A DNA stretch of 64,000 bases, taken from an uncultured Gammaproteobacteria bacterium. GTDB taxonomy: Bacteria > Patescibacteriota > Patescibacteriia > SBBC01 > CAIJZX01. Under the pieces are notes generated by a model, which was given only the letters and a program-made list of their open reading frames with translations, was not told where the DNA came from and ran no database searches. Numbering within the stretch: position 1 is the first letter of the stretch; each line of letters opens with the position of its first letter. Position numbers and translations under genes: made by a program. Positions 1 to 64,000 of this stretch are shown one piece after another. The stretch covers positions 376,326-440,325 of the forward strand of contig CAYNGY010000001.1 of assembly GCA_964397195.1 (NCBI GenBank), in the 5' to 3' direction.

Positions 1-8
1 GTGGCCGC

Positions 9-1157
9 TTAGCCATGTCCGTATAAGGTGTAGAGTTTCATGAGTTCGGTGTAGTGACATTCGGGACTGTACTCCGACTCATACAAGTTTCGGGCCGCTC
101 GGGCCATACGCGTACGTAGTTCCACGCTTCCCAAAATCTCTATACATTTCGCTGCAGCTTCATCAGGCTTGGTAAAATCGACAATAAAGCCATTCAGTCC
201 ATGCTGAACGATTTCTGGTATGCCGCCGATGTTATTCCCAATGATTGGAACGCCTGCCGCGAGAGCCTCAATCCCTGTCAGCGGGCTATTTTCAAAGGTA
301 ATGGAAGGGATGGCAATAAGTGCACTACGACGGAGACTCTCGGCGACCACCTGATCGGACACTTTACCCAAAAAAGTCACACTTTCTGTCAGGCCAAGTT
401 CATCGGTCAGGCTCTCTAATTCTTCCCGGATGGGCCCATCACCGATAATCTTTAGGCTGGCGTCCGGTAGCGCTCGTTTAACAAGGGGAAAACAGCGAAG
501 TAATAGGTCGACGCCTTTGATACGACTCAGTCGCCCGAAGAATAATATGGTATGCGGGTGGTCGGGTTGAATTGGCGTGGAAGTGGTGTTAGTAAAGTTG
601 CGGATGGTTAATGGCCGAGTGTAGCCGTTTTCATGTAACAGGTTACCCATTGCATCGGAGGTAGTGACAATCCGCGTTACATTCTTTCGGAGTGTTCGTA
701 GGCGATTTCGTTCAACGTATAGATATGGCCATGTTCGCTGGTACCAGTGTCGGTCGAACGTCCAGCCTTTTTTTACGCAGAACTCGACCGGTAACGCATA
801 CGTGACATCGTGGATGCTATGGACGAATGGAATCTTACGACGTTTTAGGACATTCATGAAGTGGGTATACGCAACCGGGTAGCCATGAAAATGAACAATA
901 TCGGGCTTCACGGCAATCACATACCGCTCGAATTGACGGGTGGTCCATCCGGGTACTAGTGCTTCCCAAAACTGCCCAACAGCGCCCGCTGGTTCGCGGA
1001 CATACCAATCTCCGTCACGGATTTCCTCAACGCGGGGATTTGTCACAAAAACCGATACGTTGACATGATGACGACGCAGGAGCTCAACCGAGTTGAAAAA
1101 AAACGTATCGGTTCCGCCCAGCCGACCAAAGTTATTATTAACTAGTGTGATTTTCAT
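9..1157 (-). CDS. Glycosyltransferase family 4 (GT-B fold)
   Basis: The track ORF is 9..1286. The start is trimmed to the internal Met MKITLVNNNFG (ATG at 1157), which gives a 4-nt ATGA overlap with the upstream GT2 gene. The C-terminal region has the GT4 signature ...GVPIIGNNIGGIPEIVQHGLNGFIV.... Confidence 0.8.
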   Translation of the reverse strand: MKITLVNNNFGRLGGTDTFFFNSVELLRRHHVNVSVFVTNPRVEEIRDGDWYVREPAGAVGQFWEALVPGWTTRQFERYVIAVKPDIVHFHGYPVAYTHFMNVLKRRKIPFVHSIHDVTYALPVEFCVKKGWTFDRHWYQRTWPYLYVERNRLRTLRKNVTRIVTTSDAMGNLLHENGYTRPLTIRNFTNTTSTPIQPDHPHTILFFGRLSRIKGVDLLLRCFPLVKRALPDASLKIIGDGPIREELESLTDELGLTESVTFLGKVSDQVVAESLRRSALIAIPSITFENSPLTGIEALAAGVPIIGNNIGGIPEIVQHGLNGFIVDFTKPDEAAAKCIEILGSVELRTRMARAARNLYESEYSPECHYTELMKLYTLYGHG

Positions 1158-2161
1158 GCGGCGATAGTTACATGGCGGTAGGCTGATCTCCAAATACATA
1201 GTCGCCAGATGCTTCTGACGAAGGTAACACAGTCCTGTCCAAATCCCGACCACGATCGAGAGTGCATGGCGCGTACGCCGAGCCACACAAGTAATTGAGG
1301 AATCATAAATACGGATGCAAGCACGCGATATGCTAGCGCATACCCCAGGCCGTCGTGCTTTCGGTAGTATTCAAAGTCAGTTATAGGGACCTCAATAAAG
1401 TTCTTGGTGGCTAATTTGTTCATGCTGACGCTACGAAGGTGGACTATTTCTGAAGCTGGTTCATAGCGGATGTCCAATCCAGCGTTATGGATTCGTCGAC
1501 ATAGGTCCATATCCTCGCCATTTAAGAAAAAACGGGGGTCAAATAATCCAACACGCGACAGACAATCCCGTGATAATAACATACACGCGCCAGATATCAT
1601 GTCGACGGATCGTGGGGAGCGACGATCGAAATCCGTTAATAAGTGGGCTCGGAATATCCTGCCTCGAAAGAATTTAATCCCGATCGAGGTCAACCACGAG
1701 TAGACGAGGAACTGGTCAAGCAACGTTGGGAACTTGCGCGCACATTCCATTTGGATCGAGCCGTCGCGATTTAGAAGTTTTGGCCCAACTGCGCCGACCA
1801 AATGGTCCGCTTGTATTGCCGCCACCAAAGGCTCAAGGAAGCCTGCGGAAGGAATTGTGTCGTTATTGAGAACTAAAACATACTCCGTGCCGGCGTCAAG
1901 TGCATTGCGGATGCCAACATTGTTTCCCTGGCCGTAGCCGAGATTCCTTTTATTTTCTGTAACGGTTACTTGAGTACCGTAGCGGTGGCGGAACGCCGAT
2001 GGTTCGTCGTTTGTAGAGCCGTTATCCAAAATCACGATCTTTTTGTTTTGATAGGTGACACGTAGGAGTTGATCAACACAAACAATTGTCTCATCATAAC
2101 CGTTCCAGTTTAAAACGAGAATGGTGACGAGGGGCGCGGCGGTGGCGTGGTCAGTTTGCAT
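1154..2161 (-). CDS. Glycosyltransferase family 2
   Basis: The track ORF is 1154..2290. The start is trimmed to MQTDH...PLVTILVLNWNGYDETIVCVDQLL...ILDNGSTND, a typical GT2 N-terminus. This avoids the overlap with the next gene. Confidence 0.8.
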   Translation of the reverse strand: MQTDHATAAPLVTILVLNWNGYDETIVCVDQLLRVTYQNKKIVILDNGSTNDEPSAFRHRYGTQVTVTENKRNLGYGQGNNVGIRNALDAGTEYVLVLNNDTIPSAGFLEPLVAAIQADHLVGAVGPKLLNRDGSIQMECARKFPTLLDQFLVYSWLTSIGIKFFRGRIFRAHLLTDFDRRSPRSVDMISGACMLLSRDCLSRVGLFDPRFFLNGEDMDLCRRIHNAGLDIRYEPASEIVHLRSVSMNKLATKNFIEVPITDFEYYRKHDGLGYALAYRVLASVFMIPQLLVWLGVRAMHSRSWSGFGQDCVTFVRSIWRLCIWRSAYRHVTIAA

Positions 2162-2171
2162 GAAGGCCAAA

Positions 2172-3119
2172 TCAGGCCGCTCTTGTGGTAGGAAAGAGGG
2201 CGGGAATAGTTTCCAGAATCGGGTATTTTGGTCGCCAGGACAGCGAGGTAACCAACGTGCTGTTATCACCGTAGATGTCTGGTACGTCATGAACCCGGAG
2301 GCGTGAAGAATCCTCGGTAAGGGATAGTTTTTTTCCGCTTGCCTGTATCATCGCCCCCAGAATCTCGCCCATGCTCAACGACGAGCCCGAACAGACGTTT
2401 AGGGCGCCAACAAGATTGGGGTCGAGCGCCAAACGCCAATAGGCGTCAATAACGTCATCGATCCACAAATAATCCCGCTTGGAACGCAAATTACCCACGG
2501 CGATTGTGTCTCCATCATGCGCACCGAGTATTTGGTGTAGGAAGGTCCCAATCGCGAGCGAGCGTGAAATACCCGGGCCGATGATATTAAAAGTACGAGC
2601 GACAACAACTGGAAGATGGTGAACCCGGATGAAAAAGTCAGCAAATGCGGATTGGACAACTTTCGAAATGCCGTACGGAGATACGGGGGCGAGCGAGTCA
2701 TTTTCAGAAATTGGCAATCGCGTCGGGATTCCGTACTCCGCGGCCGATCCAATCAGCAAAATCTTACGCACCGGGATTTTCTCGGTGGCCACAATCTGAC
2801 AAATATCCCAACTGACATGCGCGTTGATTGCCAAAAGCTCCGGGAGCGTCTGGTTTCCAAAAATGCCTATGAGATTGATGATGTACTGCGGTTGAATATC
2901 CAATAATGCCGCCCGTAGCTGTGATGTGTCGCGGGCATCAATCTCGCGAATAGGAAACGCCGCCGTACCCTCAGCGCCAACGCCAAAACCAAAAAAATCG
3001 TACTCCGTGGTCAGGTGATGATCGGCAATATACTTTTGAAAATGGGCACCAGAAAAACCAGTGCACCCAAATATGCAGACTCTACTCTTTTGGGAGGAAG
3101 TCGTGGCGGCGTTCATCAA
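2172..3119 (-). CDS. NAD(P)-dependent sugar epimerase/reductase (SDR family)
   Basis: It has an N-terminal Rossmann motif CIFGCTGFSGAHF and a YxxxK active site (PYGISK). It is adjacent to a nucleotidyltransferase and glycosyltransferases. Confidence 0.8.
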   Translation of the reverse strand: MMNAATTSSQKSRVCIFGCTGFSGAHFQKYIADHHLTTEYDFFGFGVGAEGTAAFPIREIDARDTSQLRAALLDIQPQYIINLIGIFGNQTLPELLAINAHVSWDICQIVATEKIPVRKILLIGSAAEYGIPTRLPISENDSLAPVSPYGISKVVQSAFADFFIRVHHLPVVVARTFNIIGPGISRSLAIGTFLHQILGAHDGDTIAVGNLRSKRDYLWIDDVIDAYWRLALDPNLVGALNVCSGSSLSMGEILGAMIQASGKKLSLTEDSSRLRVHDVPDIYGDNSTLVTSLSWRPKYPILETIPALFPTTRAA

Positions 3120-3789
3120 AAATAGAATTAGCAGTTTCGTAGTCTTCCACTCGACCGATATCGAGCCAATAAAAAGGCTCTTGATAGCACGAAATTCTTT
3201 TCCCTTGCTTTTTGAGGGCGAGCATCAAATCGGGCATATCTAGGCGTTCGTTTTTTGGGATAGCCTGAATAATCTCGCGGTTGAGTACGTAGATTCCCGT
3301 ACTAACCTGGTAGGTAACCGTAGGTTTTTCGTGGTAATCAACAAACTCGTCATTCGTGATGTCGAGAACACCCAGATCAATTTTAATCTCCTTGGCGTAA
3401 GTGCAGATGGTTACGTCCGCCTTTTGTTGATGATGGTAAGCTAATAATTTAGAATAGTCGAGCGTGGTCAACAAATCGCCATTCATCACTAAGACGATCT
3501 CATCAAGATCGTTAATCAACGATAGCGGTCCCGCCGTTCCGAGCTCCTTTTCCTCACGAGAATATGAGATGTCGAGGCCAACCTTGGCCCCGGTCCCAAA
3601 AAAAGCGGTCACCAGTTCCGCCAGGTGATTAACGGCGAGTGTGACACGGGTAAACCCGTAGCCCCGTAATTGCCGTAATACTATTTCAAGAATAGGCGAG
3701 CCACCAATCGGAACGAGCGGTTTCGGAAGAAATGTTGTGAACGGACGCAAGCGCGTTCCTTTTCCTCCGGCGAGAATAATCGCTTGCAT
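3082..3789 (-). CDS. Sugar-1-phosphate nucleotidyltransferase
   Basis: The N-terminal motif MQAIILAGGKGTRLRPFT...PKPLVPIGG is the classic NTP_transferase signature. It overlaps the downstream SDR start by about 35 nt. Confidence 0.85.
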   Translation of the reverse strand: MQAIILAGGKGTRLRPFTTFLPKPLVPIGGSPILEIVLRQLRGYGFTRVTLAVNHLAELVTAFFGTGAKVGLDISYSREEKELGTAGPLSLINDLDEIVLVMNGDLLTTLDYSKLLAYHHQQKADVTICTYAKEIKIDLGVLDITNDEFVDYHEKPTVTYQVSTGIYVLNREIIQAIPKNERLDMPDLMLALKKQGKRISCYQEPFYWLDIGRVEDYETANSIFDERRHDFLPKE

Positions 3790-3801
3790 ATCTCGGAGAA
3801 A

Positions 3802-4809
3802 TTAGAGGTTATAAATATTTGGTTTGTATCGCGCGAGGTTGTTGTCGGATTTGAACCAGGCGATAGTTTCATCTAGTCCTTGTTCGAGAGTATACGCTGG
3901 CTTCCAGTTCGTCATCGTAGTAATCTTGGCATTACTGCCGAGGAGTTGATCAACCTCGCTTTTTTCAGGTCGCGTACGTTGTTGGTCAAGTTCAACTGTC
4001 GCGGCTGGATTAATCTTATGAATAATAAGTGCCGCAAGATCACCAACGGAAATATCCCGCTGGGTAGCAATGTTAATTTCCTGGCCAAGAGCTTCTTGAG
4101 AGTTGGAGATTGCGATAAAACCGGAAACCGTATCGCGGACAAAGACCAAATCGCGGGTCGGGTGTGTTGAACCTAGACGTATCGATGTCGCACCGCTCAG
4201 TAACTGGGTAATGATGGTTGGAATAACAGCTCGCGCTGATTGACGAGGTCCATAGGTATTAAAGGGGCGGACAATAGTCGCTGGTACGCCAAAACTACGG
4301 TAGAAGGACTCAGTCAATCTATCGGCGCCAATTTTGGTTGCGGAGTATGGCGACTGTGCTTGAAATGGATGTTTTTCGTCAATCGGTGTGTACTGTGCCG
4401 TACCATAGACCTCTGAGGTCGACGTCACTAATACCCGCGAGACGCTTTCTTTACGCGCCGCTTGGAGCACATTCAGCGTGCCCTTAATATTCGTATCCAC
4501 GTAACTTTCAGGGGCGGCGTAGCTGAAGGGGATGGCAATGAGTGCCGCTAAGTGAAAAATTGTGTCAACGCCTTTTGCGGACTCTTCAACATGGAAGGAA
4601 TCACGAACATCGCTCGGAAAAATTTCAATTGAAGATAAAACGTCTGTAGGAAGTGTGTCGAGCCACCCCCAACTGTTCAAAGAATTGTATTGCACAAACG
4701 CGCGAACCTGGTGTCCGTCTTTCACAAGTTGCTCGGTCAGGTGACTGCCTATAAATCCATCGGCTCCGGTCACGAGAATGCGTTTCTTTGGCTGGTCATT
4801 CATGATCAT
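3802..4809 (-). CDS. NAD-dependent sugar 4,6-dehydratase/decarboxylase-like SDR
   Basis: It has ILVTGADGFIGSHL, TSTSEVYG and YSATK motifs, as in the dTDP-glucose 4,6-dehydratase/UDP-glucuronate decarboxylase group. Confidence 0.8.
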   Translation of the reverse strand: MIMNDQPKKRILVTGADGFIGSHLTEQLVKDGHQVRAFVQYNSLNSWGWLDTLPTDVLSSIEIFPSDVRDSFHVEESAKGVDTIFHLAALIAIPFSYAAPESYVDTNIKGTLNVLQAARKESVSRVLVTSTSEVYGTAQYTPIDEKHPFQAQSPYSATKIGADRLTESFYRSFGVPATIVRPFNTYGPRQSARAVIPTIITQLLSGATSIRLGSTHPTRDLVFVRDTVSGFIAISNSQEALGQEINIATQRDISVGDLAALIIHKINPAATVELDQQRTRPEKSEVDQLLGSNAKITTMTNWKPAYTLEQGLDETIAWFKSDNNLARYKPNIYNL

Positions 4810-4833
4810 AGATGCTAGCGAACGATTAATCGC

Positions 4834-4862
4834 ATTCTATCGAAAAATACGCTCGGTGTCAA
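4834..4862 (-). promoter_or_regulatory. Sigma70-like promoter (minus strand) for the downstream sugar-nucleotide/GT operon
   Basis: On the minus strand the sequence reads TTGACA, a 17-nt spacer (ccgagcgtatttttcga), then TAGAAT. It lies in the 106-nt gap between GT4 (4916..6139) and the SDR gene starting at 4809. Confidence 0.5.
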
Positions 4863-4915
4863 CAAAAAAAGGGGCTAATCTAAGCGGAAAAAAGTCGTAC
4901 ATGTAGCCTCATTCG

Positions 4916-6139
4916 TTACCTTGGCGACGAAGCTACCCGTCGGATCTGATCGGAATAAAGAAGTGCGCAAGATTGCCAACTATAGCGCTCGATTCTTGTG
5001 GCCAGCGCAGGCTGCGAATGGAACGTACCGGCAAGTATTTGGCGAATCGCACGAGAAACTTCCCTTGTATCAAGCGGGTCGATAACGAGTCCCGATTGTG
5101 TCTGCGTGATAATCTCAGCCGCAGCAGTGCCGGCTGTCAATCCAAGGATGGGGCGCTTCGTCCAAAGATATTCAAAAATCTTACCGGTCACAACGCCGCG
5201 CCGACTCGTCGAGGTTAATAACAGCAATGCATCGGCACGTAGCTGGTACGACATCGCTTGTTCACGCGGCATCGCCGGATAGAGACGGATAACATTTCGA
5301 GCGACAAGCGGTGCCATCATCACTTGTTCTGAGACGGAAAATTCGCCAATCATGTGCAACTGAAAAGAGTCTTCGTTCAGGACACCGCTCGACGATAATT
5401 CTTCAAGCGCGCTGAAGAATGGTTGCGGATTACAGGTGGCATCAGAGAGCGTCAATCGGCCGGTAAAGACTACGTGTTTTTGTGTGGATGTGAGCGTAGC
5501 GGGTTTGACGTCAACGAAATCGTCAGGGTCAAAGGCGTTTGTAATCGTTTGTGATCGAGTGCGCGGGTATTTGGACGCATAATATTCGGTAATCGGATCC
5601 GACACGGTCACAATGGCGGACGCGGCATCAGCCGTGCGTCGTTCAAGGTCCATGTAATATGGAGCTAGTGCGCCGCTGGAAATGGCTGGGTTCGTCGGTT
5701 CGAATAAAATACCGTCGCGCAAATCGGCGATGAACGGCGTCGAGTATTTTTTGTGCAATTCCAGGGCGATTTCGAGTACGGCTGCTGAGGGGTAGGTGGC
5801 GATGATGACGTCCGGTGAGGACTCGGTCATGATGCGAGTAGCAACTCGTCGAAAAAGGTAGGACCAGACGTCAAAGGGGCGCTTCCACCAGCCGTGTTGG
5901 TCTGTCCAAACCCGAAACACGCGCCATGGCATGAGCCAAATATTCCGGAGTGACCAACGGCTAACATCGATACGGTACACTCCGTCTGCGACGACGAGTG
6001 GCTGTGAAAGATAGCCGTGCGTGACCACTGACACGGTATGACCCAGCCGGCGAAGATACTTTACTAGTTTCGCTGGACGCTGAACGCCGCCATTATTCAT
6101 CGGCGGGTAGTAGTATGAAATAAGGAGGATGCGCGCCAT
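4916..6139 (-). CDS. Glycosyltransferase family 4
   Basis: The N-terminus MARILLISYYYPPMNNGGVQR and the overall GT-B architecture fit GT4. Confidence 0.8.
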   Translation of the reverse strand: MARILLISYYYPPMNNGGVQRPAKLVKYLRRLGHTVSVVTHGYLSQPLVVADGVYRIDVSRWSLRNIWLMPWRVFRVWTDQHGWWKRPFDVWSYLFRRVATRIMTESSPDVIIATYPSAAVLEIALELHKKYSTPFIADLRDGILFEPTNPAISSGALAPYYMDLERRTADAASAIVTVSDPITEYYASKYPRTRSQTITNAFDPDDFVDVKPATLTSTQKHVVFTGRLTLSDATCNPQPFFSALEELSSSGVLNEDSFQLHMIGEFSVSEQVMMAPLVARNVIRLYPAMPREQAMSYQLRADALLLLTSTSRRGVVTGKIFEYLWTKRPILGLTAGTAAAEIITQTQSGLVIDPLDTREVSRAIRQILAGTFHSQPALATRIERYSWQSCALLYSDQIRRVASSPR

Positions 6140-6145
6140 GGTACG

Positions 6146-7285
6146 TTACCGACGAAAGAGCCGACCGTATACGTGGACGAGAGATTGGAGCCACGTTGTT
6201 GATTCGTAGGACGGGTAATCCCAGAACGTTTTCGGTGATTCTTGCATAATCGCCTCGAATTGAGTTTCGGACAACTCCATCTTGTTCAGGAAGAACGGCA
6301 TGTCTTGGCGGAGATCTTCTTCGCGATAGAGTGGCTGGGCAAGCTCTTGTAAGGCCTGATCGCGCGTCATTTGACCGGCGCAGATGAGGCTAGAGAGGTG
6401 CATGCGGCGCTTATCGTACCCGAACTTTTTCGGGAGAATGTAGCACTGGTAGAATTTCGTGTAAGCGGATTCATGGTGCTTTCCGCCGTAATCTTTCCAA
6501 TCGACGTCGCGGATCAGTGTGGCGACCGCCTCTGACTTAATGTAGGGGATGTAGTCAAGAAAACTAACAAATTCTATGCGCCGAACGGTCTGGTCAAAGT
6601 AGTTCCCAACGAACGATTGATGAGGGTATCCGCGAAGGGATTTCGTGCCAAACTGCTTCTGCAGTGAGTAAATATATTTCCAGTCGCCATGACCATGTGA
6701 CCATCGGCGTGGGAGTATAGTTTCCGTGCTTAAATTTGTACCGGCGAGGATATACCTCACACCGTGTTTTCTGGCCATCTGATGGAGTAAGGCGACGATG
6801 GCGTGGTCGGTTGGAATTTCGGAGTCCGGCGTTGATGCCTTCAGGAACGACAACTGCAGGTCGCGGAATATTTCCCAATCCATGACGTACGTGAAAAGAT
6901 CAATGTCGAGTTTTTTAAGAAAGCCCTCAATGTTTTTCTGAGCCAGCTCAGTATCCCAACCGTTATCAAAGTGGACCGCTAGCGCACGGAGGCCAAGCTT
7001 TTTGACCATATACGCGACGTAGGAGCTGTCGGCGCCGCCACTGACGCCGATTATGCAGTCATATTTTTTTCCGCGGCCTGCAGTTTTGACGCGTTCGACG
7101 AGTGCCGCTAATGCCGCCGCCTTCTGCTCAGCTGGTAAGCTGTACGGTTCGGCTTGCAGCATCCGTAACGCCTTCGTACAGTTTGAGCAAAAGCTATGTT
7201 CGTCAAAGCGAATATCAGGGTCGCTCGTGTCCATCACACAACGCTGGCAGATCCGATAGACGACTGGCGTAGATGAAGAGGTCAT
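6146..7285 (-). CDS. N-acetyl sugar amidotransferase (PP-loop ATP pyrophosphatase, WbuX/WbpG/PseA-like)
   Basis: It has an N-terminal Cys cluster (CQRCVMD...CSNC) and a PP-loop motif IIGVSGGADSSYVAYMV. It lies directly upstream of HisF-like and HisH-like genes, the characteristic trio arrangement. Confidence 0.8.
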   Translation of the reverse strand: MTSSSTPVVYRICQRCVMDTSDPDIRFDEHSFCSNCTKALRMLQAEPYSLPAEQKAAALAALVERVKTAGRGKKYDCIIGVSGGADSSYVAYMVKKLGLRALAVHFDNGWDTELAQKNIEGFLKKLDIDLFTYVMDWEIFRDLQLSFLKASTPDSEIPTDHAIVALLHQMARKHGVRYILAGTNLSTETILPRRWSHGHGDWKYIYSLQKQFGTKSLRGYPHQSFVGNYFDQTVRRIEFVSFLDYIPYIKSEAVATLIRDVDWKDYGGKHHESAYTKFYQCYILPKKFGYDKRRMHLSSLICAGQMTRDQALQELAQPLYREEDLRQDMPFFLNKMELSETQFEAIMQESPKTFWDYPSYESTTWLQSLVHVYGRLFRR

Positions 7286-8049
7286 ACCGTTGAGAACAGA
7301 TGATGAAGGGTTTCTTGGTCTGGGTAGCTAATGAGCACGGCTCGTTGTGTCCCATGAAAGACAAACATGCTCCCGGCTGCGGCCGCCGAAGCGCCACCGT
7401 CAACAACGGCAGCGCGGAGATCATCCGTGGATGCCGCCCCGCCACAGGCGATGACCGGGATTGATAGGTGCGACGACACGGAACGAATCAGCGGCAGGTC
7501 GTAGCCTTGGCCAGTACCATCTCGATCGATGGAGTTAAGCACAATTTCACCGGCGCCGCGTGCCACCGCCATTTTTGCATGCGCCAGTGGATCAGCGCCA
7601 GTACGCGATCGGCCACTGTGCGTACAGGCTACATATTTTCCAAATAGGGTTTTCTTAACATCGATGACCACTACTACGCTCTGACTTCCAAACACCGCAG
7701 CCGCTTGGTCAATTAATTCAGGAGTTTTAAAAGTAATGGAGTTTAGGGCGACTTTTTCTATGCCGATAGCAAAAAGTCGTTTCATTTGGTCGAGCGTGGT
7801 CACGCCCCCGGCATAGGTGACCGGGATAAAACATTCCGTCGTAATCTTATTGAGGAGTTCAAAGTTTGGCTCTCGTTGGGTAGGGGTGGCCTCAATATCG
7901 GCAATAAAAAGTTCATCCACCTCTTTGTCGTTAAAAATGCGAACGATATTGACCGGATCGCCCAGATACGTCGGCTTCTGGAAGCGCACGGTTTTAACAA
8001 AGCCCTGACCGCGCAAGAGGAGGCAAGGAATAACGCGAGTAGCGATCAT
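7282..8049 (-). CDS. Imidazole glycerol phosphate synthase cyclase subunit HisF-like (WbuZ-like)
   Basis: MIATRVIPCLLLRGQGFVKTVRFQ...IDRDGTGQGYDL is a HisF (beta/alpha)8 barrel signature. It sits in a glycan locus rather than a his operon. Confidence 0.8.
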   Translation of the reverse strand: MIATRVIPCLLLRGQGFVKTVRFQKPTYLGDPVNIVRIFNDKEVDELFIADIEATPTQREPNFELLNKITTECFIPVTYAGGVTTLDQMKRLFAIGIEKVALNSITFKTPELIDQAAAVFGSQSVVVVIDVKKTLFGKYVACTHSGRSRTGADPLAHAKMAVARGAGEIVLNSIDRDGTGQGYDLPLIRSVSSHLSIPVIACGGAASTDDLRAAVVDGGASAAAAGSMFVFHGTQRAVLISYPDQETLHHLFSTV

Positions 8050-8672
8050 ACGGGCAACGCCGAAAAGTTTTTGAGAATGGCCATCCCGTAGCGGTGACTC
8101 TTTTCTGGATGGAATTGGACCCCGTACATATTTTCATGACGCAGAACCGAGGGGAACGCGTAGCCATAGGTTGTTTCCCCAAGCGTGTTCGCCGCCGCGA
8201 GAACGAGGTGATAGGAGTGGACAAAGTAGAAACGGCTTGAATCCGGAAGGTTGGCGAAAAGCGGGTCGGTGCGCGTCTGGCGGATCGTGTTCCACCCCAT
8301 GTGTGGTATTTTCAGGCCCTGGGCATCCGCGGCGAACTGAAACTTTTTAACTTCACCCGGAATCCAGCCGAGGCCGGGAAGCGAACCCTCTTCACTGCGC
8401 TCCACTAGTATTTGCATGCCGAGGCATATCCCGAGTAACGGCACACGATCGACTAAAACCCGTTGTCGAAGCGATTCAATAATGCCGCGTCCTTGGATCG
8501 TCCGCATGGCCTCATCAAACGCCCCAACGCCTGGCAGAATCAACCGCTGGGCAGCGGCGATACCATCAGTCGTACTGGTCACCTCGGCCTGGACGCCAAG
8601 ACGACGGAACATGTTGACAATTGAACCGAGGTTCGCCATTCCGGAGTCAACGATAGTTACATCTGGAATCAT
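8046..8672 (-). CDS. Glutamine amidotransferase HisH-like (WbuY-like)
   Basis: The track ORF is 8046..8750. The start is trimmed to MIPDVTIVDSGMANLGSIVNMF. It has the class I GATase motif GICLGMQIL and the catalytic FHPE. Confidence 0.75.
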   Translation of the reverse strand: MIPDVTIVDSGMANLGSIVNMFRRLGVQAEVTSTTDGIAAAQRLILPGVGAFDEAMRTIQGRGIIESLRQRVLVDRVPLLGICLGMQILVERSEEGSLPGLGWIPGEVKKFQFAADAQGLKIPHMGWNTIRQTRTDPLFANLPDSSRFYFVHSYHLVLAAANTLGETTYGYAFPSVLRHENMYGVQFHPEKSHRYGMAILKNFSALPV

Positions 8673-8685
8673 GGGTAGTATCGTA

Positions 8686-9978
8686 TCAAACCGTGTGCCA
8701 CAAGGCCACCGCGGCGCTAAAAAATGATGGACGAGTAACGGCGGCGTCAAAATGAGCCTGCCAAAATGCTCGTGTGTGCTGCCGCAGGGCGCGGAGTGTC
8801 TCTGGATGGTCGATCAGTGGGAGGAGTGTCTTCAGGAGCTCAACGGGCTGGACCGGGGCCTCAAAAAGGCATCCCACCGCCGGGTTGATAATTTCCGGGA
8901 TTCCGCCGACCGCCGGACCGGCCAATGGAATGCCACAGGCTAGCGCTTCCATCATGGTCACCGGCAACCCTTCAGAGGCGCTCGTATTCACAAACAGATG
9001 GATTGGTTCGCGTGCATAGTGGTCCATCACGGCCGCGTTCTCCATCGCCCCCAGGAGTTGCCAGATGACGTTTGGTGGTAATTCACGTTCGGCCTGAGCT
9101 TGAATGTCAGACCGCAAGGAACCGTCACCAATATGCTGCCAACGAAATTGCTGGTTTGGCCGCTCGGCGGCGATGAGCGCGAGGGCAGAAATCCAACGGT
9201 CGACTTGCTTGACCGGAATGAGTGAGCCGCAGGTTACAAAAGTAACGTGCCGATCGTCAGGAACGGGATTACCCACATGCGGGTCGGTGATTCCGAGTCG
9301 GGAGACGTCGACCTTCTGTCGAGCGAACGGATACTTTGTCACAAGATAAGACCGACCATGCTCGGAAATACAGGAGACATGGTCAACCTGATGTAGGCAC
9401 CATCGCCGGGCAGGGAGAAAATCATCCGGATGGCGCCAGCTGTAGAGGTCAATACCATGCGCTCGGGTGATGACACGAAGGTTGTGGTGGCGGCGTTTGA
9501 CGAGTAAAGCGCCGGTCGTGGTAGCCGAAAACCAAAAAGTGTATATCAGAACGGGGGCAGAAGATTGTTGTGTCTTCGTGAACCAGCCCTCAATCCAGTC
9601 AGCAGTAGCGTGGGCATGTGTCAGATGGCCAATAAGTCGGAGCAATGACCTCGGTTTGACGAGTAGTGCTGGAAAATGGATCACATCCTGCCAAAATGGG
9701 GCCGACCACAGAACGCGGGCAAACAGACGCGCCTTCACTACTCGTTGCCGCATTGAGAGCCGCAGAAAATCCGCCAAGCCAGTTTCCACTTGTATGGTTG
9801 ACGGAATCGTCATTCGTGCTCCGCCTGTAGACTCAGGCGCAATCGTGACATTAGGAAATGCGCGGAGCATGGCCGGGATTTCCGGCACGATAAACGACTC
9901 TTCGTGTGTCTCGTTAAACGGAAACGACTCCGGGAGGAAGAGTACGGTTGGTTGTGGCGACGACGGATGTATAGGCAT
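8686..9978 (-). CDS. Glycosyltransferase family 4
   Basis: The track ORF is 8686..10077. The start is trimmed to MPIHPSSPQPTVLFLPESFPF (ATG at 9978), which gives a TAATG 1-nt overlap with the flippase stop. The C-terminus has EGLPVTMMEALACGIPLAGPAVGGIPEII. Confidence 0.75.
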   Translation of the reverse strand: MPIHPSSPQPTVLFLPESFPFNETHEESFIVPEIPAMLRAFPNVTIAPESTGGARMTIPSTIQVETGLADFLRLSMRQRVVKARLFARVLWSAPFWQDVIHFPALLVKPRSLLRLIGHLTHAHATADWIEGWFTKTQQSSAPVLIYTFWFSATTTGALLVKRRHHNLRVITRAHGIDLYSWRHPDDFLPARRWCLHQVDHVSCISEHGRSYLVTKYPFARQKVDVSRLGITDPHVGNPVPDDRHVTFVTCGSLIPVKQVDRWISALALIAAERPNQQFRWQHIGDGSLRSDIQAQAERELPPNVIWQLLGAMENAAVMDHYAREPIHLFVNTSASEGLPVTMMEALACGIPLAGPAVGGIPEIINPAVGCLFEAPVQPVELLKTLLPLIDHPETLRALRQHTRAFWQAHFDAAVTRPSFFSAAVALWHTV

Positions 9979-11459
9979 TAGGATGTTGCCATTGGGGTCG
10001 GCGGCGGGCGGCGTAGGATCTTCCGTACCCCGGCCTTGAGGAATTGTTTTTCCGTGGCATCGATAAAGCCGCTCCACCAGACGACCGCCGCGTAGACGAT
10101 GATCACGCCAGTTTTGATACTCAGGTCAACCACGAGTCGATGACTCATTTCATACTGGCCAATCGAAGCCGCAATATAGCTACCGAGCAGTAGCCACGCG
10201 ACAGATTGAATTCGGTATGGGATATGGAAATACCGTTGTGACATGCGGTAAACGAGGTACGTAAAAACGACATAGGAAAACATTGTCGCGAAGGCAGCGC
10301 CAACCATGCCGTACCGGGGGATGAGCGCAAAGTTCAGGATAACGTTCAGCACGGCGGCGGTCACCGTTGTCCAAGCCGTATGCTTCGTGTTGTGCGTAAT
10401 CGCGATGCCAACGGTCACAATGTAATAGGCGCCGTAGATAATCAAACCGAAGGCGATTGGGATCACCACGCGATACCCGTTGATGAAGGCGGGCGCCGTT
10501 AAGAGGTGGAGAATCGGTTTAGCAAAAATAGAGATGACGACCCCGATGCCGCACGTCAAAAGCATGTAGTAGTTCAGAATCTTCGCATAAAACGGCTTCG
10601 CGTCCGGCTGTTTAGCGATGGAGTAGGCGTACGGACCCCAGGCGAGTTGGAAGGCGTTGACCAAGAGGAGGATGACGGATCCGACTTTAATGCCGACGGC
10701 GTAGAGCCCAACCTCGTTAAGGTCGCGGTAGTGGACGAGGAAAAAACGATCGAGCAGATTGAGCGTAAAGTCGGCAATGCCGGCCGGGATCAAAGGGAGG
10801 CCATAGCGAAGCATCGAACGGAGCTGGGTTCGCGATCCGCTGATTCCGACGGAGGTGCGAATGAAATAGAGGCAAATAAACGCCGCAAAAATGTTTGCGG
10901 CCAAGATGGCGTAAAAATATCCGGGGAGGCTCGCTCGCATTCCGACGACAAAAAAGATCGTCAGGCCAATCGTCAATGTCAGCTTGAGAATGTTAATGAT
11001 CGTATATCGCCACGGTCGGAAGCCGAGTCGCAAAACAACCAGCGAGGCCAAAATAATCAGGCTGAAGGGGAGCGTCACGAAGTTAATTTTGATGACCGCC
11101 GTAAAGTCATTACTTCCAAACACGAGTCCGGCAATTGGTTTTGCAAAAATAATCGCGAGGACGCTCATCACGACTGAAATCCCGACCATGAACATGAATG
11201 CGGTGGTCAGGATAGACTTCTTTTGTTTCGCGTCCTCGGTCTCAAAGAAATGGACAATCATGGCCGAGTCAAGTCCGGCCACGACAAAAATCAAGAGAAT
11301 ATTTGTCAGCGAATTCGTGATATCAATGACCCCATAATCCGCCGGGGTCAGGATCCGGGTCAGAATCGGCGTTAAAAAAACACCGATAAATGTACCGATG
11401 GCACCGCCGAGGCCGTAGATGATTGAATCGGAAGTAAGTTTCTTTAAACGTTCAATCAC
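9978..11459 (-). CDS. Oligosaccharide/polysaccharide flippase (Wzx-like, MOP superfamily)
   Basis: It is a multi-TM protein of about 490 aa. The N-terminus LTSDSIIYGLGGAIGTFIGVFLTPILTRIL is typical of polysaccharide biosynthesis and flippase proteins. Confidence 0.75.
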   Translation of the reverse strand: MIERLKKLTSDSIIYGLGGAIGTFIGVFLTPILTRILTPADYGVIDITNSLTNILLIFVVAGLDSAMIVHFFETEDAKQKKSILTTAFMFMVGISVVMSVLAIIFAKPIAGLVFGSNDFTAVIKINFVTLPFSLIILASLVVLRLGFRPWRYTIINILKLTLTIGLTIFFVVGMRASLPGYFYAILAANIFAAFICLYFIRTSVGISGSRTQLRSMLRYGLPLIPAGIADFTLNLLDRFFLVHYRDLNEVGLYAVGIKVGSVILLLVNAFQLAWGPYAYSIAKQPDAKPFYAKILNYYMLLTCGIGVVISIFAKPILHLLTAPAFINGYRVVIPIAFGLIIYGAYYIVTVGIAITHNTKHTAWTTVTAAVLNVILNFALIPRYGMVGAAFATMFSYVVFTYLVYRMSQRYFHIPYRIQSVAWLLLGSYIAASIGQYEMSHRLVVDLSIKTGVIIVYAAVVWWSGFIDATEKQFLKAGVRKILRRPPPTPMATS

Positions 11460-11499
11460 GGGAAACGGGTCAAAAATTAATCAATCCAAGTCAATAAAT

Positions 11500-11520
11500 T
11501 GGTTCGTGATTATACAAGAA
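11500..11520 (-). promoter_or_regulatory. Extended -10 promoter (minus strand) upstream of flippase operon
   Basis: The minus strand reads cttTGTATAATcacg. An extended -10 TGnTATAAT lies at about 11508-11513, in the gap between the methyltransferase stop and the flippase start. Confidence 0.4.
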
Positions 11521-11566
11521 AAGCGGGCCAAACGCAAGTTCAGCGGACCGGGGCGCGGCCAGTCAG

Positions 11567-12310
11567 TTAGGAGGCCGTCGGGGCTCGAAATGATGCGGTC
11601 AAAACGAGTCCTTCGCGTGAGCTCGGGAAGAATCGGTTGATGAGATAGCGACTGCCCAAGAAACGCTTCCAGCTCCGGATCGGCGGGTAATATTCGCTGA
11701 AGAAAAACTCATCGACATGAAATCCGGCCCGAGTAGCTACTTTCGCCAGCGTGTACGGTGTGAACCAATAGCGGTGGTCGCTGTTAATAAATTCAATGCC
11801 GTGTTGTAACTGACGAATATTGTCCCACGCAAACGCGTTGGGGACGGTAATAACGATTCGGTCAATCACCGATTCGTAAGTGCGGCGGATTGATGACAGG
11901 AAGCGAACCGGGTCATCGATGTGTTCGAGTATTTCACCCAAAATAACGTAGTCCCAACGATCATTCAGCACCTCTGGTAAGGGATTCATGATATCGCCAT
12001 GAAGCACATCGGTATACGGCAACGTTTTGCGAACGTATTCAACCGCTTCGGCATTGGTATCAATCCCGAGGCAACGGGTGGTTTTTTTCGCCAACCGTTC
12101 ATGCATCCACACGCCACGTCGAACTTTATCCTGAATGAGCGGAATATGGTCGGCAAAACCAAGATGGACAATTTTTTTGCCCTCAACAAAACGTTCGAGT
12201 AACGAAAAACGATCATCCACTTCTTCCCAACGTGTGGCAATCGGAACCTTAAGCGCATTCGAAAAGCCTTGGCCGGATAAAAACTCTTGGACGGAATGTG
12301 AGAAGCGCAT
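11567..12310 (-). CDS. Class I SAM-dependent methyltransferase
   Basis: The track ORF is 11567..12655. The start is trimmed to MRFSHS... (ATG at 12310). The core is VHLGFADH...CLGIDTNAEAV...DYVILGEILEHIDDP. Confidence 0.65.
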   Translation of the reverse strand: MRFSHSVQEFLSGQGFSNALKVPIATRWEEVDDRFSLLERFVEGKKIVHLGFADHIPLIQDKVRRGVWMHERLAKKTTRCLGIDTNAEAVEYVRKTLPYTDVLHGDIMNPLPEVLNDRWDYVILGEILEHIDDPVRFLSSIRRTYESVIDRIVITVPNAFAWDNIRQLQHGIEFINSDHRYWFTPYTLAKVATRAGFHVDEFFFSEYYPPIRSWKRFLGSRYLINRFFPSSREGLVLTASFRAPTAS

Positions 12311-12367
12311 ACAGACGAAAGATAAAAAAGCTCTCTCAGCATACCCGAGGAGGCCGAAATGATCAAA

Positions 12368-12396
12368 TGGACAAAAATGCCTGAAAACAGTACAAT
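12368..12396 (+). promoter_or_regulatory. Sigma70-like promoter, apparently leaderless transcript for 12405 gene
   Basis: The sequence is TGGACA, a 17-nt spacer, then TACAAT (12391-12396). The ATG at 12405 lies only about 9 nt past the -10 element. Confidence 0.5.
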
Positions 12397-12404
12397 ACAC
12401 GGGC

Positions 12405-13958
12405 ATGAAAGGGGCATCCACGATCCACACCCAGCCGAAAGTATTCCTCCTGATCAAGGCCATCGCTGTTGCCGCGGCGGTTATTTTTTTCTTGTATTTG
12501 GCCGACGCGCAACTACTGCTCGTCGCCCCGCACCGGATGCGTTTAAACCCAAATGGACGAAGCGGGTACCTGAGCGCAACATCGCTTGGTCTTGTGAGGA
12601 GCGCGGTCACGGGTCCGTACTCATGGCTGATTCGAAAAACACCACTAGTCATCACCGTTTCATTGCCACGAGTAGCGGAAAAACTCCATATTCGGATTAG
12701 CCTTCAAACCAGCGATGCGCCGCTTATAAGTTATTCGCTCGAAAGTGCCGACTCGGTACATCGGAAAGAGCAGATACTCTGGTCACAATTTTTGAACGAC
12801 TTGCAATGGGAACGGATTTCCGACGACGGACTGAGTATTTGGCAGCGGACAAAGACTGTCGCCGGGAAAAAGACGTCGATTACGCGTTACGATACGGTGA
12901 ATGATTTTCGGCGACAACCTCCGCCCGCCACGCAGATCGGAGTCGTCGCATACGACGCGTTCTCGTTTCTCCGTCCTTCGTCGTACACGCCAACCACCGC
13001 GTCACGGAAGTTCCCGGTAGCGCTGCGCGGACCGCAGTCCATTTATTTCTACGCCGGGGATGAGATGATTGACTGGGCGTTTGCAAAAACAGATCTGAAT
13101 TTCTCTGAAGACGCAGACGTGGTTCGGGTGAATCTCGTTCGTCTTGATGCGGTGACAACGCTTGGGACCGGAGTTGTGCGACATCAAGTTATTGCCGACG
13201 ACGGCGTCGTAGCGGCCACACAAACGCCCGGGAGGCCGGCACAGATCCATATCCGTGCACAGGGTCAGCCTGGCATGTACCGACTCGACCTTGATACGAC
13301 CGATGACGTGGTCTTTCAGAATATCACCACCACCCAACATGTGGTGGGGATGCACGGCAGTCTCAATATCGCCGCCGGGCCGGCCTACCGCGGGGTACCC
13401 GATGAAGCAGAATTCAGAGCCGCTACCATTCGTTTGAATAGTCCGAAGTTTACCATCATGGCCAACCATCCGGACGGAAAGCAAATCATCGAGGTTGGTG
13501 GTAAAGATATAAACATTCGACGTACGAAGGCAAAGTTCCCGGTCGCCCTGAGTCAAAATGCCGGCGTCGTAGATTTTGTGGTCGCTAAGCCAGATGTGTC
13601 CATTCAGGCCGGGGATAGCTTGCTCACGTTTAGTTCTTTTACCCTGCCGACCGGAAATATGCCGGGCGCCACAACAATTTCTCTTTACCCAACGGCAGAC
13701 GTGCAAGGGGTGAACTACCTTATTGCCCCGTATGTTCCGCTCCCCGCCGGGAGCATGGTGAGTGTTGACCAAGACATCACGACCGCTGAGTACGGGATTA
13801 TGAACAAAAAGATTCGGTTAGAACTTCAGGTCCCAGGAATTGACGAACATCAGTACGATGTAGGATTGTCCGCCGTCCGGGTTGATGTGACGCCGGGAAA
13901 GTTCCCGTGGGATAAGGTGATATCAAAGATTCGTCGTCTCTTTGGGGGGGACTCCTAA
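12405..13958 (+). CDS. Hypothetical membrane-anchored protein (single N-terminal TM, large extracytoplasmic domain)
   Basis: It is a 517-aa ORF with an N-terminal hydrophobic helix (LLIKAIAVAAAVIFFLYLA). No recognised catalytic motifs were found. It is first in an operon with a GT-C protein. Confidence 0.55.
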   Translation: MKGASTIHTQPKVFLLIKAIAVAAAVIFFLYLADAQLLLVAPHRMRLNPNGRSGYLSATSLGLVRSAVTGPYSWLIRKTPLVITVSLPRVAEKLHIRISLQTSDAPLISYSLESADSVHRKEQILWSQFLNDLQWERISDDGLSIWQRTKTVAGKKTSITRYDTVNDFRRQPPPATQIGVVAYDAFSFLRPSSYTPTTASRKFPVALRGPQSIYFYAGDEMIDWAFAKTDLNFSEDADVVRVNLVRLDAVTTLGTGVVRHQVIADDGVVAATQTPGRPAQIHIRAQGQPGMYRLDLDTTDDVVFQNITTTQHVVGMHGSLNIAAGPAYRGVPDEAEFRAATIRLNSPKFTIMANHPDGKQIIEVGGKDINIRRTKAKFPVALSQNAGVVDFVVAKPDVSIQAGDSLLTFSSFTLPTGNMPGATTISLYPTADVQGVNYLIAPYVPLPAGSMVSVDQDITTAEYGIMNKKIRLELQVPGIDEHQYDVGLSAVRVDVTPGKFPWDKVISKIRRLFGGDS

Positions 13959-14380
13959 TGGCCCGGCATCGAATGACCTTTCAGTTCGCCTGGCCGTGGA
14001 GTGGGACCGAAACGAACGCGCTGTTCGCGTTCCTTTTTCAGATATCCGTCACGACATTCCTTGGTCTCCTGATGCTCGAACGCCTCGTGCCCGGATTTGT
14101 GAGTGACTGGTGGGACGTGAATATTTTGCTGTGGCCAATCGGCATTTTTGGACTAACCGTGGCGTTATGGCCGACGCTCGTTCATGAGCATGGATGGCAG
14201 CGGTCAAAAAAGAGTATCTGGCGCGACGGCATCATTCTCCTCGTCATCGCCGGAGTTATTAGTGGACTAGTCTGGTCCGGTACGGAACCCTATGGTCGAA
14301 TGGGCAAGATTGTCGCTGTTGTGGCCGGCTTGGCCGTGGTCTGTCTTGCATTCATTCTGTATAGCGATGACGACGCGTAA
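13958..14380 (+). CDS. Small integral membrane protein (4 predicted TM)
   Basis: It is 140 aa and hydrophobic. Its start overlaps the stop of the upstream gene. A GtrA-like role is possible but unproven. Confidence 0.5.
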   Translation: MARHRMTFQFAWPWSGTETNALFAFLFQISVTTFLGLLMLERLVPGFVSDWWDVNILLWPIGIFGLTVALWPTLVHEHGWQRSKKSIWRDGIILLVIAGVISGLVWSGTEPYGRMGKIVAVVAGLAVVCLAFILYSDDDA

Positions 14381-14427
14381 TACGCGGGTCGAGTCCCGAT
14401 CACGTTTAATAGCCACGGCCTAATCAT

Positions 14428-15993
14428 ATGGTCACCGTCCCGTCGAACCGACACACTATCTGGATATACACCGGGGTTTGCGTTATCGCCGTGTGGTTGA
14501 CGGCCATTGGAATATCGGCCTGGCGTCATCAACAACCAACTTCGCCTGATGAAGCGGCGAACCGATATATGTCGACGTACGCTGCGGCGCATGGGAGTTT
14601 TTCGATCCCGACGACGATGTCGGCCATGCAGTTGACCGCCTTTCACCCGCGTAGCCTAGCCGCGAAGGATCATAACCTTTTGCCCGGGAGTTTTTTAGGA
14701 TTTATTTTGCTCACGACGGCTCTCCGCTGGGTCGGCGCCGCCGGACCATACATCGGCACAGTATTCATCTTCGGCTTAGCGCTGTATTGCTGGTTTCGAA
14801 TCGCCCGACGGTACTGGGAGATACCGTGGGCAGTATTGAGCACCGTTGGGGTGGCGACGATGCCGGTTATTGCTCGTCACCTCGCGTTACCATACACTCA
14901 ACCGATTCTTGGACTGAGTTTTTTGATCACGAGTAGCTGGGCGTTACTCCGGTACCAAGAGAAGCAAACATGGGGTCGAGCCGCCTGCGTCGGATTTTTG
15001 TACGGAGTCGTAGTGTTCATTCGGCCGATTGATGCCATATTTACGGCGCCGCTGATTATGGTCGCCATGGTCGTTCATCGCGGACATCGGTTGAAGATGC
15101 TTCTGACCGGGACCGTTATTGCCCTGGTACAAGTGCCGTGGATCTATGCCGGGTATGAAACGTTCGGATCATTCTTGGCGAGTGGGTATACGCAGCAAGG
15201 CATTGGCCTCACGAATGCATCAGGGACAGGGCTTGCCTGGTGGACAATCTTTACACGGCCGCCAAGTGGCGAATGGAATTGGCACTGGATTCGATCAGCC
15301 ATCGAGTATCTATTACTCCTCTATCCTGGGTGGTCAATGCTCGCGGTCGCTGGTGCGTGTATTTATCTTCGGCGGAAGCTCGTGTCGTGGGCAAAGATTC
15401 TGAAAATTGGGACGGTCATTGCGTTTCTCGGGTATTACGTAGCCTATTACGGGGCATGGCAACTCTATCCAAACGACCTGGCCGCGCGGATAGGCTCGGC
15501 TGCCTCCTATGCACGGTACTGGATGCCACTGTATGTGGGTATGGTTGCCGGTGCAGTTGTCTTTCTCCGACGAATGACGATATCGCGTCGCTGGGTCGGG
15601 TACGTCTGTTTGGTCAGCCTGGTGGCGATCAATACTTGGGATTTTTGGGCGCATCCGTCTGGCTATGCCGCTACAATCCGTCGTGACGCGGTCGCGGCCG
15701 ACGTCGTGAAAAGTGTCCAGGACGCCACCGAACCGGACAGCCTCCTTCTCGCCGGACAAGATGAGAAGTATTTTGTCGGCGAACGACTCACCAGCTTCTC
15801 GATCCCCACGGGTGATACATCGTGGTCGACACTTGCCAGTATTGCCCATGAACGGCCGGTCTATATGCTCGCCAATGAGGCTTTTTTCCAATCCGTGAAA
15901 ACAAGGGCGGCGCTGGCGATGGCCAATCTAGAGGCGCAGGAATTTTTGCAGACGACTGATGGTCCCTGGTGGAAACTCACACCTCGTCCATGA
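14428..15993 (+). CDS. GT-C family glycosyltransferase (PMT/ArnT-like, GT39/GT83)
   Basis: It is a multi-TM protein with the early loop motif PTSPDEAANRYMS (DE motif of the first periplasmic loop). It has a C-terminal soluble domain. Confidence 0.6.
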   Translation: MVTVPSNRHTIWIYTGVCVIAVWLTAIGISAWRHQQPTSPDEAANRYMSTYAAAHGSFSIPTTMSAMQLTAFHPRSLAAKDHNLLPGSFLGFILLTTALRWVGAAGPYIGTVFIFGLALYCWFRIARRYWEIPWAVLSTVGVATMPVIARHLALPYTQPILGLSFLITSSWALLRYQEKQTWGRAACVGFLYGVVVFIRPIDAIFTAPLIMVAMVVHRGHRLKMLLTGTVIALVQVPWIYAGYETFGSFLASGYTQQGIGLTNASGTGLAWWTIFTRPPSGEWNWHWIRSAIEYLLLLYPGWSMLAVAGACIYLRRKLVSWAKILKIGTVIAFLGYYVAYYGAWQLYPNDLAARIGSAASYARYWMPLYVGMVAGAVVFLRRMTISRRWVGYVCLVSLVAINTWDFWAHPSGYAATIRRDAVAADVVKSVQDATEPDSLLLAGQDEKYFVGERLTSFSIPTGDTSWSTLASIAHERPVYMLANEAFFQSVKTRAALAMANLEAQEFLQTTDGPWWKLTPRP

Positions 15994-16469
15994 ATACCCA
16001 TCGTTGGTTCTTAGGCGTTGGAGTCGTGTTGACCTTGGGTATCTGGGCGGTCCCGCTTTGGCAAACGTTAAAACTCCGCACTGGGTGTTGCGGACCCGTG
16101 ACAGCCCACTGGACGCACCTTGACCGACTCCACGCCTTGGCCGAGTGGCGACCGAGCCTCCATGCGTACGAATTTAATGCGCCCACGTGGCCATGGGCTA
16201 GTCGGGCGATGCTTCTGCGGCCGAGCGAGAAGATTCAGCTACATATTTTCGTTCCGGAAAAATATACGAGAGTGCGAGTGACTCTGCCGAATACTGTCCC
16301 GGGGATTACCATCCAGCGCGTTGATGACCCTGCGCTAGGGCGTTCGGCTTCTATCGCTACGGCCGAATGGGTGCGGGGACGAGCTGGACAATATCCTGAT
16401 TTCTATATTCAAAACACGACTGATGTCACTCAGTCGCTGACAAACATCGATATCGAGTTCATCCCATGA
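15990..16469 (+). CDS. Hypothetical protein with N-terminal TM
   Basis: The start is MNTHRWFLGVGVVLTLGIW. It has an ATGA overlap with the GT-C stop. Confidence 0.5.
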   Translation: MNTHRWFLGVGVVLTLGIWAVPLWQTLKLRTGCCGPVTAHWTHLDRLHALAEWRPSLHAYEFNAPTWPWASRAMLLRPSEKIQLHIFVPEKYTRVRVTLPNTVPGITIQRVDDPALGRSASIATAEWVRGRAGQYPDFYIQNTTDVTQSLTNIDIEFIP

Positions 16470-16687
16470 AAAACGGTTGGCACATCGTACTCGGGGTACA
16501 GATAGCACTCCTTATCTTCTTTCAGGGTCTGACCATCTGGCGCCCAGGGGTTATGGATGTGTTCGGAACTGGGATCGGCTATTGGCTGGGAAGTCTGGCC
16601 GTTACACTGCTGTGTGCGTACGGCTTGCGTCCGGATCAAGACAGCGGGAGCGACCAAGATCGAATGACGGACCCAAGTCGGAAGTAG
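16466..16687 (+). CDS. Small membrane protein
   Basis: It is 73 aa and has an ATGA overlap with the upstream gene. It contains two hydrophobic segments. Confidence 0.4.
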   Translation: MKNGWHIVLGVQIALLIFFQGLTIWRPGVMDVFGTGIGYWLGSLAVTLLCAYGLRPDQDSGSDQDRMTDPSRK

Positions 16688-17919
16688 AATCCGCGCCCGT
16701 CAGAATGCGGGCCAAGAAACTCGGCTGTCACCGGTAGTGTGTCGCGGGCGACCACGCCGAACTGGTCGTTAGCTTGTCGGGTGTAGCCGACTAATTGTCG
16801 ACCATCAGAAACGACCAAACCATTCGATCCTCGATACCACGCGGCCCACAATATACCGCCCACACGGTCAATAAATGGGTGTTGTCCGGCGGACCCGCGG
16901 GTTCGAACCGACACGCCGTCGCTCCAGAGTAATGGGCGAGTGGATAAGATACGGACCGTCGAGCCGAGTGGTTCGAGTTGCCATACCAGTGCGGTTGATC
17001 CGGTCACGCGCCATCCCGCATGAGTAGAGACTTCTTGGGCAATTACCGTATCCCGGTCGACCGGTAGCAAGGTCATGTCCGTCGGGAATGTATGAATGAC
17101 CTGAGCTTTTGCGGCCGGGTAGGGTTCCCAGCGTTGTAATTGGCCCCCGGTATCAGTCGCCGTGATCGTCCACAGGGCGCCCTTAGCCACGACAAGCGAA
17201 TCAGCCGGACCCATCTGCTCAAACGATCCCAAGGCCGCATTCACGACGACGAGTCTGCCCCGAACGATGCCAAACAAGAGCGGATCGCCATCGGGTGACC
17301 AAGCGGCGTAGTCCATCATTGGAACGGATTGGCTGCGTGGTGTCGACGGGTCAGTTATCACCATCGCTGTGTCGCCATTATCCGCATACAGATACTCACC
17401 GTCGTCGGAAACCCGAAGATGTTTTGGACTGAAGGGGAGTGACAACGGGGTCTGCGACCACAACTCGGGATCGAGTAGTTCGACGGTAAACTGGTCGTTG
17501 TTTGGACGAGTCACGAAGGTGATGCGGCTTTCCGAATCATGGAGCACGCGATCGGTTGCGGTAAGTTCGGTTATTGTCGTTATGACCGGGGTTGGCTGGA
17601 GGTGGATATCAACGACATCGGTTGACTTTCCGGCTACTAACGGAATCGAAGATACCCAACTCGTATAGCCGGGTCGGGCCAGGGCGATAGTAACGATGCC
17701 TGCCTCAAGACGCGTCGTTCGATACGGGGTAGTCCCCACCGCCTGCCCATTGATCGTAATCGTTGAACGCGGGTCGCTCTCAATAAAGAGACCGGCCGCC
17801 CGGATGATGCGTCCATGCACGAGTGTCCAGCCGTTGGCTTGAAAAAGAATGTATCCAGATGTCGCGACAAAAAGACACACCGCAAAGCCTAGGGTAAATG
17901 ATCGGAGTCGTGGTGACAT
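16636..17919 (-). CDS. PEGA domain + TolB-like beta-propeller protein
   Basis: It has an N-terminal TM, a PEGA-like segment ITINGQAVGTTPYRTTRLEAGIVTIALARPGY, and propeller-like repeats (YAAWSPDGDPLLFG). Confidence 0.55.
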   Translation of the reverse strand: MSPRLRSFTLGFAVCLFVATSGYILFQANGWTLVHGRIIRAAGLFIESDPRSTITINGQAVGTTPYRTTRLEAGIVTIALARPGYTSWVSSIPLVAGKSTDVVDIHLQPTPVITTITELTATDRVLHDSESRITFVTRPNNDQFTVELLDPELWSQTPLSLPFSPKHLRVSDDGEYLYADNGDTAMVITDPSTPRSQSVPMMDYAAWSPDGDPLLFGIVRGRLVVVNAALGSFEQMGPADSLVVAKGALWTITATDTGGQLQRWEPYPAAKAQVIHTFPTDMTLLPVDRDTVIAQEVSTHAGWRVTGSTALVWQLEPLGSTVRILSTRPLLWSDGVSVRTRGSAGQHPFIDRVGGILWAAWYRGSNGLVVSDGRQLVGYTRQANDQFGVVARDTLPVTAEFLGPHSDGRGFYFRLGSVIRSWSLPLS

Positions 17920-18029
17920 GCCAGGTTGCCGAAAGCAGGGTAAACCGATTATACTATACCGACAGGAGTCTATTCTACCATAATCCGAGTACCCCTGCGA
18001 AATCGTTTATCGTCTTATTTTCTCCGATT

Positions 18030-19235
18030 ATGCCCTCACAAAATACAAACAGAAGCATTATCGGTCTAGCCATAAGTCTGTGTATCGGTATCGCCATTGG
18101 CATAACGGTTCAGCTTCCGTTACCAGCAAAGGACGGGGCGGCGCTTCCTGCCATTATTCGGTCGCTCGCGCCTTCGGCCACCGGAACTTCCACTTTTCAG
18201 GATGTGTGGAAAACCATCCACACAGAGTACGTCAACGCAAATGTTTCCGATGAACAACTTGTGACCGGTGCGATTCGGGGCTTAGTGGCAGCGCTTGGCG
18301 ACCCATACTCGGTATACCTTTCACCGACCGAGGCCAAAGCATTTGCCGAAGAAGTGGCCGGATCGTTTGAAGGCGTCGGGATGGAATTGGGTCTGAAAAA
18401 TAACGTCCTGACCGTTATAGCTCCATTAACCGGCAGTCCGGCGGAACACGCGGGTATGCGCAGTGGTGACGTTGTGATTGCGATTAATGATGCTGACACA
18501 AGCCAGATGACGGTGGATGAAGCAGTGAAACTTATCCGAGGAAAAAAGGGAACGAAAGTCGACCTGACGGTGTCACGGACAGGTTCGGATCCGTTCACGG
18601 TGACTCTTGAGCGTCAAACGATCACCATCGATTCGGTCACGAGCCGAACCATCGACCAAGACGGGAAGAAGATCTCGGTTATTAAAATCAGCAGCTTTAA
18701 CCAAGACACCGAACGTCTCTTTCGGCAGGTCGCACAACGGGCGCTGAACGACCGTGTCTCTGGTTTTGTTATCGATCTCCGGAACAACCCGGGGGGCTAC
18801 TTGGATCAGGCGGTGCGTGTGGCCAGCGTTGCGATTCCTTCGGGCACAATCGTGTCAGAAATCGATCGCGATGGTCAGAAGCGGAACCTGGACGCCCGCG
18901 GCGGCGCAATCCTAAACGGCCAAAAAATGGTAGTCTTGATCAACGGTGGCAGTGCCTCGGCCTCAGAGATTGTGGCCGGCGCCTTTCAAGATACCCACGT
19001 GGCGACCCTAATTGGGGAGAAGTCGTACGGCAAAGGTTCCGTTCAGCAACTCGCCGATCTCCATGACGGGTCGAGTTTAAAGCTAACCGTCGCTAAATGG
19101 TATACGCCATCCGGCCGTTCGATTGCTGATGAGGGCATCGCGCCGGACACGGTGGTCACTATTAGTGATGCCGACGTGACGGCCGGGAAGGACCCACAAA
19201 TGGATGCAGCCGTCACGCATCTCCTTCAGCCATGA
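18030..19235 (+). CDS. ctpA: Carboxyl-terminal processing protease (S41, PDZ-containing)
   Basis: The track ORF is 17898..19235. The start is trimmed to MPSQNTNRSIIGLAISL. It has a PDZ domain (GSPAEHAGMRSGDVVIAIND) and the S41 motif DLRNNPGGYL. Confidence 0.85.
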   Translation: MPSQNTNRSIIGLAISLCIGIAIGITVQLPLPAKDGAALPAIIRSLAPSATGTSTFQDVWKTIHTEYVNANVSDEQLVTGAIRGLVAALGDPYSVYLSPTEAKAFAEEVAGSFEGVGMELGLKNNVLTVIAPLTGSPAEHAGMRSGDVVIAINDADTSQMTVDEAVKLIRGKKGTKVDLTVSRTGSDPFTVTLERQTITIDSVTSRTIDQDGKKISVIKISSFNQDTERLFRQVAQRALNDRVSGFVIDLRNNPGGYLDQAVRVASVAIPSGTIVSEIDRDGQKRNLDARGGAILNGQKMVVLINGGSASASEIVAGAFQDTHVATLIGEKSYGKGSVQQLADLHDGSSLKLTVAKWYTPSGRSIADEGIAPDTVVTISDADVTAGKDPQMDAAVTHLLQP

Positions 19236-19696
19236 AAATCGTTTTACTCAAAAACGTTCCGGCTATTGGTCAGGCCGGCGAGGTCCATGACGTGACCGAC
19301 GCGCATGCTCGAAACTTCCTTATTCCGAAACGTCTCGCCGTCGCGGCGACCCCACAGCAATTAGCCTCGGTGGCGGCCCGTCAACGACAGGAGGATCGGC
19401 ATCGAGAGGCGCTGTTAGCCGAACGTCAAAAACTTCAGTCGACGTTAAATGACGGGATGGTGGAGTTGTCGCGTCCGGGTGTCCCGGAACAAAGTCTCTA
19501 CGCCTCAATCCGCGCCGCGGATATTATCGAGGCGTTAACACGGCAATACGGCCCTGGCGTAGCTGGGGCAGAGGTGGTGCCGGACGTCATCAAAAATCCC
19601 GGGTTGCATCGGGTCACGCTCCGGTGGCCAGACCAAAAAACAGTGGTGATCACCGTAGTGGTGACCGCCATTGATAGCCACCAAAAGAAACGTTAG
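19232..19696 (+). CDS. rplI: 50S ribosomal protein L9
   Basis: [36 protein letters not shown] matches the L9 N-domain. Confidence 0.9.
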
Positions 19697-19965
19697 ACGA
19701 CGCTGACGATTCGACGTCGCACGCGGCTTCCGTCGTAGCGGATGACGGTTTTCGTCTTGAAAACAACCTCACCGCTAGCCACCGCAAACAAGGTGTCGTC
19801 ATGACCGCGTCGGACATTCTTGCCCGGTCGAAACGCCGCGCCACGCTGACGAACGAGGATATAGCCTGAGCGAACCTTTTGCCCTGCAAAACGTTTAACG
19901 CCGAGTCGCTTGCTTTCTGAATCGCGGCCGAGTCGTGTCGAGCCGCCTGCTTTGGTATGGGCCAT
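19693..19965 (-). CDS. rpmA: 50S ribosomal protein L27
   Basis: [29 protein letters not shown]... is the L27 signature. Its 3' end overlaps rplI by 4 nt in convergent orientation. Confidence 0.9.
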
Positions 19966-19991
19966 AGAAAACGATAAAAACTTGCTGGGCC

Positions 19992-20020
19992 AGTATACTA
20001 AGGACTGGAATTGTTGTCAA
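19992..20020 (-). promoter_or_regulatory. Sigma70-like promoter for rpmA (minus strand)
   Basis: The minus strand reads TTGACA, a 17-nt spacer, then TATACT. It lies about 25 nt upstream of the rpmA ATG. Confidence 0.55.
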
Positions 20021-20256
20021 TTCGCGCTGGCCGATCGATAGGCGGTCAGCCGTTGCATGACGCTATTTAAGGTCGCTGTTTCGACGCGGAGCCGCTTCGC
20101 CGCTACCACGTTCTCGGGCAAGGCCTTATCTGGTAACAGATCATAGGATTGCCAGACGACCGAAACTATCGCCCCGGCAATCAGGACAAAGAGAATCCAG
20201 CGAGGTCGATGCAGGATTTCACGAAGATGAATCGTCGGGAGCTGTTTCATTGCCAT
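20017..20256 (-). CDS. Small hypothetical protein (single TM), last gene of pilus operon
   Basis: It is a 79-aa ORF with one hydrophobic segment. It overlaps the pilO start. Whether it is coding is uncertain. Confidence 0.35.
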   Translation of the reverse strand: MAMKQLPTIHLREILHRPRWILFVLIAGAIVSVVWQSYDLLPDKALPENVVAAKRLRVETATLNSVMQRLTAYRSASAN

Positions 20257-20765
20257 AATGTGGTCGCGGTGATTTTAAGCACGCTGGTTGTGTCTCCTGA
20301 GAGCGAAAGCGTTTGAATGGCAAAAACCGGCTGAAGCTTTTGGAGGTCGGCTATCACGAGTTGGACATTCGTCGTCGACCCACGCACGGAAAGCGTTACG
20401 CTGCGACTGAGGACTTTTGATCCTGGTATGGCATCGGAGACAATCGGATCGTCCATGGAACAATCGTGAGCCGCCACGATGCGTGAGAGCTGATCGTAGA
20501 AGGCATCTTCCTTTGTGAACGACCAGACCTCGGCGTCAAGCATCTTGGTATAGGTATCAATTTGGTCGGCCTCTTGTTTGAGCGCCTGAAGGTTCGATTG
20601 TTGTTCCTCGAGCGCCGCAAATGTCGCGCGTTGGTTGTCTAGTTCTTGGCGTAGCTCGTGAAGTCGAGGAAACATCCAAAGATAGAGAAAGGCAAAGGTA
20701 GCGAGGACGAGAAAAGAGAAGAGTGCGAAGGTCGTTAAAATTCGTTGACGCGGTGAGATGGTCAT
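20247..20765 (-). CDS. pilO: Type IV pilus assembly protein PilO-like
   Basis: It has an N-terminal TM followed by a coiled coil. It sits in the PilO position after PilM and PilN. Confidence 0.65.
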   Translation of the reverse strand: MTISPRQRILTTFALFSFLVLATFAFLYLWMFPRLHELRQELDNQRATFAALEEQQSNLQALKQEADQIDTYTKMLDAEVWSFTKEDAFYDQLSRIVAAHDCSMDDPIVSDAIPGSKVLSRSVTLSVRGSTTNVQLVIADLQKLQPVFAIQTLSLSGDTTSVLKITATTLWQ

Positions 20766-21307
20766 GAGGGATCGACGAGAGTTGCGGTGTAGGTGAAGGG
20801 GAGCTGTTCACGTTTTGAGGCGGTGTCAGAGGTAGCGACATTTTTGAGGCGTGGCGAAGCTTTCAACACCGAGTCGAGATCAAGAAATATCGCCCGGGTT
20901 TTTGCGACGCCCTTAATGGTGACGCCGCCGGTCTGGGTAATATCAATTGAGACAATGGAGACATCTTTCGGCATAGCCGAAATGATGGCATGTAAACTGG
21001 CGGCCCAATCACGTGCTTGGGGTAAGGACTGTGACAGTAAGGCCGCTTTTTCGTTAACACGGACTGTGGCTTGGCCGATATCAAGCGCGCCTTGTCGCGA
21101 GTTTAGCTGAATTTTCGTCTTGATGTTTTGTCCGAGCGTGTCGATGCGTTGCTGGAGCCACCACTCCGCCCCAAACAGTGCCCCGATCGAGCAGAGGCCG
21201 ATCACAAACAGATAGACAAGCCCAGGCCGCCATCGCCCCAACATATCACCCAAATCCAGTAATTCTTTTCGCTCGGGCGGAAGTAAATTTAATCCGGGGA
21301 TTTTCAT
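20762..21307 (-). CDS. pilN: Type IV pilus assembly protein PilN-like
   Basis: The short cytoplasmic N-terminus MKIPGLNLLPPERKE is the PilM-binding motif. A TM follows. Confidence 0.7.
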   Translation of the reverse strand: MKIPGLNLLPPERKELLDLGDMLGRWRPGLVYLFVIGLCSIGALFGAEWWLQQRIDTLGQNIKTKIQLNSRQGALDIGQATVRVNEKAALLSQSLPQARDWAASLHAIISAMPKDVSIVSIDITQTGGVTIKGVAKTRAIFLDLDSVLKASPRLKNVATSDTASKREQLPFTYTATLVDPS

Positions 21308-22332
21308 GAGGCGGTAAAAGGTTGCATGGCTAATCCTAACGCGGTTGTATAGGTAAAGGCAATATCATGAACAATTGTCGGATCGGATGACATTTGCTGG
21401 ATAATCCATGACGGTTGGACGATAACTTTTTTGTCTAAACGCGCGCCAAGCTCATGGTCAATAGCGCGAATCAGCGCGCCGGACCCATTGAGAAGAATCG
21501 TTGAAATTTCCGGCTCATTTGGGAAGTGTTCCTGATAATATGATTCGACACCGCGGACCTTCTCTGCAAGCAAATCGAGCTGTGGACTGAGAATTCGTGC
21601 GAGCAGTCCTTTTCCGCGCTCAGGATCGAGTCCAAACATCTCTTTCGCCTTCTGGGCCTGGTCGGTTGAGATGCGGAGGGCGTCGGCAATGTACTGATTT
21701 AAATCTTTCCCAGAATACCGAAGCGTCGTCGAAAACTCAACCACGCCGTCGCTGACGAGGATTAAAGATGCTCTCGTTCGGCCAAGATCTAGGACAATAT
21801 GCGCGCCAGTGCTGTCAGGTGCCAGCATCGCTCGGGCGATGGCAATCGATTCGATTTCCATGCTGACAATCTCGATTCCGGCAGAAGTGAGTGTTTCGAG
21901 ATATTGCGTGACAATGGTCTTCGGTGCGCCGCCAAACAGGATCCGTGTACCGACCTGCTTTGGACTGGCGGGGAGTTTTCGCCAATCAAACGTGACGTCA
22001 GACCAGGCGTAGGGAAGGTGTGGCGTTACCGCCTCTTGAATGGCCGCATCATTTACGGCGGTATCAGGGGGTAAGGTCACAACCTTAATAAAACTGTGCC
22101 GCTCTGGTAGGGTAACTATGGCCTGTTTGCCACGTGGTTTAGCGGCGGTCACGAGTTGTTCGAGAATGTCGCGCACCACGTCACGTTTTATAAAATCACC
22201 GTCGACGATGACGCCCACTGGTACGGGTATTTCACCGCGGACCGGTACGCGGTACCCCTTGTGGTGCCGTTCGAGGGTGACCAAGCGGATCACGGAATCG
22301 CTAATGTCGAGGCCGAATGGATGCATTGCCAT
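21304..22332 (-). CDS. pilM: Type IV pilus assembly ATPase-like protein PilM (actin fold)
   Basis: It has FGLDISDSVIRLV, and GIEIVSMEIESIAIARAM is typical of PilM. Confidence 0.8.
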   Translation of the reverse strand: MAMHPFGLDISDSVIRLVTLERHHKGYRVPVRGEIPVPVGVIVDGDFIKRDVVRDILEQLVTAAKPRGKQAIVTLPERHSFIKVVTLPPDTAVNDAAIQEAVTPHLPYAWSDVTFDWRKLPASPKQVGTRILFGGAPKTIVTQYLETLTSAGIEIVSMEIESIAIARAMLAPDSTGAHIVLDLGRTRASLILVSDGVVEFSTTLRYSGKDLNQYIADALRISTDQAQKAKEMFGLDPERGKGLLARILSPQLDLLAEKVRGVESYYQEHFPNEPEISTILLNGSGALIRAIDHELGARLDKKVIVQPSWIIQQMSSDPTIVHDIAFTYTTALGLAMQPFTAS

Positions 22333-22335
22333 GTA

Positions 22336-23550
22336 TTATACCGCGCTAGAAAGATTATAAATTGGAAGCATAACCGACAAAGCGAAAATGGCCACGGCAA
22401 CCCCAAGGACGAGGAGAATCACCGGCTCGATGATGGCCGAGAGGTTCGTCATGGTCTGGTCAACCTCTTCCTCAAAAAAAGAGGCGAGTTGCCCCGAAAC
22501 TTCGTCAAGCGTACCGCTTTCCTCGCCGACGCTCACCATTTGTTGAACGAGTGGTGGGTAGAGCGACGGGTATTTTTCGAGAACTTTCGCGATTGACTGC
22601 CCGCCGCGCAAGGCGCCGGACGACGCTTCCATCGCTAAGCGGTAGTGAGCACTTCCCAGCGTTCGCCCGATAATTTGAAACGATTCAATAATCGGGATAT
22701 CCGTCGCCAGCATCGAGCTGAGGTTACGGGTAAACCGGGCCAAGTTAATCTTCTTGACGATTTTTCCGGCGATCGGCATCCGGAGTAACACAGCGTCGTA
22801 CACGAGAATGCCGCGACGGGTCTTGCCGATGACAATGTAGGCCACCACCACCACAATAACGCCGATGATGACCAGGAGCCACTGGGATGTCAGGAAACGA
22901 CTAGCACCGATCAGGACTCGTGTCGGGAGCGGCAGGGTGACATTATTTTCCTCGAACACTTTAATTAACTGTGGCATCACGAAAACCATCACCGCGACCG
23001 CCGCACCGATCATGGCGATGATGATGACAATTGGGTAAATCATGGCGCCACGAACCTTGCCGACCAACTGATGATCCTTTTTCATTTGAATCGTCAGGCC
23101 ATGTAAGACATCATCAAGTTTCCCGCTGACTTCACCGGCGGCGATCATATTCACAAACAATTCCGAGAACACACGGGGGTGTTTTTTTAGGGCCACTGAG
23201 AAGGTGGTGCCACTTTCAACATCATTCTGAAGTTCGAGAATAACGCGACGGAAGTAATGGTGCGTCGTTTGGAGGGCCAGGGTGCCCATGGCGCGGCTAA
23301 TCGAAAAGCCGCTCCGTAACATGACGCCGAGATTTTGGGTAAAGAAAATCTTTTGCTCGGTTGGGACGCCTTGCCATGACTCGAATCGGTCGTTAAAAGA
23401 AACTTTTTGTGAGTTCGTTGCGGCGGCCGAGATGAATTGATATCCGCGTTGGGTGAGTGAGGCCTGCAGGCTCGCCGTTGAGTCGGACACTTCCTGGCCA
23501 TGAAGCTTCCGGCCGTGTTCATCGCGAACGTAGTAGGTAAAGATAGGCAT
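22336..23550 (-). CDS. pilC: Type IV pilus inner-membrane platform protein PilC (GspF family)
   Basis: It has two T2SSF repeats and 3 TM segments. It lies directly downstream of pilB. Confidence 0.85.
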   Translation of the reverse strand: MPIFTYYVRDEHGRKLHGQEVSDSTASLQASLTQRGYQFISAAATNSQKVSFNDRFESWQGVPTEQKIFFTQNLGVMLRSGFSISRAMGTLALQTTHHYFRRVILELQNDVESGTTFSVALKKHPRVFSELFVNMIAAGEVSGKLDDVLHGLTIQMKKDHQLVGKVRGAMIYPIVIIIAMIGAAVAVMVFVMPQLIKVFEENNVTLPLPTRVLIGASRFLTSQWLLVIIGVIVVVVAYIVIGKTRRGILVYDAVLLRMPIAGKIVKKINLARFTRNLSSMLATDIPIIESFQIIGRTLGSAHYRLAMEASSGALRGGQSIAKVLEKYPSLYPPLVQQMVSVGEESGTLDEVSGQLASFFEEEVDQTMTNLSAIIEPVILLVLGVAVAIFALSVMLPIYNLSSAV

Positions 23551-23551
23551 C

Positions 23552-25276
23552 TTATTCCTTGGTGACGCGAAGGATCTCCTCGATGGTTGTGAGTCCAGAT
23601 TTCGCTTTTAAAATCCCGTCCTGGAGCATGGTCATCATCCCGTGCTCAATCGCGTACTGTCGGAGGTCGTCGGCATTACGATTCTCGAGAATAATTCGGG
23701 CCACGTCATCGTTCATCCCAAGCGTCTCGTAAATACCAATTCGGCCTTTGTATCCTTCCTGGTTACATTGGCTGCAACCGCGACCGCGGAAGAAGAGAAG
23801 ATCCTGGACCTTCTGTCCTTTGGCGATGGCGCCGTGCTTTTCGAGGGTACGGAGGAGGTACTCAACTTGGATTTGTTTCTCTAATTCAAGGATGGCCCGT
23901 GAACTAAGGGTAAAGCTCTCGATACAATGCTGACAGATCTTTCGGACTAACCGTTGAGCGATGATCAGGTTCGTTGTTGAGGCAATCAGGAAAGCCGGTA
24001 CTTTCATTTCGGTTAAACGGGGGAGGACGGTAACCGCATCATTCGTGTGGATGGTTGAGAGAACCAGGTGGCCAGTTAAGGCGGCATGGGCCGCAATTTC
24101 CGCGGTTTCTTCGTCGCGAATTTCACCGACCATAATGATATTTGGATCCTGACGGAGCAGTGAACGGAGCCCAGCGGCGAAGGTCATACCAATTTTTGGG
24201 TTGACCTGTGTCTGGTTTACACCCGGCATCCGATACTCGATTGGATCCTCGATGGTCGAAACATTGACCTTTGGCGTATTGAGAATGTTGAGCACCGTGT
24301 AGAGGGTCGTGGTTTTTCCGGATCCAGTCGGGCCGCTGACGAAAATCATGCCGTGCGGTTTAGCAATATTTCGTTTCATGTCCTCGAGCGCTTCGGGTTG
24401 GAGTCCAAGCTGTTCGAGAGTGAGGACTTGCGCTGATTCATTCAGTAAGCGCAGGACAATCTTTTCGCCATCATAGACCGGCAGGATACTCACTCGGAAG
24501 GCGACCGCAAATTCATCGGTTTTGACCTTAAAGCGGCCGTCCTGTGGTAGGCGGTGCTCATCAATTTTGAGGTTCGAAAGGATTTTAATGCGCGCCACCA
24601 CCCCAGGGTGTACCTTTTTTGGTAACTTCATGGCTTGCTTTAGCACGCCGTCAATCCGGTACCGGACGATGCTATCAGTTTCGGACGGCTCGATATGAAT
24701 GTCGGAGGCGCTTTCGAAAACCGCATATTCAAGGAGCGAGTCGACCAATTGCACAACCGGAACATCTTGGGCGAGCTGTTGCAGGTCTTCTTTTGAAGCA
24801 TCTGTCGCATCGCCTTTTTGGGTGATGGTCTTAATGTCCGCGCGGAGTCCTTTTCGATACAGGCCGAGAACGTGCTGGATGCTCGAGGGCGTGGTGAGAT
24901 GGATAACCGCATGCAGGCCGGTCTTTTTTTCCGCGAAGTCGATTATTTCAAGATCGTCAGGATCAAGGACGGCAAGCTTAATCTCGTGGTCTGTTTTTTC
25001 GAATGGGACGATATGGTGGGCCTGAATCAGTTGTTCCGGGAGAAGCGTAAAGATATCCCGGCGGAGATTCCGGCCGTTCAGGTCAATAAACGGCAATTTC
25101 ATGCCGTTCGCTAGCGCTTCATACAAGACCGATTCACTGACGATATTCTCACCCAAAAGCACCTGCGTTAGGGGAACGCCTCGGTTTTTTGCGGTTTGAA
25201 TTGCCGTATCGAGCTTCTCAGCTGGTACCAGATTCGTCTCGTGGAGAATTCGCTCAATAACGCGTTGAATGGCCAT
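23552..25276 (-). CDS. pilB: Type IV pilus assembly ATPase PilB (GspE family)
   Basis: It has the Walker A motif GPTGSGKTTT and the GspE motifs. The C-terminus has a tetracysteine (CQHC...CSQC). Confidence 0.9.
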   Translation of the reverse strand: MAIQRVIERILHETNLVPAEKLDTAIQTAKNRGVPLTQVLLGENIVSESVLYEALANGMKLPFIDLNGRNLRRDIFTLLPEQLIQAHHIVPFEKTDHEIKLAVLDPDDLEIIDFAEKKTGLHAVIHLTTPSSIQHVLGLYRKGLRADIKTITQKGDATDASKEDLQQLAQDVPVVQLVDSLLEYAVFESASDIHIEPSETDSIVRYRIDGVLKQAMKLPKKVHPGVVARIKILSNLKIDEHRLPQDGRFKVKTDEFAVAFRVSILPVYDGEKIVLRLLNESAQVLTLEQLGLQPEALEDMKRNIAKPHGMIFVSGPTGSGKTTTLYTVLNILNTPKVNVSTIEDPIEYRMPGVNQTQVNPKIGMTFAAGLRSLLRQDPNIIMVGEIRDEETAEIAAHAALTGHLVLSTIHTNDAVTVLPRLTEMKVPAFLIASTTNLIIAQRLVRKICQHCIESFTLSSRAILELEKQIQVEYLLRTLEKHGAIAKGQKVQDLLFFRGRGCSQCNQEGYKGRIGIYETLGMNDDVARIILENRNADDLRQYAIEHGMMTMLQDGILKAKSGLTTIEEILRVTKE

Positions 25277-25301
25277 GTTTGATGTTTACAATTGCCGTTA
25301 G

Positions 25302-25330
25302 ATTATAGCATAACGGCTAGGCAATTTCAA
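25302..25330 (-). promoter_or_regulatory. Sigma70-like promoter for pilB operon (minus strand)
   Basis: The minus strand reads TTGAAA, a 17-nt spacer, then TATAAT. The -35 element overlaps the stop of the upstream GT-C gene. Confidence 0.6.
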
Positions 25331-27069
25331 CGAAATCGGTATTCGTAGATGGTCGTTCCGACGACGGTAGTCGGCGTCTCATTCCATAACCAATGGAAAG
25401 GATTATTCGTGTCGTATAGCGCGCCGGCACTGATATAGTAGGTGCCGACCGGTCGCTCGCCATGAGCATATTCCTCATCAGTCATCACATAGCCCGCCTC
25501 GTCAAAGAAGAGTTCCTTACGATTTCCGGGAATTGCGAGGCCGTAGGTAGAAATATGGTGCTGCGTCAAATACGAACGCAATCGCCACGTATCCTGATTC
25601 CAATCGAGGTTTGAGTCTTGCAGAATGGTGTGTCCGTGTGCGGTTCCTCCGGCTGCGGCGTTAAAATACCCGAGGGTATGCGGCCACGCCAAGAGGGCGG
25701 TCAGTCCAATCCCAACGACAACGACCGCGGCGATTGGCATTTGCCATGCTCGACGCAACCGCGCCCCAGCCGCGCCAATCCAGAGTGGAATAAAAACGAT
25801 GACCGGCATGACATGTCGTACGCCGATATTAATATGGCCGGTCATACTCCAGAGGAGGAACATGGCGGGGGGGAGGACGAGAATCCAAAAGCCGGAGGCC
25901 GGATTCCAGCGCCATCGAGTGCGACGTAGCAAGAGTCCCAGCGAGAGGAGAAGTCCGCCCCAGGTGAGGAGGGGGAGCTTAACTGCCATCGCGACCGGGA
26001 AGTAGTACCACCAGCCATGGACACGAATTTCACCGAGCAAAAAGGCAGTGTGGCCCCAAAAATTATGATTTGATGTTTCGATCAGACCTTGAAAATAGGA
26101 ATATGCCGGAATGGGGAGATGTCGAGCCTTTTGAATCACATCGCCAAGCATAGTCTGCGGCTTGGCATGATTCACAAGCCACGCGGTCAGTGGCGGTTCA
26201 TCGCCGGCGTTTGGCGCAGTCAGGGCCGCGTCAAGCGCTCGCCGGATGCGGGCGTCACTATCAAATCGTTTCACCTCAAACCCGTAGATGACCCATGTGA
26301 CGAGCGGAACTATGACCAGTAGACTGAGCATCATTCGGCCGGCCCATCGCCAGTCAAGTCGATGCTGATTCGGGAATAGACGGATGAACAGAATCGCTGG
26401 AACAATCAGCCAAAGAATAATTGCCGAGAATTTCGAAACTTGCGTCAGTGCAAAAACCGTACTGACCAGCATCGTCTGACGCCAGGTTGGAGCCTGGAGC
26501 CATCGCTCGAAAAGGACCAAGGTCGCCACAAAGCCGAGAGTAACTGCCATGTCGGTGGTGACCAGGTGGCCGTGTCCAAGCACCGTGGGATCAAAGGAAA
26601 AAAGCCCGGCGGCCATCACCCCGCTCCATCCGCCCCAGCGCTTTGTTGCCCACCAGCCTATCAACCAGCACAGCGTCACGGTGACGGCGATGGGGAAGAG
26701 TCGCCCCAGGAAAAGGATAAATCGGGCCGTGTTCGGGTCACTCCGAGACTCGTACAACAGGGTACTTCCAAGCCCCCATTGCTCCACCTGTTGCCAACTA
26801 TCCGAACGCGTCGAAAAATTGAGGTTTTTTACCATCAGTAACGGCGCCGCCGCCAACAATTTCAACAAGGGCGGGTGTTCCGGGTTAATCCGATGATCAT
26901 TCGTTCGCCAATACGAATACCCGGCCACGAGGTGCACGGCTTCGTCGGTCGTTTGACTATCGGACCAAGCGCCGATACACTGCCATACAGTGGCGACGGT
27001 TAACAGAGCCCACAGGGCTCGTCGCGCCCATTGTGTATGCCAGCGTTCGTCTCGACTATCCAGAAACAT
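25327..27069 (-). CDS. GT-C family glycosyltransferase (GT39 protein-O-mannosyltransferase / ArnT-like)
   Basis: It has the first-loop motif SQTTDEAVHLVAGYSYW...NPEHPPLLKLL and many TM segments. Confidence 0.7.
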   Translation of the reverse strand: MFLDSRDERWHTQWARRALWALLTVATVWQCIGAWSDSQTTDEAVHLVAGYSYWRTNDHRINPEHPPLLKLLAAAPLLMVKNLNFSTRSDSWQQVEQWGLGSTLLYESRSDPNTARFILFLGRLFPIAVTVTLCWLIGWWATKRWGGWSGVMAAGLFSFDPTVLGHGHLVTTDMAVTLGFVATLVLFERWLQAPTWRQTMLVSTVFALTQVSKFSAIILWLIVPAILFIRLFPNQHRLDWRWAGRMMLSLLVIVPLVTWVIYGFEVKRFDSDARIRRALDAALTAPNAGDEPPLTAWLVNHAKPQTMLGDVIQKARHLPIPAYSYFQGLIETSNHNFWGHTAFLLGEIRVHGWWYYFPVAMAVKLPLLTWGGLLLSLGLLLRRTRWRWNPASGFWILVLPPAMFLLWSMTGHINIGVRHVMPVIVFIPLWIGAAGARLRRAWQMPIAAVVVVGIGLTALLAWPHTLGYFNAAAGGTAHGHTILQDSNLDWNQDTWRLRSYLTQHHISTYGLAIPGNRKELFFDEAGYVMTDEEYAHGERPVGTYYISAGALYDTNNPFHWLWNETPTTVVGTTIYEYRFR

Positions 27070-27093
27070 GGTATCTTCGGATTCCGTCAGCCG

Positions 27094-27411
27094 ATGGAAT
27101 GGGTTTTAATCGGCGTGACCGGATTATTGAGTGGAGCGTTTTGGGCGACCACAGGACTGCTCGTGCAGTCGCATGGTGACCTCGCGCCGTTACACTATAC
27201 CATATACTTCGGCATTGATTTGGTCGGAAACGCCAATCGCCTGTATTTTTTACCGGCGGCGGGAACGGTGATGTGGCTGGGGCATCTTGTTGGATCACGC
27301 GCAATCGAACATGACGCCTGGCGTCGGGCGTGGCTCATTCTCGGCCTAACGTTTCAGGTTATTCTCGGCGCGATCTTAGCCGCCATCACTTTTGTCAGTT
27401 TCCAATCATGA
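27094..27411 (+). CDS. Small membrane protein upstream of mraY
   Basis: The track ORF is 27031..27411. The start is trimmed to MEWVLIG to avoid the divergent gene. Its stop TGA overlaps the mraY ATG (ATGA). Confidence 0.45.
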   Translation: MEWVLIGVTGLLSGAFWATTGLLVQSHGDLAPLHYTIYFGIDLVGNANRLYFLPAAGTVMWLGHLVGSRAIEHDAWRRAWLILGLTFQVILGAILAAITFVSFQS

Positions 27412-28451
27412 ACACGACCGCCATCGTCCAACTGCTCACCCTCGTCGTCGTCGCCGCGACGTGTGCGTTTATCGCTACGCCAATTTTGACGAAATACCTC
27501 TATAAATACAAACTCGGGAAGCAAATTCGCGACGCATCCGAAACGCCGATATTTAGTAAGCTCCATGCGCATAAGGCTGGGACACCAACGATGGGCGGGA
27601 TTCTCGTTTGGGGAACCGTCCTGGTGCTCTTGGCGGTGACCTGGGTGATGAGTCGATTTGTGACGGTTGGATTTTTTCACGAACTGAATTTTTGGTCACG
27701 AAGCGAGACGTACTTGCCGGTGGGCATGATGATTCTGGCGGCCATGGTCGGCTTGGTGGACGATATCTATAACATCCAGCGTCGTGGCGCGCATGGTGGC
27801 GGGTTACGCGTCCGGCATCGGCTCCTGCTCTTCGGAGCGATCGCCGCCATCGGGGCTTGGTGGTTTGTGACAAAACTCGATTGGACAACGCTGCATGTTC
27901 CACTCTTCGGAAATATTGATGTCGGCTGGTGGTATATCCCGATTTTCATGTTTGTGATTGTCGCGACCGGGTTCTCGGTTGATATCGCGGACGGACTCGA
28001 CGGCTTAGCGGGCGGGTTGGTTTTAGCGGCGCTGACCGCCTACGCAGGAATTGCCATTTACCAAGGCAATGTGGAGCTCGCCTCATTTATCGCGGTCTTG
28101 ATTGGCGCCCTGGCTGCGTTTCTCTGGTTTAACATTACGCCGGCTCGTTTTTTTATGGGGGATACCGGTGCGATGAGTCTCGGCGTCACCCTTGGCGTGT
28201 TAGCGATGTTGACGAATACCGCGCTCGTCCTTCCGATTATTGGGTTCCCGTTTGTCGTTGAGGCCCTCTCGGTCATCATCCAGGTCCTGTCAAAGCGCCT
28301 CAGGAAGAAAAAGATCTTCATCTCGGCTCCAATCCATCACCACCTTGAGGCGAAGGGGTGGAGCGAGCCAAAAATTGTCATGCGGTTCTGGGTGATCGCT
28401 GCTATGAGTTCATTACTCGGGCTTATCCTTGTTTTGGTCGATAAAACGTAA
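27408..28451 (+). CDS. mraY: Phospho-N-acetylmuramoyl-pentapeptide transferase
   Basis: The start is trimmed to MNTTAIVQLL. It has the MraY motifs (GTPTMGG; DDxxD-like VDDIYN; HHHLE). Confidence 0.9.
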   Translation: MNTTAIVQLLTLVVVAATCAFIATPILTKYLYKYKLGKQIRDASETPIFSKLHAHKAGTPTMGGILVWGTVLVLLAVTWVMSRFVTVGFFHELNFWSRSETYLPVGMMILAAMVGLVDDIYNIQRRGAHGGGLRVRHRLLLFGAIAAIGAWWFVTKLDWTTLHVPLFGNIDVGWWYIPIFMFVIVATGFSVDIADGLDGLAGGLVLAALTAYAGIAIYQGNVELASFIAVLIGALAAFLWFNITPARFFMGDTGAMSLGVTLGVLAMLTNTALVLPIIGFPFVVEALSVIIQVLSKRLRKKKIFISAPIHHHLEAKGWSEPKIVMRFWVIAAMSSLLGLILVLVDKT

Positions 28452-28460
28452 GTTTTCTCG

Positions 28461-28489
28461 TTGCCGAGGAGGAGGTTTCGTGGTATAAT
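28461..28489 (+). promoter_or_regulatory. Promoter with extended -10 upstream of the murD-fusion gene
   Basis: The sequence is TTGCCG, a 17-nt spacer, then TGgTATAAT (28481-28489). Confidence 0.5.
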
Positions 28490-28562
28490 TCGGACAATGC
28501 TTTATTGTACATATAGGTAAAATGGGTTGCGAGATCTGCGCATACGGATATCAGGTAAACAC

Positions 28563-31061
28563 ATGAAACAGCGCCCCGGCCTTTTCCGATTTGTTCGATA
28601 TCGAATGATGGCCGATCGTCGAACAATCGTTTTATCGTATGCAACAGAGGCCGCTGGGCAGACGGTGACGTTCAGTGAGCGCATTGTCCTGCCCTCACCA
28701 ATACCACGCGCCGTTCCACCGCGCCTCCTGCGCATCATACTGGAGTCGGTCCATTTAGCCATCGGCGTCAGTTATTACAAAGCCAGCTGCCCAGGAAAAA
28801 TCGTCCATCCGTATCACTTGACGCAAGCCCAGGCCGCATATTGGACGGATTTGTACCATCATGGCCTCGGTGAGCTATGCTATCGAAATGCTATTAACAT
28901 CAGCGCGCTTGCTGCATTCCCGGTAACTACTACTCGATCCCCGCAACCAGTTGTTTGGCCGCGCGCCCGTCGGGCTCTCGTCGGTATTGGCGGCGGGAAA
29001 GATTCGATCGTGGTCGCCGAGGAATTACGCCGGATGGGGTGGGACTTTTCGACTTTCTCGGTGGGAAATGGGCGCCACACAATTATTGATGAGGTCATGA
29101 AGGTCGTCGGCCGGCCGCGTCTGCATCTGGTACGGCAACTGGATAAAAAAGTTTTAGAACCACCACCGAGTTGGATTACCGGACATGTCCCGGTCTCGGC
29201 TATTTTTGCCTGGCTCGGCGTTCTCTGCGCCGCCGTATACGATTACCAATACTTCTTGGTCGGAAATGAGGCCAGTAGCGATAGCGGGAATGTTCGATGG
29301 CGAGGGCATGAAATTAACCACCAATGGAGCAAATCAACCGCCTTTGAGGTTGCAACGCGGTCCTATCTCCGGTCGTGGGTGACGAGCGACGTTGACTACG
29401 CGTCACCGCTGCGGTCTTTTTCCGAACTTCGGGTGATACAACTTTTTACCGAGTATAAAAAGTATTGGCATGTTTTCAGTAGCTGCAACCGACAATACGT
29501 TCAACAGAAACGGTCGACCAGTACGAGATGGTGTGGTGCGTGCCCAAAGTGCGCCTTCGTTTTCCTGGGGCTAGCGGCGTTTCTGCCGTTGTCCAAGGCG
29601 GTACGTATTATCGGACGGAACATGTTGGATGCGGAGGAGATGATTCCGCTCTACCAAGAGCTCCTTGGGTTTACCGCGGTAAAACCATTTGAATGTGTCG
29701 GGACCTTTGAGGAAACGCGAGTGGCGTTTTCCCGTCTGGCCGCGGCGCACCCACGGCTAGCGGTTATCCGAGCCTTGGCTGGACGGGTCCGGCGTCAGCA
29801 CATAGACGAAAGAAGCACGTTGCGGGCGAAACCAGCGGCGAGTACGCCCCCGCCATTCATCTTACTCGGCATGCGAGAAATAGTGATTGTGGGGTATGCC
29901 GTCGAGGGGCGAGCGACGCACGCGTGGCTTCGCCGGAACTACCCATGGATCCATCTGGCCATCGTTGACCGTCGAGATGGGCCGAAATATCTGGCCCAGC
30001 TTGATCGTTATGATTTGGCCGTAAAAACCGCCGGCATGCGCGACATCATTCCGATTGGATATACGACCGCGACGAATCTCTTCTTTGGGCATGTCACTCA
30101 GCAGGTTGTGGGCGTTACTGGCACCAAAGGAAAAAGCACCACCGCTTCGCTGATTGCTCATATTCTGAAGACCGCCGGACAGCCAACGGCGTTGCTCGGG
30201 AATATCGGGTCCCCGATGTTGGCATGGCTGGACCGCTATCATCGCCCAAGAACCGTTGTCGTGCTGGAACTCTCGAGCTTCCAACTGGCGGAACTGCGCA
30301 CCTCGCCACAGATTGCCGTGTGGCTCAATGTGTTTCCTGAGCACCTCGATGTGCATGGTAGTCTCCAAGCCTATATCGAAGCCAAGCGGCATATTTGTGC
30401 CTTTCAACGGCCACAGGATACGTTTGTCTACAACCCTCGCGATCGTCATGTGCGTGGTGCCCGGTCTCGTACCAATGGCCAGGCTATCCCATTTCCACAC
30501 ACATCGCCCGTGGCACTTGAGAAAACCCAATTACGGGGGGATCACTTTTTGGATGCGATCGGCGCCGCATCAACAGTTGGGCGGCTGCTCGGTGTCAACA
30601 AACAGGCGATCGAGCGCGCCCTGAGAACTTTTCAGCCGCTGCCACACCGGCTTCAAGTCATCGGGACCGTGGCTGGCGTTCAATACGTCGATGACGCCAT
30701 TTCAACAACACCACAGTCAACCATCGCGGCTTTGGCGGCTTTCCCGCAGACCGCCACGCTGTTTCTTGGGGGCACCGATCGCGGGTATGATTTTCGGGAA
30801 CTTGAGCGGGCCATTCACCGTTCGCGGGTGCAACAAGTGGTTCTCTTCCCCGACACCGGGAAGCGCATGCTCAAACAGACATCCGGATTACGCGTGCTAC
30901 ACACCCGTTCAATGCGGCAGGCCGTTGCATTTGCCGCCCGATACGCTCAGCCGGGGACAACCTGCCTCTTGTCGTGCGCTTCCCCGAGTTATTCACTCTG
31001 GAAGAACTTCGAGGTCAAGGGGGATGAGTTTCAACAATGCGTTAAGGCACTTTGTCCATGA
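28563..31061 (+). CDS. murD: Fusion protein: N-terminal PP-loop ATP-pyrophosphatase-like domain + UDP-N-acetylmuramoylalanine-glutamate ligase MurD
   Basis: The track ORF is 28527..31061 from a TTG start. The ATG at 28563 has a good SD (AGGT, 6 nt upstream). The N-terminal part of about 440 aa has VGIGGGKDS (SGGxDS-like PP-loop) and a CGACPKC motif. The C-terminal part starts at MREIVIVGYAVEGRA and has GVTGTKGKSTT. It is clear MurD, in the canonical dcw position between mraY and ftsW. There is no stop or frameshift between the two parts. Confidence 0.8.
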   Translation: MKQRPGLFRFVRYRMMADRRTIVLSYATEAAGQTVTFSERIVLPSPIPRAVPPRLLRIILESVHLAIGVSYYKASCPGKIVHPYHLTQAQAAYWTDLYHHGLGELCYRNAINISALAAFPVTTTRSPQPVVWPRARRALVGIGGGKDSIVVAEELRRMGWDFSTFSVGNGRHTIIDEVMKVVGRPRLHLVRQLDKKVLEPPPSWITGHVPVSAIFAWLGVLCAAVYDYQYFLVGNEASSDSGNVRWRGHEINHQWSKSTAFEVATRSYLRSWVTSDVDYASPLRSFSELRVIQLFTEYKKYWHVFSSCNRQYVQQKRSTSTRWCGACPKCAFVFLGLAAFLPLSKAVRIIGRNMLDAEEMIPLYQELLGFTAVKPFECVGTFEETRVAFSRLAAAHPRLAVIRALAGRVRRQHIDERSTLRAKPAASTPPPFILLGMREIVIVGYAVEGRATHAWLRRNYPWIHLAIVDRRDGPKYLAQLDRYDLAVKTAGMRDIIPIGYTTATNLFFGHVTQQVVGVTGTKGKSTTASLIAHILKTAGQPTALLGNIGSPMLAWLDRYHRPRTVVVLELSSFQLAELRTSPQIAVWLNVFPEHLDVHGSLQAYIEAKRHICAFQRPQDTFVYNPRDRHVRGARSRTNGQAIPFPHTSPVALEKTQLRGDHFLDAIGAASTVGRLLGVNKQAIERALRTFQPLPHRLQVIGTVAGVQYVDDAISTTPQSTIAALAAFPQTATLFLGGTDRGYDFRELERAIHRSRVQQVVLFPDTGKRMLKQTSGLRVLHTRSMRQAVAFAARYAQPGTTCLLSCASPSYSLWKNFEVKGDEFQQCVKALCP

Positions 31062-32161
31062 CCAGATCCCACCGCCAGCCGGACTACGCCCTCGCCGCCT
31101 TGATCGGCATCCTGATTCTTTTTGGGCTCGTCATGCTGGCCAGCGCCGGATCATTCATCGGCATTCAGCGATACGATGACGGCTACTACTTTGTAAAAAA
31201 GCAGGCCATCAGCTTGGTGGTCGGTCTGATTGTCGGTTTTGTGTTGTATCGAATCGACTACCAACGGTGGTGGAAATGGGCGGTACCGTTCTTCATTGCC
31301 TCGCTGGTCGGTTTGTTTATCGTCTTCCTGCCTGGCATCGGTTCTCTCTTCCTCGGTGCACGTCGTTGGATTCATATCGGCCCAGCGGTCTTCCAGCCGA
31401 GCGAAATCATGAAGTTATCACTCATCGTCTATCTCGCGGCCTGGTTTTCCCAGCGCGAGCGTCGGCTGAGTGATTTCCAGGAAGGCCTGATCCCGTTCTT
31501 GGTCACGCTCGGCAGTGTGGCTGGATTAATCATTCTCCAGCCCGACCTCGGGACGACGATGGTTATCGTCCTGGTCGGCACGGTCATGTTCTTCGTGGCC
31601 GGTGGCGCCACTCGTCATTTGGCCTCCATGGTGGTGATTGGCGTTGCCCTGCTGGCAATCATTATCGTCGTCGCGCCATATCGTGCCGACCGTTTTACGG
31701 TCTTCTTAAATCCAAACCTTGATCCGCAAGGAATCGGGTACCATATCAAGCAGTCCGCGCTCGCCATTGGCTCGGGTGGGATGTTTGGGCTCGGACTTGG
31801 TCATTCTCGGCAAAAATACAACTACTTACCAGAGCCGGCCGGGGATTCAATTTTTGCAATCATGGCTGAGGAGCTCGGCTTTATTATGGTCATCTTTTTC
31901 GTCCTCACTTGGTTGGTGGTTATTTTCCGCGGTATAGCCATTGCTCGCGGTGCCCCGGATACGTTCGGGAAATTACTGGCGACTGGGATTACCGCCTGGT
32001 TAGGGCTGCAGGCTTTTGTGAATATGGCCGCGTTGTCGGGGATAGCGCCGTTAACCGGAATCCCGTTGCCGTTCATGAGTCATGGCGGGTCGTCGCTGAT
32101 CATGAACGTCGCCGCGGTTGGTATTCTCCTCAATATTTCTACCCAATCAAAACGCGCATGA
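31052..32161 (+). CDS. ftsW: Peptidoglycan glycosyltransferase / lipid II flippase FtsW (SEDS family)
   Basis: It is a 10-TM SEDS protein in the dcw context. Confidence 0.85.
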   Translation: MSMTRSHRQPDYALAALIGILILFGLVMLASAGSFIGIQRYDDGYYFVKKQAISLVVGLIVGFVLYRIDYQRWWKWAVPFFIASLVGLFIVFLPGIGSLFLGARRWIHIGPAVFQPSEIMKLSLIVYLAAWFSQRERRLSDFQEGLIPFLVTLGSVAGLIILQPDLGTTMVIVLVGTVMFFVAGGATRHLASMVVIGVALLAIIIVVAPYRADRFTVFLNPNLDPQGIGYHIKQSALAIGSGGMFGLGLGHSRQKYNYLPEPAGDSIFAIMAEELGFIMVIFFVLTWLVVIFRGIAIARGAPDTFGKLLATGITAWLGLQAFVNMAALSGIAPLTGIPLPFMSHGGSSLIMNVAAVGILLNISTQSKRA

Positions 32162-33222
32162 ACCAGACCATTCTCTTCGCTGGCGGCGGGACCCTCGGCC
32201 CCGTCACCCCACTCCTCGCCATCAGTAGTGTGCTTCGTTCACGTCGCCCCGATTGGGAACAGATCTGGGTGGGGACACCGGACGGTCCGGAAATCCCGCT
32301 CGTTCGTCCGCGGATGACGTACCTGAGTGTTCCGGTGGTAAAATTACGGCGCTACGCGTCGCTGGAAACACTGCGCGATCTCGGAAAATTTCCCGGCGTA
32401 TTGAAACAAGCTCGGGACATCGTTCAGCGGACGAAACCATCAATTGTGGTTGGGGCGGGGGGATTTGTCAGTGTGCCGATGGGTTGGGCGGCGAAGTGGC
32501 ATCATGCCAAGCTATTGATTCATCAGCAAGACGTCGAACCCGGACTGGCGAATCGTTTGCTCGCACCGTGGGCCGACCAGATTACGACCGTCTTTGGTGC
32601 CCATCGTACATTTCCGCCAAAGAAATGTACCCAAACCGGTAATCCCGTCCGTCAGGAATTCTTGCAGGCCGATGCCGCTCGTGGGCGCAGTCAGTTTGCC
32701 ATCCCGGCTGATCGACCGATGGTGCTCGTGATTGGCGGCGGAACAGGCGCCCAAGCTCTCAATACACTCGTTGAAGCTTCGCGTCCTCGTCTCCAATCAA
32801 CGATGACCATCGTCCACCTGACCGGCGCGCATCGCGGCCATGCCGAGTGTACGGAGGACGGGTATATTCGGCGGGCATTTCTTGACGCTGAGCTTCCCCA
32901 TGTTATGGCGGCGGCGGATCTCGTTGTCACCCGCGCCGGGATGGGGACGCTGACTGAGTTGAGCGCCTTAGCCAAACCGACGATCATTATTCCGATGCCA
33001 AAAACACATCAAGAGTACAACGCCGCCGCGCTCGAGGCGTCGCGGGCCGCGGTCGTACTCTCCCAGACCGAATTAACGCCGGAAATATTTACCGAGTCTG
33101 TTCAAACCCTGATGGCAAATGCTCCCCGCCGACACGAGCTATCTGGGGCCATGGCCGCTTGGAACAAGCCCGACGCGGCCGGAACGATTGCCGGGATGAT
33201 TGAACGATTACTCCTCTCATGA
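32158..33222 (+). CDS. murG: UDP-N-acetylglucosamine--N-acetylmuramyl-(pentapeptide) pyrophosphoryl-undecaprenol N-acetylglucosamine transferase
   Basis: The start is trimmed to MNQTILFAGGGTLGPVTPLLAI. It has an ATGA overlap with ftsW. Confidence 0.9.
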   Translation: MNQTILFAGGGTLGPVTPLLAISSVLRSRRPDWEQIWVGTPDGPEIPLVRPRMTYLSVPVVKLRRYASLETLRDLGKFPGVLKQARDIVQRTKPSIVVGAGGFVSVPMGWAAKWHHAKLLIHQQDVEPGLANRLLAPWADQITTVFGAHRTFPPKKCTQTGNPVRQEFLQADAARGRSQFAIPADRPMVLVIGGGTGAQALNTLVEASRPRLQSTMTIVHLTGAHRGHAECTEDGYIRRAFLDAELPHVMAAADLVVTRAGMGTLTELSALAKPTIIIPMPKTHQEYNAAALEASRAAVVLSQTELTPEIFTESVQTLMANAPRRHELSGAMAAWNKPDAAGTIAGMIERLLLS

Positions 33223-34589
33223 CTAAAAAACATCTCTACGCGATTGGTATCGCCGGTGTCGGTGTTTCGGCCGTTGCCCGATGGTACCTCCAGAAAGGGT
33301 GGCGGGTGAGCGGCTCAGATCCGCGGCCGTCGCCGCTGGTTGATGACCTGCGTAGTCTCGGTGCTGATATCGTGCAAATTCCAATGGCGTCGCGGCTGGC
33401 TGATGTGGATCTCGTCGTCTACACGGACGACGTTCCGGTCGATCAAGTCGAACGGCAGGAGGCAACTCGTCGTGGTATTCCTGCGGCCAGTTTCGCCGAG
33501 GCGCTTGGGACCATCATGCAGGATCGTCCGGAACGACTGACCGTGGCCGGTACGAATGGAAAGAGCACCACCTCAGCATTACTCGGAATTATTGTGGCCT
33601 CGGTCGACCGCGATCCGACAGTCTTCGTCGGTAGCCGCGTGAAAGAGTTTTCCGGGAACATGCGCATCGGTCAGGGCCCACACTTTATCGCCGAGGCCGA
33701 CGAATACCGTGATCACTTTTTGAACTTTTCCCCGACAGCGGCGTTAATTACGAATGTCGAGCTGGATCATGTCGAATATTTTAAAACGGTTGAGCGTATG
33801 GAAGATAGCTACCGTCAGTTCTTGCAGAAACTTCCGCCACAGGCGCCGATCATCTACAATCAGGATGACCCCGGCGCAGTGCGTGTTTGTGCCGAATACT
33901 CGCAAGCCATCTCGTTCGGATTTAGCGATCAGGCGGACGCGCGTATTGTGGCGTACAGCTCAGCCGCCGAGCAGGAAACATTCCAAATCGCCTATGCCGG
34001 TGAAACGAGCCAGAAGTTTACTCTCCACGTTCCGGGTCGGTTTAACGTCTTGAATGCGGTTGGCGCGGTGATGATGGCGCACGCGCATGGTATCCCGATC
34101 AACGACTGCATCGCTGCCGTTGGCGCGTTTCGCGGAATTTGGCGTCGCTTCGAAGTCCTTAACCCCGGCGCGGGGACGCTCGTGATTAACGACTACGCGC
34201 ATCACCCCACCAGCGTTCGGGCCACGATTGGCGGAGCGCGTGTTTTTTACCCGCAGCGCCGGATCATCGCCGTTTTTCAGCCACATCACCGCCATCGCCT
34301 GCAAGCGCTCTTCCACGAATTTGCCACCGCCTTTGAAAGTGCTCATGAAATCATCATCACCGATGTCTATGCGGTACCGGGGCGCGAGGATGATGACCCG
34401 ACCTTACCAACGAGTCGCGACTTGGTGGCGGCGATGACTGCGTCGGGGTGGAATGTCCACTACGCACCGTCACTAACCGATGTCGCTAACACCATCGCTG
34501 CTATCGTTAAACCCGGTGATGCGATAGTACTGATGGGGGCCGGAGACATTTGGACCTTAGCGCAACCACTTATCGACGTCTATGGATAA
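33219..34589 (+). CDS. murC: UDP-N-acetylmuramate--L-alanine ligase
   Basis: It has GTNGKSTTSALL and the Mur ligase middle and C-terminal domains. Confidence 0.9.
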   Translation: MTKKHLYAIGIAGVGVSAVARWYLQKGWRVSGSDPRPSPLVDDLRSLGADIVQIPMASRLADVDLVVYTDDVPVDQVERQEATRRGIPAASFAEALGTIMQDRPERLTVAGTNGKSTTSALLGIIVASVDRDPTVFVGSRVKEFSGNMRIGQGPHFIAEADEYRDHFLNFSPTAALITNVELDHVEYFKTVERMEDSYRQFLQKLPPQAPIIYNQDDPGAVRVCAEYSQAISFGFSDQADARIVAYSSAAEQETFQIAYAGETSQKFTLHVPGRFNVLNAVGAVMMAHAHGIPINDCIAAVGAFRGIWRRFEVLNPGAGTLVINDYAHHPTSVRATIGGARVFYPQRRIIAVFQPHHRHRLQALFHEFATAFESAHEIIITDVYAVPGREDDDPTLPTSRDLVAAMTASGWNVHYAPSLTDVANTIAAIVKPGDAIVLMGAGDIWTLAQPLIDVYG

Positions 34590-35514
34590 CGATCCTTCGT
34601 GCATTGCCCGCGGCGTTCCGCTCGCGCCGCATACGACCATGAACGTCGGTGGTCCGGCCGCCTACTACGCGGCGGTCGTGGCCGATGACGAGCTCCGGGC
34701 GGTTTTAGCCTGGGCAAAAACGAACGGTCAACCGATGGTTGTTCTCGGCGGCGGAAGTAATGTCATCTTCCCAGACGCCGGATTTTCGGGGGTGGTGATT
34801 CATCCGGCCGATGAGCGGTTGGCGTGGCAGGACGAAACGCTGATTGCCGGTGCCGGAATCGACCTCGAGGTGCTCATCCAAGAAGCATTACGCCACGACC
34901 GCGGCGGGCTCTCGAGTCTGGCCGGTATTCCGGGCCACATCGGCGGCATGACAAGACGTAATGCCGGGAGCGAGCGTGGTTGGCTCGGAGAACATGTGCT
35001 CTGGGTCGAAACGATGAGTCGGGACGGGGAACTGCGTCGCTGGGATCATGACGCCTGTCGTTTTGCTGCCCACCGCAGCGTCTTCCAGTCCGGTGATGAA
35101 ATTATCATTCGTGTTGCCTTCAATCTGCCCGCAGTGACTGGTCGTGAAGAACGCGAACGGATCGAGGCTACGAAACAACTGCGCCTCGAGCATCAACCAA
35201 TCGGCGATCCGTCGGCCGGACGGATGTTCCAGAATGTGATACCGCCAGACCCGTGCCCGCCGAACCTACACTCGATGGTTGGGAAAACGAGTGGCACGAT
35301 TGCGGCCTGGAAACTAGTCGCCGCCGTCGAGCTTGGCGGCTATCAACTTGGGGGGATGAAAATTCACGATCAACACCCGAACTTTTTAGTCAATACTGGA
35401 TCGGGGACCGCGGACCAAGCCGTCCAGCTGATGAGTTTGGTGAAGATGCGCGTTCGTGATACGCTTGGGGTACAACTTCACGACGATATTCAACTGATCG
35501 GATTCAACGTATGA
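34582..35514 (+). CDS. murB: UDP-N-acetylenolpyruvoylglucosamine reductase
   Basis: It has the FAD-binding motif PLAPHTTMNVGGPAAY...VLGGGSNV. Confidence 0.85.
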   Translation: MDNDPSCIARGVPLAPHTTMNVGGPAAYYAAVVADDELRAVLAWAKTNGQPMVVLGGGSNVIFPDAGFSGVVIHPADERLAWQDETLIAGAGIDLEVLIQEALRHDRGGLSSLAGIPGHIGGMTRRNAGSERGWLGEHVLWVETMSRDGELRRWDHDACRFAAHRSVFQSGDEIIIRVAFNLPAVTGREERERIEATKQLRLEHQPIGDPSAGRMFQNVIPPDPCPPNLHSMVGKTSGTIAAWKLVAAVELGGYQLGGMKIHDQHPNFLVNTGSGTADQAVQLMSLVKMRVRDTLGVQLHDDIQLIGFNV

Positions 35515-35831
35515 ACATCACCATCTCCGCCAAAGATTTCGACCTGACGCCGTCAATTAAGACGTACGTCGAGGAAAAGATCGGGAAGCTGGCGAAATTC
35601 AGTACGCGCATTAAACGCATCGGCGTTGAACTTGATGTCGACCATTCGGCCAAAAGCGGGCTCCTTAATCGGATTGAAGTCTGGGTTTACCTGCCGGAAA
35701 AGACGCTTCAAGCCGGATTAAAAGCGGAGCAGATGCGTGAAGCAATTGATCTCGTCTATCCGAAGATGGAACGGCAAATCGTTTCGTACGAAGGAAAGCG
35801 ACGCGACAAAAAGCGCGGCGTACGCGTGTAG
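35511..35831 (+). CDS. hpf: Ribosome hibernation promoting factor (HPF/RaiA, short form)
   Basis: MNITISAKDFDLTPSIKTYVEEKIGKLAKF is the sigma54-modulation/RaiA fold signature. Confidence 0.85.
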   Translation: MNITISAKDFDLTPSIKTYVEEKIGKLAKFSTRIKRIGVELDVDHSAKSGLLNRIEVWVYLPEKTLQAGLKAEQMREAIDLVYPKMERQIVSYEGKRRDKKRGVRV

Positions 35832-35906
35832 TGACAACACGCCGGCTGATTTCAGAAGCAGGTACGCGACCAAGGTAACCTTTTAGTATACATAACGAAA
35901 CTGCCC

Positions 35907-35952
35907 CGGATCACGACTCGTAGTCCGGGGTCGCTGAAAAAGCCGTTTTTTT
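35907..35952 (+). terminator. Possible intrinsic terminator after hpf
   Basis: The hairpin is CCCCGGA-13 nt-TCCGGGG, followed by a downstream T-run (gccgttttttt). The geometry is imperfect. Confidence 0.35.
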
Positions 35953-36135
35953 GGCTAACCTACGCAAAAAAATTTTCATGATCCTGCTCGACGCCTGCTT
36001 CTCGATGCGGGCTTCGGCAAGCTTAGTTCTACCTCGAAGGGTATTCATCTCATTATTGCTCGACCCGGGTGGAGAACAGTGGCGTGCTGACAACGCCTTG
36101 ACGTCAGCCTGACCGTGACGTAGGTTCAAGCCATC

Positions 36136-36195
36136 ATTCCCAGGCAGGGGAATGCGTTCCGCTCCGGCGGCCGACGGTGAAACTCCTACGCCCCC
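36136..36195 (+). promoter_or_regulatory. Conserved 5' leader element, copy 1 (shared with 37063)
   Basis: The 32-nt sequence ATTCCCAGGCAGGGGAATGCGTTCCGCTCCGG is identical to copy 2. About 20 more nt are similar (GGCGAYGGTGAAACTCCT). It can form two mutually exclusive hairpins (ATTCCC/GGGAAT versus GGAA-TGCG-TTCC). A possible TTGACG-17-TAGGTT promoter lies just upstream. Confidence 0.55.
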
Positions 36196-36254
36196 GTGAG
36201 ACCGTTCGCACTTTGACGACCATACCTTGCTTCGGCCAGGGATTGGAGGACGCA

Positions 36255-36821
36255 ATGCCGTCCAGTATGAAGACGCAGATGGTGGGCCAGCTCGCTGACT
36301 TACTGCGCACGAAGGTGTTCGTTCGTTTCGACGAACACGCCGTTGCTGTGCAGGTTCCTGGTGTGTCCGCCGGACGGATGAACCGCATCACCGTCGTTCA
36401 TGCATCACAGACGCCTCGCCGCGGCCCCGCTTCCACGCACACCGTCCTGGCGATCGAAGTCACGTTTCCTCGGCCGTGGACAAAGAAGCTTGACGTGGCC
36501 AGCGCTCCCCTTATTCGATACGTCCCAGATCTTGGGAGTGAGGTGTATCAGGAGGAACTCCGGTCTATCGTCACCAAGCTCACCGACGAAAGTGGCCCCG
36601 AGATCATGTGGTACCCGGGGACGTGGGGTGGACTCCACGGTTGCTACGGACTCATTGACGGGCTCAACGCTCACCCGACGCTCGCCACCATATTCGATCT
36701 GGCTCGAGTCTGGGAGATGGTGTGGGCACGGACGCGCGGCATCCATCCGCTCGAGGCTGAAGCCGATACGCTACTCGCGCGGCTGAACGCCATGATCTCC
36801 TCATCGACACGAACCTCGTAG
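36255..36821 (+). CDS. Hypothetical cytoplasmic protein (188 aa), cassette 1
   Basis: GGAGG lies 5 nt before the ATG at 36255. The track ORF is a 36177 GTG-start extension. No recognised domain was found. A terminator follows. Confidence 0.6.
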   Translation: MPSSMKTQMVGQLADLLRTKVFVRFDEHAVAVQVPGVSAGRMNRITVVHASQTPRRGPASTHTVLAIEVTFPRPWTKKLDVASAPLIRYVPDLGSEVYQEELRSIVTKLTDESGPEIMWYPGTWGGLHGCYGLIDGLNAHPTLATIFDLARVWEMVWARTRGIHPLEAEADTLLARLNAMISSSTRTS

Positions 36822-36830
36822 TTCCCTGCA

Positions 36831-36859
36831 CCCGCCGCTGCCCCGGCGGGATTCTTTTT
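36831..36859 (+). terminator. Intrinsic terminator, cassette 1
   Basis: The stem-loop is CCCGCCG-ctgccc-CGGCGGG followed by attcttttt. It is near-identical to the terminator at 37712. Confidence 0.65.
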
Positions 36860-37062
36860 GTGTAAGTTGAAAGAAAATACCCAACGAGTATCCCTGAGGG
36901 AACCGAAGGGTCTCCAAATGACCATGTTTTCGGTTAAGGAGATCCTTCGCCCGGCTCAGGAATTCAGGTAATTGTAAACAGCCACTACCACTACACCACC
37001 CTGAACTTTACGAATGTTAGCTAACTTTACTTCCGGAAAAAAGTAGAGTAAGGTGCGCCTAG

Positions 37063-37122
37063 ATTCCCAGGCAGGGGAATGCGTTCCGCTCCGGAGGGCG
37101 ATGGTGAAACTCCTTACCCCGC
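37063..37122 (+). promoter_or_regulatory. Conserved 5' leader element, copy 2
   Basis: It has the same 32-nt core as 36136 and a similar extension. It is preceded by a possible TTTACT-17-TAAGGT promoter. Confidence 0.55.
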
Positions 37123-37183
37123 CGCGAGTTCGTACTTACCACATTCGTTCACTACCGCTGGTGCGGTCGGTGACGGAGGCAGT

Positions 37184-37699
37184 ATGGCTGATCAGTTGGA
37201 TGCTGAATGGATGGAGCGGGTGCTGCAGTCACAGTTGATCATCCGCGGCACCGAGTTCCAGAGTGGGCTCGTTCGGATCGTTGTGCTCGGCGCCCACGCG
37301 GTCGACGATGATCATCGGGTTCTGCTAACGGCCAGCCTTGATAGCAAGTGGCCCGACGAAGACGACAGCCGTCCCTTTTTCCCGACCTTCTCCTGCAGTG
37401 GAGAAATCCCGGTCACATATTTCCGTGGGCTCCTGGAACGGAAGTGTGCGGCCTGGAGCGCGTTGCACAACCCATGGCTGGCGCGCCAGCAGTCGTTCTT
37501 CGTTGCCGACGGAGGGCATGAATCCAACGGTGTGTTCATGCCGCACATCGGTCGGCTCGAGCTTGGGATGCAGTACAATGCGCGGTTCGCGACTGACCGA
37601 TCGACGGTGAAGGCGCTCGAGTGGATGATCCCACGCTTCAACGCATTCGCCTCGGCCAGTCGGCGTGAGCATCTGGATCGTCGTCCGGTCGAGTCGTAA
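37184..37699 (+). CDS. Hypothetical cytoplasmic protein (171 aa), cassette 2
   Basis: GGAGG lies 4 nt before the ATG at 37184 (MADQLDAEW...). The track ORF from 37079 begins inside the leader. It is at most distantly similar to the cassette 1 protein. Confidence 0.6.
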   Translation: MADQLDAEWMERVLQSQLIIRGTEFQSGLVRIVVLGAHAVDDDHRVLLTASLDSKWPDEDDSRPFFPTFSCSGEIPVTYFRGLLERKCAAWSALHNPWLARQQSFFVADGGHESNGVFMPHIGRLELGMQYNARFATDRSTVKALEWMIPRFNAFASASRREHLDRRPVES

Positions 37700-37711
37700 C
37701 GACCATCGTTC

Positions 37712-37740
37712 CCCGCCGCTGCCTCGGCGGGAACTTTTTA
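37712..37740 (+). terminator. Intrinsic terminator, cassette 2
   Basis: The stem-loop is CCCGCCG-ctgcct-CGGCGGG followed by aacttttt. Confidence 0.65.
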
Positions 37741-37790
37741 TACAAAATCGACTTGCTTTGACGTTCCATTTGTGGTAGCGTGCGGGGGCT

Positions 37791-40490
37791 ATGAGCATCC
37801 TCGGGAAACTCTTTGGAGACGCAAATACGAAGGCCGTCAAAGATCTTCAGCCACTGGTTGATGCAATCAACGCCGAAAAAGCGGCCGCGGCCGCCCGCAG
37901 CCTCGATCAGATCAAGGCGCGGATGCTCGAACTGCGCACCCAGGTGGGCGGCGATTCGAAGCACCTCGACGCGATCCTGCCGGAGGTTTTTGCCTTAACG
38001 CGTGAAGCCTCGAAGCGCACCATCGGTCTCGAGCATTTTGATGTCCAAATGATCGGCGGGATTACGCTCCACCGCGGTCAAATTTCGGAAATGCGAACTG
38101 GCGAAGGAAAAACTCTTGTCGCCACGACTGCCGTGGCGCTCAACGCCCTAACCGGGCTCGGCGTGCACGTCGTGACGGTCAACGATTACCTCGCCCGGCG
38201 CGACGCTGGCTGGATGGGCGCGGTCTACAATGCGCTCGGTCTAACGGTCGGGATAATCATTCATGAGCAGGCGTTCCAATACGATGCCGACTTTACGAAT
38301 CCTGATGCCCTCGAAGAACGCACACTCCATCTGCGCCCGATTGAACGACAACAAGCCTACGCCTGCGATATCACCTACGGGACGAATAACGAGTTTGGTT
38401 TCGACTACCTCCGCGACAACATGATTCCGGACCAGAAATATATGGTCCAACGGCCGTTTTATTACGCCATTGTCGATGAAGTAGACTCCATTTTAATCGA
38501 CGAAGCGCGAACGCCATTAATTATTTCCGCGCCAGCTGAAGAATCAACCGAACGATACCGACAATTCGCCCAAATTGTGACCACGCTCGATGCGGCGACC
38601 GACTATGCCATTGACGAAAAGCTACGCGCCGCAACGCTGACCGAGTCCGGGATCACCAAAGTTGAGAAGGCGCTTCATCTCGATAACTTGTATGCCGCCG
38701 GGGGCGTTGAGCTCGTTCATCATCTCGAGCAGGCGCTCAAAGCGCGCACCTTGTTCACCCTTGATAAAGATTATGTCGTCAAAGACGGAGAAGTTATCAT
38801 CGTTGATGAATTTACCGGCCGCTTGATGCATGGGCGACGCTACTCCGAAGGGCTCCACCAGGCGATCGAAGCGAAAGAAGGGCTCGACGTCAAACAAGAA
38901 AATTTGACCATGGCCACGGTTACCTTGCAAAACCTGTTTCGGATGTACCCGAAATTAGCTGGCATGACCGGGACCGCTGCCTCTGAAGCCGAAGAATTCC
39001 ACAAAATTTACAACCTTGACGTGACAGTCATCCCGACGAATCGGCCCATGGTGCGCAAAGACGCGCAGGATAGCGTCTACAAAAACGAGCAGGGGAAATT
39101 CATGGCCGTCGTCCGGGAAATCAAACGTCGTCAGGAATCCGGTCAGCCGGTACTCGTCGGCACGATTTCGATTGAGAAGAATGAACTGTTGTCTGAACTA
39201 TTGACCCGTGAGGGCGTGACCCACGAAGTCCTGAACGCCAAGAACCACGAACGCGAAGCGCAGATTATCGCCCAAGCTGGTCGCCCGGGTGCGGTCACCT
39301 TGGCCACGAACATCGCCGGTCGCGGCGTTGACATCATCCTCGGCGGGACGCCTCCCACGCCCGAGGCGGCGGAAAAAGCCAAGCAGGCCGGCGGTCTCCA
39401 CGTCCTCGGTACCGAGCGACATGAGTCACGACGTATCGATAACCAACTTCGTGGACGTTCCGGACGGCAAGGTGACCCGGGGTCAAGTCAGTTCTTTGTG
39501 TCGATGGAAGATGACCTGATGCGCATCTTCGGGTCTGATCGGATGAAATCGCTGATGGATCGGATGGGTGTGCCGGATGATATGCCAATTGAATCGGGGA
39601 TCGTTAGCCGCTCGATTGAGCAAGCCCAGAAAAAAGTCGAAGGTCACAACTTTGATACTCGGAAGCATCTCGTCGAATACGATGACGTCATGAATAAACA
39701 CCGCGAGGTCATCTACAAACGGCGACGGGAGATTCTCGTCGGGCCCGCGGCGGACATGATTCCGAAAGTGAAAGAGATAGTCGAAAAAGAAATTCATCAC
39801 GTCGTGGCCTTCCACACCGCCGCCGAGCACGTCCACGACTGGGACCTCGACGCGGTCTACAACGCTATCAACGCCATGTGCGTCTTGGAAGTGAAGGATC
39901 GGTTAGCGCTGGAGGAGCTGAAAGGTGGTGACGGCCTGTCCGACGCGGCGGCCCGAACGAAAATTATCGAACGCCTCGTCGCCCACGCCAATGCCTCGCT
40001 TGATGATCTTGCTAGCCAGGCCCCAGACCCGGCAGTTTTCCCCGAGGTGGTGCGGAATGTGATGTTACGAACGATCGATCAGCTCTGGGTCGAGCACCTC
40101 GAGCACGTCGATCGTTTGCGTGAGGGGATTGGGCTTCGTGGCTACGCCCAGCGCGAACCGCTGGTGGAATACAAGAAAGAAGCCTACGAACTCTTCTCCC
40201 GCTTAATTCACTCGATCAATACCCAGATCGCCAACACGATCTTTAAGGTCACCATTGCCCCAGCCTCACAAATGGCCGCCCAACCGAAACAGAATCTGCA
40301 ACTCTCCGCCCCGCAGAAAGAAGCGACGGAAAACCGCTCGTCCATCGGACTCAAATTCGACAACCCGATCGTGCATGGCGTCGATATTTCGAAAGTTGGC
40401 CGAAATGACGAGTGCCCGTGCGGTTCAGGCAAGAAGTTCAAGAAATGCTACTTAGCAAACGACCCCGGCTGTAAACTGCGCCAGGGCTAA
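37791..40490 (+). CDS. secA: Preprotein translocase ATPase SecA
   Basis: It is 899 aa with the DEAD motor motifs. The C-terminal zinc finger is CPCGSGKKFKKCY. Confidence 0.95.
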   Translation: MSILGKLFGDANTKAVKDLQPLVDAINAEKAAAAARSLDQIKARMLELRTQVGGDSKHLDAILPEVFALTREASKRTIGLEHFDVQMIGGITLHRGQISEMRTGEGKTLVATTAVALNALTGLGVHVVTVNDYLARRDAGWMGAVYNALGLTVGIIIHEQAFQYDADFTNPDALEERTLHLRPIERQQAYACDITYGTNNEFGFDYLRDNMIPDQKYMVQRPFYYAIVDEVDSILIDEARTPLIISAPAEESTERYRQFAQIVTTLDAATDYAIDEKLRAATLTESGITKVEKALHLDNLYAAGGVELVHHLEQALKARTLFTLDKDYVVKDGEVIIVDEFTGRLMHGRRYSEGLHQAIEAKEGLDVKQENLTMATVTLQNLFRMYPKLAGMTGTAASEAEEFHKIYNLDVTVIPTNRPMVRKDAQDSVYKNEQGKFMAVVREIKRRQESGQPVLVGTISIEKNELLSELLTREGVTHEVLNAKNHEREAQIIAQAGRPGAVTLATNIAGRGVDIILGGTPPTPEAAEKAKQAGGLHVLGTERHESRRIDNQLRGRSGRQGDPGSSQFFVSMEDDLMRIFGSDRMKSLMDRMGVPDDMPIESGIVSRSIEQAQKKVEGHNFDTRKHLVEYDDVMNKHREVIYKRRREILVGPAADMIPKVKEIVEKEIHHVVAFHTAAEHVHDWDLDAVYNAINAMCVLEVKDRLALEELKGGDGLSDAAARTKIIERLVAHANASLDDLASQAPDPAVFPEVVRNVMLRTIDQLWVEHLEHVDRLREGIGLRGYAQREPLVEYKKEAYELFSRLIHSINTQIANTIFKVTIAPASQMAAQPKQNLQLSAPQKEATENRSSIGLKFDNPIVHGVDISKVGRNDECPCGSGKKFKKCYLANDPGCKLRQG

Positions 40491-40502
40491 GATTCAACAG
40501 TG

Positions 40503-40529
40503 GTCACGGTATTGGTCGTGACTTTTTTT
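40503..40529 (+). terminator. Intrinsic terminator after secA
   Basis: The hairpin is GTCACG-8 nt-CGTGAC followed by TTTTTTT. Confidence 0.7.
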
Positions 40530-40571
40530 CGTACTTCGAGTAGGATGGTGAGGAACTAACACATATTACGT

Positions 40572-41213
40572 ATGCGCATTCTCCTCGGTTTTCTCATCGT
40601 CCTGATCGGGCTGCAGATGTTTTTTGGCTCGGTCGGATTTCATAATTTCCCAACCATCGACATCTGGTGGCCGGTGATTTTGATTGCCATCGGCTTCCTA
40701 AGCTGGCGCTCAAATCCACGCCTCTACACCTGGCCGTTTTTCATGATCGCGATTGGGATCATCTTCCTGCTGACGAATCTGAATGTCATTCCGGGGAATG
40801 GCTGGAGCTATCTCTGGCCGGTGGTCCTGATTCTCGGTGGCGCACAGATTATGTTTGGTCGATCCGGTGGTATGCAGTCAGACGCGCACCAGGGAAACGG
40901 GCGCCATATTTTCGCGGCCTTCAGCGGCCGGAACGAAACGGTGGTTGGTCAGTTCAGCGCCGGTCAGGTCTCAGCTTGGTTTGGTGGGGTCAAATATGAT
41001 CTCCGACAGGCCGATCTCGCCGCGCAATCAACACTGGAAATTATGGCCGCCTTCGGTGGTGTCGAAATTCTCGTGCCGAGCAATGTGCAGGTGATTGTGA
41101 ATGTCACGCCGCTCTTTGGTGGGACGGATAACAAATCCCATGCGGATCCTACGAGTGCAAAAACGATTACCATTTCCGGGACCGCGCTGTTCGGAGGCGT
41201 TGATATCAAATAA
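40572..41213 (+). CDS. LiaF-like / DUF2154-type membrane protein (putative cell-envelope stress module)
   Basis: It has an N-terminal 4-TM region and a C-terminal repetitive beta-rich domain with FGGV repeats (AAFGGVEIL, PLFGGTD, ALFGGVDIK). Confidence 0.55.
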   Translation: MRILLGFLIVLIGLQMFFGSVGFHNFPTIDIWWPVILIAIGFLSWRSNPRLYTWPFFMIAIGIIFLLTNLNVIPGNGWSYLWPVVLILGGAQIMFGRSGGMQSDAHQGNGRHIFAAFSGRNETVVGQFSAGQVSAWFGGVKYDLRQADLAAQSTLEIMAAFGGVEILVPSNVQVIVNVTPLFGGTDNKSHADPTSAKTITISGTALFGGVDIK

Positions 41214-41230
41214 TTCATTCGTTGTCTCTG

Positions 41231-41262
41231 ACGCGTGGCCCGCTGGGCCGCGCGTTTTGTTG
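41231..41262 (+). terminator. Possible intrinsic terminator
   Basis: An 11-bp stem (ACGCGTGGCCC / GGGCCGCGCGT, one mismatch) with loop gct is followed by ttttgttg. Confidence 0.45.
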
Positions 41263-41315
41263 TCCACTTGCGCCCGCGTCGGGGAGTGGTATCGTAGAGA
41301 AGAAAGGAACGTGAT

Positions 41316-41825
41316 ATGAAACCATTCACACCGTATCTCGAAAAACTCCCGAAACGAGTCGTGCTGCAAATCACGACACACGGCGACCCAAACATCATCA
41401 CCGGTCCGGCCATGCAAGCATTGTACGGGACGGCCTATGGCACGAAGTTCAAAATCTACAAACCGAAAAAAATGAAAATGGACATCGGCCCGGTTTCAGC
41501 CTATTGGCCGGATGCGCATCTCAAGCCGAAGTCAAAATGGACCGGGATTTGGAATCTACAAATTTCTGATTTTGTGACCGCCAAGGATTTGATCCAAAAA
41601 AACCCGGACACGCCGGTCAAACGCGTCGCGGTACGGGCCGGAACATATGCGTGCATTTTGCATATCGGCACCTACGCGTCTGAGACGAAGACGATTAAAG
41701 CGCTCCATGAGTACATGAAAGCGGAGAAGTTAAAAATTGTTGGTGAGCACGAAGAGGTATACCTGAGTCGACCCGGTCCGAAGGCTAAAACAATTATTCG
41801 ATACGCCGTCAGCAAGAAAACATAG
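41316..41825 (+). CDS. GyrI-like small-molecule-binding domain protein
   Basis: It is about 170 aa. The C-terminus EEVYLSRPGPKAKTIIRYAV resembles GyrI/AraC effector-binding domains. Confidence 0.5.
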   Translation: MKPFTPYLEKLPKRVVLQITTHGDPNIITGPAMQALYGTAYGTKFKIYKPKKMKMDIGPVSAYWPDAHLKPKSKWTGIWNLQISDFVTAKDLIQKNPDTPVKRVAVRAGTYACILHIGTYASETKTIKALHEYMKAEKLKIVGEHEEVYLSRPGPKAKTIIRYAVSKKT

Positions 41826-41979
41826 CCTCGCCGTGATGTAGCCATCTCTTCTTCGAGCTCAGTGGAGAAGGGGACAGCGTGTGCAGGGGAAGACGTGGCG
41901 GCCGCCGAAAACGGACCAGTCTTGAGTGAATATTTCTAGTTCCTATCGATCGAGTCTGAGTCTATATTCCGACATGACG

Positions 41980-42008
41980 TTGACAAAAGCGCAATTTTCT
42001 GATACAAT
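41980..42008 (+). promoter_or_regulatory. Consensus sigma70 promoter
   Basis: The sequence is TTGACA, a 17-nt spacer (aaagcgcaattttctga), then TACAAT. It lies about 190 nt upstream of the 42200 ATG. Confidence 0.65.
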
Positions 42009-42080
42009 ACAATATGTTTAGGCCTACATTAGCCTAAAAACGCCCCTTCGGAAAACGCAAAAAGCAAAAATAAAACGCAA

Positions 42081-42184
42081 GCAGAGGGCATGGGAACTTC
42101 GTGTGGTGGTGAGATCACGACCATAGGAAGTTCCCACGCATCTTCAACGGAAATATCCATTTTCAATGGAGTGCGGCCCTCTGC
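42081..42184 (+). ncRNA. Structured 5' leader RNA (three-way junction), candidate cis-regulatory element
   Basis: An outer stem pairs GCAGAGGGC (42081-89) with GCCCTCTGC (42176-84). It encloses hairpin GGGAACTTC/GAAGTTCCC (42092-100/42127-35), which has a 26-nt loop. It also encloses a second hairpin CCATT-ttca-ATGG closed by CGCA/TGCG. It ends 15 nt before the start codon, which lacks an SD. Confidence 0.45.
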
Positions 42185-42199
42185 TTCCACTCTTTCAAT

Positions 42200-43582
42200 A
42201 TGAAACATTCAATCTGGGCTATCGCGGCTGTGGTCGCGATCTGTGCTGTGGTTCGTATACCACACGCCTCTGCGGCGACGTATAGTCGTACCTCGGAGCT
42301 TGTTATTCCCGCGACCGGAACCTCGGTCACGCTTTTTGATGGACGATTCACCGGGGGTGCATCGATCGCCGCGGCAGATATTACCGGTGATGGGGTTGAT
42401 GAATATATTGTTGGAGCCGGGCAGGGCAGTACGCCGATTGTCCAAGTCCTCGATGCGAATGGCGAGGTAATAACGTCATGGATGCCCTACAAAGAAAATT
42501 TTCGTGGCGGGGTGAATGTTGCCGCCGGCGATCTTGATGGTGACGGCCAAGCCGAGATCGTCACCGCGCCGCTGAGTGATGCCCCGGCCACTATTCGCGT
42601 CTTCAAAAATACCGGTGGAATTATTAGTTCATTTCGGGCTTTTGACAGTCGCTATCATGAAGGGGCGAACATCGCCGTGCTCGAGGCCATGCCTGATTCG
42701 CCGGGGCGAATTATTGTCAGCACCCGAGGCTTGCGAAAGAATGAGGCGCTCGTCTATGCGACGAACGGAAATTTGGTGCGCCGAATTTCCACCGACGTCG
42801 GGCGTGATCACCAAACCGGAGTGACGGTTGCCGCGGGATGGAGCGATGCCTGGCACGAACGAATCATTGTCTTCGGTGCGGGACGTGATAGTGCGCCGCG
42901 GGTTATGGTCTACGGACTAGATTCAAAAAAAGTCTTGCTGACCTGGATGGCATTTAAAGGAACGATGACCACTGGCGTCTCGATTAGCTATCGAAACAAT
43001 GTCGTGGCAGTCGCTCCGCTCGGCCTTGGTGTTCCGACTATTCGAACGTTCACCGCGATCGGGGATCGGATCGGCGATGTGGACGTCTTCGAGTCGACCT
43101 TCCGTGGCGGGGTGAACGTGGCCCTGTCTGCCGCTGGGTCTGGGGTGACGGTGGCGGCGGTCCCGAACAAAGCCAATCCAAGCCAGGCGAAAGTCAATGG
43201 CAAGAAAATCCTGGTTAACCTCAAGAAACAAGAATTATACCTCGTGGAAAATGGGACGGTCATTTCCACCCGACGCATCTCATCTGGCAAGTGGGGAACC
43301 CCGACGCCGGTCGGAACATTTAAGACGCGAAATAAAATAACGGTCGCGTATTCGAAACCATACAAGTTGTACATGGAATACTGGATGGCCATTACCGCCG
43401 ACGGGAAGTACGGGTTGCATTCGTTACCATATTGGAAAACAAAGAACGGAAAACTTTACGAAGGCGCCGCCCATATTGGAACACCCGTATCGCATGGGTG
43501 TATCCGCCAAACGGTGGCCGAGGCCAAGTCACTCTATGATTGGGCGCCGGTTGGCACCCCCGTCGTCATCAGCAAGGGGTAG
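42200..43582 (+). CDS. Secreted FG-GAP repeat protein with C-terminal L,D-transpeptidase (YkuD) domain
   Basis: It has a signal peptide MKHSIWAIAAVVAICAVV...ASA and FG-GAP/VCBS-like repeats (GDLDGDGQAEIV, DITGDGVDEYIV). The C-terminal catalytic region has SHGCIRQ (the HGC of LDTs). Confidence 0.8.
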   Translation: MKHSIWAIAAVVAICAVVRIPHASAATYSRTSELVIPATGTSVTLFDGRFTGGASIAAADITGDGVDEYIVGAGQGSTPIVQVLDANGEVITSWMPYKENFRGGVNVAAGDLDGDGQAEIVTAPLSDAPATIRVFKNTGGIISSFRAFDSRYHEGANIAVLEAMPDSPGRIIVSTRGLRKNEALVYATNGNLVRRISTDVGRDHQTGVTVAAGWSDAWHERIIVFGAGRDSAPRVMVYGLDSKKVLLTWMAFKGTMTTGVSISYRNNVVAVAPLGLGVPTIRTFTAIGDRIGDVDVFESTFRGGVNVALSAAGSGVTVAAVPNKANPSQAKVNGKKILVNLKKQELYLVENGTVISTRRISSGKWGTPTPVGTFKTRNKITVAYSKPYKLYMEYWMAITADGKYGLHSLPYWKTKNGKLYEGAAHIGTPVSHGCIRQTVAEAKSLYDWAPVGTPVVISKG

Positions 43583-43643
43583 CCTTGCCTGAGGGCGCCC
43601 TGCACGCTATACTGGGGACTCTGAATGTCTCGATATTTTTCGC

Positions 43644-45281
43644 ATGCGTCGTCGTAATGTATGGCTGGCCATGGCTGGCATCGTCCTCCTGACCGCCACT
43701 GTCGGATTCGTCGATTGGCCACACAGTTGGTCTTTAAACTGGGGGCCGCTCAAGCGTGATTTGAACTTGCGGCTTGGTTTAGACCTGCGAGGCGGGACGA
43801 GTTTGGTGTATCAGGCTGATGTGACGAATGTGCCCGATGCTGACCGCGGATCGGCCCTCGATGGCGTCCGCGATGTTATTGAGCGACGCGTGAACGCCTT
43901 TGGAGTCTCCGAGCCGGTTGTGCAGACGAGCCAGGTCGGTAGTCAGTATCGTGTCAGCGTTGACCTCGCCGGAATCACCGATATCTCCCAAGCAATTAAA
44001 TTGATCGGGGAAACGCCACTCCTTGAGTTCCGTGAAGCGAAGGGACTGAGTGATACTGAGGCCAAGACGAAGGCCGATGATGTTTTAAAGAAGGTCAACA
44101 CACCAAAAGCGGACTTTGGCGCCTTAGCCAAGGAATTTTCCGATGACGCCGGTTCGAAGTCGAACGGCGGTGACTTGGGGTGGGCGAAAAAAGGCACCTT
44201 TGTGACCGAGTTCGATGCGGCCCTCTTTGATCAGTTGAAGGACGGACAAGTGACGAGAGCGCCGATCAAGACGCAATTCGGCTACCATATCATCAAACGA
44301 ATTGCGACGCGGGAAACCGATCAAGATGGGACGAAGGTGACCGAGATTCACGCCGCCCATATTTTAATCATGACCGCGGATGGTGCGGCTGCGGCCGGGC
44401 AGTACACAACGACCGAATTAACCGGTAAGCAACTGAAGCGGGCCGATGTGAGCTTCGACCAACAAACCGGTCAGCCGGAAGTCGCCCTGACCTTTAGTAG
44501 CGAAGGGGCTAAGTTGTTCCAGGACATTACGAAGCGGAACATCGGAAAGATCCTCGCGATTTACCTTGATGGGTCGCCGATCAGTACACCCCAAGTGAAC
44601 CAGGAGATTGTTGGTGGCCAGGCCGTAATCAATGGGAACTTTACAGTTCAAGAAGTGAAGCAGTTGGCTCAGCGCCTGAATGCCGGGGCCTTACCCGTGC
44701 CGATCACCTTGATGAGCCAGCAAAATATCGGAGCCAGTCTCGGCAAAGAATCCGTCGAGCGGAGTGTTGCGGCCGGAATTATCGGTCTGGCGCTGGTTGC
44801 CCTCTTCATGATCTTAATGTACCGACTCCCGGGCGTAATCGCGGTAGTAGCGCTTGGCGTCTATTCCTTGTTAGTCTTAGCCATATTCAAGCTCTGGCCG
44901 GTCACCCTGACCTTGGCTGGGATCGCCGGGTATGTGCTGTCGATCGGTATGGCAGTTGATGCCAACATCCTCGTCTTTGAACGGACGAAAGAGGAATTGC
45001 GGGATGGCCGGCCGCTATTAAGTGCGATTGAAGAGGGCTTCCGACGTGCCTGGCTTTCGATTCGCGACTCGAATGTATCGAGTCTCATCACCTGTCTGAT
45101 TCTGATTTGGTTTGGTTCGAGTTTGATTAAAGGATTCGCCGTCACACTCGCCCTCGGTATTTTGGTTTCGATGTTCACCGCCTTGACTGTCAGTCGGACA
45201 TTCTTGCGAGTATCGGTTAGCCACTGGATGGAGAAGCATCTCTGGTTATTCGGACATGGGCTGACCAAGAAGGAATACTAG
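43644..45281 (+). CDS. secD: Protein translocase subunit SecD with embedded parvulin-type PPIase module
   Basis: SecD motifs (LGLDLRGGTSLVYQ) and the C-terminal 6-TM core are present. Between them lies ADFGALAKEFSDDAGSKSNGGDLGWAKKGTFVTEFDAALF...PIKTQFGYHIIKR, a clear PpiC/parvulin signature, followed by HAAHILI. Confidence 0.85.
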   Translation: MRRRNVWLAMAGIVLLTATVGFVDWPHSWSLNWGPLKRDLNLRLGLDLRGGTSLVYQADVTNVPDADRGSALDGVRDVIERRVNAFGVSEPVVQTSQVGSQYRVSVDLAGITDISQAIKLIGETPLLEFREAKGLSDTEAKTKADDVLKKVNTPKADFGALAKEFSDDAGSKSNGGDLGWAKKGTFVTEFDAALFDQLKDGQVTRAPIKTQFGYHIIKRIATRETDQDGTKVTEIHAAHILIMTADGAAAAGQYTTTELTGKQLKRADVSFDQQTGQPEVALTFSSEGAKLFQDITKRNIGKILAIYLDGSPISTPQVNQEIVGGQAVINGNFTVQEVKQLAQRLNAGALPVPITLMSQQNIGASLGKESVERSVAAGIIGLALVALFMILMYRLPGVIAVVALGVYSLLVLAIFKLWPVTLTLAGIAGYVLSIGMAVDANILVFERTKEELRDGRPLLSAIEEGFRRAWLSIRDSNVSSLITCLILIWFGSSLIKGFAVTLALGILVSMFTALTVSRTFLRVSVSHWMEKHLWLFGHGLTKKEY

Positions 45282-45282
45282 T

Positions 45283-46191
45283 ATGCTGCGAATTATTCAA
45301 AAGCGAAACTGGCTCTTCGGCTTCTCGGCGGTAGTCCTCATCCCGGGAATCGTCGCCTTGGCCGTTTTCGGTCTTAAGCTTGGGCTCGACTTCACCGGTG
45401 GCACAAAGCTGACGGCTACCTTCAGCCAAATCCGTCCAGATGGTCCGGCGGTGGCGGAAAAAATCAAGACCCTGAATATTGGCGGCGTCACCGCGCAGAC
45501 AGCAGGGGAGAAGGAGATGATTATCCGGCTGGCCACCATCACGGATGAACAGCGACAGCAAGTAAATTCGACCCTCTCGAGCGCCTATCCTGGCTACAGC
45601 GAAACAGCCTTTGATTCCGTTGGACCAACGATTGGTGCGGAGCTCCTCCGCCGCGCCATGTACGCCATCATTCTTGTGCTGGCCGCGATCGTGTTGTATA
45701 TCAGCTGGGCATTCCGAAAAGTCGGAATTGGTCCGGTGCCGGCGTGGGTCTATGGTGTATCGGCGATCATCGCCCTTGTCCACGACCTCTTCGTCGTTAT
45801 TGGCATCTTCGCTATCCTCGGTCACTACGCCGGGATCGAAGTTGATTCGTTATTCGTGACTGCGCTCTTAACCGTCCTCGGGTTCTCGGTTCATGATACC
45901 ATCGTCGTTTTCGATCGCGTTCGCGAGCGTCTCATTCGTGGGCAGGAGTCGTCCTTTGAGGAAACCGTCAACGTCAGCTTAAACCAAACGCTTGTTCGTT
46001 CGCTGGCGACGTCGTTTACCACACTTTTGGTTCTAGCGGCGCTCTATTTCTTCGGCGGTCAGTCAATCCAGAACTTTACGCTCGCCTTGTTGGTCGGTAT
46101 TGCTAGCGGGACGTATTCGTCAATCTTCGTGGCGACCCCATTATTGGTGGTTTACGATGAGTGGCGAAAACGACGTCATGGGCGTCGATAG
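45283..46191 (+). CDS. secF: Protein translocase subunit SecF
   Basis: It has the SecF architecture and motifs (FSVHDTIVVFDRVRE). Confidence 0.9.
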   Translation: MLRIIQKRNWLFGFSAVVLIPGIVALAVFGLKLGLDFTGGTKLTATFSQIRPDGPAVAEKIKTLNIGGVTAQTAGEKEMIIRLATITDEQRQQVNSTLSSAYPGYSETAFDSVGPTIGAELLRRAMYAIILVLAAIVLYISWAFRKVGIGPVPAWVYGVSAIIALVHDLFVVIGIFAILGHYAGIEVDSLFVTALLTVLGFSVHDTIVVFDRVRERLIRGQESSFEETVNVSLNQTLVRSLATSFTTLLVLAALYFFGGQSIQNFTLALLVGIASGTYSSIFVATPLLVVYDEWRKRRHGRR

Positions 46192-46253
46192 GGTTGGGGC
46201 GTAGGGCTGGCCGGGCACCGATTTCGGCCGTTATTTTATTTCACCCCAGATTC

Positions 46254-46282
46254 TTGACACCCCGGCAAATATGTGCTATATT
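46254..46282 (+). promoter_or_regulatory. Consensus sigma70 promoter
   Basis: The sequence is TTGACA, a 17-nt spacer, then TATATT. It lies about 20 nt upstream of the ATG at 46305. Confidence 0.6.
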
Positions 46283-46304
46283 ATGGATGTACGTAGATCC
46301 GGAT

Positions 46305-47459
46305 ATGGAAGACACTTCAACTAGCGGATCGATCCTCGATCGGATCATTAGCAGCCAACAGACCGAAACCCTCGAACATTTCGACCCGGTTGCGGTTGTG
46401 GCTGAATTACTGAAAACGCTGACCACGAAGGAGGCGGACATTGTTCGTCGTCGGTTTGGTTTGGGCCAGCAACCGGCCGAGACCCTCGAGACGATTGGTG
46501 CGTCATATAACGTCACCCGCGAACGGGTCCGTCAGATTCAACGTTGGGCGGTTGATCGATTACGTAAATCAGATGCGGCTAAGCGCCATTTACGGAGCGT
46601 CGACATGTTGCTTCAACAGTTATTCGAAGAGCACGGTGGCCTGATGCCGGACGATGAATTATTCGCCGCGTTGACCGCGCACGCTAATCGAGATTCACAA
46701 ACGCAAGCGGCCACGACGTTCATTTTAGAAGAATTGTTAGCGGATAAGTTCACGAAGGTTGAAACGAAAGAGTATCAGCCGTTTTGGAAACCGACCTACG
46801 TCACGATTGCCAATCTCCCGCTCGTCATTAATGTCGCGGTTCAGCTCCTCTCAACGGCCGGTAAGCCGCTGCCGAGTGCTGATGTGATTGATCAGTTATT
46901 GCATGCTTCGGAACTCAGTACACAATCCCTGACCTCGACGATTGTCCAAACATATTTAAATGTTTCTACGGCGATTGATAAAAATCCGTACGGCGAGTAC
47001 GGACTTCGGTCATGGGGGAGTATTGTCCCGAAACGGATGAACGATAAGATACTGATGATACTGCGAAAGGCTGGTCAGCCGATGCACTTTGTTGAGATTA
47101 CAAAAAAGATTAATGAGATTGGCTTCGATCGCCGCAAAGCCTATCCGCCGACGGTCCATAATGAGTTGATTTTGAACCCCGAGTACGTTTTGGTCGGTCG
47201 CGGAATCTACGCCCTGAAGGAATGGGGATACAAACCAGGTGTGGTCGCGGATGTGATTGCGGCCTTAATTACCGAACGTGGACCGATGGATCGCGACGCG
47301 ATCGTTGATGAAGTGTTAAAACAGCGAATGGTGAAAAAAAATACAATTCACCTCGCTCTCACAAACAAACAGCGGTTTGCCCGATTACCGGATGGCCGGT
47401 ACGCGTTGGCGAGTGACCGTCCGGCTCAGCCGGCGGAAACCGCGCCAAGCGCCCAATGA
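46305..47459 (+). CDS. DNA-binding protein with sigma-70 region 4 HTH (N-terminal) and HARE-HTH-like domain (C-terminal)
   Basis: The track ORF is 46161..47459. The start is trimmed to MEDTSTS, downstream of the promoter. EADIVRRRFGLGQQPAETLETIGASYNVTRERVRQIQRWAVDRLRK is sigma70 region 4.2-like. The C-terminal YVLVGRGIYALKEWGY resembles the HARE-HTH (RNAP delta N-domain) motif. Confidence 0.6.
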   Translation: MEDTSTSGSILDRIISSQQTETLEHFDPVAVVAELLKTLTTKEADIVRRRFGLGQQPAETLETIGASYNVTRERVRQIQRWAVDRLRKSDAAKRHLRSVDMLLQQLFEEHGGLMPDDELFAALTAHANRDSQTQAATTFILEELLADKFTKVETKEYQPFWKPTYVTIANLPLVINVAVQLLSTAGKPLPSADVIDQLLHASELSTQSLTSTIVQTYLNVSTAIDKNPYGEYGLRSWGSIVPKRMNDKILMILRKAGQPMHFVEITKKINEIGFDRRKAYPPTVHNELILNPEYVLVGRGIYALKEWGYKPGVVADVIAALITERGPMDRDAIVDEVLKQRMVKKNTIHLALTNKQRFARLPDGRYALASDRPAQPAETAPSAQ

Positions 47460-48814
47460 CGGATTTTCTCGTTATACCCACCTTCGATAATCCGCTCGCG
47501 TCCATGTGGTGGATCCTAAGCCATGGCGGTTTTATTATTCTCCTCTGGGCGATCGGGTACGGCATTTGGCTTGTCTATCTCGACTATATCCAGACCGAGT
47601 TCGCAAAAAAAACAAAATACACCTTGCTGGCCATTGATGTGCCGAAAGAAAACGAACAAACGCCAAAAGCGGTTGAACACATCTTCAGCCATTTTCATGG
47701 GATTCAGAAAAATCCGAATGCGAAAGCGAAGTACCTCGAAGGGTTTGTTCAGCCGACAATCTCGGTCGAGCTCATCTCGATTGACGGCTACATTCAATAT
47801 CTGGTGCGGACGCCAACCGCCAGCCGGGACCTCGTTGAGGCGGCGATCTATGCCCAATACCCGAACGCTGAATTAACGGAAGTTGAAGACTACACGGAGG
47901 GTTTCAAGTCAGTTTTCCCAAATCCAGATTACAATATGTGGGGTGGGGAAATTGTTTTTACGAATGCTGATGCGTATCCGATCCGGACCTATCCTTCCTG
48001 GGAGCACAGCCTGACCCAAACCTTTCTCGACCCGATGGCGTCCCTCTTGGAAATCATGAACCGCTTACAGGCCGGTGAACAAATTTGGCTCCAGTTCGTG
48101 TTGGCCCCAACATCCGGATCTGACTTTAAGAAAAAGGGGTTAGAGGTCATTAATAAACTGATCGGCGCCAAAGCCAAGAAGAAAGTCAGCAAGCTCGAAG
48201 AATTCATGCAAGTGCCTGGAAATATTGCCCTCGGGACCTGGAATACATTGACGAACACCCTGATTACCCCGGTGGAAGCTGGCCCAGCGGCAAAAAAAGA
48301 TACCAAAGACGTCCCGAACCAGTTACAATACACGCCGCCACACGTCCGGGCGGTCGTCGAGGCGATTGGGGTTAAAATCTCGAAACTCGCTTTTGAAACC
48401 AAGTTTCGCTTCGTCTACATGGCCAAACCGGATATCTTCAACGGCAATCGGATCGCGGGCGTCCTTGGTGCGATGAAGCAGTTCGGCACCATGGATATGA
48501 ACGGCTTTAAGCCGCATAAGACCATGAAAACCGCTCGCGACTACGGATTTGTGGAGCGTCGGGTGAACCAGTTGCGTCGACTCATTCTCGCCCAATATAA
48601 ACACCGTTCCATGTCTGGTGGTAACCCAATTACCATGAACATTGAAGAGCTCGCGTCGATCTGGCACTTCCCGGTCATCACGGTCAAGGCGCCGTTGGTC
48701 CAAAAGATGGACGCCAAGCGCGGTGAGCCGCCAACATCGCTCCCGATCGGTGATTACAACCCACCGGAGTTACAAGAAGAATCTAACTTGCCGCCGAATC
48801 TACCGGTTGCCTAA
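47456..48814 (+). CDS. Hypothetical membrane-anchored protein (N-terminal TM, large cytoplasmic domain)
   Basis: It is 452 aa with a single hydrophobic helix (MWWILSHGGFIILLWAIGYGIWLVYL). No recognised domain was found. It overlaps its neighbours' starts and stops, so it is cotranscribed. Confidence 0.55.
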   Translation: MTDFLVIPTFDNPLASMWWILSHGGFIILLWAIGYGIWLVYLDYIQTEFAKKTKYTLLAIDVPKENEQTPKAVEHIFSHFHGIQKNPNAKAKYLEGFVQPTISVELISIDGYIQYLVRTPTASRDLVEAAIYAQYPNAELTEVEDYTEGFKSVFPNPDYNMWGGEIVFTNADAYPIRTYPSWEHSLTQTFLDPMASLLEIMNRLQAGEQIWLQFVLAPTSGSDFKKKGLEVINKLIGAKAKKKVSKLEEFMQVPGNIALGTWNTLTNTLITPVEAGPAAKKDTKDVPNQLQYTPPHVRAVVEAIGVKISKLAFETKFRFVYMAKPDIFNGNRIAGVLGAMKQFGTMDMNGFKPHKTMKTARDYGFVERRVNQLRRLILAQYKHRSMSGGNPITMNIEELASIWHFPVITVKAPLVQKMDAKRGEPPTSLPIGDYNPPELQEESNLPPNLPVA

Positions 48815-48816
48815 TT

Positions 48817-50553
48817 ATGCCTACGCTGACGCCACCACCACCAACCGACATTGCGGTCTTCGGCCGCACGAATTTTCGTGGGCAGTTACGACCATTTGGT
48901 ATCAAAACCGATGACCGGCGGCGTCACATGTATGTGATTGGGAAAACCGGGATGGGTAAATCGACCCTTTTAGAAAACATGATCGTCCAAGATATCCGCG
49001 CTGGTCGCGGGCTCGCGTTTGTTGATCCGCACGGCGATACCGTCGAAAAACTGTTAGACTATATCCCTTCGTACCGGATGAATGACGTGGTCTATTTTAA
49101 CCCGTCGGACGTGGACTTTCCAATCGCCTTCAACGTTTTAGAATCGATTAACGCCACGCAGCGCGCCCTGACCGCGTCCGGGCTCGTTTCTATTTTTAAG
49201 AAGATTTGGGCCGACTCGTGGGGGCCGCGATTAGAGTACATTCTCCGCAATACGATCTTGGCGCTCGTTGAGTACCCGGGCTCAACATTGCTCGGCGTGA
49301 CCCGCATGCTCGTTGATCGTGATTACCAACGGAAGGTCGTGGCGAGTCTCTCCGACCCGATCGTCAAAGCCTTTTGGCAAACAGAATTCAACGGGTACGA
49401 ACAGAAATTTCGAACGGAAGCGGTCGCACCGATTCAAAACAAAATTGGTCAATTCCTTTCCAGCTCAGTTATTCGGAATATCGTTGGTCAGCCGAAATCA
49501 ACGATCGATATGCGCGAGATTATGGATAGCGGGAAGATCTTACTCCTCAACCTGTCAAAAGGACGCATCGGTGAGGATAATGCCGCTTTACTCGGCGCCA
49601 TGATGATCACGAAAATTCAGTTGGCAGCCATGAGTCGCATCGATATTCCAGAAAAGGAACGTCGGGACTTCTTCTTGTATGTTGACGAATTCCAAAACTT
49701 TGCGACGGAATCATTTGCCAACATTTTATCCGAGGCCCGAAAATACCACCTCGATCTGATCATGGCTCACCAGTATATCGAACAGCTGGACGAGACGGTT
49801 CGCGCCGCGGTATTCGGCAACGTCGGGACGATCATTACCTTCCGTGTCGGCGCAACGGACGCCGAATTCTTGGCAAAAGAATACATGCCGATCTTTACGG
49901 AAACAGATCTCGTCAATCTGACAAAATTCGATATGTATCTGAAGCTGATGATTGATGGGGTTGCGTCCGAACCGTTTTCCGCCAGCGGGCTGCCGCCGGT
50001 ACTGGCGCAGGCGCCCGAAGGTCTTGCAGAAACGGTCGCCAAGGTATCTCGTGAACGGTATGCGAAAACCCGAGAAATAGTCGAAGAAAAAATTACCCGC
50101 TGGTCAGGCGTCGAGGAAACGATGATGGCCACAGCGGCTGCGGAAAATCGTTTCCAGCGTCGTTCCGATCAGACTCGTGACGAAGAGCCCGTTGTGTACG
50201 AACGCGCCGCACCAGTAGTAACGGAAAATATTCCCGAGCCAATCTCCCTCTCGCAGGCACTTCAAGCGGAGACGCCACGCGCCCCGCGGCCAAACAATGA
50301 TCGATCACCGCGACCACCACAGCGTCCGGACAGTAGTGGGCGCCCGCGACGTCATCGTTCTCGATCCGCCGGAAACCGCCGCCCACCACCATCAGGAGCA
50401 CCGTCACCCGACTCGCGCATGTCTTTGTCATCGTTGCCGCCGCGCCCGGAAAAACGGGTTGAGCCGCCAGTCCAAACCCCGCCACCCATTACACCTCCGC
50501 CAGCGCCAACTACCGGTACGACACTAACGCCCGGACAGGTCGTCAAGATATAA
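48817..50553 (+). CDS. FtsK/HerA/VirD4-superfamily P-loop ATPase with disordered Pro/Arg-rich C-tail
   Basis: It has Walker A YVIGKTGMGKST, Walker B FLYVDEFQNF, and the downstream ARKYHLDLIMAHQYIEQLDETVRAAVFGNVGTIITF motif typical of DUF87/TraG-D_C ATPases. The C-terminal roughly 120 aa are low complexity (PRPPQRP..., PPPITPPPAP). Confidence 0.65.
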   Translation: MPTLTPPPPTDIAVFGRTNFRGQLRPFGIKTDDRRRHMYVIGKTGMGKSTLLENMIVQDIRAGRGLAFVDPHGDTVEKLLDYIPSYRMNDVVYFNPSDVDFPIAFNVLESINATQRALTASGLVSIFKKIWADSWGPRLEYILRNTILALVEYPGSTLLGVTRMLVDRDYQRKVVASLSDPIVKAFWQTEFNGYEQKFRTEAVAPIQNKIGQFLSSSVIRNIVGQPKSTIDMREIMDSGKILLLNLSKGRIGEDNAALLGAMMITKIQLAAMSRIDIPEKERRDFFLYVDEFQNFATESFANILSEARKYHLDLIMAHQYIEQLDETVRAAVFGNVGTIITFRVGATDAEFLAKEYMPIFTETDLVNLTKFDMYLKLMIDGVASEPFSASGLPPVLAQAPEGLAETVAKVSRERYAKTREIVEEKITRWSGVEETMMATAAAENRFQRRSDQTRDEEPVVYERAAPVVTENIPEPISLSQALQAETPRAPRPNNDRSPRPPQRPDSSGRPRRHRSRSAGNRRPPPSGAPSPDSRMSLSSLPPRPEKRVEPPVQTPPPITPPPAPTTGTTLTPGQVVKI

Positions 50554-50598
50554 GTCGGCGGTAGACGAATAGAATCGGAGCTGGTATACTACGACCGT

Positions 50599-51489
50599 AT
50601 GTCGGGTATTTCGTTTATTGTCCCAGCCTTTAACGAGGAGGAGAGTCTGCCGAAACTGTGGGAGCGTTTGCGACCCATCGTCAATCGGTACCCAACTTGG
50701 GAAGTGATCGTCGTCAACGATGGGAGCACCGATGGAACACATCAGGCGATTTCGGCTATCACCGCCACTGACGCGAGGGTGCGTGAGATAGCCTTGTCTA
50801 TGAACCGCGGGAAATCAGCGGTGCTGATGGCGGGCTTTCGAGCTGCCGTCGGGGACGTAATTGTCACGCTCGATGCAGATTTGCAAGACGATCCGGACGA
50901 AATTCCGCGGATGATTGAAATGCTTGATACCGCGCCGGCCGATATGGTCGGAGGATGGAAAAAAGATCGCCACGATCCGTTCACGAAGCTTGTGTCATCG
51001 AAGGTATTCAACTGGCTGGCAAACCGAATCATGCGGACAGCGTTTCGGGACCTGAACTGCGGATTAAAAGTGTATCGTCGGTCCGTTATTGAGGCACTTG
51101 ATCTGTACGGCGACTTATATCGTTTCATTCCAATTCTCGCCGTCTCCCGCGGATTTAAAGCGATTGAAACGCCAGTGGTCCACCATGCCCGCCAATGGGG
51201 AAAATCGAAGTTTGGTTTACGCTTAAACGGGATCTTTGATTTGGTCAGCCTATTAATGCTGACACGGTATCGGTTCCGACCGCTCCATTTTTTTGGTCGG
51301 TGGGGAGCGCTATTTATCCTCGTCGGGTTTGCGGCCATGGTCTATCTGACGGTTGAACACTTCCGGGGGTTGGCTATCGGGAATCGACCACTGCTTACCT
51401 TTGCCATGTTGTTCATCGTCACTGGCGTCCAGTTCTTTTTCACCGGATTACTCGCTGACTTAGTGATCAACCGTCAATCACGTTCATGA
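50599..51489 (+). CDS. GT2 polyprenyl-phosphate sugar synthase (DPM1/GtrB/ArnC-like) with C-terminal TM helices
   Basis: It has ISFIVPAFNEEESLP...VIVVNDGSTDGT...DADLQDDP and two C-terminal TM segments. Confidence 0.8.
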   Translation: MSGISFIVPAFNEEESLPKLWERLRPIVNRYPTWEVIVVNDGSTDGTHQAISAITATDARVREIALSMNRGKSAVLMAGFRAAVGDVIVTLDADLQDDPDEIPRMIEMLDTAPADMVGGWKKDRHDPFTKLVSSKVFNWLANRIMRTAFRDLNCGLKVYRRSVIEALDLYGDLYRFIPILAVSRGFKAIETPVVHHARQWGKSKFGLRLNGIFDLVSLLMLTRYRFRPLHFFGRWGALFILVGFAAMVYLTVEHFRGLAIGNRPLLTFAMLFIVTGVQFFFTGLLADLVINRQSRS

Positions 51490-52070
51490 CCTCAACCAAC
51501 CAAGCTAAATATACCGACCGCTGGAAGATTCGAAATCTTTTTTTGGCTCCATTTCAGCAGAAGTTTCTAGATGTCTTTGATTCGATCAGTCCCACCGATT
51601 GTCTGGAGGTTGGCGCGGGCGAAGGGTATCTCCTTTCAGCCATGAAAAAGCGCCAGCCGCAGGCGCGTTTTGTTGGTCTTGATGTTGACCAGGGAATAAT
51701 TAATGAAGGTAAGCGGGTTTTTCCCGATCTCGACCTTCGGGTCGGGGACGCCTACCGATTAGCCGAACCAGATCACAGCTGGGACGTGGTTGTTGCGAGC
51801 GAGGTGTTAGAGCACCTTGATCGCCCAAACGAGGGTTTGGCGGAAATAGCTCGTGTCGCGAAACGGTACGTCCTCGTTTCGGTGCCGTGGGAGCCGTGGT
51901 TTCGGTTGATGAATTTCGCCCGCGGCAAGCATCTGCGTCGATTCGGGAATCATCCGGAGCATGTTAATAATTGGACGCAAAAAAGCTTTACCACGTTCAT
52001 CGGTACTCGGCTAAAAGTCGAAAAAGTCATTCCCGCGTTCCCATGGACAATCATCCTCGCGCGCGTGTAG
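51486..52070 (+). CDS. Class I SAM-dependent methyltransferase
   Basis: It has the LEVGAGEGYL motif I and the ASEVLEHL motif. Confidence 0.7.
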   Translation: MTSTNQAKYTDRWKIRNLFLAPFQQKFLDVFDSISPTDCLEVGAGEGYLLSAMKKRQPQARFVGLDVDQGIINEGKRVFPDLDLRVGDAYRLAEPDHSWDVVVASEVLEHLDRPNEGLAEIARVAKRYVLVSVPWEPWFRLMNFARGKHLRRFGNHPEHVNNWTQKSFTTFIGTRLKVEKVIPAFPWTIILARV

Positions 52071-52927
52071 CGATCTGGCGAGTCGCTGGCTGGATCCTCA
52101 GTCTGGCGGCCTTAGGGTTCCTGGGGAAATGGCTCCTGAACGTCGATCCGGCGGCCTGGCGAACACTCCTGCACTTACAGCCGGCCTGGGTAGTGTTGTC
52201 TATCGGACTTTTTCAGCTCTGGTTTTGGTTACGCTACCGGGGGTGGGAGATGATTAGTCGCTCCCAAGGTGCAGTCATTGAACGTCGACAGAATATGCGG
52301 ATGTGGACGTTGAGTGAGATTATGCGCTACATCCCGGGGAACGTCTGGTCATTTGCGGCGCGATATAAAGGAGCTCGTACCGGTGGCGCGGAAAAAAGTG
52401 CGTCTGTCCTAGCGCTGGCGGCTGAGGCCGGGGGGTTAGTAGCCGGCGCCGCGGTGGTCACCGTCCTGACCCTCCCGATTGGTCGATTACTGTGGATTGG
52501 GATTGTGGTGGCCGTCGGGGCCAGTGTTGGATTGGCAGTCTTGCCGTCCATCATCCATCGTTTTCGCCCGACCCTTGCATTTCAGTCGCTCCCGCGTTGG
52601 TGGCGACTGGTTGGATGGTACGCCATGGTCTGGCTTGTGTATGCGCTCGGATCGGCCGCGCTCTGGCGCGCATTCCCCGAGCACGACATGATGACATGGT
52701 CACAAGCGATGAGCGTCAATGTCGCGTCGTGGCTCGTTGGCTACCTGAGCCTGATTACGCCCATGGGGCTCGGTGTTCGCGAAGTGACGTTTGTAACTCT
52801 CTTACCGGCGACGATTACCCGTTCGTTTGGGAGCCTGATTGCGCTTGTGACGCGGCTCTGGCTGGTGGTCTGCGAAATAGTATTTTTAGGAATCGTCATC
52901 ATATGGACACATCGCCGGGACCGATAA
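52043..52927 (+). CDS. YbhN/UPF0104-family (LPG-synthase-TM-like) membrane protein, putative flippase
   Basis: The track ORF is 51971..52927. The start is trimmed to MDNHPRARVAIWRV. It is a polytopic membrane protein of about 290 aa. Confidence 0.5.
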   Translation: MDNHPRARVAIWRVAGWILSLAALGFLGKWLLNVDPAAWRTLLHLQPAWVVLSIGLFQLWFWLRYRGWEMISRSQGAVIERRQNMRMWTLSEIMRYIPGNVWSFAARYKGARTGGAEKSASVLALAAEAGGLVAGAAVVTVLTLPIGRLLWIGIVVAVGASVGLAVLPSIIHRFRPTLAFQSLPRWWRLVGWYAMVWLVYALGSAALWRAFPEHDMMTWSQAMSVNVASWLVGYLSLITPMGLGVREVTFVTLLPATITRSFGSLIALVTRLWLVVCEIVFLGIVIIWTHRRDR

Positions 52928-54345
52928 GCCGTCGCGCGCGATTCATGGTAAGCGCCCTGACGTTGGTGTTTGTGATGGCCACGACCTGGTTCACGTGGCG
53001 TGCCTACGATCGGCTTAGCGTCCACCGATTTGATCTCGGAAATGTTGAGCAAGTTGTGTGGAACGTTACCCACGGCCACGGGTTCGTCATGACCGATCCG
53101 TACGGCACGGCGACGGTCTCTCGTTTTGCCTTCCACATCGACCCGCTGTTGCTCGTCTTTGTCCCGCCATACGCCGTGTTTCCTTTTGCCAAGACCATTA
53201 TTCTCGTCCAAATACTTTTTGTGGCCTCGGGAATCTGGGCCACATACCTTTTGGGGCGTTTGATTCTGAGCGAGCGGCTCGGTTTATTGATGGCCGCCTC
53301 CTACGCCGTTCTTCCGTCGGTACTTTGGGCGACGATCTTTCCTGTTCACGCCGTAACCGTGGCGATGCCATTAGTCATGTGGCTAATGTACACAGCGATG
53401 ACGAGACGGTGGTGGTGGATGCTCGCGTTGCTAGTGCTTGTGTTATCCGCTAAAGAACAGGTGGGCTTTTCGTTGGTTGTATTTGGGGCGTGGCTGTGGC
53501 GGTCGCGTCGTGAATTCCGAATGGGGTTGTTGGTGATGATCGTATCCGTTTGTTGGGCGAGCATTGCCACCTTCGTGGTCTTGCCTCAATATCGACCGCA
53601 GACACAAAGCGCCGCCGAGGTGTATTCATCAGTCCTCGGCGCATCGGGCAGTGAAATTATCGCCAGCGCTGTCGCCGACCCGGTTCGTGCCGCCCATGTC
53701 CTCGTCAATAAGCGAACGATTACGACCAACGTAAAACTATTTCTCGGAAATGGCGGACTCGCCGTACTCAATCCGCTGAGCCTCGCCGCGGTTCCGGATA
53801 TCATTATCAACGGAATCAGTAACAAGGTTCAACAACATGACCTAAAGTTCCACTATCAAAGCATGATGGTGCCATGGTTGCTAGTGGCGGCGATGTTGTC
53901 GTGGGTGTGGATTGAGCGTCGTACGCCGAGTTCAATGCGTCGCTGGGCGCGGGCTATCCTCGTTATCTGGTGGTGCGCGTGCTCGGTGGCAAGCCTCTAC
54001 GCCTTTGGTCCATTGCCCGGCACACCGAATGACCGTTTACGTTTCGCGACATGGCGAAATCGGTACACCGATATGGTCCGCGACTGGTCGCGGCGTATCC
54101 CGTCGACCGCTCGCGTTTCAGCGACCAATAGTGTCGGGGCCTGGTTTGCTGGTCGAGAACATCTGTATTTGTTTGCTCTCGAGGTTAGTGATGCCGAGTA
54201 TGTGGTCTCCTTGGCCAACAGCGGACCGAACCCGGATCAGACGCAAGTCGCAATTCAAGCGCGAATCACTGAGCTGCAAAGCAGTGGCGCTTGGGAGACG
54301 TTGGCGAGCGACGGAGACTTCACGGTCCTGCGGCGCCGACCTTGA
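52903..54345 (+). CDS. DUF2079-like large integral membrane protein (putative GT-C glycosyltransferase)
   Basis: The track ORF is 52492..54345. The start is trimmed to MDTSPGPISRRARFMVSALTLVFV. It has about 12 TM segments in an N-terminal region followed by a C-terminal soluble domain. Its context is a GT2 polyprenyl-P sugar synthase. Confidence 0.5.
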   Translation: MDTSPGPISRRARFMVSALTLVFVMATTWFTWRAYDRLSVHRFDLGNVEQVVWNVTHGHGFVMTDPYGTATVSRFAFHIDPLLLVFVPPYAVFPFAKTIILVQILFVASGIWATYLLGRLILSERLGLLMAASYAVLPSVLWATIFPVHAVTVAMPLVMWLMYTAMTRRWWWMLALLVLVLSAKEQVGFSLVVFGAWLWRSRREFRMGLLVMIVSVCWASIATFVVLPQYRPQTQSAAEVYSSVLGASGSEIIASAVADPVRAAHVLVNKRTITTNVKLFLGNGGLAVLNPLSLAAVPDIIINGISNKVQQHDLKFHYQSMMVPWLLVAAMLSWVWIERRTPSSMRRWARAILVIWWCACSVASLYAFGPLPGTPNDRLRFATWRNRYTDMVRDWSRRIPSTARVSATNSVGAWFAGREHLYLFALEVSDAEYVVSLANSGPNPDQTQVAIQARITELQSSGAWETLASDGDFTVLRRRP

Positions 54346-54379
54346 TAGCAAGCCAAAAGTATGGTAGTGTGCGCCCGCT

Positions 54380-55459
54380 ATGACAACTCCTGCGCGGGTC
54401 ACTATTGGTCTTTCCGGCGGCGTCGATAGCGCGGTCGCCGCGTTCGTGCTGCAACGCGCCGGCTACGACGTTCGCGCGGTGTTTATGAAGAATTGGTCGG
54501 AAGAGGATTTTGGCGGCCCGTGTCCATGGGCCGAGGATCAGGCCAGCGCGATCGCCGTCGCCAACCATCTCGGCATACCGCTCGAAACGTGGAATTTCGA
54601 ACGTGAATACCGTCAGCGCGTCTTTGAAACCATGATTGCTGAGTATCGTCACGGTCGGACGCCAAATCCGGATATTCTTTGTAATCAAGAAATTAAGTTT
54701 CGTCTGTTTTTTGAACGGGCCCTGACCACGTGCGATCTGATCGCCACCGGACATTACGCCCAGACCGAGGCCGGGAAACTCCTGCGGGCGACTGATGAAC
54801 AGAAAGATCAATCGTATTTTTTGTCGCGTGTGTCCAGCCAAGCCCTCAAGAAAACGCTTTTTCCGATCGGCCACCTCAAAAAAACAGAGGTTCGCGAGAT
54901 GGCCCGTGAAGCCGGGCTGCCGAATTGGGATCGTCCGGACAGTGTCGGGATCTGTTTTGTTGGCGAAAAAGACATGGACCGGTTTCTTGAACAGTATCTG
55001 CCAAAGCAGCCCGGTGAGATTCAGCTAATCGACGGTCGGGTGGTCGGGATGCATCGCGGACTCCAGTTCTACACCATTGGTCAACGACACGGCTTTGGTC
55101 GCGACCTCGACCAGTCGAAAGTGGCGGCCGCGCTTGGTTCAATGCAGCCGATGGTCGTGACCGAGAAGCGGGTGGCGTCAAATACCTTGGTGATCGCGCC
55201 GCGCCACGACACCGCCCAGACGGAGCAAAAAGAGTTTTTGGTTCGCGATATGCACTGGATTTCATATGCCTGTTCATTTCCATGGTCTGGGACGGCTAAA
55301 CTGCGCTACCGACAGCCGGATGTGGCCGTGACCGTCTTGCCGGAGGGCGACGCCTTCCGGGTCATCTGCCAAGCGCCACAGCGAGCAATTACCCCGGGAC
55401 AATACGCGGTGTTTTACCGCGACCAAGAATGCCTTGGTTCGGCGGTCATCAGCGAATAA
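54380..55459 (+). CDS. mnmA: tRNA-specific 2-thiouridylase
   Basis: It has the PP-loop motif IGLSGGVDSAVAA and the MnmA catalytic Cys context. Confidence 0.9.
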   Translation: MTTPARVTIGLSGGVDSAVAAFVLQRAGYDVRAVFMKNWSEEDFGGPCPWAEDQASAIAVANHLGIPLETWNFEREYRQRVFETMIAEYRHGRTPNPDILCNQEIKFRLFFERALTTCDLIATGHYAQTEAGKLLRATDEQKDQSYFLSRVSSQALKKTLFPIGHLKKTEVREMAREAGLPNWDRPDSVGICFVGEKDMDRFLEQYLPKQPGEIQLIDGRVVGMHRGLQFYTIGQRHGFGRDLDQSKVAAALGSMQPMVVTEKRVASNTLVIAPRHDTAQTEQKEFLVRDMHWISYACSFPWSGTAKLRYRQPDVAVTVLPEGDAFRVICQAPQRAITPGQYAVFYRDQECLGSAVISE

Positions 55460-55522
55460 CCGCTAACCTTAGCGCAGAAAAGTCTTCAGCAAAAATTCAG
55501 TTTCGCGTTCTACACTTAAGCC

Positions 55523-56203
55523 ATGCGAATTCTCCTCATCGAAGACGAGCAAAAGATTGCTAATGCCCTAAAAATGGGGTTAGAAATGGAATCGTACGCG
55601 GTCGACGTCGCCTATGATGGTGTTGAAGGATACGGGCGCGCCCTCGTCGGCAAGTTTGATTTATTGATACTCGATCGGATGTTGCCGGGGCTGAAAGATG
55701 GATTAGAGATCCTGAAGGCCATGCGGGAGAAAGGGCTGATCCAGCCAGTTCTAGTACTTACAGCACGAGACACCACCAAAGATCGGGTCGACGGGCTCGA
55801 TACTGGTGCCGATGACTATCTCGTTAAGCCATTTTCATTTGAGGAACTTTTAGCTCGCGTCCGTGCTCTCTTGCGTCGTCCCTCGGCCACCACTGAGCCA
55901 GTTCTGCTCTATGACGAATTGGCGCTCGATCCGCGCACCCGTGCGATTACGCGGGCCGGAAAGCTCGTTGAATTGTCCCGAAAAGAGTCGGCCGTGGTCG
56001 AATACTTCCTGCGGCACCCAGAGCGGTACATTTCAAAGGAAGAATTAATTGCCCATGTCTGGGATTTCGACGCCGATATTCTCCCGAATACGGTGGAAGC
56101 CTTTATGAAAGCGATTCGGGAGAAAATCGATCGACCCCACAAGAAAAAGCCGCTCTTTCATACGAAACGGCAACTCGGCTACATTTTATCACTTCAGCCA
56201 TGA
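55523..56203 (+). CDS. OmpR-family response regulator
   Basis: It has a receiver domain (ILLIEDE...LLILDRMLPG...K) and a winged-helix output domain. Confidence 0.9.
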   Translation: MRILLIEDEQKIANALKMGLEMESYAVDVAYDGVEGYGRALVGKFDLLILDRMLPGLKDGLEILKAMREKGLIQPVLVLTARDTTKDRVDGLDTGADDYLVKPFSFEELLARVRALLRRPSATTEPVLLYDELALDPRTRAITRAGKLVELSRKESAVVEYFLRHPERYISKEELIAHVWDFDADILPNTVEAFMKAIREKIDRPHKKKPLFHTKRQLGYILSLQP

Positions 56204-57237
56204 ACGCTTCCCGTCGCGCCATTCTTCGTCTGACCGGTTGGTATGTTTGTATTTTGATGGTCTTGAGTGTTGGATTTAGTACGGTCATTTACCAAATCGC
56301 CAATCAAAACATCCGGCGGGGATTACCGCCCCGTGTCCGGTTTACCCAAGATTTTGAGGACCGCTTTGGTCGGACTCCGAATGATCAGTGGGCCGAGTTG
56401 ATTGAAGAGAGTTACCGGGACGCCATGACGCGTTTGCGCTGGTCGCTCCTCGTATTAAACCTCGTCGTCCTAGCCGGCGGCGCCTACGTGAGTTATCTCT
56501 TAGCTCGCCGAACATTACGTCCGGTCGAGCAGGCGCTCGAAGATCAACGTCGGTTCGCCTCGGATGCATCCCATGAGTTGCGGACGCCATTGGCGGCGAT
56601 GAAAACGGAAATTGAGGTGGCGCTACGTGCCCGTGATACTCCTTCGCACACGGCGGTCTTGCGCAGTAATCTCGAAGAGATTAACCGACTGGAAAAACTT
56701 TCATCCGATTTGCTTCGATTGGCCCGTCATGACGACCAACCAACCAAACCGCCGCTCGTCCCGACCAGCATCACTGCCATAACGAAGGCCGCCATCGATC
56801 GTGTCATGGACAGCGCCAAAAAAAAGGAGATGACGATTCGGGTTGAAGGTGAAGCCGGGACGATTCTGGCAGAACCATCCGGCTTGACGGAATCGCTCGT
56901 CACCATCCTCGATAACGCAATCAAGTATAGCCCAGCCCGGTCCGTAGTTGTCATCACGTCGACTCGGGATGTCGCCAGCGTTATGATCGCGGTTCGCGAT
57001 CAGGGCGTCGGTATCCCGCCAGAAGATTTACCTCATATTTTTGAACGATTTTATCGCGCTGACCCGTCACGTACAAAACTTCATACCGACGGTCATGGTC
57101 TCGGCCTCGCGATTGCGAAAGCCATGGTTGAGCGAATGGGCGGAACAATTCGTGCGACGAGTGACTTCGGTCACGGCGCGGACGTCACCATCACGCTTCC
57201 AGTTTCAAGAACATCAGTCACTCCTCACTCATCCTAA
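56200..57237 (+). CDS. Sensor histidine kinase
   Basis: It has two TM segments, an H-box HELRTPLAAM, and the G-boxes DQGVGIP and GHGLGLAIAK. Confidence 0.9.
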   Translation: MNASRRAILRLTGWYVCILMVLSVGFSTVIYQIANQNIRRGLPPRVRFTQDFEDRFGRTPNDQWAELIEESYRDAMTRLRWSLLVLNLVVLAGGAYVSYLLARRTLRPVEQALEDQRRFASDASHELRTPLAAMKTEIEVALRARDTPSHTAVLRSNLEEINRLEKLSSDLLRLARHDDQPTKPPLVPTSITAITKAAIDRVMDSAKKKEMTIRVEGEAGTILAEPSGLTESLVTILDNAIKYSPARSVVVITSTRDVASVMIAVRDQGVGIPPEDLPHIFERFYRADPSRTKLHTDGHGLGLAIAKAMVERMGGTIRATSDFGHGADVTITLPVSRTSVTPHSS

Positions 57238-57241
57238 TCAT

Positions 57242-58654
57242 ATGCGGAAACGAACCATACTTATCTCGATTGCAGCCATCGCTTTGGCGGTCGTCGGGTA
57301 CTTCGTATTTTTTAAGAAAGATGCAAGCGGCGTAACCTACCAAACCGGGACGGTTGAAAAAGGGACATTAGTTGTATCGATCTCTACATCGGGGACAACG
57401 ACCGCGGTTAACCGCATTGGCATTACCACCGGTGTGACCGGCAAAATTACCAGCGTCCTCGTCAAAGACGGCGACACGGTAAAGGTGGGCCAAACTATTA
57501 TGCGGGTGGATTTGGATGATACTGGTGACGCGGCCCTGCTCAAAGCAAAATCAACGCTGCTTGCGGCCCAGCAGGCCGTGACGACTGCCCAGCAGGCCGT
57601 GACGAATTTAAGTTCCGACGTCACGACCGCCCAAGACGGAGTTACACAAGCGAAGCAGAATAAGGTCCAGTTACACCGCGAGGTGTTGAACGCGGAGAAT
57701 GCGGTAATCAAGGCCCAGGAAGAATACGACGCTGCGGTATCTGGTGGGCAATCCACGACGACAATTTCGACGAAACTGAACGATCTGGACGCGGCCAAAG
57801 ATTCCTTGACGATTGCCAAGTCTAAGTACGCGTCCGCTGATGCGAGCATCAGTAAAGCGAAGACGAATGTCACGACTGTCAAAAGCCGCTCCGTATCGCT
57901 CAACGACGCTGTCACCAAAGCGAAAAATGACCTAACGACCGCCCAGGAAGGATACAACGATGCGACTGGCACGATTCGCGCGCCGGTTGCTGGAACCGTG
58001 GCGGATCTAACGTATGCCACGGGCATGACGATTCTAGCTTCGACTCCATCAGGAGCGGGCGCCGCGGCAGCGACAAAGGTTGCGAGCATCGTCACCGACA
58101 CGCTACCAACAGCATCGTTTTCTGTCGCTGAGGCCGATGCGCCGAAGATTAAGGCTGGGCAAAAAGCCACACTGACGTTTGATTCGATTACGGACAAAAC
58201 GTTTACCGGGACGGTCATCGGCATCGACCGTAGTGGGAGTGTGTCATCTGGTGTGACGAGCTACCCGATGACGATTCGACTTGATGATGCAAATGACGAA
58301 ATCTTGCCGAACATGGCCGTGACGGCGAACGTTATCACCAAAACCATTGCGGACGTACTTCTTGTTCCAAATAGTGCCGTAAAAACTTCCGGAACCGCGC
58401 ATACAGTGGAAGTCATGACCGATGGGAAGGTATCGTCAGTCGCGGTCGAGATCGGCGAGGCGTCAGAGGCTCAAACGGTTATCACCAGTGGCCTGACCGC
58501 CGGTCAGACCGTTGTCACGGCGACGATTACGGCGGCGACGACTAACGCCGCGAGATCATCATCGGCGTCTTCGCTCTTCGGTGGCACGACTACCCGCGGT
58601 GGAGCGGGCACGACCGTTATCTCCGGTGGCTTCCCGGGTGGTCCACCAAACTAG
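57242..58654 (+). CDS. Efflux adaptor subunit (HlyD/MacA family) with long coiled coil
   Basis: The start is trimmed to MRKRTILISIAAIALAV. It has biotinyl/lipoyl-like hairpin flanks and a long alpha-helical hairpin. Confidence 0.8.
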   Translation: MRKRTILISIAAIALAVVGYFVFFKKDASGVTYQTGTVEKGTLVVSISTSGTTTAVNRIGITTGVTGKITSVLVKDGDTVKVGQTIMRVDLDDTGDAALLKAKSTLLAAQQAVTTAQQAVTNLSSDVTTAQDGVTQAKQNKVQLHREVLNAENAVIKAQEEYDAAVSGGQSTTTISTKLNDLDAAKDSLTIAKSKYASADASISKAKTNVTTVKSRSVSLNDAVTKAKNDLTTAQEGYNDATGTIRAPVAGTVADLTYATGMTILASTPSGAGAAAATKVASIVTDTLPTASFSVAEADAPKIKAGQKATLTFDSITDKTFTGTVIGIDRSGSVSSGVTSYPMTIRLDDANDEILPNMAVTANVITKTIADVLLVPNSAVKTSGTAHTVEVMTDGKVSSVAVEIGEASEAQTVITSGLTAGQTVVTATITAATTNAARSSSASSLFGGTTTRGGAGTTVISGGFPGGPPN

Positions 58655-58658
58655 GTTT

Positions 58659-59348
58659 ATGATGATTGAAACTGACAAACTGTCGAAGGTCTACGAGATA
58701 GGTGATGTTCGGACGGTCGCCCTTGATGCGGTCTCGTTCACCGTTGATGCTGGTGAGTTCGTGGCTATCATGGGACCATCGGGCAGTGGCAAATCAACCC
58801 TGATGCACATGCTCGGGGCACTCGATACACCGACCTCGGGGACATATCGGTTGAACGGGCACGACGTCAGCCGAATGGATGACGATCAACTCGCCGATAT
58901 TCGCAATCGCCAAATAGGATTTGTTTTTCAAGCCTACAACCTCCTTCCGCGCACGACGGCCGCGAAGAACGTGATGTTACCCATGGCCTACGCGGGGGTG
59001 AAACGATCCGAGCGACTGGGCCGGGCCAAGGCGCTCCTCAAAAAAGTTGGACTGGCGGATCGGACTGAGCACGCCTCAAATCAACTCTCCGGCGGCCAAC
59101 AGCAACGGGTAGCCATTGCCAGGGCGATGGCGCTTGACCCAGCCATCATCCTCGCCGACGAGCCGACGGGGAACCTCGCCACCGCCCAAAGTGACGAAAT
59201 CATGCGCGTCTTTAGTGACTTGAATGCGGCCGGGCACACCATCGTCATGATTACCCACGAGCCAAGTGTCGCCCGGTATGCGAAGCGGGTTATGACGCTC
59301 CGTGACGGGAAGATTGTTTCTGATATTCGTCAAAAACCCCATGCTTGA
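58659..59348 (+). CDS. ABC transporter ATP-binding protein (MacB/LolD-like)
   Basis: It has Walker A GPSGSGKST, the signature LSGGQQQRVAIARA, and Walker B ILADEPTG. Confidence 0.9.
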   Translation: MMIETDKLSKVYEIGDVRTVALDAVSFTVDAGEFVAIMGPSGSGKSTLMHMLGALDTPTSGTYRLNGHDVSRMDDDQLADIRNRQIGFVFQAYNLLPRTTAAKNVMLPMAYAGVKRSERLGRAKALLKKVGLADRTEHASNQLSGGQQQRVAIARAMALDPAIILADEPTGNLATAQSDEIMRVFSDLNAAGHTIVMITHEPSVARYAKRVMTLRDGKIVSDIRQKPHA

Positions 59349-60567
59349 TTCACGTGAACTCCTGACGACATCCGTCGATGCCTTAGCCCGGAACAAAACC
59401 CGGACCGCGTTGGCTGGGCTCGGCATCGTCATTGGTATTGGCGCTGTGATTGGGCTAATGTCACTCGGCGAGGCCAGTAAAAACTCGGTGGCGTCACAAA
59501 TCGAGACCCTCGGTTCAAACCTGTTGACCGTCTCACCTGGGGCGACACGGAGCTCGGGGAATGTTCGGGGCGGATTTGGGAGCGCGACCACCTTGACCAC
59601 CGAAAATGCGCAGACCATTTCCGCCGAACATATCGCCGGCATTGAATATGTTTCGCCAGAGCTGAGTAGTCGGTACCAAGTGACGGCCGGAAGTAACAAC
59701 ACGAACACGCAGGTGGTAGGCGGGACGGATGTTTATGCATCGGTCCATGCAGTTACCTTGTCCTCTGGCGTATTCTTTACTGCGCGTGATGTGGAATCAA
59801 ACGGTCGCGTCGCCGTGATCGGCCCACAAGTCGCTTCGGATTTGTTTGGTGATACCGCTAGCGGTGTGGGGAGCACCATCCGCATTAATCGGCTAGCGTT
59901 TACGGTCGTCGGGATAACAACGGCCAAGGGCGGATCCGGTTTCCAGAATCAAGATGACATCATTTACATTCCGCTGGGGACCATGCAGAAGCAATTAGTT
60001 GGGAAGTCGTATCTCAGTTCCATCGCCATTAAAGTGGCGGACAAAACGGACATGACAACGACGGCGAATACGGTCGGGTACGTCCTCTTACGGGAACATA
60101 ATTTGACCGACACGACCGCGGCCGATTTCCGGATCGTTTCTCAAGAAGACATTCTCGGAGCGGCGACGCAAGTGACCGGTACGATGACGACGCTCTTATC
60201 CGGTATCGCGGCTATTTCACTCCTCGTTGGCGGGATCGGCATCATGAACATCATGCTCGTGACCGTCATCGAGCGGACCCGGGAAATCGGACTACGCAAA
60301 GCATTGGGTGCCCGACGAAAAACCATTATCGCCCAGTTCCTGACCGAAGCCATTCTCCTGACCTTCGCCGGTGGCATTCTCGGCATTGTCCTCGGACTGA
60401 TTATCTCCGCGGTCGCGGCCAAGCTACTGTCGTTGCCAGTGACCTTGTCGAGTTTTGGGGTGATGCTCTCGGTTGGTGTTTCGGTCGGGATCGGCGTGCT
60501 CTTTGGTTGGTATCCCGCCCAAAAAGCTTCTCGACTCGCACCAATCGAAGCGCTTCGTTATGAATAA
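59341..60567 (+). CDS. ABC transporter permease (MacB/FtsX family)
   Basis: The start is trimmed to MLDSRELL. It has the MacB periplasmic domain and an FtsX 4-TM C-terminus. Confidence 0.85.
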   Translation: MLDSRELLTTSVDALARNKTRTALAGLGIVIGIGAVIGLMSLGEASKNSVASQIETLGSNLLTVSPGATRSSGNVRGGFGSATTLTTENAQTISAEHIAGIEYVSPELSSRYQVTAGSNNTNTQVVGGTDVYASVHAVTLSSGVFFTARDVESNGRVAVIGPQVASDLFGDTASGVGSTIRINRLAFTVVGITTAKGGSGFQNQDDIIYIPLGTMQKQLVGKSYLSSIAIKVADKTDMTTTANTVGYVLLREHNLTDTTAADFRIVSQEDILGAATQVTGTMTTLLSGIAAISLLVGGIGIMNIMLVTVIERTREIGLRKALGARRKTIIAQFLTEAILLTFAGGILGIVLGLIISAVAAKLLSLPVTLSSFGVMLSVGVSVGIGVLFGWYPAQKASRLAPIEALRYE

Positions 60568-60585
60568 TCATTAATCTGAAATCGT

Positions 60586-61032
60586 ATGAGTAAATCGACC
60601 GCAATCATCTGCATCGTGCTAACCCTGCTCATCGCTGGCGGCGGCGGGTTCTACGGCGGGATGACCTACCAAAAGGGGAAGCAGCCCCAGCTCCCGGGCG
60701 GCGGGACATTCACCCGCGGGAACTTTAATGTCAACGGGCGCGCACGTGGCGTTGGGTTCCCGGGCGGCGGCAATGCTGTTCGGGGGGAGATTACCGCAAC
60801 GGACGGTAGCACCATGACCGTCAAGGCAACTGACGGGAGCAGCAAAATCGTGCTCGTTACGTCGAGCACCACCTTTGAAAAGAATACCACCGCTGCGGCC
60901 AGCGAGGTCCAAGTTGGTTCAGAGATTATGGCGACCGGGACCGCTAATAGCGACGGCAGCGTGACGGCCTCGTCCATTCAGCTGAATCCGACGCAAATTG
61001 TTGGCGGCGGACAAACGCCACCCGGACTATAA
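60586..61032 (+). CDS. Secreted/membrane-anchored Gly-rich protein (DUF5666-like)
   Basis: It has an N-terminal TM, a Gly-rich linker and a small beta domain (TVKATDGSSKIVLVTSSTTF). Confidence 0.5.
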   Translation: MSKSTAIICIVLTLLIAGGGGFYGGMTYQKGKQPQLPGGGTFTRGNFNVNGRARGVGFPGGGNAVRGEITATDGSTMTVKATDGSSKIVLVTSSTTFEKNTTAAASEVQVGSEIMATGTANSDGSVTASSIQLNPTQIVGGGQTPPGL

Positions 61033-61046
61033 ATGGATGGACGGAA

Positions 61047-61076
61047 AGCCACCCAGCCCCCTGGGTGGCTTTTTGT
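61047..61076 (+). terminator. Intrinsic terminator
   Basis: The hairpin is AGCCACCCAG-cccc-CTGGGTGGCT followed by TTTTTG. Confidence 0.7.
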
Positions 61077-61113
61077 TGCATTCGGTTCAAAAAAGTGGTA
61101 TGGTATTTTCACC

Positions 61114-62928
61114 ATGAAGTCCGACCAGATTCGCGACAGCTTCCTGAAGTTCTTCGAGCGCCACGGGCACATCCGTCGACCGTCGTCCTCGCTACTTCCT
61201 GACAATGATCCGTCCGTCCTCCTGACGACGGCGGGCATGCAACAATTTAAACCATATTTCCTCGGGGAACGCGACCCAGAGGCTGATTTTGGGGGCACGA
61301 AGGCGACGACCGCCCAAAAATGCTTCCGCACATCCGATATCGACCAAGTCGGGGACGCCTCCCACCTGACTTTTTTTGAAATGATGGGAAATTTCAGTTT
61401 TGGCGACTATTCGAAAGTCGGGGCGATCGATTTGGCATGGGAATACATGACGAAAGTACTACACCTGCCAAAAGAACGCTTGTGGGTAACTATCTTCGCC
61501 GGGGACGAACATACCCCGCGTGATTCAGAGGCGGAAGCGGCCTGGCTAAAATATGTGCCGCCGGAGCGAATTTTCCCGGCCCCGCGCGAAGATAATTTTT
61601 GGGGCCCACCCGGAAAAACCGGTCCCTGTGGTCCGTGCTCCGAAATCTATGTCCAGCTCGTCGATACGCCGCGGGGCGACGTCAATCGTTCCGCCGATTT
61701 CCTTGAGGTCTGGAATCTGGTCTTCATGGAATTACTGAAAGACGAGGCCGGGCACTACGGCCCGCTCCCGAAGAAAAATGTCGACACCGGCATGGGTCTC
61801 GAACGAATGGCGCTCGTTTTACAGCAAAAGCAGAGTCCGTACGAAACGGATGTCTATGCGTCCATCATTGCCGCCGCGCAAAAGATTGCAGCCTTTGGCC
61901 CCGACGAGGATGCGGAGATTACCGGCCGTCGACTGCGGATTATCGCCGATCATATTCGGGGCGCCACATTTCTGCTCGCTGACGGCGTTGACTTTTCGAA
62001 TAAAGACCAAGGATACATCCTGCGGCGGATTGTTCGACGGGCGGCTGATCAGCTCCTGGTGAGCGAGTTTAGCTTTGATCCGCTGATCGACTGCGTTGTC
62101 GACCAATTTTCGCCCTGGTACCCGGAGTTAGAAGCTCAGCGACAGATGGTGAAAGAGAAAATGAACGCCGAACTTGAGCAATACCGAAAGGTACTCAGTC
62201 TCGATGTCGCGGCGGTTGTCAAAAAGATGCGTAAAGAATCCGCGACCGAACTCCCGGATGACAGCGGACCGTCCCATACCTTATTAACGCCGGATGAGGC
62301 CTTTACCCTCTATTCAACCCACGGCGTCTCACTCGAGCGGCTCGGGCGTCTTGGATTTGCATTTGAACGAACTGCGGTGGAAGAGCGGATCACCCAACAT
62401 CAGGAACTGTCACGTTCCGGGGTCGAGAAAAAGTTTGGTGGTCACGGGTTAACGGCGGAGAATATCGACGCCTCGTCGATTCCAGCAGCCGACAAAGAAA
62501 AAATTACGCGCTTGCACTCGGCCACCCACTTGCTTCACGCCGCCTTGCGAAAAATTCTTGGTCCGGAGGTAAAGCAGATGGGGTCTGACATTAATCCAGA
62601 ACGACTTCGCTTCGACTTTTCCTTCCACCGCAAACTGACCGACGAAGAAAAATTAGCCGTCGAAATGCTCGTCAACGAGAAAGTCGCGGCCGATTTGCCG
62701 GTGACGGCAACGGTTATGCCGTTCCAACAGGCTATCGATGGCGGCGCGCTCGCGTTTTTTAAGGAGAAGTACCCCGATCAGGTCAAAGTCTACGCGATGG
62801 GTGATTTCTCGAAGGAGCTTTGTGGCGGCCCGCACGTTACACACACAGCTGAAGTCGGGAAATTTAAGATAACTGCTGAACAGAGCGTCGGGAGTGGCGT
62901 TCGGCGGGTGAAGGGAGTGGTGGGGTGA
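61114..62928 (+). CDS. alaS: Alanine--tRNA ligase, short form lacking C-terminal (C-Ala) domain
   Basis: The start is trimmed to MKSDQIRDSFLKFFERHGH. It has the class II core motifs and the editing-domain metal motifs HSATHLLHAAL and ELCGGPHV. The ORF ends about 30 aa after the latter, giving about 604 aa against about 870 typical. Confidence 0.85.
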   Translation: MKSDQIRDSFLKFFERHGHIRRPSSSLLPDNDPSVLLTTAGMQQFKPYFLGERDPEADFGGTKATTAQKCFRTSDIDQVGDASHLTFFEMMGNFSFGDYSKVGAIDLAWEYMTKVLHLPKERLWVTIFAGDEHTPRDSEAEAAWLKYVPPERIFPAPREDNFWGPPGKTGPCGPCSEIYVQLVDTPRGDVNRSADFLEVWNLVFMELLKDEAGHYGPLPKKNVDTGMGLERMALVLQQKQSPYETDVYASIIAAAQKIAAFGPDEDAEITGRRLRIIADHIRGATFLLADGVDFSNKDQGYILRRIVRRAADQLLVSEFSFDPLIDCVVDQFSPWYPELEAQRQMVKEKMNAELEQYRKVLSLDVAAVVKKMRKESATELPDDSGPSHTLLTPDEAFTLYSTHGVSLERLGRLGFAFERTAVEERITQHQELSRSGVEKKFGGHGLTAENIDASSIPAADKEKITRLHSATHLLHAALRKILGPEVKQMGSDINPERLRFDFSFHRKLTDEEKLAVEMLVNEKVAADLPVTATVMPFQQAIDGGALAFFKEKYPDQVKVYAMGDFSKELCGGPHVTHTAEVGKFKITAEQSVGSGVRRVKGVVG

Positions 62929-63584
62929 TGGGGTATTTACTCGCCACGATTGCAATTGGCGAGCTGATTTTTGGCCTATATTTCATATTAAAGAGTAACT
63001 ACAGGCAGTCAGCTTGGTGGTTGGGATTGTTTATGATCAGTACTTCCATTTATGTGGCAGGTAATGCATTTGGGTACTTAAATTTTTGGACGTCCGACTT
63101 GAACGAACAAATCGCATGGTCAGGTGGGATACTCGCAACGGCCAGCTTTTTACCCTTTAGCTTTTCTTACCCATACCAAAAACACGCATTCTCGGAGATG
63201 CTGATATTAATTTTGTGGCCGGCGGTGATTTTTATTCCCGGGATTTTCTTTTCAAACTCATTTTTGCGGCTTAATGCCGATGTAAGCTTTGGGGCCGGGT
63301 ATCGAACGGCTTCCGGCGAGTTATTCTTTCTGGTGTTAATATTTTTTGCTAGTTATTGGTTCATCGGTATTTACGAGTTAGCAAGACTGTTGTTGAAATC
63401 GGATGGATCCATAAGAATGAATACAAAGATTATGTTGGCAGGCATACTTACTTCTCTAGCAATTGTCTCATTCTTTGATATTTACCTCCCACTAAAAACA
63501 GTGACGTCGCTTGGTTTTCTGGGGTCACTTGCTACCTCAATTTGGTTGGGGGCAACAACATATATTATTACCTCAAAAAAATGA
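62928..63584 (+). CDS. Polytopic membrane protein (7TM-like), AT-rich gene
   Basis: The ATG at 62928 overlaps the alaS stop. It has about 7 hydrophobic helices. GC is much lower than in the rest of the window. Confidence 0.55.
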   Translation: MGYLLATIAIGELIFGLYFILKSNYRQSAWWLGLFMISTSIYVAGNAFGYLNFWTSDLNEQIAWSGGILATASFLPFSFSYPYQKHAFSEMLILILWPAVIFIPGIFFSNSFLRLNADVSFGAGYRTASGELFFLVLIFFASYWFIGIYELARLLLKSDGSIRMNTKIMLAGILTSLAIVSFFDIYLPLKTVTSLGFLGSLATSIWLGATTYIITSKK

Positions 63585-64000
63585 AATACAGGATATTTCG
63601 TAAGTTAAGAAATGCATACAATAGCATTAACTTCTTTTTAAACTACAAAAATATTTTTGACAACTTTGATTTTTATATTAATAAAACTAACAGCGCCTCT
63701 GAATTAGAGGAGTTGTATAGACTGAGATACAAAGTATACTGTGAAGAATACAAATACATCGATCAAGATAAGCATCCCAATAAATTTGAAACTGATGAAT
63801 ATGATCAGTATTCCGATCATTTTGTCATGCGGGATAAGACACACGAGATAGCGGCAATGGTAAGGGTCATCAAGTACTCTCGGGAAGGTTTTCCATTGGA
63901 GAAATTTTTTCAACGCAATGTTCAGCTAAGTCAAGATGATCAAGAAAAAACAGTAGAAATATCAAGATTAATAGTTGCACAAAAATATAGAAAAAAGGGA
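63581..64000 (+). CDS. GNAT-fold N-acyltransferase, LuxI/FeeM-like N-acyl amino acid synthase (partial, runs off window end)
   Basis: This ORF is not in the supplied track because no stop occurs before the window end. The ATG at 63581 (ATGA overlap) gives MKYRIFRKLRNAYNS...ELYRLRYKVYCEEYKYIDQDKHPNKFETDEYDQYSDHFVMRDKTHEIAAMVRVI...EISRLIVAQKYRKKG. The E.D.YD....H.V pattern and the basic N-terminus fit the autoinducer-synthase-like GNAT family. Confidence 0.55.
   Translation, partial: MKYRIFRKLRNAYNSINFFLNYKNIFDNFDFYINKTNSASELEELYRLRYKVYCEEYKYIDQDKHPNKFETDEYDQYSDHFVMRDKTHEIAAMVRVIKYSREGFPLEKFFQRNVQLSQDDQEKTVEISRLIVAQKYRKKG

Follow-up and report, generated by a model that had tools for sequence, protein, structure and literature searches.

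A parvulin domain with permuted strand order embedded in the SecD of Patescibacteria

SecDF and the parvulins of the Sec translocon

In the SecDF complex the P1 head rotates between F and I forms and carries an amphiphilic cavity for which precursor-protein binding has been proposed, and movements of the head driven by the proton motive force (PMF) are thought to pull substrates from SecYEG (PMC8082313). Parvulin-type proteins are also found at this site. PpiD/YfgM touches chains leaving SecY and may block their backsliding, and some of the Sec-associated chaperone parvulins, including that of PpiD, are catalytically inactive (PMC8082313), such that a parvulin fold is by itself no proof of catalysis. 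In Mycoplasma pneumoniae, PrsA-like parvulin lipoproteins build a dome on SecDF-SecYEG, with the density of an emerging substrate contacting a catalytically competent PPIase domain (bioRxiv 10.1101/2025.04.25.650208), and these proteins crosslink to SecD (bioRxiv 10.1101/2024.09.05.611430).

All of these parvulins are separate polypeptides. E. coli PpiD, the partner of YfgM, has its own transmembrane (TM) anchor, SurA-like chaperone domains, and an inactive parvulin with the standard strand order. The PrsA of Firmicutes and the Mdp444/436/489 proteins of the Mycoplasma dome are lipoproteins held by non-covalent contacts and built around a chaperone scaffold of two or three subunits, and SurA is a soluble periplasmic chaperone containing two complete, unpermuted parvulins. 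A conceptual analogue in the cytoplasm is trigger factor, which also holds a PPIase at the exit of a polypeptide channel.

The SecD protein described here differs from each of these, in that one parvulin lies inside the SecD polypeptide itself. Unlike PpiD it lacks a chaperone domain, keeps the catalytic residues, and is permuted; compared to SurA, the insert corresponds to the first parvulin copy minus its β1 strand, plus the β1 strand of the second copy. Trigger factor is further removed, being FKBP-type, cytoplasmic, and docked non-covalently on the ribosome. In the literature that we searched, mostly outside subscription journals, we found no description of either a SecD-parvulin fusion or a natural permuted parvulin, and NCBIfam has no model dedicated to the fusion. 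The source annotations read merely 'protein translocase subunit SecD', and the domain architecture of the fusion in InterPro has presumably been computed automatically.

A parvulin domain within the P1 region of SecD

The window (the whole 64-kb stretch of DNA that was analysed) contains the secD gene together with genes for its partner subunit and for the Sec motor ATPase, all on the same strand. The features of the locus are as follows.

37791..40490, + strand: secA, the Sec motor ATPase, 3 kb upstream of secD (Pfam SecA_DEAD, SecA_PP_bind, SecA_SW and SEC-C)
43644..45281, + strand: secD open reading frame with an ATG start, 545 aa, encoding the SecD-parvulin fusion (ORF list; TIGR01129; Foldseek)
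43650..43715, + strand: TM1, residues 3-24 (helix 3-24 in the AlphaFold model; hydrophobic sequence)
43767..44042, + strand: Sec_GG motif and N-terminal part of P1, residues 42-133, with the IGETPLLEFRE strand at its end (Pfam; alignment to T. thermophilus SecDF 26-120)
44019..44036, + strand: LLEFRE strand, residues 126-131, SecD's own and just N-terminal of the insertion (conservation; direct coupling analysis, DCA; model)
44043..44327, + strand: parvulin module, helices α1-α4 and strands β2-β4, residues 134-228
44328..44381, + strand: displaced parvulin strand β1', residues 229-246 ('TKVTEIHAAHILIMT'), with H239 (profile test; conservation; models; DCA; SurA alignment)
44382..44408, + strand: poorly conserved linker, residues 247-255, returning into the P1 head (pairwise identity)
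44409..44699, + strand: rest of the P1 head subdomain, residues 256-352 (Pfam SecDF_P1_head; alignment to T. thermophilus SecDF from residue 160)
44706..45218, + strand: TM2-TM6 core, residues 355-525, including the conserved TM4 aspartate D439 at nt 44958-44960 (Pfam SecD_SecF_C; alignment to T. thermophilus SecDF 160-423)
45283..46191, + strand: secF, the partner subunit, 302 aa (TIGR00966, 284.8 bits against a 160-bit cutoff)

The family assignment of the 545-residue protein is clear. It matches the NCBIfam secD model TIGR01129 with 399.1 bits (cutoff 244.4 bits; residues 44-521, profile positions 1-397), and Pfam identifies Sec_GG (residues 42-59), SecD_1st (74-133) and SecD_SecF_C (355-521). 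Structure searches with the full-length model place SecDF structures on top (5yhf, 5xap, 5xan and 3aqp, with 27-32% identity), and phmmer against the T. thermophilus SecDF sequence (3AQP) gives 2.4e-84. The family and architecture are those of the canonical SecDF proteins of T. thermophilus (3AQP/5YHF) and D. radiodurans (5XAM/5XAN/5XAP), with an N-terminal TM segment, a periplasmic P1 base and head, a C-terminal bundle of five TM segments, the TM4 aspartate, and an adjacent secF. D439, the TM4 aspartate, is present in all 320 fused SecDs that we compared; the secF start codon lies 2 nt past the secD stop codon, and a same-strand secF follows secD in 75 of 80 related loci. These features are best explained by a functional SecD, which is powered by the PMF and assists the Sec translocon together with SecF. 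There is no second parvulin gene in the 64-kb window.

The departure from canonical SecDF has a defined position. Residues 33-134 align to T. thermophilus SecDF 26-120 and residues 259-522 to its residues 160-423, the corresponding gap in D. radiodurans SecDF spanning 130 to 157. From the LEFR strand to the 'LTG' strand of the head there are about 124 residues, as compared to about 26-40 in the Thermus and Deinococcus proteins, and this stretch consists of a complete parvulin domain (134-246) and a short linker. An earlier note on this DNA, made from the letters alone, had pointed to a PpiC/parvulin signature following TM1 of a SecD, and the domain searches bear this out: Pfam Rotamase (PF00639) matches residues 131-220 with an E-value of 6.9e-23 (81.9 bits against a 21.7-bit gathering threshold) and Rotamase_3 (PF13616) matches residues 128-219 with 1.4e-24 (87.3 bits; cutoff 22.5 bits), both far above chance, while SecDF_P1_head begins only at residue 256 and extends to 352, covering profile positions 18-114 only. 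The motifs that the note cited are found at residues 175-180 (GGDLGW), 212-218 (FGYHIIK), and 236-242 (HAAHILI). Neither SurA_N (PF09312, PF13623, PF13624) nor any other chaperone domain was matched in the protein by Pfam or NCBIfam, and since there is no SurA_N or trigger-factor-like chaperone domain we do not regard it as a member of the PpiD, PrsA or SurA families.

Sequence and structure comparisons of the insert agree with this assignment. Searched with phmmer against PDB sequences, it matches SurA best (E-value 2.5e-26), followed by PrsA, PEB4, Par10, Par14, and Pin1. A full-length AlphaFold model built on a 47-sequence alignment has a mean pLDDT of 78.8 and a pTM of only 0.43, with confidence highest over the insert (pLDDT 85-93); a model of the domain alone (residues 119-263) has a pLDDT of 88 and a pTM of 0.79. 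With Foldseek, significant matches were to one SurA/PpiD-like PPIase only; the search of the PDB with the full-length model returned SecDF proteins and RND transporters, and nothing on the insert. The predicted domain has the four-stranded antiparallel sheet and four helices of a parvulin, in agreement with the fold that the earlier note proposed. Its strands do not follow the canonical order, β1-α1-α2-α3-β2-α4-β3-β4, but have β1 after β4; the parvulin fold is present, in a variant topology.

Strand order, distribution and conservation

The first indication of an altered topology is that the match to the Rotamase profile does not start until its position 8-15, and thus the canonical first strand is missing upstream; the earlier note had likewise remarked that the first-strand motif trails the segment instead of preceding it, and had guessed at a circularly permuted parvulin. 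Four lines of evidence – a de-permutation test with profile HMMs, an invariant histidine, a predicted β4-β1' hairpin, and covariation – agree in supporting that guess, with the order α1-α2-α3-β2-α4-β3-β4-β1'. For the profile test, the segment 228-247 (DGTKVTEIHAAHILIMTADG) was shifted to the front of the domain and the result rescored. The PF00639 score rises from 83.3 bits (profile 15-96) to 90.7 bits (1-96), a gain of 7.4 bits, and that of PF13616 from 89.2 to 99.7 bits, a gain of 10.5. The de-permuted sequence is colinear with Pin1 and Par10. From this alignment we take H239 to be the equivalent of Pin1 H59, S166 that of S111, D168 that of C113, L178 that of L122, F186 that of M130, F190 that of F134, T210 that of T152, and H215 that of H157; the set of catalytic residues (H59, C113 or Asp, T152 and H157) and of prolyl-pocket residues (L122/M130/F134) is therefore complete, with all of them other than H239 borne by residues 134-228. 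We also considered D177 in the GGDLG motif as the catalytic aspartate and rejected it, as the Pin1/Par10 alignment gives D168 as the C113 equivalent.

Both AlphaFold models contain a long β-hairpin pairing residues 213-227 with 230-244 at a pLDDT of about 96. Covariation was analysed by mean-field DCA of 320 unique homologs, equivalent to an effective number of 218. Of the top 100 pairs, 11 belong to an antiparallel ladder between β4 and β1' compared to 0.58 expected, a number reached in none of 5000 random draws, and the ladder includes H215-L241, which matches the register of Pin1 H157-L61. Three further pairs in a single register link β2 to β1' (D177-H236, K182-V232, W180-E234), and β1' is also coupled to α1 and α4 (L194-A237, A140-I242, F186-A237). 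The LLEFRE strand, in which L127, E128 and F129 are invariant in 81 of 81 sequences, is coupled to the head strand at 253-263, which it joins in 6 of the top 100 pairs where chance would give 1.84 (P 0.013), and the DCA shows no enrichment of contacts between LLEFRE and parvulin β2 or β4. These couplings place β1' in the central β1 position between β4 and β2, and leave LLEFRE in SecD's own sheet. The best explanation is that β1', carrying H239, hairpins back onto β4, carrying H215, and completes both the four-stranded sheet and an active site composed of D168, T210, H215 and H239.

The fusion is widespread. All of the best 120 database matches (56-100% identity) are SecD proteins with a Rotamase domain, the best named relatives having about 70% identity to the SecD of the window, which probably comes from an organism close to Kerfeldbacteria, and a search seeded with a remote member (P0254) lists 120 more, 119 of them annotated as Rotamase; overall, a precomputed Rotamase annotation is present for 239 of the 240 matches listed. 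A scan of one genome per species finds at least 582 relatives by pattern, and in each of the best 80 loci the match runs over the entire junction query, placing the fusion in at least 80 species-level genomes. It is the form of SecD in every sampled relative, and all named relatives are Patescibacteria: Kerfeld-, Kuenen-, Uhr-, Buchanan-, Komeili-, Magasanik-, Falkow-, Veblen-, Nomura- and Moranbacteria, Parcubacteria, and members of the 'Patescibacteria group'. The nearest SecD neighbours of bins labelled 'uncultured Gammaproteobacteria' or 'Lysobacteraceae' carry Patescibacteria labels (57-72% identity), and we consider those bin labels unreliable. A library search with the insert only was swamped by soluble chaperones with several parvulins, whose domain scores are summed, and was not used for counting fusions. 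Candidates of 650-690 aa that might have been double-parvulin SecDs were rejected, being tandem-parvulin proteins that are not SecDs.

Conservation within the module is pronounced at the putative active site. Among the 320 unique fused SecDs, D168 is found in 313, T or S at position 210 in 319, H215 in 315, and H239 in 313, with the full Asp, Thr/Ser, His, His set in 310 (97%); conservation extends to L178, F/M186 and F190 of the pocket. In an alignment of 81 sequences the mean pairwise identity is 62-66% in the SecD core regions, 48.8% in the parvulin module, and 51.8% in the β1' strand, but only 20-28% in the linkers, TM1 and the hairpin tip (19.6% for residues 245-255 and 25% for the tip), and indels of up to about 30 aa are confined to the tip. 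From these comparisons the module is under purifying selection and is likely to be catalytically competent. An exception is a small clade (P0273-P0277) that has kept the module while losing both histidines and mostly also the aspartate; at least part of the selected function must therefore be non-catalytic, and the retention pattern indicates that binding on its own may also be selected.

Two alternative accounts of the protein bear on these observations. The parvulin could be unpermuted, with LLEFRE serving as its first strand and HAAHILI being a strand of the P1 head that resembles β1 by chance, and LLEFRE placed first does move the start of the PF00639 match from position 15 to 8, with a single weak DCA coupling, L126-Y214, pointing the same way. 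However, LLEFRE contributes only 1-2 bits as compared to the 7-10 bits, and coverage from profile position 1, gained by moving HAAHILI; it forms only a three-residue strand of low pLDDT in the domain-only model, in which β1' is at about 96; the DCA sets it with the head strand; and canonical SecDFs have no strand corresponding to the one that bears the nearly invariant H239. We consider an unpermuted domain very improbable. It is scarcely conceivable that the fusion stems from an error of assembly or gene calling, or from a chimera limited to one contig, for which the metagenome-type source of the genome is the sole argument: the architecture is uninterrupted in the 320 unique proteins, which derive from NCBI, JGI, ENA and Logan assemblies, as well as in the 80 species-level genomes, an identical protein is encoded on two independent contigs, and both the selection acting on the module and the regular presence of secF downstream speak against it.

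Proposed function and origin

The near-universal catalytic residues, together with the known non-covalent associations of parvulins with Sec, support the idea of a tethered foldase, and we think it probable that the embedded parvulin both binds substrates and helps them to fold while carried on the PMF-driven P1 head. The insertion lies directly after LLEFRE, at the N-terminal edge of the P1-head match, and for this reason the domain probably moves with the head. In the scheme that we propose, the P1 head would catch a polypeptide leaving SecYEG, swing, and pull it out, while the attached parvulin would offer the emerging chain a hydrophobic, proline-directed site. This site could hold the unfolded chain, limiting its backsliding, and the parvulin could speed prolyl cis/trans isomerisation as the chain emerges, with capture and release being supplied by the movement of the head. 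SecD-parvulin would thus do covalently what PpiD/YfgM, PrsA, and the Mycoplasma Mdp dome do non-covalently, and plausibly works like the PpiD, PrsA and SurA chaperones though it lies outside those families.

The parvulin may instead be a non-catalytic substrate-binding domain that enlarges the surface of the P1 head, comparable to the inactive parvulins of PpiD and SurA P1, with isomerisation being irrelevant. This is a possibility to be taken seriously though an unlikely one, since inactive parvulins normally lose their catalytic residues, whereas here the full set is retained in 97% of the 320 proteins (D168, H215 and H239 each in at least 98%, in rounded terms) and the prolyl pocket of L178, F186 and F190 is conserved as well. 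A mainly docking or regulatory role, in which the module would contact an envelope component, the cell wall or a host-cell surface protein, or gate the P1 head, and would not act on substrates, has only a slight chance of being correct. The exposed hairpin tip with its variable length could be an interaction surface, and Patescibacteria are often epibionts; but it is the catalytic and pocket residues that are conserved and not the tip, and the gene neighbourhood suggests no partner.

Returning to the foldase reading, a stronger form of it holds that in much of the Patescibacteria SecD-parvulin is the main or only extracytoplasmic foldase, mechanically coupled to the PMF cycle of SecDF. We regard this as doubtful, but were it true each swing of the head, driven by the PMF, would offer substrate to the PPIase and then strip it off in a repeating cycle, turning an energy-independent chaperone into an energy-coupled 'pull-and-fold' machine, and no circularly permuted parvulin would have been known from nature before this domain.

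The fusion has some bearing on Sec function more generally. Direct evidence on how SecDF handles its substrates is thin, and a lineage-wide fusion of a foldase to the P1 head would offer independent, evolutionary evidence that the head is located where unfolded chains emerge, and that tight coupling of translocation and folding is worthwhile. In the genome-reduced, monoderm-like Patescibacteria it is apparently the covalent counterpart of PpiD/YfgM, PrsA, and the Mycoplasma folding dome. It may also provide a design hint for engineered secretion hosts, because PrsA is a reported bottleneck in the overexpression of secreted proteins.

The arrangement of the permuted unit suggests how it may have arisen. 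The segment spanning β4, the linker and β1' ('PIKTQFGYHIIKRIATRETDQDGTKVTEIHAAHILIM') matches, almost without gaps, the junction between the P1 and P2 parvulins of SurA and nothing else among PDB sequences, such that β1' aligns to β1 of the second SurA parvulin; the two histidines are 24 residues apart in the insert and 23 in SurA. For soluble tandem-parvulin proteins from a representative library, too, the match to the query continues through β1'. Such matches are the prediction of the classic route to a permutation, by duplication followed by truncation at both ends, and the unit probably derives from a tandem-parvulin chaperone, with α1 through β4 contributed by the first copy and β1 by the second. 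A circular permutation of a parvulin is apparently undescribed, and an origin by duplication and truncation is plausible. No unpermuted, β1-first parvulin that could represent an evolutionary intermediate is present in SecD among the 320 sequences. Among standalone parvulins P0267 comes closest (56% identity); its relatives are named as Armatimonadetes, Planctomycetes and Saganbacteria and not as Patescibacteria, and these carry a SurA_N-type chaperone domain, unlike SecD-parvulin; no donor lineage could be named among them. Finally, we note that one protein, P0229, is the only genuine SecD with a double unit: the usual insertion site holds two permuted copies in a row, and the leading copy has lost its histidine.

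Substituted, doubled and possible ectodomain-only forms of the fused SecD

A small clade of fused SecDs (P0273–P0277), related to the remote fused SecD P0254, departs from the usual catalytic residues of the permuted parvulin. According to a residue tally, both catalytic His are substituted in these proteins (by N/L and Y) and the Asp is mostly replaced by E/K, although the module is still full-length. On these residues it looks like a pseudo-enzyme parvulin carried on SecD, to which the inactive domain of PpiD offers an analogue.

Two further homologs differ in architecture. By sequence inspection, P0229 has a tandem pair of permuted parvulin units at the usual SecD insertion site, its sequence being N-terminally truncated at IGETPLLEF; the β4 His is gone from the first unit (GFEIAKL), and an xHIL strand closes each of them (RAAHILICF and VRHILIKT). 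P0207 is 348 amino acids long with a lipobox-like N-terminus (LISGC), and contains a divergent P1-like region, the permuted parvulin and a P1 head but lacks the TM core. This could be a lipoprotein form of the SecD P1–parvulin ectodomain, or else the gene call may be truncated.

Source labels of the genomes with fusions

The SecD–parvulin fusions at genome loci L002, L009, L012, L015, L020 and about 22 others are in third-party MAGs titled 'uncultured Gammaproteobacteria bacterium' or, in one instance, 'Lysobacteraceae'. The nearest neighbours of the encoded SecDs carry Patescibacteria labels (57–72% identity), and the GC content of these MAGs is about 0.41. Their titles look wrong.

Genes surrounding secD and secF

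The following genes of the window lie to either side of secD–secF:

42200–43582, +, secreted protein with FG-GAP repeats and a C-terminal YkuD L,D-transpeptidase domain (domain matches)
46161–47459, +, Sigma70 region 4 and HARE-HTH protein lacking region 2 (domain matches)
47456–48814, +, 452-amino acid protein
48817–50553, +, TrwB/VirD4-like coupling-protein ATPase, PF10412 and TraG-D_C (domain matches)
57041–60567, +, HlyD-family membrane-fusion protein and MacB-type permease (MacB_PCD and FtsX) genes
61033–62928, +, alanyl-tRNA synthetase of only 631 amino acids (Pfam)

The FG-GAP/YkuD gene is directly upstream of secD, and its product joins an integrin-like β-propeller to a peptidoglycan cross-linking enzyme, an unusual pairing. 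With its listed GTG start, the Sigma70 region 4/HARE-HTH gene would share 31 nt with the end of secF, and the actual start is therefore probably further downstream. The 452-amino acid protein gave no match in the Pfam search, and its reading frame overlaps its neighbours by 4 nt at its ends. It lies upstream of the TrwB/VirD4-like ATPase, which has a Pro-rich C-terminal tail; orphan VirD4-like T4CP genes are reportedly common in Patescibacteria (PMC12102498).

Within the 64-kb window there is no obvious outer-membrane partner for the HlyD-family tripartite-pump adaptor, and the host genome is presumably that of a monoderm-like member of the Patescibacteria. In the alanyl-tRNA synthetase, Pfam recognises the catalytic domains tRNA-synt_2c and tRNA_SAD and nothing past residue 626. 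No tRNA genes were found across the entire window, and GC content drops to 0.45 over its last 2 kb (62001–64000), compared to 0.50–0.59 elsewhere.

What the first reader, a model, noticed from the sequence alone, without database searches (positions are those of the whole stretch)
46254..50553. Three-gene operon: sigma70-region-4/HARE-HTH protein, membrane-anchored unknown protein, FtsK/HerA/VirD4-like ATPase
The operon sits behind a consensus TTGACA-17-TATATT promoter. All three genes have overlapping starts and stops. The first gene has a sigma70 region-4.2-like HTH near the N-terminus and a HARE-HTH-like motif (VGRGIYALKEWGY) at the C-terminus. The second is a 452-aa protein with one N-terminal TM and no known domain. 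The third is a P-loop ATPase of the FtsK-HerA superfamily. It has Walker A, Walker B and the ARKYHLDL...FGNVGTIITF motif. It has a short N-terminus with no HAS-barrel or TM region of its own, and a Pro/Arg-rich disordered tail. A membrane anchor supplied in trans plus a VirD4/TraG-like motor plus a DNA-binding protein suggests a DNA translocation, uptake or defence module. No relaxase, integrase, VirB4 or pilin gene accompanies it in this window. It sits between secDF and a glycosylation module. This arrangement is not a described system.
Basis: partly seen in the sequence, partly recalled or inferred. Interest (0 to 1): 0.55.

Follow-up and report, generated by a model that had tools for sequence, protein, structure and literature searches.

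The report
Split membrane-anchored coupling-type ATPase operon
A real three-gene operon, conserved across the ultra-small Patescibacteria, encodes an unstudied membrane anchor shaped like the front half of the secretion ATPase VirB4, a very conserved DNA-pump-like ATPase that is fused to that anchor in some relatives, and a sigma-factor-like DNA-binding protein; what the motor moves is unknown.

Summary
A near-consensus promoter precedes three tightly packed genes in a Patescibacteria (Kerfeldbacteria-like) core-genome region.

- g1 has sigma-70 region 4 plus four winged helices, one of them HARE-HTH.
- g3 is a TrwB/VirD4-like ATPase with no membrane segment of its own.

g2 and g3 occur as one polypeptide in a Magasanikbacteria paralog and in Bacillus phage G gp156. 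g3 follows g2 in 56 of 72 related loci. The "anchor in trans" idea is therefore well supported.

This is not a mobile or defence island. g3 belongs to the "orphan T4CP" homologues found in 2,918 of 3,035 Patescibacteria genomes, is more conserved than SecD, and is nearly absent from viral contigs. The block secD-secF-(g1)-g2-g3 is syntenic across several classes.

In Southlakia epibionticum a g1-like gene next to a fused g2+g3-like gene is essential, while the fused ATPase is dispensable. g1 probably has its own transcription role.

The substrate of the motor is unknown. I rate this a new variant of a known kind, of moderate interest.

The parts
43644..46191 (+). secD (43644-45281, with a parvulin/rotamase insert) and secF (45283-46191): conserved syntenic neighbours upstream of the operon
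   Evidence: Precomputed Pfam families on the identical contig. secF lies within 2.6 kb upstream of the g2 homolog in 35 of 61 related loci, and in both g3-centred look-ups.
46208..46240 (+). Terminator-like hairpin plus T-rich run after secF
   Evidence: 8-bp stem with 5 GC pairs, followed by TTATTTTATT. Consensus scan only.
46254..46282 (+). Sigma-70-type promoter-like site TTGACA-17-TATATT with a TG extension
   Evidence: 11 of 12 consensus matches, the best in 43400-51700. Function not shown.
46287..47459 (+). g1: 'sigma factor-like HTH DNA-binding protein' (390 aa; alternative start 46305 gives 384 aa)
   Evidence: Pfam Sigma70_r4 E 2e-12 and HARE-HTH E 4e-8. 4166 homologs, named for Patescibacteria where a name is given. 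AlphaFold model pLDDT 85.8.
46386..46568 (+). g1 sigma-70 region 4 (4.1 + 4.2), with invariant TRERxRQ in the recognition helix
   Evidence: T71 R72 E73 R74 R76 Q77 are invariant in 27 homologs. That these are the -35-contacting residues of E. coli sigma-70 is from my own knowledge.
47037..47216 (+). g1 HARE-HTH winged helix, the third of four winged-helix units and the most conserved stretch of g1
   Evidence: Pfam PF05066. NCBIfam RNAP delta TIGR04567 scores 34.5 bits, below its cut-off of 42. Secondary structure H245-256, H262-272, H281-290, E294-296, E301-304. Conservation.
47456..48814 (+). g2: DUF8128 protein (452 aa); its start overlaps the g1 stop (ATGA)
   Evidence: PF26449/DUF8128 on the identical protein. 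3071 cluster representatives at E<=1e-3. Junction sequence.
47504..47581 (+). g2 single N-terminal transmembrane helix (about aa 17-42), predicted N-out / C-in
   Evidence: Hydropathy and the long helix 13-52 in the model. Lys-rich flank after the helix. A fused relative has the order TM, DUF8128, ATPase in one chain.
47612..48745 (+). g2 cytoplasmic DUF8128 domain, whose model best matches TrwK/VirB4
48791..48805 (+). g2 conserved C-terminal short motif P-P-N-L-P after a variable linker
   Evidence: P446, N448, L449 and P450 are conserved in at least 90% of 90 homologs.
48817..50553 (+). g3: T4CP (TrwB/VirD4)-like P-loop ATPase without a transmembrane segment (578 aa), 2 nt after the g2 stop
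   Evidence: Pfam TrwB_AAD_bind E 2.4e-10, DUF87, TraG-D_C. hhalign to TrwB: probability 94.7%, E 6e-8; to TrwK: not significant. No hydrophobic window. Junction.
48904..50106 (+). g3 ATPase core (aa 30-430), with Walker A GKTGMGKS (48940-48963) and Walker B FFLYVDE (49669-49689)
   Evidence: About 200 invariant columns in 39 homologs. Median 65% tblastn identity across related loci, against 53% for SecD.
50107..50550 (+). g3 variable, net-basic Pro/Arg/Ser-rich tail ending in the conserved motif PGQVVKI (50530-50550)
   Evidence: Composition. Tail charge and C-terminal motif in 39 homologs. Nearly invariant S477, L478, A481. Sequence.

Best explanation
g2 and g3 together make one two-piece, membrane-anchored ring ATPase of the VirB4/VirD4 (type IV secretion) lineage. 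It is a chromosomal core gene set of Patescibacteria.

Shown:
- g2 has one transmembrane helix, and the model of its large domain best matches TrwK/VirB4.
- g3 is a TrwB-like ATPase lacking the membrane domain that canonical coupling proteins carry.
- The two are adjacent in most relatives.
- They exist as a single TM + DUF8128 + ATPase polypeptide in other Patescibacteria and in Bacillus phages.

Inferred:
- The g2 domain corresponds to the VirB4 N-terminal domain (the aligned TrwK range was not returned).
- g2 sits N-out / C-in and docks the g3 hexamer at the inner face of the membrane, in the way the VirB4 N-terminal domain carries its ATPase domain.
- ATP hydrolysis by g3 recruits or pushes a macromolecular substrate. 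My best guess is DNA or a nucleoprotein, because TrwB-type motors are DNA-dependent ATPases (my own knowledge) and because a phage homolog lies beside recombination and replication genes.
- The conserved C-terminal peptides of g2 (PxNLP) and g3 (PGQVVK) are docking motifs for partners.

g1 is co-transcribed and often linked. It is a sigma region 4 plus four-winged-helix DNA-binding or RNA-polymerase-binding factor, not a sigma factor. It most likely has its own essential transcription role and at most an accessory or regulatory role for the motor.

The module is not a conjugative, defence or recently acquired element.
For: Organism: all named homologs of the three proteins are from Patescibacteria.

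g2:
- DUF8128.
- One TM helix.
- Confident model, pLDDT 86, pTM 0.81.
- Foldseek PDB top 14 hits are all TrwK/VirB4 chains.

g3:
- TrwB_AAD_bind above its Pfam threshold.
- hhalign to TrwB probability 94.7%, E 6e-8; to TrwK not significant.
- No TM segment.

Fusions:
- L071 854-aa protein = TM + DUF8128-like region (hhalign 99.1%, E 1e-18) + T4CP-like ATPase.
- Phage G gp156.
- One PHROG profile (phrog_5156) covers both g2 and g3.

Linkage:
- g3 is adjacent to g2 in 56 of 72 loci, g1 in 38 of 72, and secF lies upstream in 35 of 61.
- The same order was found starting from g3 homologs.

Core status:
- T4CP homologues are in 2,918 of 3,035 Patescibacteria genomes, and only 148 of 5,713 lie near virB4.
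- VirB4 is in only 2,417 of those genomes.
- g3 median identity is 65%, against 53% for SecD.
- IMG/VR gave one marginal hit.
- There is no GC anomaly.
- The flanking genes are secA, secDF, mur genes and type IV pilus genes.

g1:
- Invariant TRERxRQ and a conserved HARE-HTH.
- Only region 4 of sigma is present.
- In Southlakia the g1-like SEML1_0294 is essential. The adjacent 921-aa fused SEML1_0293 is called non-essential, with normalised reads falling 5817 to 1372.

Phage context: a fused phage homolog sits just upstream of recombination and replication genes.
Against: - No physical g2-g3 interaction, oligomeric state, ATPase activity or substrate has been measured.
- g3 is not next to g2 in 16 of 72 loci, and g1 is absent from the neighbourhood in about half.
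- The sampled loci are the best matches to a Kerfeldbacteria query, so they over-represent closely related classes.
- Orthology of SEML1_0293 and SEML1_0294 to the window genes rests on domain architecture and gene order, not on sequence.
- Southlakia has a second, essential T4CP-like paralog, SEML1_0142.
- The DNA-substrate guess rests on analogy.
Confidence: 0.62

Rival explanations
1. g2-g3 is the missing coupling protein of the chromosomal Patescibacteria type IV secretion system, encoded away from the virB4 cluster. The VirB4-like g2 domain lets the g3 ring dock into the T4SS inner-membrane complex and feed it protein or DNA substrates for the host cell.
For: - The Patescibacteria T4SS clusters lack a recognisable coupling protein (PMC10633639).
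- T4CP homologues are encoded elsewhere in nearly all genomes.
- g3 is TrwB-like.
- The g2 model best matches TrwK/VirB4. In VirB4 the N-terminal domain contacts VirB3 and VirB8 (my own knowledge).
Against: - T4CP homologues are in 2,918 genomes but VirB4 in only 2,417 of 3,035.
- The Southlakia T4SS genes are essential, while the fused gene next to the g1-like gene is not.
- No T4SS gene was seen in this window or in the look-up loci.
Confidence: 0.22
2. g2-g3 is a DNA uptake or DNA-scavenging motor that pulls environmental or host DNA across the membrane, working with competence or type IV pilus genes.
For: - Its closest characterised relative, TrwB, is a DNA-dependent ATPase (my own knowledge).
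- Patescibacteria lack nucleotide synthesis and are naturally competent (PMC12857230 text).
- Type IV pilus genes are in the same window.
- The g3 tail is net basic.
Against: - Type IV pilus genes lie more than 20 kb away.
- No comEC or comF linkage was seen in the loci inspected.
- Deleting comEC abolishes competence in Southlakia without loss of viability, so uptake already has a known route.
- I know of no precedent for a T4CP-type motor in DNA import.
Confidence: 0.12
3. The three genes form an anti-phage defence or conflict system (HerA/MADS/MZA-like).
For: PADLOC hits: g3 to mad8 (E 2e-17) and weakly to HerA models; g1 to MzaA (E 3e-11). HARE-HTH domains occur in restriction systems, as the Pfam family name indicates.
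Against: - The hits cover only the generic P-loop domain and the sigma region 4 domain.
- No other MADS, MZA or HerA-partner gene is present.
- The genes are near-universal in the phylum, more conserved than SecD, and in fixed syntenic core context.
- The g1-like gene is essential in Southlakia.
Confidence: 0.03
4. The operon is a remnant of a conjugative or integrated mobile element, or of a prophage.
For: The T4CP-like ATPase family is typical of conjugative elements. Fused homologs occur in Bacillus phages.
Against: - No relaxase, integrase, VirB4 or repeat boundary was noticed.
- GC content is like the flanks.
- Gene order is conserved across classes.
- Only one marginal hit among 2.9 million viral contigs.
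- The literature reports only 109 relaxases in 3,035 genomes.
Confidence: 0.02

Closest known systems
Type IV coupling proteins (TrwB of R388, VirD4, TraD, TraG)
   Same: The g3 ATPase core matches TrwB_AAD_bind, TraG-D_C and T4SS-DNA_transf, and aligns to TrwB residues 118-393. It has a long, variable C-terminal tail ending in a conserved peptide. This resembles the TraD tail that binds TraM (my own knowledge).
   Different: - g3 has no transmembrane domain of its own; a separate protein supplies a single helix.
- It is chromosomal, phylum-wide and highly conserved.
- It is not next to a relaxase or mating-pair genes.
- Its tail is basic rather than acidic.
VirB4 (TrwK of R388); split or extended forms such as pGO1 TrsD+TrsE and VirB3-VirB4 fusions
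   Same: The overall plan is a membrane-associated N-terminal part followed by a P-loop ATPase. [quoted passage not shown]
   Different: - The g3 ATPase is TrwB-like, not VirB4-like, by sequence.
- g2 shows no sequence similarity to TrwK, TrsD or phage G gp155.
- No VirB3, VirB6 or VirB8 genes are nearby.
Bacillus phage G gp156 and related phage proteins (phrog_5156; 'MsbA-like' misannotations)
   Same: These are single polypeptides with a DUF8128-like N-terminal region and a g3-like ATPase (29% identity, E 6e-46).
   Different: - They are fused and phage-encoded.
- gp156 and the vB_BceS-M2 protein lack the N-terminal transmembrane helix.
- Their function is unknown.
- In vB_BceS-M2 the gene lies in the early region next to recombination and replication genes.
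Southlakia epibionticum SEML1_0294 and SEML1_0293 (Wang et al. 2023)
   Same: A Sigma70_r4 + HARE-HTH protein lies directly upstream, on the same strand, of a T4CP-like ATPase with a 360-400-aa N-terminal extension. Both are flagged as core and Patescibacteria-enriched families.
   Different: The anchor and the ATPase are one 921-aa protein, and there is no secDF neighbour. Orthology was not checked by sequence.
EccE with EccC of type VII secretion
   Same: The second-best structural match of g2 is EccE3, a membrane protein of the ESX-3 secretion complex. That complex contains the FtsK-like ATPase EccC (my own knowledge).
RNA polymerase sigma-70 region 4 and the delta subunit (RpoE) of Firmicutes
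   Same: g1 keeps a complete region 4 with the recognition-helix residues TRERxRQ, and a HARE-HTH like the N-terminal domain of delta.
   Different: g1 has no sigma region 2 or 3, so it is not a sigma factor. It has no acidic delta tail. It has four winged-helix units.

Membership tests
Type IV coupling protein (VirD4/TrwB/TraD/TraG) | P-loop ATPase domain homologous to TrwB, with Walker A and B | tested here: met
   PF10412 scores 40.3 bits against a cut-off of 20.5. PF12696 scores 23.9 against 22. hhalign to TrwB: probability 94.7%, E 6e-8. The motifs are in the translation.
Type IV coupling protein (VirD4/TrwB/TraD/TraG) | N-terminal transmembrane domain in the same polypeptide | tested here: not met
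   No 19-residue window in g3 has hydropathy above 1.6. The only membrane helix is in g2.
Type IV coupling protein (VirD4/TrwB/TraD/TraG) | Encoded with a relaxase and/or mating-pair-formation genes | tested here: not met
   None among the window ORFs scanned or in two g3-centred loci. The literature reports 148 of 5,713 near virB4.
Type IV coupling protein (VirD4/TrwB/TraD/TraG) | Hexameric, DNA-stimulated ATPase that recruits substrates | not testable with these tools
   Needs biochemistry.
VirB4 | Fold like the VirB4 N-terminal domain | tested here: inconclusive
VirB4 | VirB4-type ATPase domain (TIGR00929 / CagE_TrbE_VirB / AAA_10) | tested here: not met
   TIGR00929 scores 20.1 bits against a cut-off of 643. 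hhalign of the g3 profile to TrwK is not significant.
VirB4 | N-terminal domain and ATPase in one protein, next to VirB3/VirB6/VirB8 genes | tested here: not met
   The two parts are split over two genes here. No such neighbours were found. Fused relatives exist.
DUF8128 (PF26449) | Match to the Pfam model | tested here: met
   A precomputed PF26449 hit is on the identical protein and on most homologs. UniRef names a homolog 'DUF8128 domain-containing protein'. The model is missing from the local Pfam copy.
HerA-type ATPase (HerA-NurA and HerA defence systems) | N-terminal HAS-barrel and a partner nuclease or effector | tested here: not met
   Only about 30 residues precede Walker A. PADLOC HerA hits are partial. 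No partner gene is present.
FtsK/SpoIIIE | FtsK_SpoIIIE motor domain above threshold | tested here: not met
   PF01580 scores 15 bits against a cut-off of 24, over the P-loop region only.
Sigma-70 family sigma factor (g1) | Region 2 (core binding and -10 recognition) together with region 4 | tested here: not met
   Only Sigma70_r4 matches. Every NCBIfam sigma model scores far below its cut-off and only over its C-terminal 60-90 positions.
RNA polymerase delta subunit (RpoE) (g1) | HARE-HTH N-terminal domain followed by a long acidic tail | tested here: not met
   TIGR04567 scores 34.5 bits against a cut-off of 42. The HARE-HTH is internal and is followed by another winged helix, not an acidic tail.
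MADS / MZA defence systems | Full set of system components | tested here: not met
   Only mad8-like (g3) and MzaA region 4 (g1) single-domain hits. g2 has no PADLOC hit.

The most novel reading that the evidence does not exclude
DUF8128 plus the T4CP-like ATPase is a self-contained, T4SS-independent membrane translocation machine specific to and nearly universal in Patescibacteria. It combines a VirB4-like front end with a VirD4-type motor. It moves DNA, nucleoprotein or protein between these episymbionts and their surroundings. The essential sigma-region-4/HARE-HTH protein g1 is a lineage-specific RNA-polymerase-associated factor that is physically or regulatorily coupled to it, for example through the conserved PGQVVK tail peptide.
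Probability: 0.15. Interest if true: 0.8.

Novelty: new variant of a known kind. Interest (0 to 1): 0.55.

Why it matters
Patescibacteria are a large share of bacterial diversity and live on other cells, yet the role of most of their conserved genes is unknown. A 2025 survey found coupling-protein homologues in 96% of their genomes, almost never beside the secretion system, and left their role open.

This analysis gives that orphan ATPase three things:
- a partner, DUF8128, which no paper in the searched library mentions;
- a structural rationale, in that the partner's best structural match is VirB4 and the partner supplies the membrane anchor the ATPase lacks;
- a conserved operon context.

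It also ties the pair to genes with existing Tn-seq data in a genetically tractable species. That makes the question directly testable. The domain combination may also bear on how VirB4-type and VirD4-type ATPases are related.

Tried and rejected
1. g2 as a TrsD homolog (the protein reported to resemble the VirB4 N-terminal portion and abundant in Patescibacteria): hhalign to pGO1 TrsD was not significant.
2. Sequence-level homology of g2 to TrwK or to the N-terminus of phage G gp155: none. The link is structural only.
3. g3 as VirB4-type: rejected. The pairwise BLAST to pGO1 TrsE matched only the P-loop region, and the one to TrsK was not significant.
4. Viral or mobile origin: tblastn of g2 against 50,697 phage records gave nothing. 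IMG/VR gave one marginal hit.
5. Defence system: PADLOC gave only generic domain hits.
6. Solved structures by sequence: g2 gave none; g3 gave only the TrwB P-loop segment.
7. RNA elements: no Rfam family and no tRNA in the window.
8. The afdb50 fold library was unavailable.
9. Sequence check of Southlakia orthology: the supplements hold no protein sequences.
10. An FtsK-replacement idea was not pursued. Papers on strain TM7x mention FtsK, but I did not read them.
11. A concatenated g2+g3 structure prediction was considered and not run. The tool reports no inter-domain error and would probably refuse non-window sequences.
12. The Aravind and Iyer HARE-HTH paper could not be fetched.

Full report
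**1. What is there**

The window is a core-genome stretch of a Patescibacteria (CPR) bacterium. The three proteins are identical to proteins on a 477-kb NCBI contig. Every named homolog comes from Kerfeldbacteria or other Patescibacteria.

The ORFs are g1 46287 (or 46305)-47459, g2 47456-48814 and g3 48817-50553, all on the + strand.

- secF ends at 46191.
- A terminator-like hairpin follows at 46208-46230.
- The promoter-like site TTGACA-17-TATATT is at 46254-46282. It is the only 11-of-12 match in 8.3 kb.
- g1 and g2 overlap by ATGA.
- g2 and g3 are separated by 2 nt, so they do not overlap.
- GC content does not differ from the flanks.
- The surrounding genes are secA, liaF-like, a YkuD-type transpeptidase, secD (with a rotamase insert) and secF upstream. 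Downstream lie a GT2 glycosyltransferase, a methyltransferase and membrane proteins. Further away are mur genes and type IV pilus genes.
- I found no VirB4, relaxase or integrase among the ORFs scanned.

**2. The three proteins**

*g1*
- It matches Sigma70_r4 (E 2e-12) and HARE-HTH (E 4e-8). All sigma-factor models match only over their last 60-90 positions and score far below their cut-offs. g1 is therefore not a sigma factor.
- The recognition-helix residues TRERxRQ are invariant in 27 homologs, and the HARE-HTH segment is the most conserved part. That these are the residues with which E. coli sigma-70 contacts the -35 element is from my own knowledge.
- The AlphaFold model (pLDDT 85.8) shows region 4, a long helix, and four winged-helix units. 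HARE-HTH is the third.

*g2*
- It has one N-terminal hydrophobic helix.
- It belongs to Pfam DUF8128 (PF26449).
- No paper in the searched library mentions DUF8128.
- The family is large: 3071 representatives at 50% identity with E<=1e-3.
- It carries a conserved C-terminal PxNLP peptide.
- Its model is confident (pLDDT 86, pTM 0.81).
- The top 14 Foldseek PDB hits are all TrwK/VirB4 chains.
- There is no sequence similarity to TrwK, to pGO1 TrsD, or to phage G gp155.
- The tools did not return the aligned TrwK residue range. I infer that the match is to the N-terminal domain. g2 has no P-loop, and in the fused relatives the g2-like part precedes the ATPase.

*g3*
- It has Walker A and Walker B motifs and hits TrwB_AAD_bind, DUF87 and TraG-D_C.
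- Its profile aligns to TrwB residues 118-393 (probability 94.7%, E 6e-8) but not to TrwK.
- It has no membrane segment.
- It is extremely conserved, with about 200 invariant columns in 39 homologs.
- Its tail is variable and net basic, and ends in a conserved PGQVV[KH]x peptide.

**3. Do the genes belong together?**

I collected 80 loci around g2 homologs from one genome per GTDB species and counted neighbours.

| Feature | Count |
|---|---|
| g3 immediately downstream of g2 | 56 of 72 loci with enough sequence |
| g1 immediately upstream of g2 | 38 of 72 |
| secF within 2.6 kb upstream | 35 of 61 |

| Gene order (loci with enough flank on both sides) | Loci |
|---|---|
| secDF-g1-g2-g3 | 13 |
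| secDF-g2-g3 | 13 |
| g1-g2-g3 | 12 |

- Two look-ups that started from g3 homologs gave YkuD-secD-secF-g1-g2-g3 and secD-secF-g1-g2-g3. The first is on a 1.08-Mb record, CP060223.1.
- Median tblastn identity across loci was 65% for g3, 53% for secD, 47% for secF, 40% for g2 and 38% for g1.
- These loci are the best matches to this query, so close classes are over-represented.
- One group of loci has g1-g2 followed by glycosyltransferase and surface-protein genes, with no g3 nearby.

**4. Fusions**

- One PHROG profile, phrog_5156 (824 positions), matches g2 over positions 26-289 and g3 over positions 408-805.
- Bacillus phage G gp156 (825 aa) has a DUF8128-like N-terminal part (hhalign 97%) and a g3-like ATPase (29% identity, E 6e-46). 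It is also the best BFVD structural match of g2.
- A Magasanikbacteria locus encodes an 854-aa protein. It has an N-terminal transmembrane helix, then a full DUF8128-like region (hhalign 99.1%, E 1e-18), then a T4CP-like ATPase.
- That single chain places the DUF8128 domain on the same side of the membrane as the ATPase. This supports an N-out / C-in topology for g2.

**5. Literature and experiment**

*Quinonero-Coronel et al. 2025 (PMC12102498)*
- They found 5,713 VirD4-type coupling-protein homologues in 2,918 of 3,035 Patescibacteria genomes. Only 148 lay near virB4.
- VirB4 was present in 2,417 genomes.
- They found only 109 relaxases.
- They suggested that the coupling-protein genes may have been exapted. 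They do not describe a partner gene.

*Wang et al. 2023 (PMC10633639), Tables S1 and S2, on Southlakia epibionticum*
- SEML1_0294 (349 aa; Sigma70_r4 plus HARE-HTH plus winged domains) lies directly upstream, on the same strand, of SEML1_0293.
- SEML1_0293 is 921 aa, with TrwB_AAD_bind at residues 402-719. It therefore carries a 360-400-residue N-terminal extension.
- Both are flagged as core and Patescibacteria-enriched families.
- SEML1_0294 is essential.
- SEML1_0293 is called non-essential, but its normalised reads fall from 5817 to 2940 to 1372, while those of SEML1_0292 and SEML1_0295 do not fall.
- A second T4CP-like paralog, SEML1_0142, is essential.
- The Southlakia T4SS (SEML1_0006-0019) lacks a recognisable coupling protein.
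- I could not confirm orthology by sequence.

**6. Interpretation**

The best-supported reading is this.

- g2 plus g3 is a two-piece, membrane-anchored ring ATPase. It combines a VirB4-like anchor with a TrwB-type motor, and it is a chromosomal core function of the phylum.
- The substrate is unknown. I favour DNA or a nucleoprotein. TrwB-type motors are DNA-dependent (my own knowledge), and a fused homolog in phage vB_BceS-M2 lies just upstream of recombination and replication genes.
- g1 is probably an essential factor that binds DNA or RNA polymerase and has its own role.

The rivals, in order of weight:
1. The missing coupling protein of the chromosomal T4SS, acting in trans.
2. A DNA-uptake motor.
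3. A defence system. There are only generic PADLOC domain hits.
4. A mobile-element remnant. There is only one marginal IMG/VR hit.

The last two are poorly supported.

**7. Verdict**

- the anchor in trans plus motor is right;
- the defence or mobile-module reading is wrong;
- a housekeeping status in this lineage is largely met.

Relative to the literature this is a new variant of a known kind. It is of moderate interest, and it can be tested directly in Southlakia.

Noticed in passing
window 43644-45281: SecD carries a parvulin-type peptidyl-prolyl isomerase (Rotamase / Rotamase_3) domain inside the protein. The same is seen in SecD of two other Patescibacteria loci. It looks like a foldase fused to the Sec accessory subunit.
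   Followed up: partly
L071 17938-20502 (- strand): A Magasanikbacteria genome has both a split g2 (after secDF, with no adjacent g3) and, 7 kb away next to dnaX, an 854-aa fused TM + DUF8128 + T4CP-like paralog. This fits the roughly two T4CP homologues per genome reported in the literature.
   Followed up: partly
L081 1220-5362 (Bacillus phage G gp155-gp156): Phage G encodes in tandem a VirB4-type ATPase (gp155: AAA_10 / P-loop_TraG) and the fused DUF8128-like/T4CP-like gp156. Both N-terminal regions resemble the g2 model structurally. About 50 Bacillus-group phage records carry g3-like genes, often misannotated as 'lipid A export permease MsbA'.
   Followed up: partly
L051, L056, L057, L063, L068, L070, L073, L074 (around 10001-17000): One group of Patescibacteria loci has g1-g2 but no g3 within 10 kb. 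In the loci whose ORFs were listed (L051, L057, L063), g2 is followed by ORFs of about 400, 800-965 and, in L051 and L063, about 650 aa. In L051, the only one scanned, these are a GT4 glycosyltransferase, a DUF4012 protein and a DUF11 surface protein. Where g3 is in those genomes is unknown.
   Followed up: partly
window 48791-48805 and 50530-50550: Both g2 (PxNLP) and g3 (PGQVV[KH]x) end in short conserved peptides after variable, probably disordered linkers. These look like docking motifs for partners that are not yet known.
   Followed up: partly
L006, L021, L022, L024, L039 and others (record titles): Many GTDB-representative records carrying this typical Patescibacteria gene order are titled 'uncultured Gammaproteobacteria', 'Binatia' or 'Acutalibacteraceae'. 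These are probably mislabelled or mis-binned assemblies.
   Followed up: no
window 20247-25276 (- strand): A type IV pilus cluster: pilB (T2SSE with an MshEN domain), pilC (T2SSF), pilM, a weak pilN-like ORF, and an unassigned 172-aa ORF.
   Followed up: no
window 28527-31061: An 844-aa ORF has Mur ligase domains only in its C-terminal 320 residues. Either it has a long unannotated N-terminal extension or the TTG start is called too far upstream.
   Followed up: no
window 37791-46191: secA, secD and secF lie within 8.5 kb of each other, separated by liaF-like, GyrI-like and YkuD/FG-GAP genes. Sec genes are unusually concentrated just upstream of the operon.
   Followed up: no
Southlakia epibionticum SEML1_0140-0142 (PMC10633639 Table S1): A second T4CP-like protein (1019 aa, P-loop at 381-800, unassigned N-terminal 380 aa) is essential. 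It is preceded by an essential 139-aa hypothetical protein. It may be another member of the fused family.
   Followed up: no
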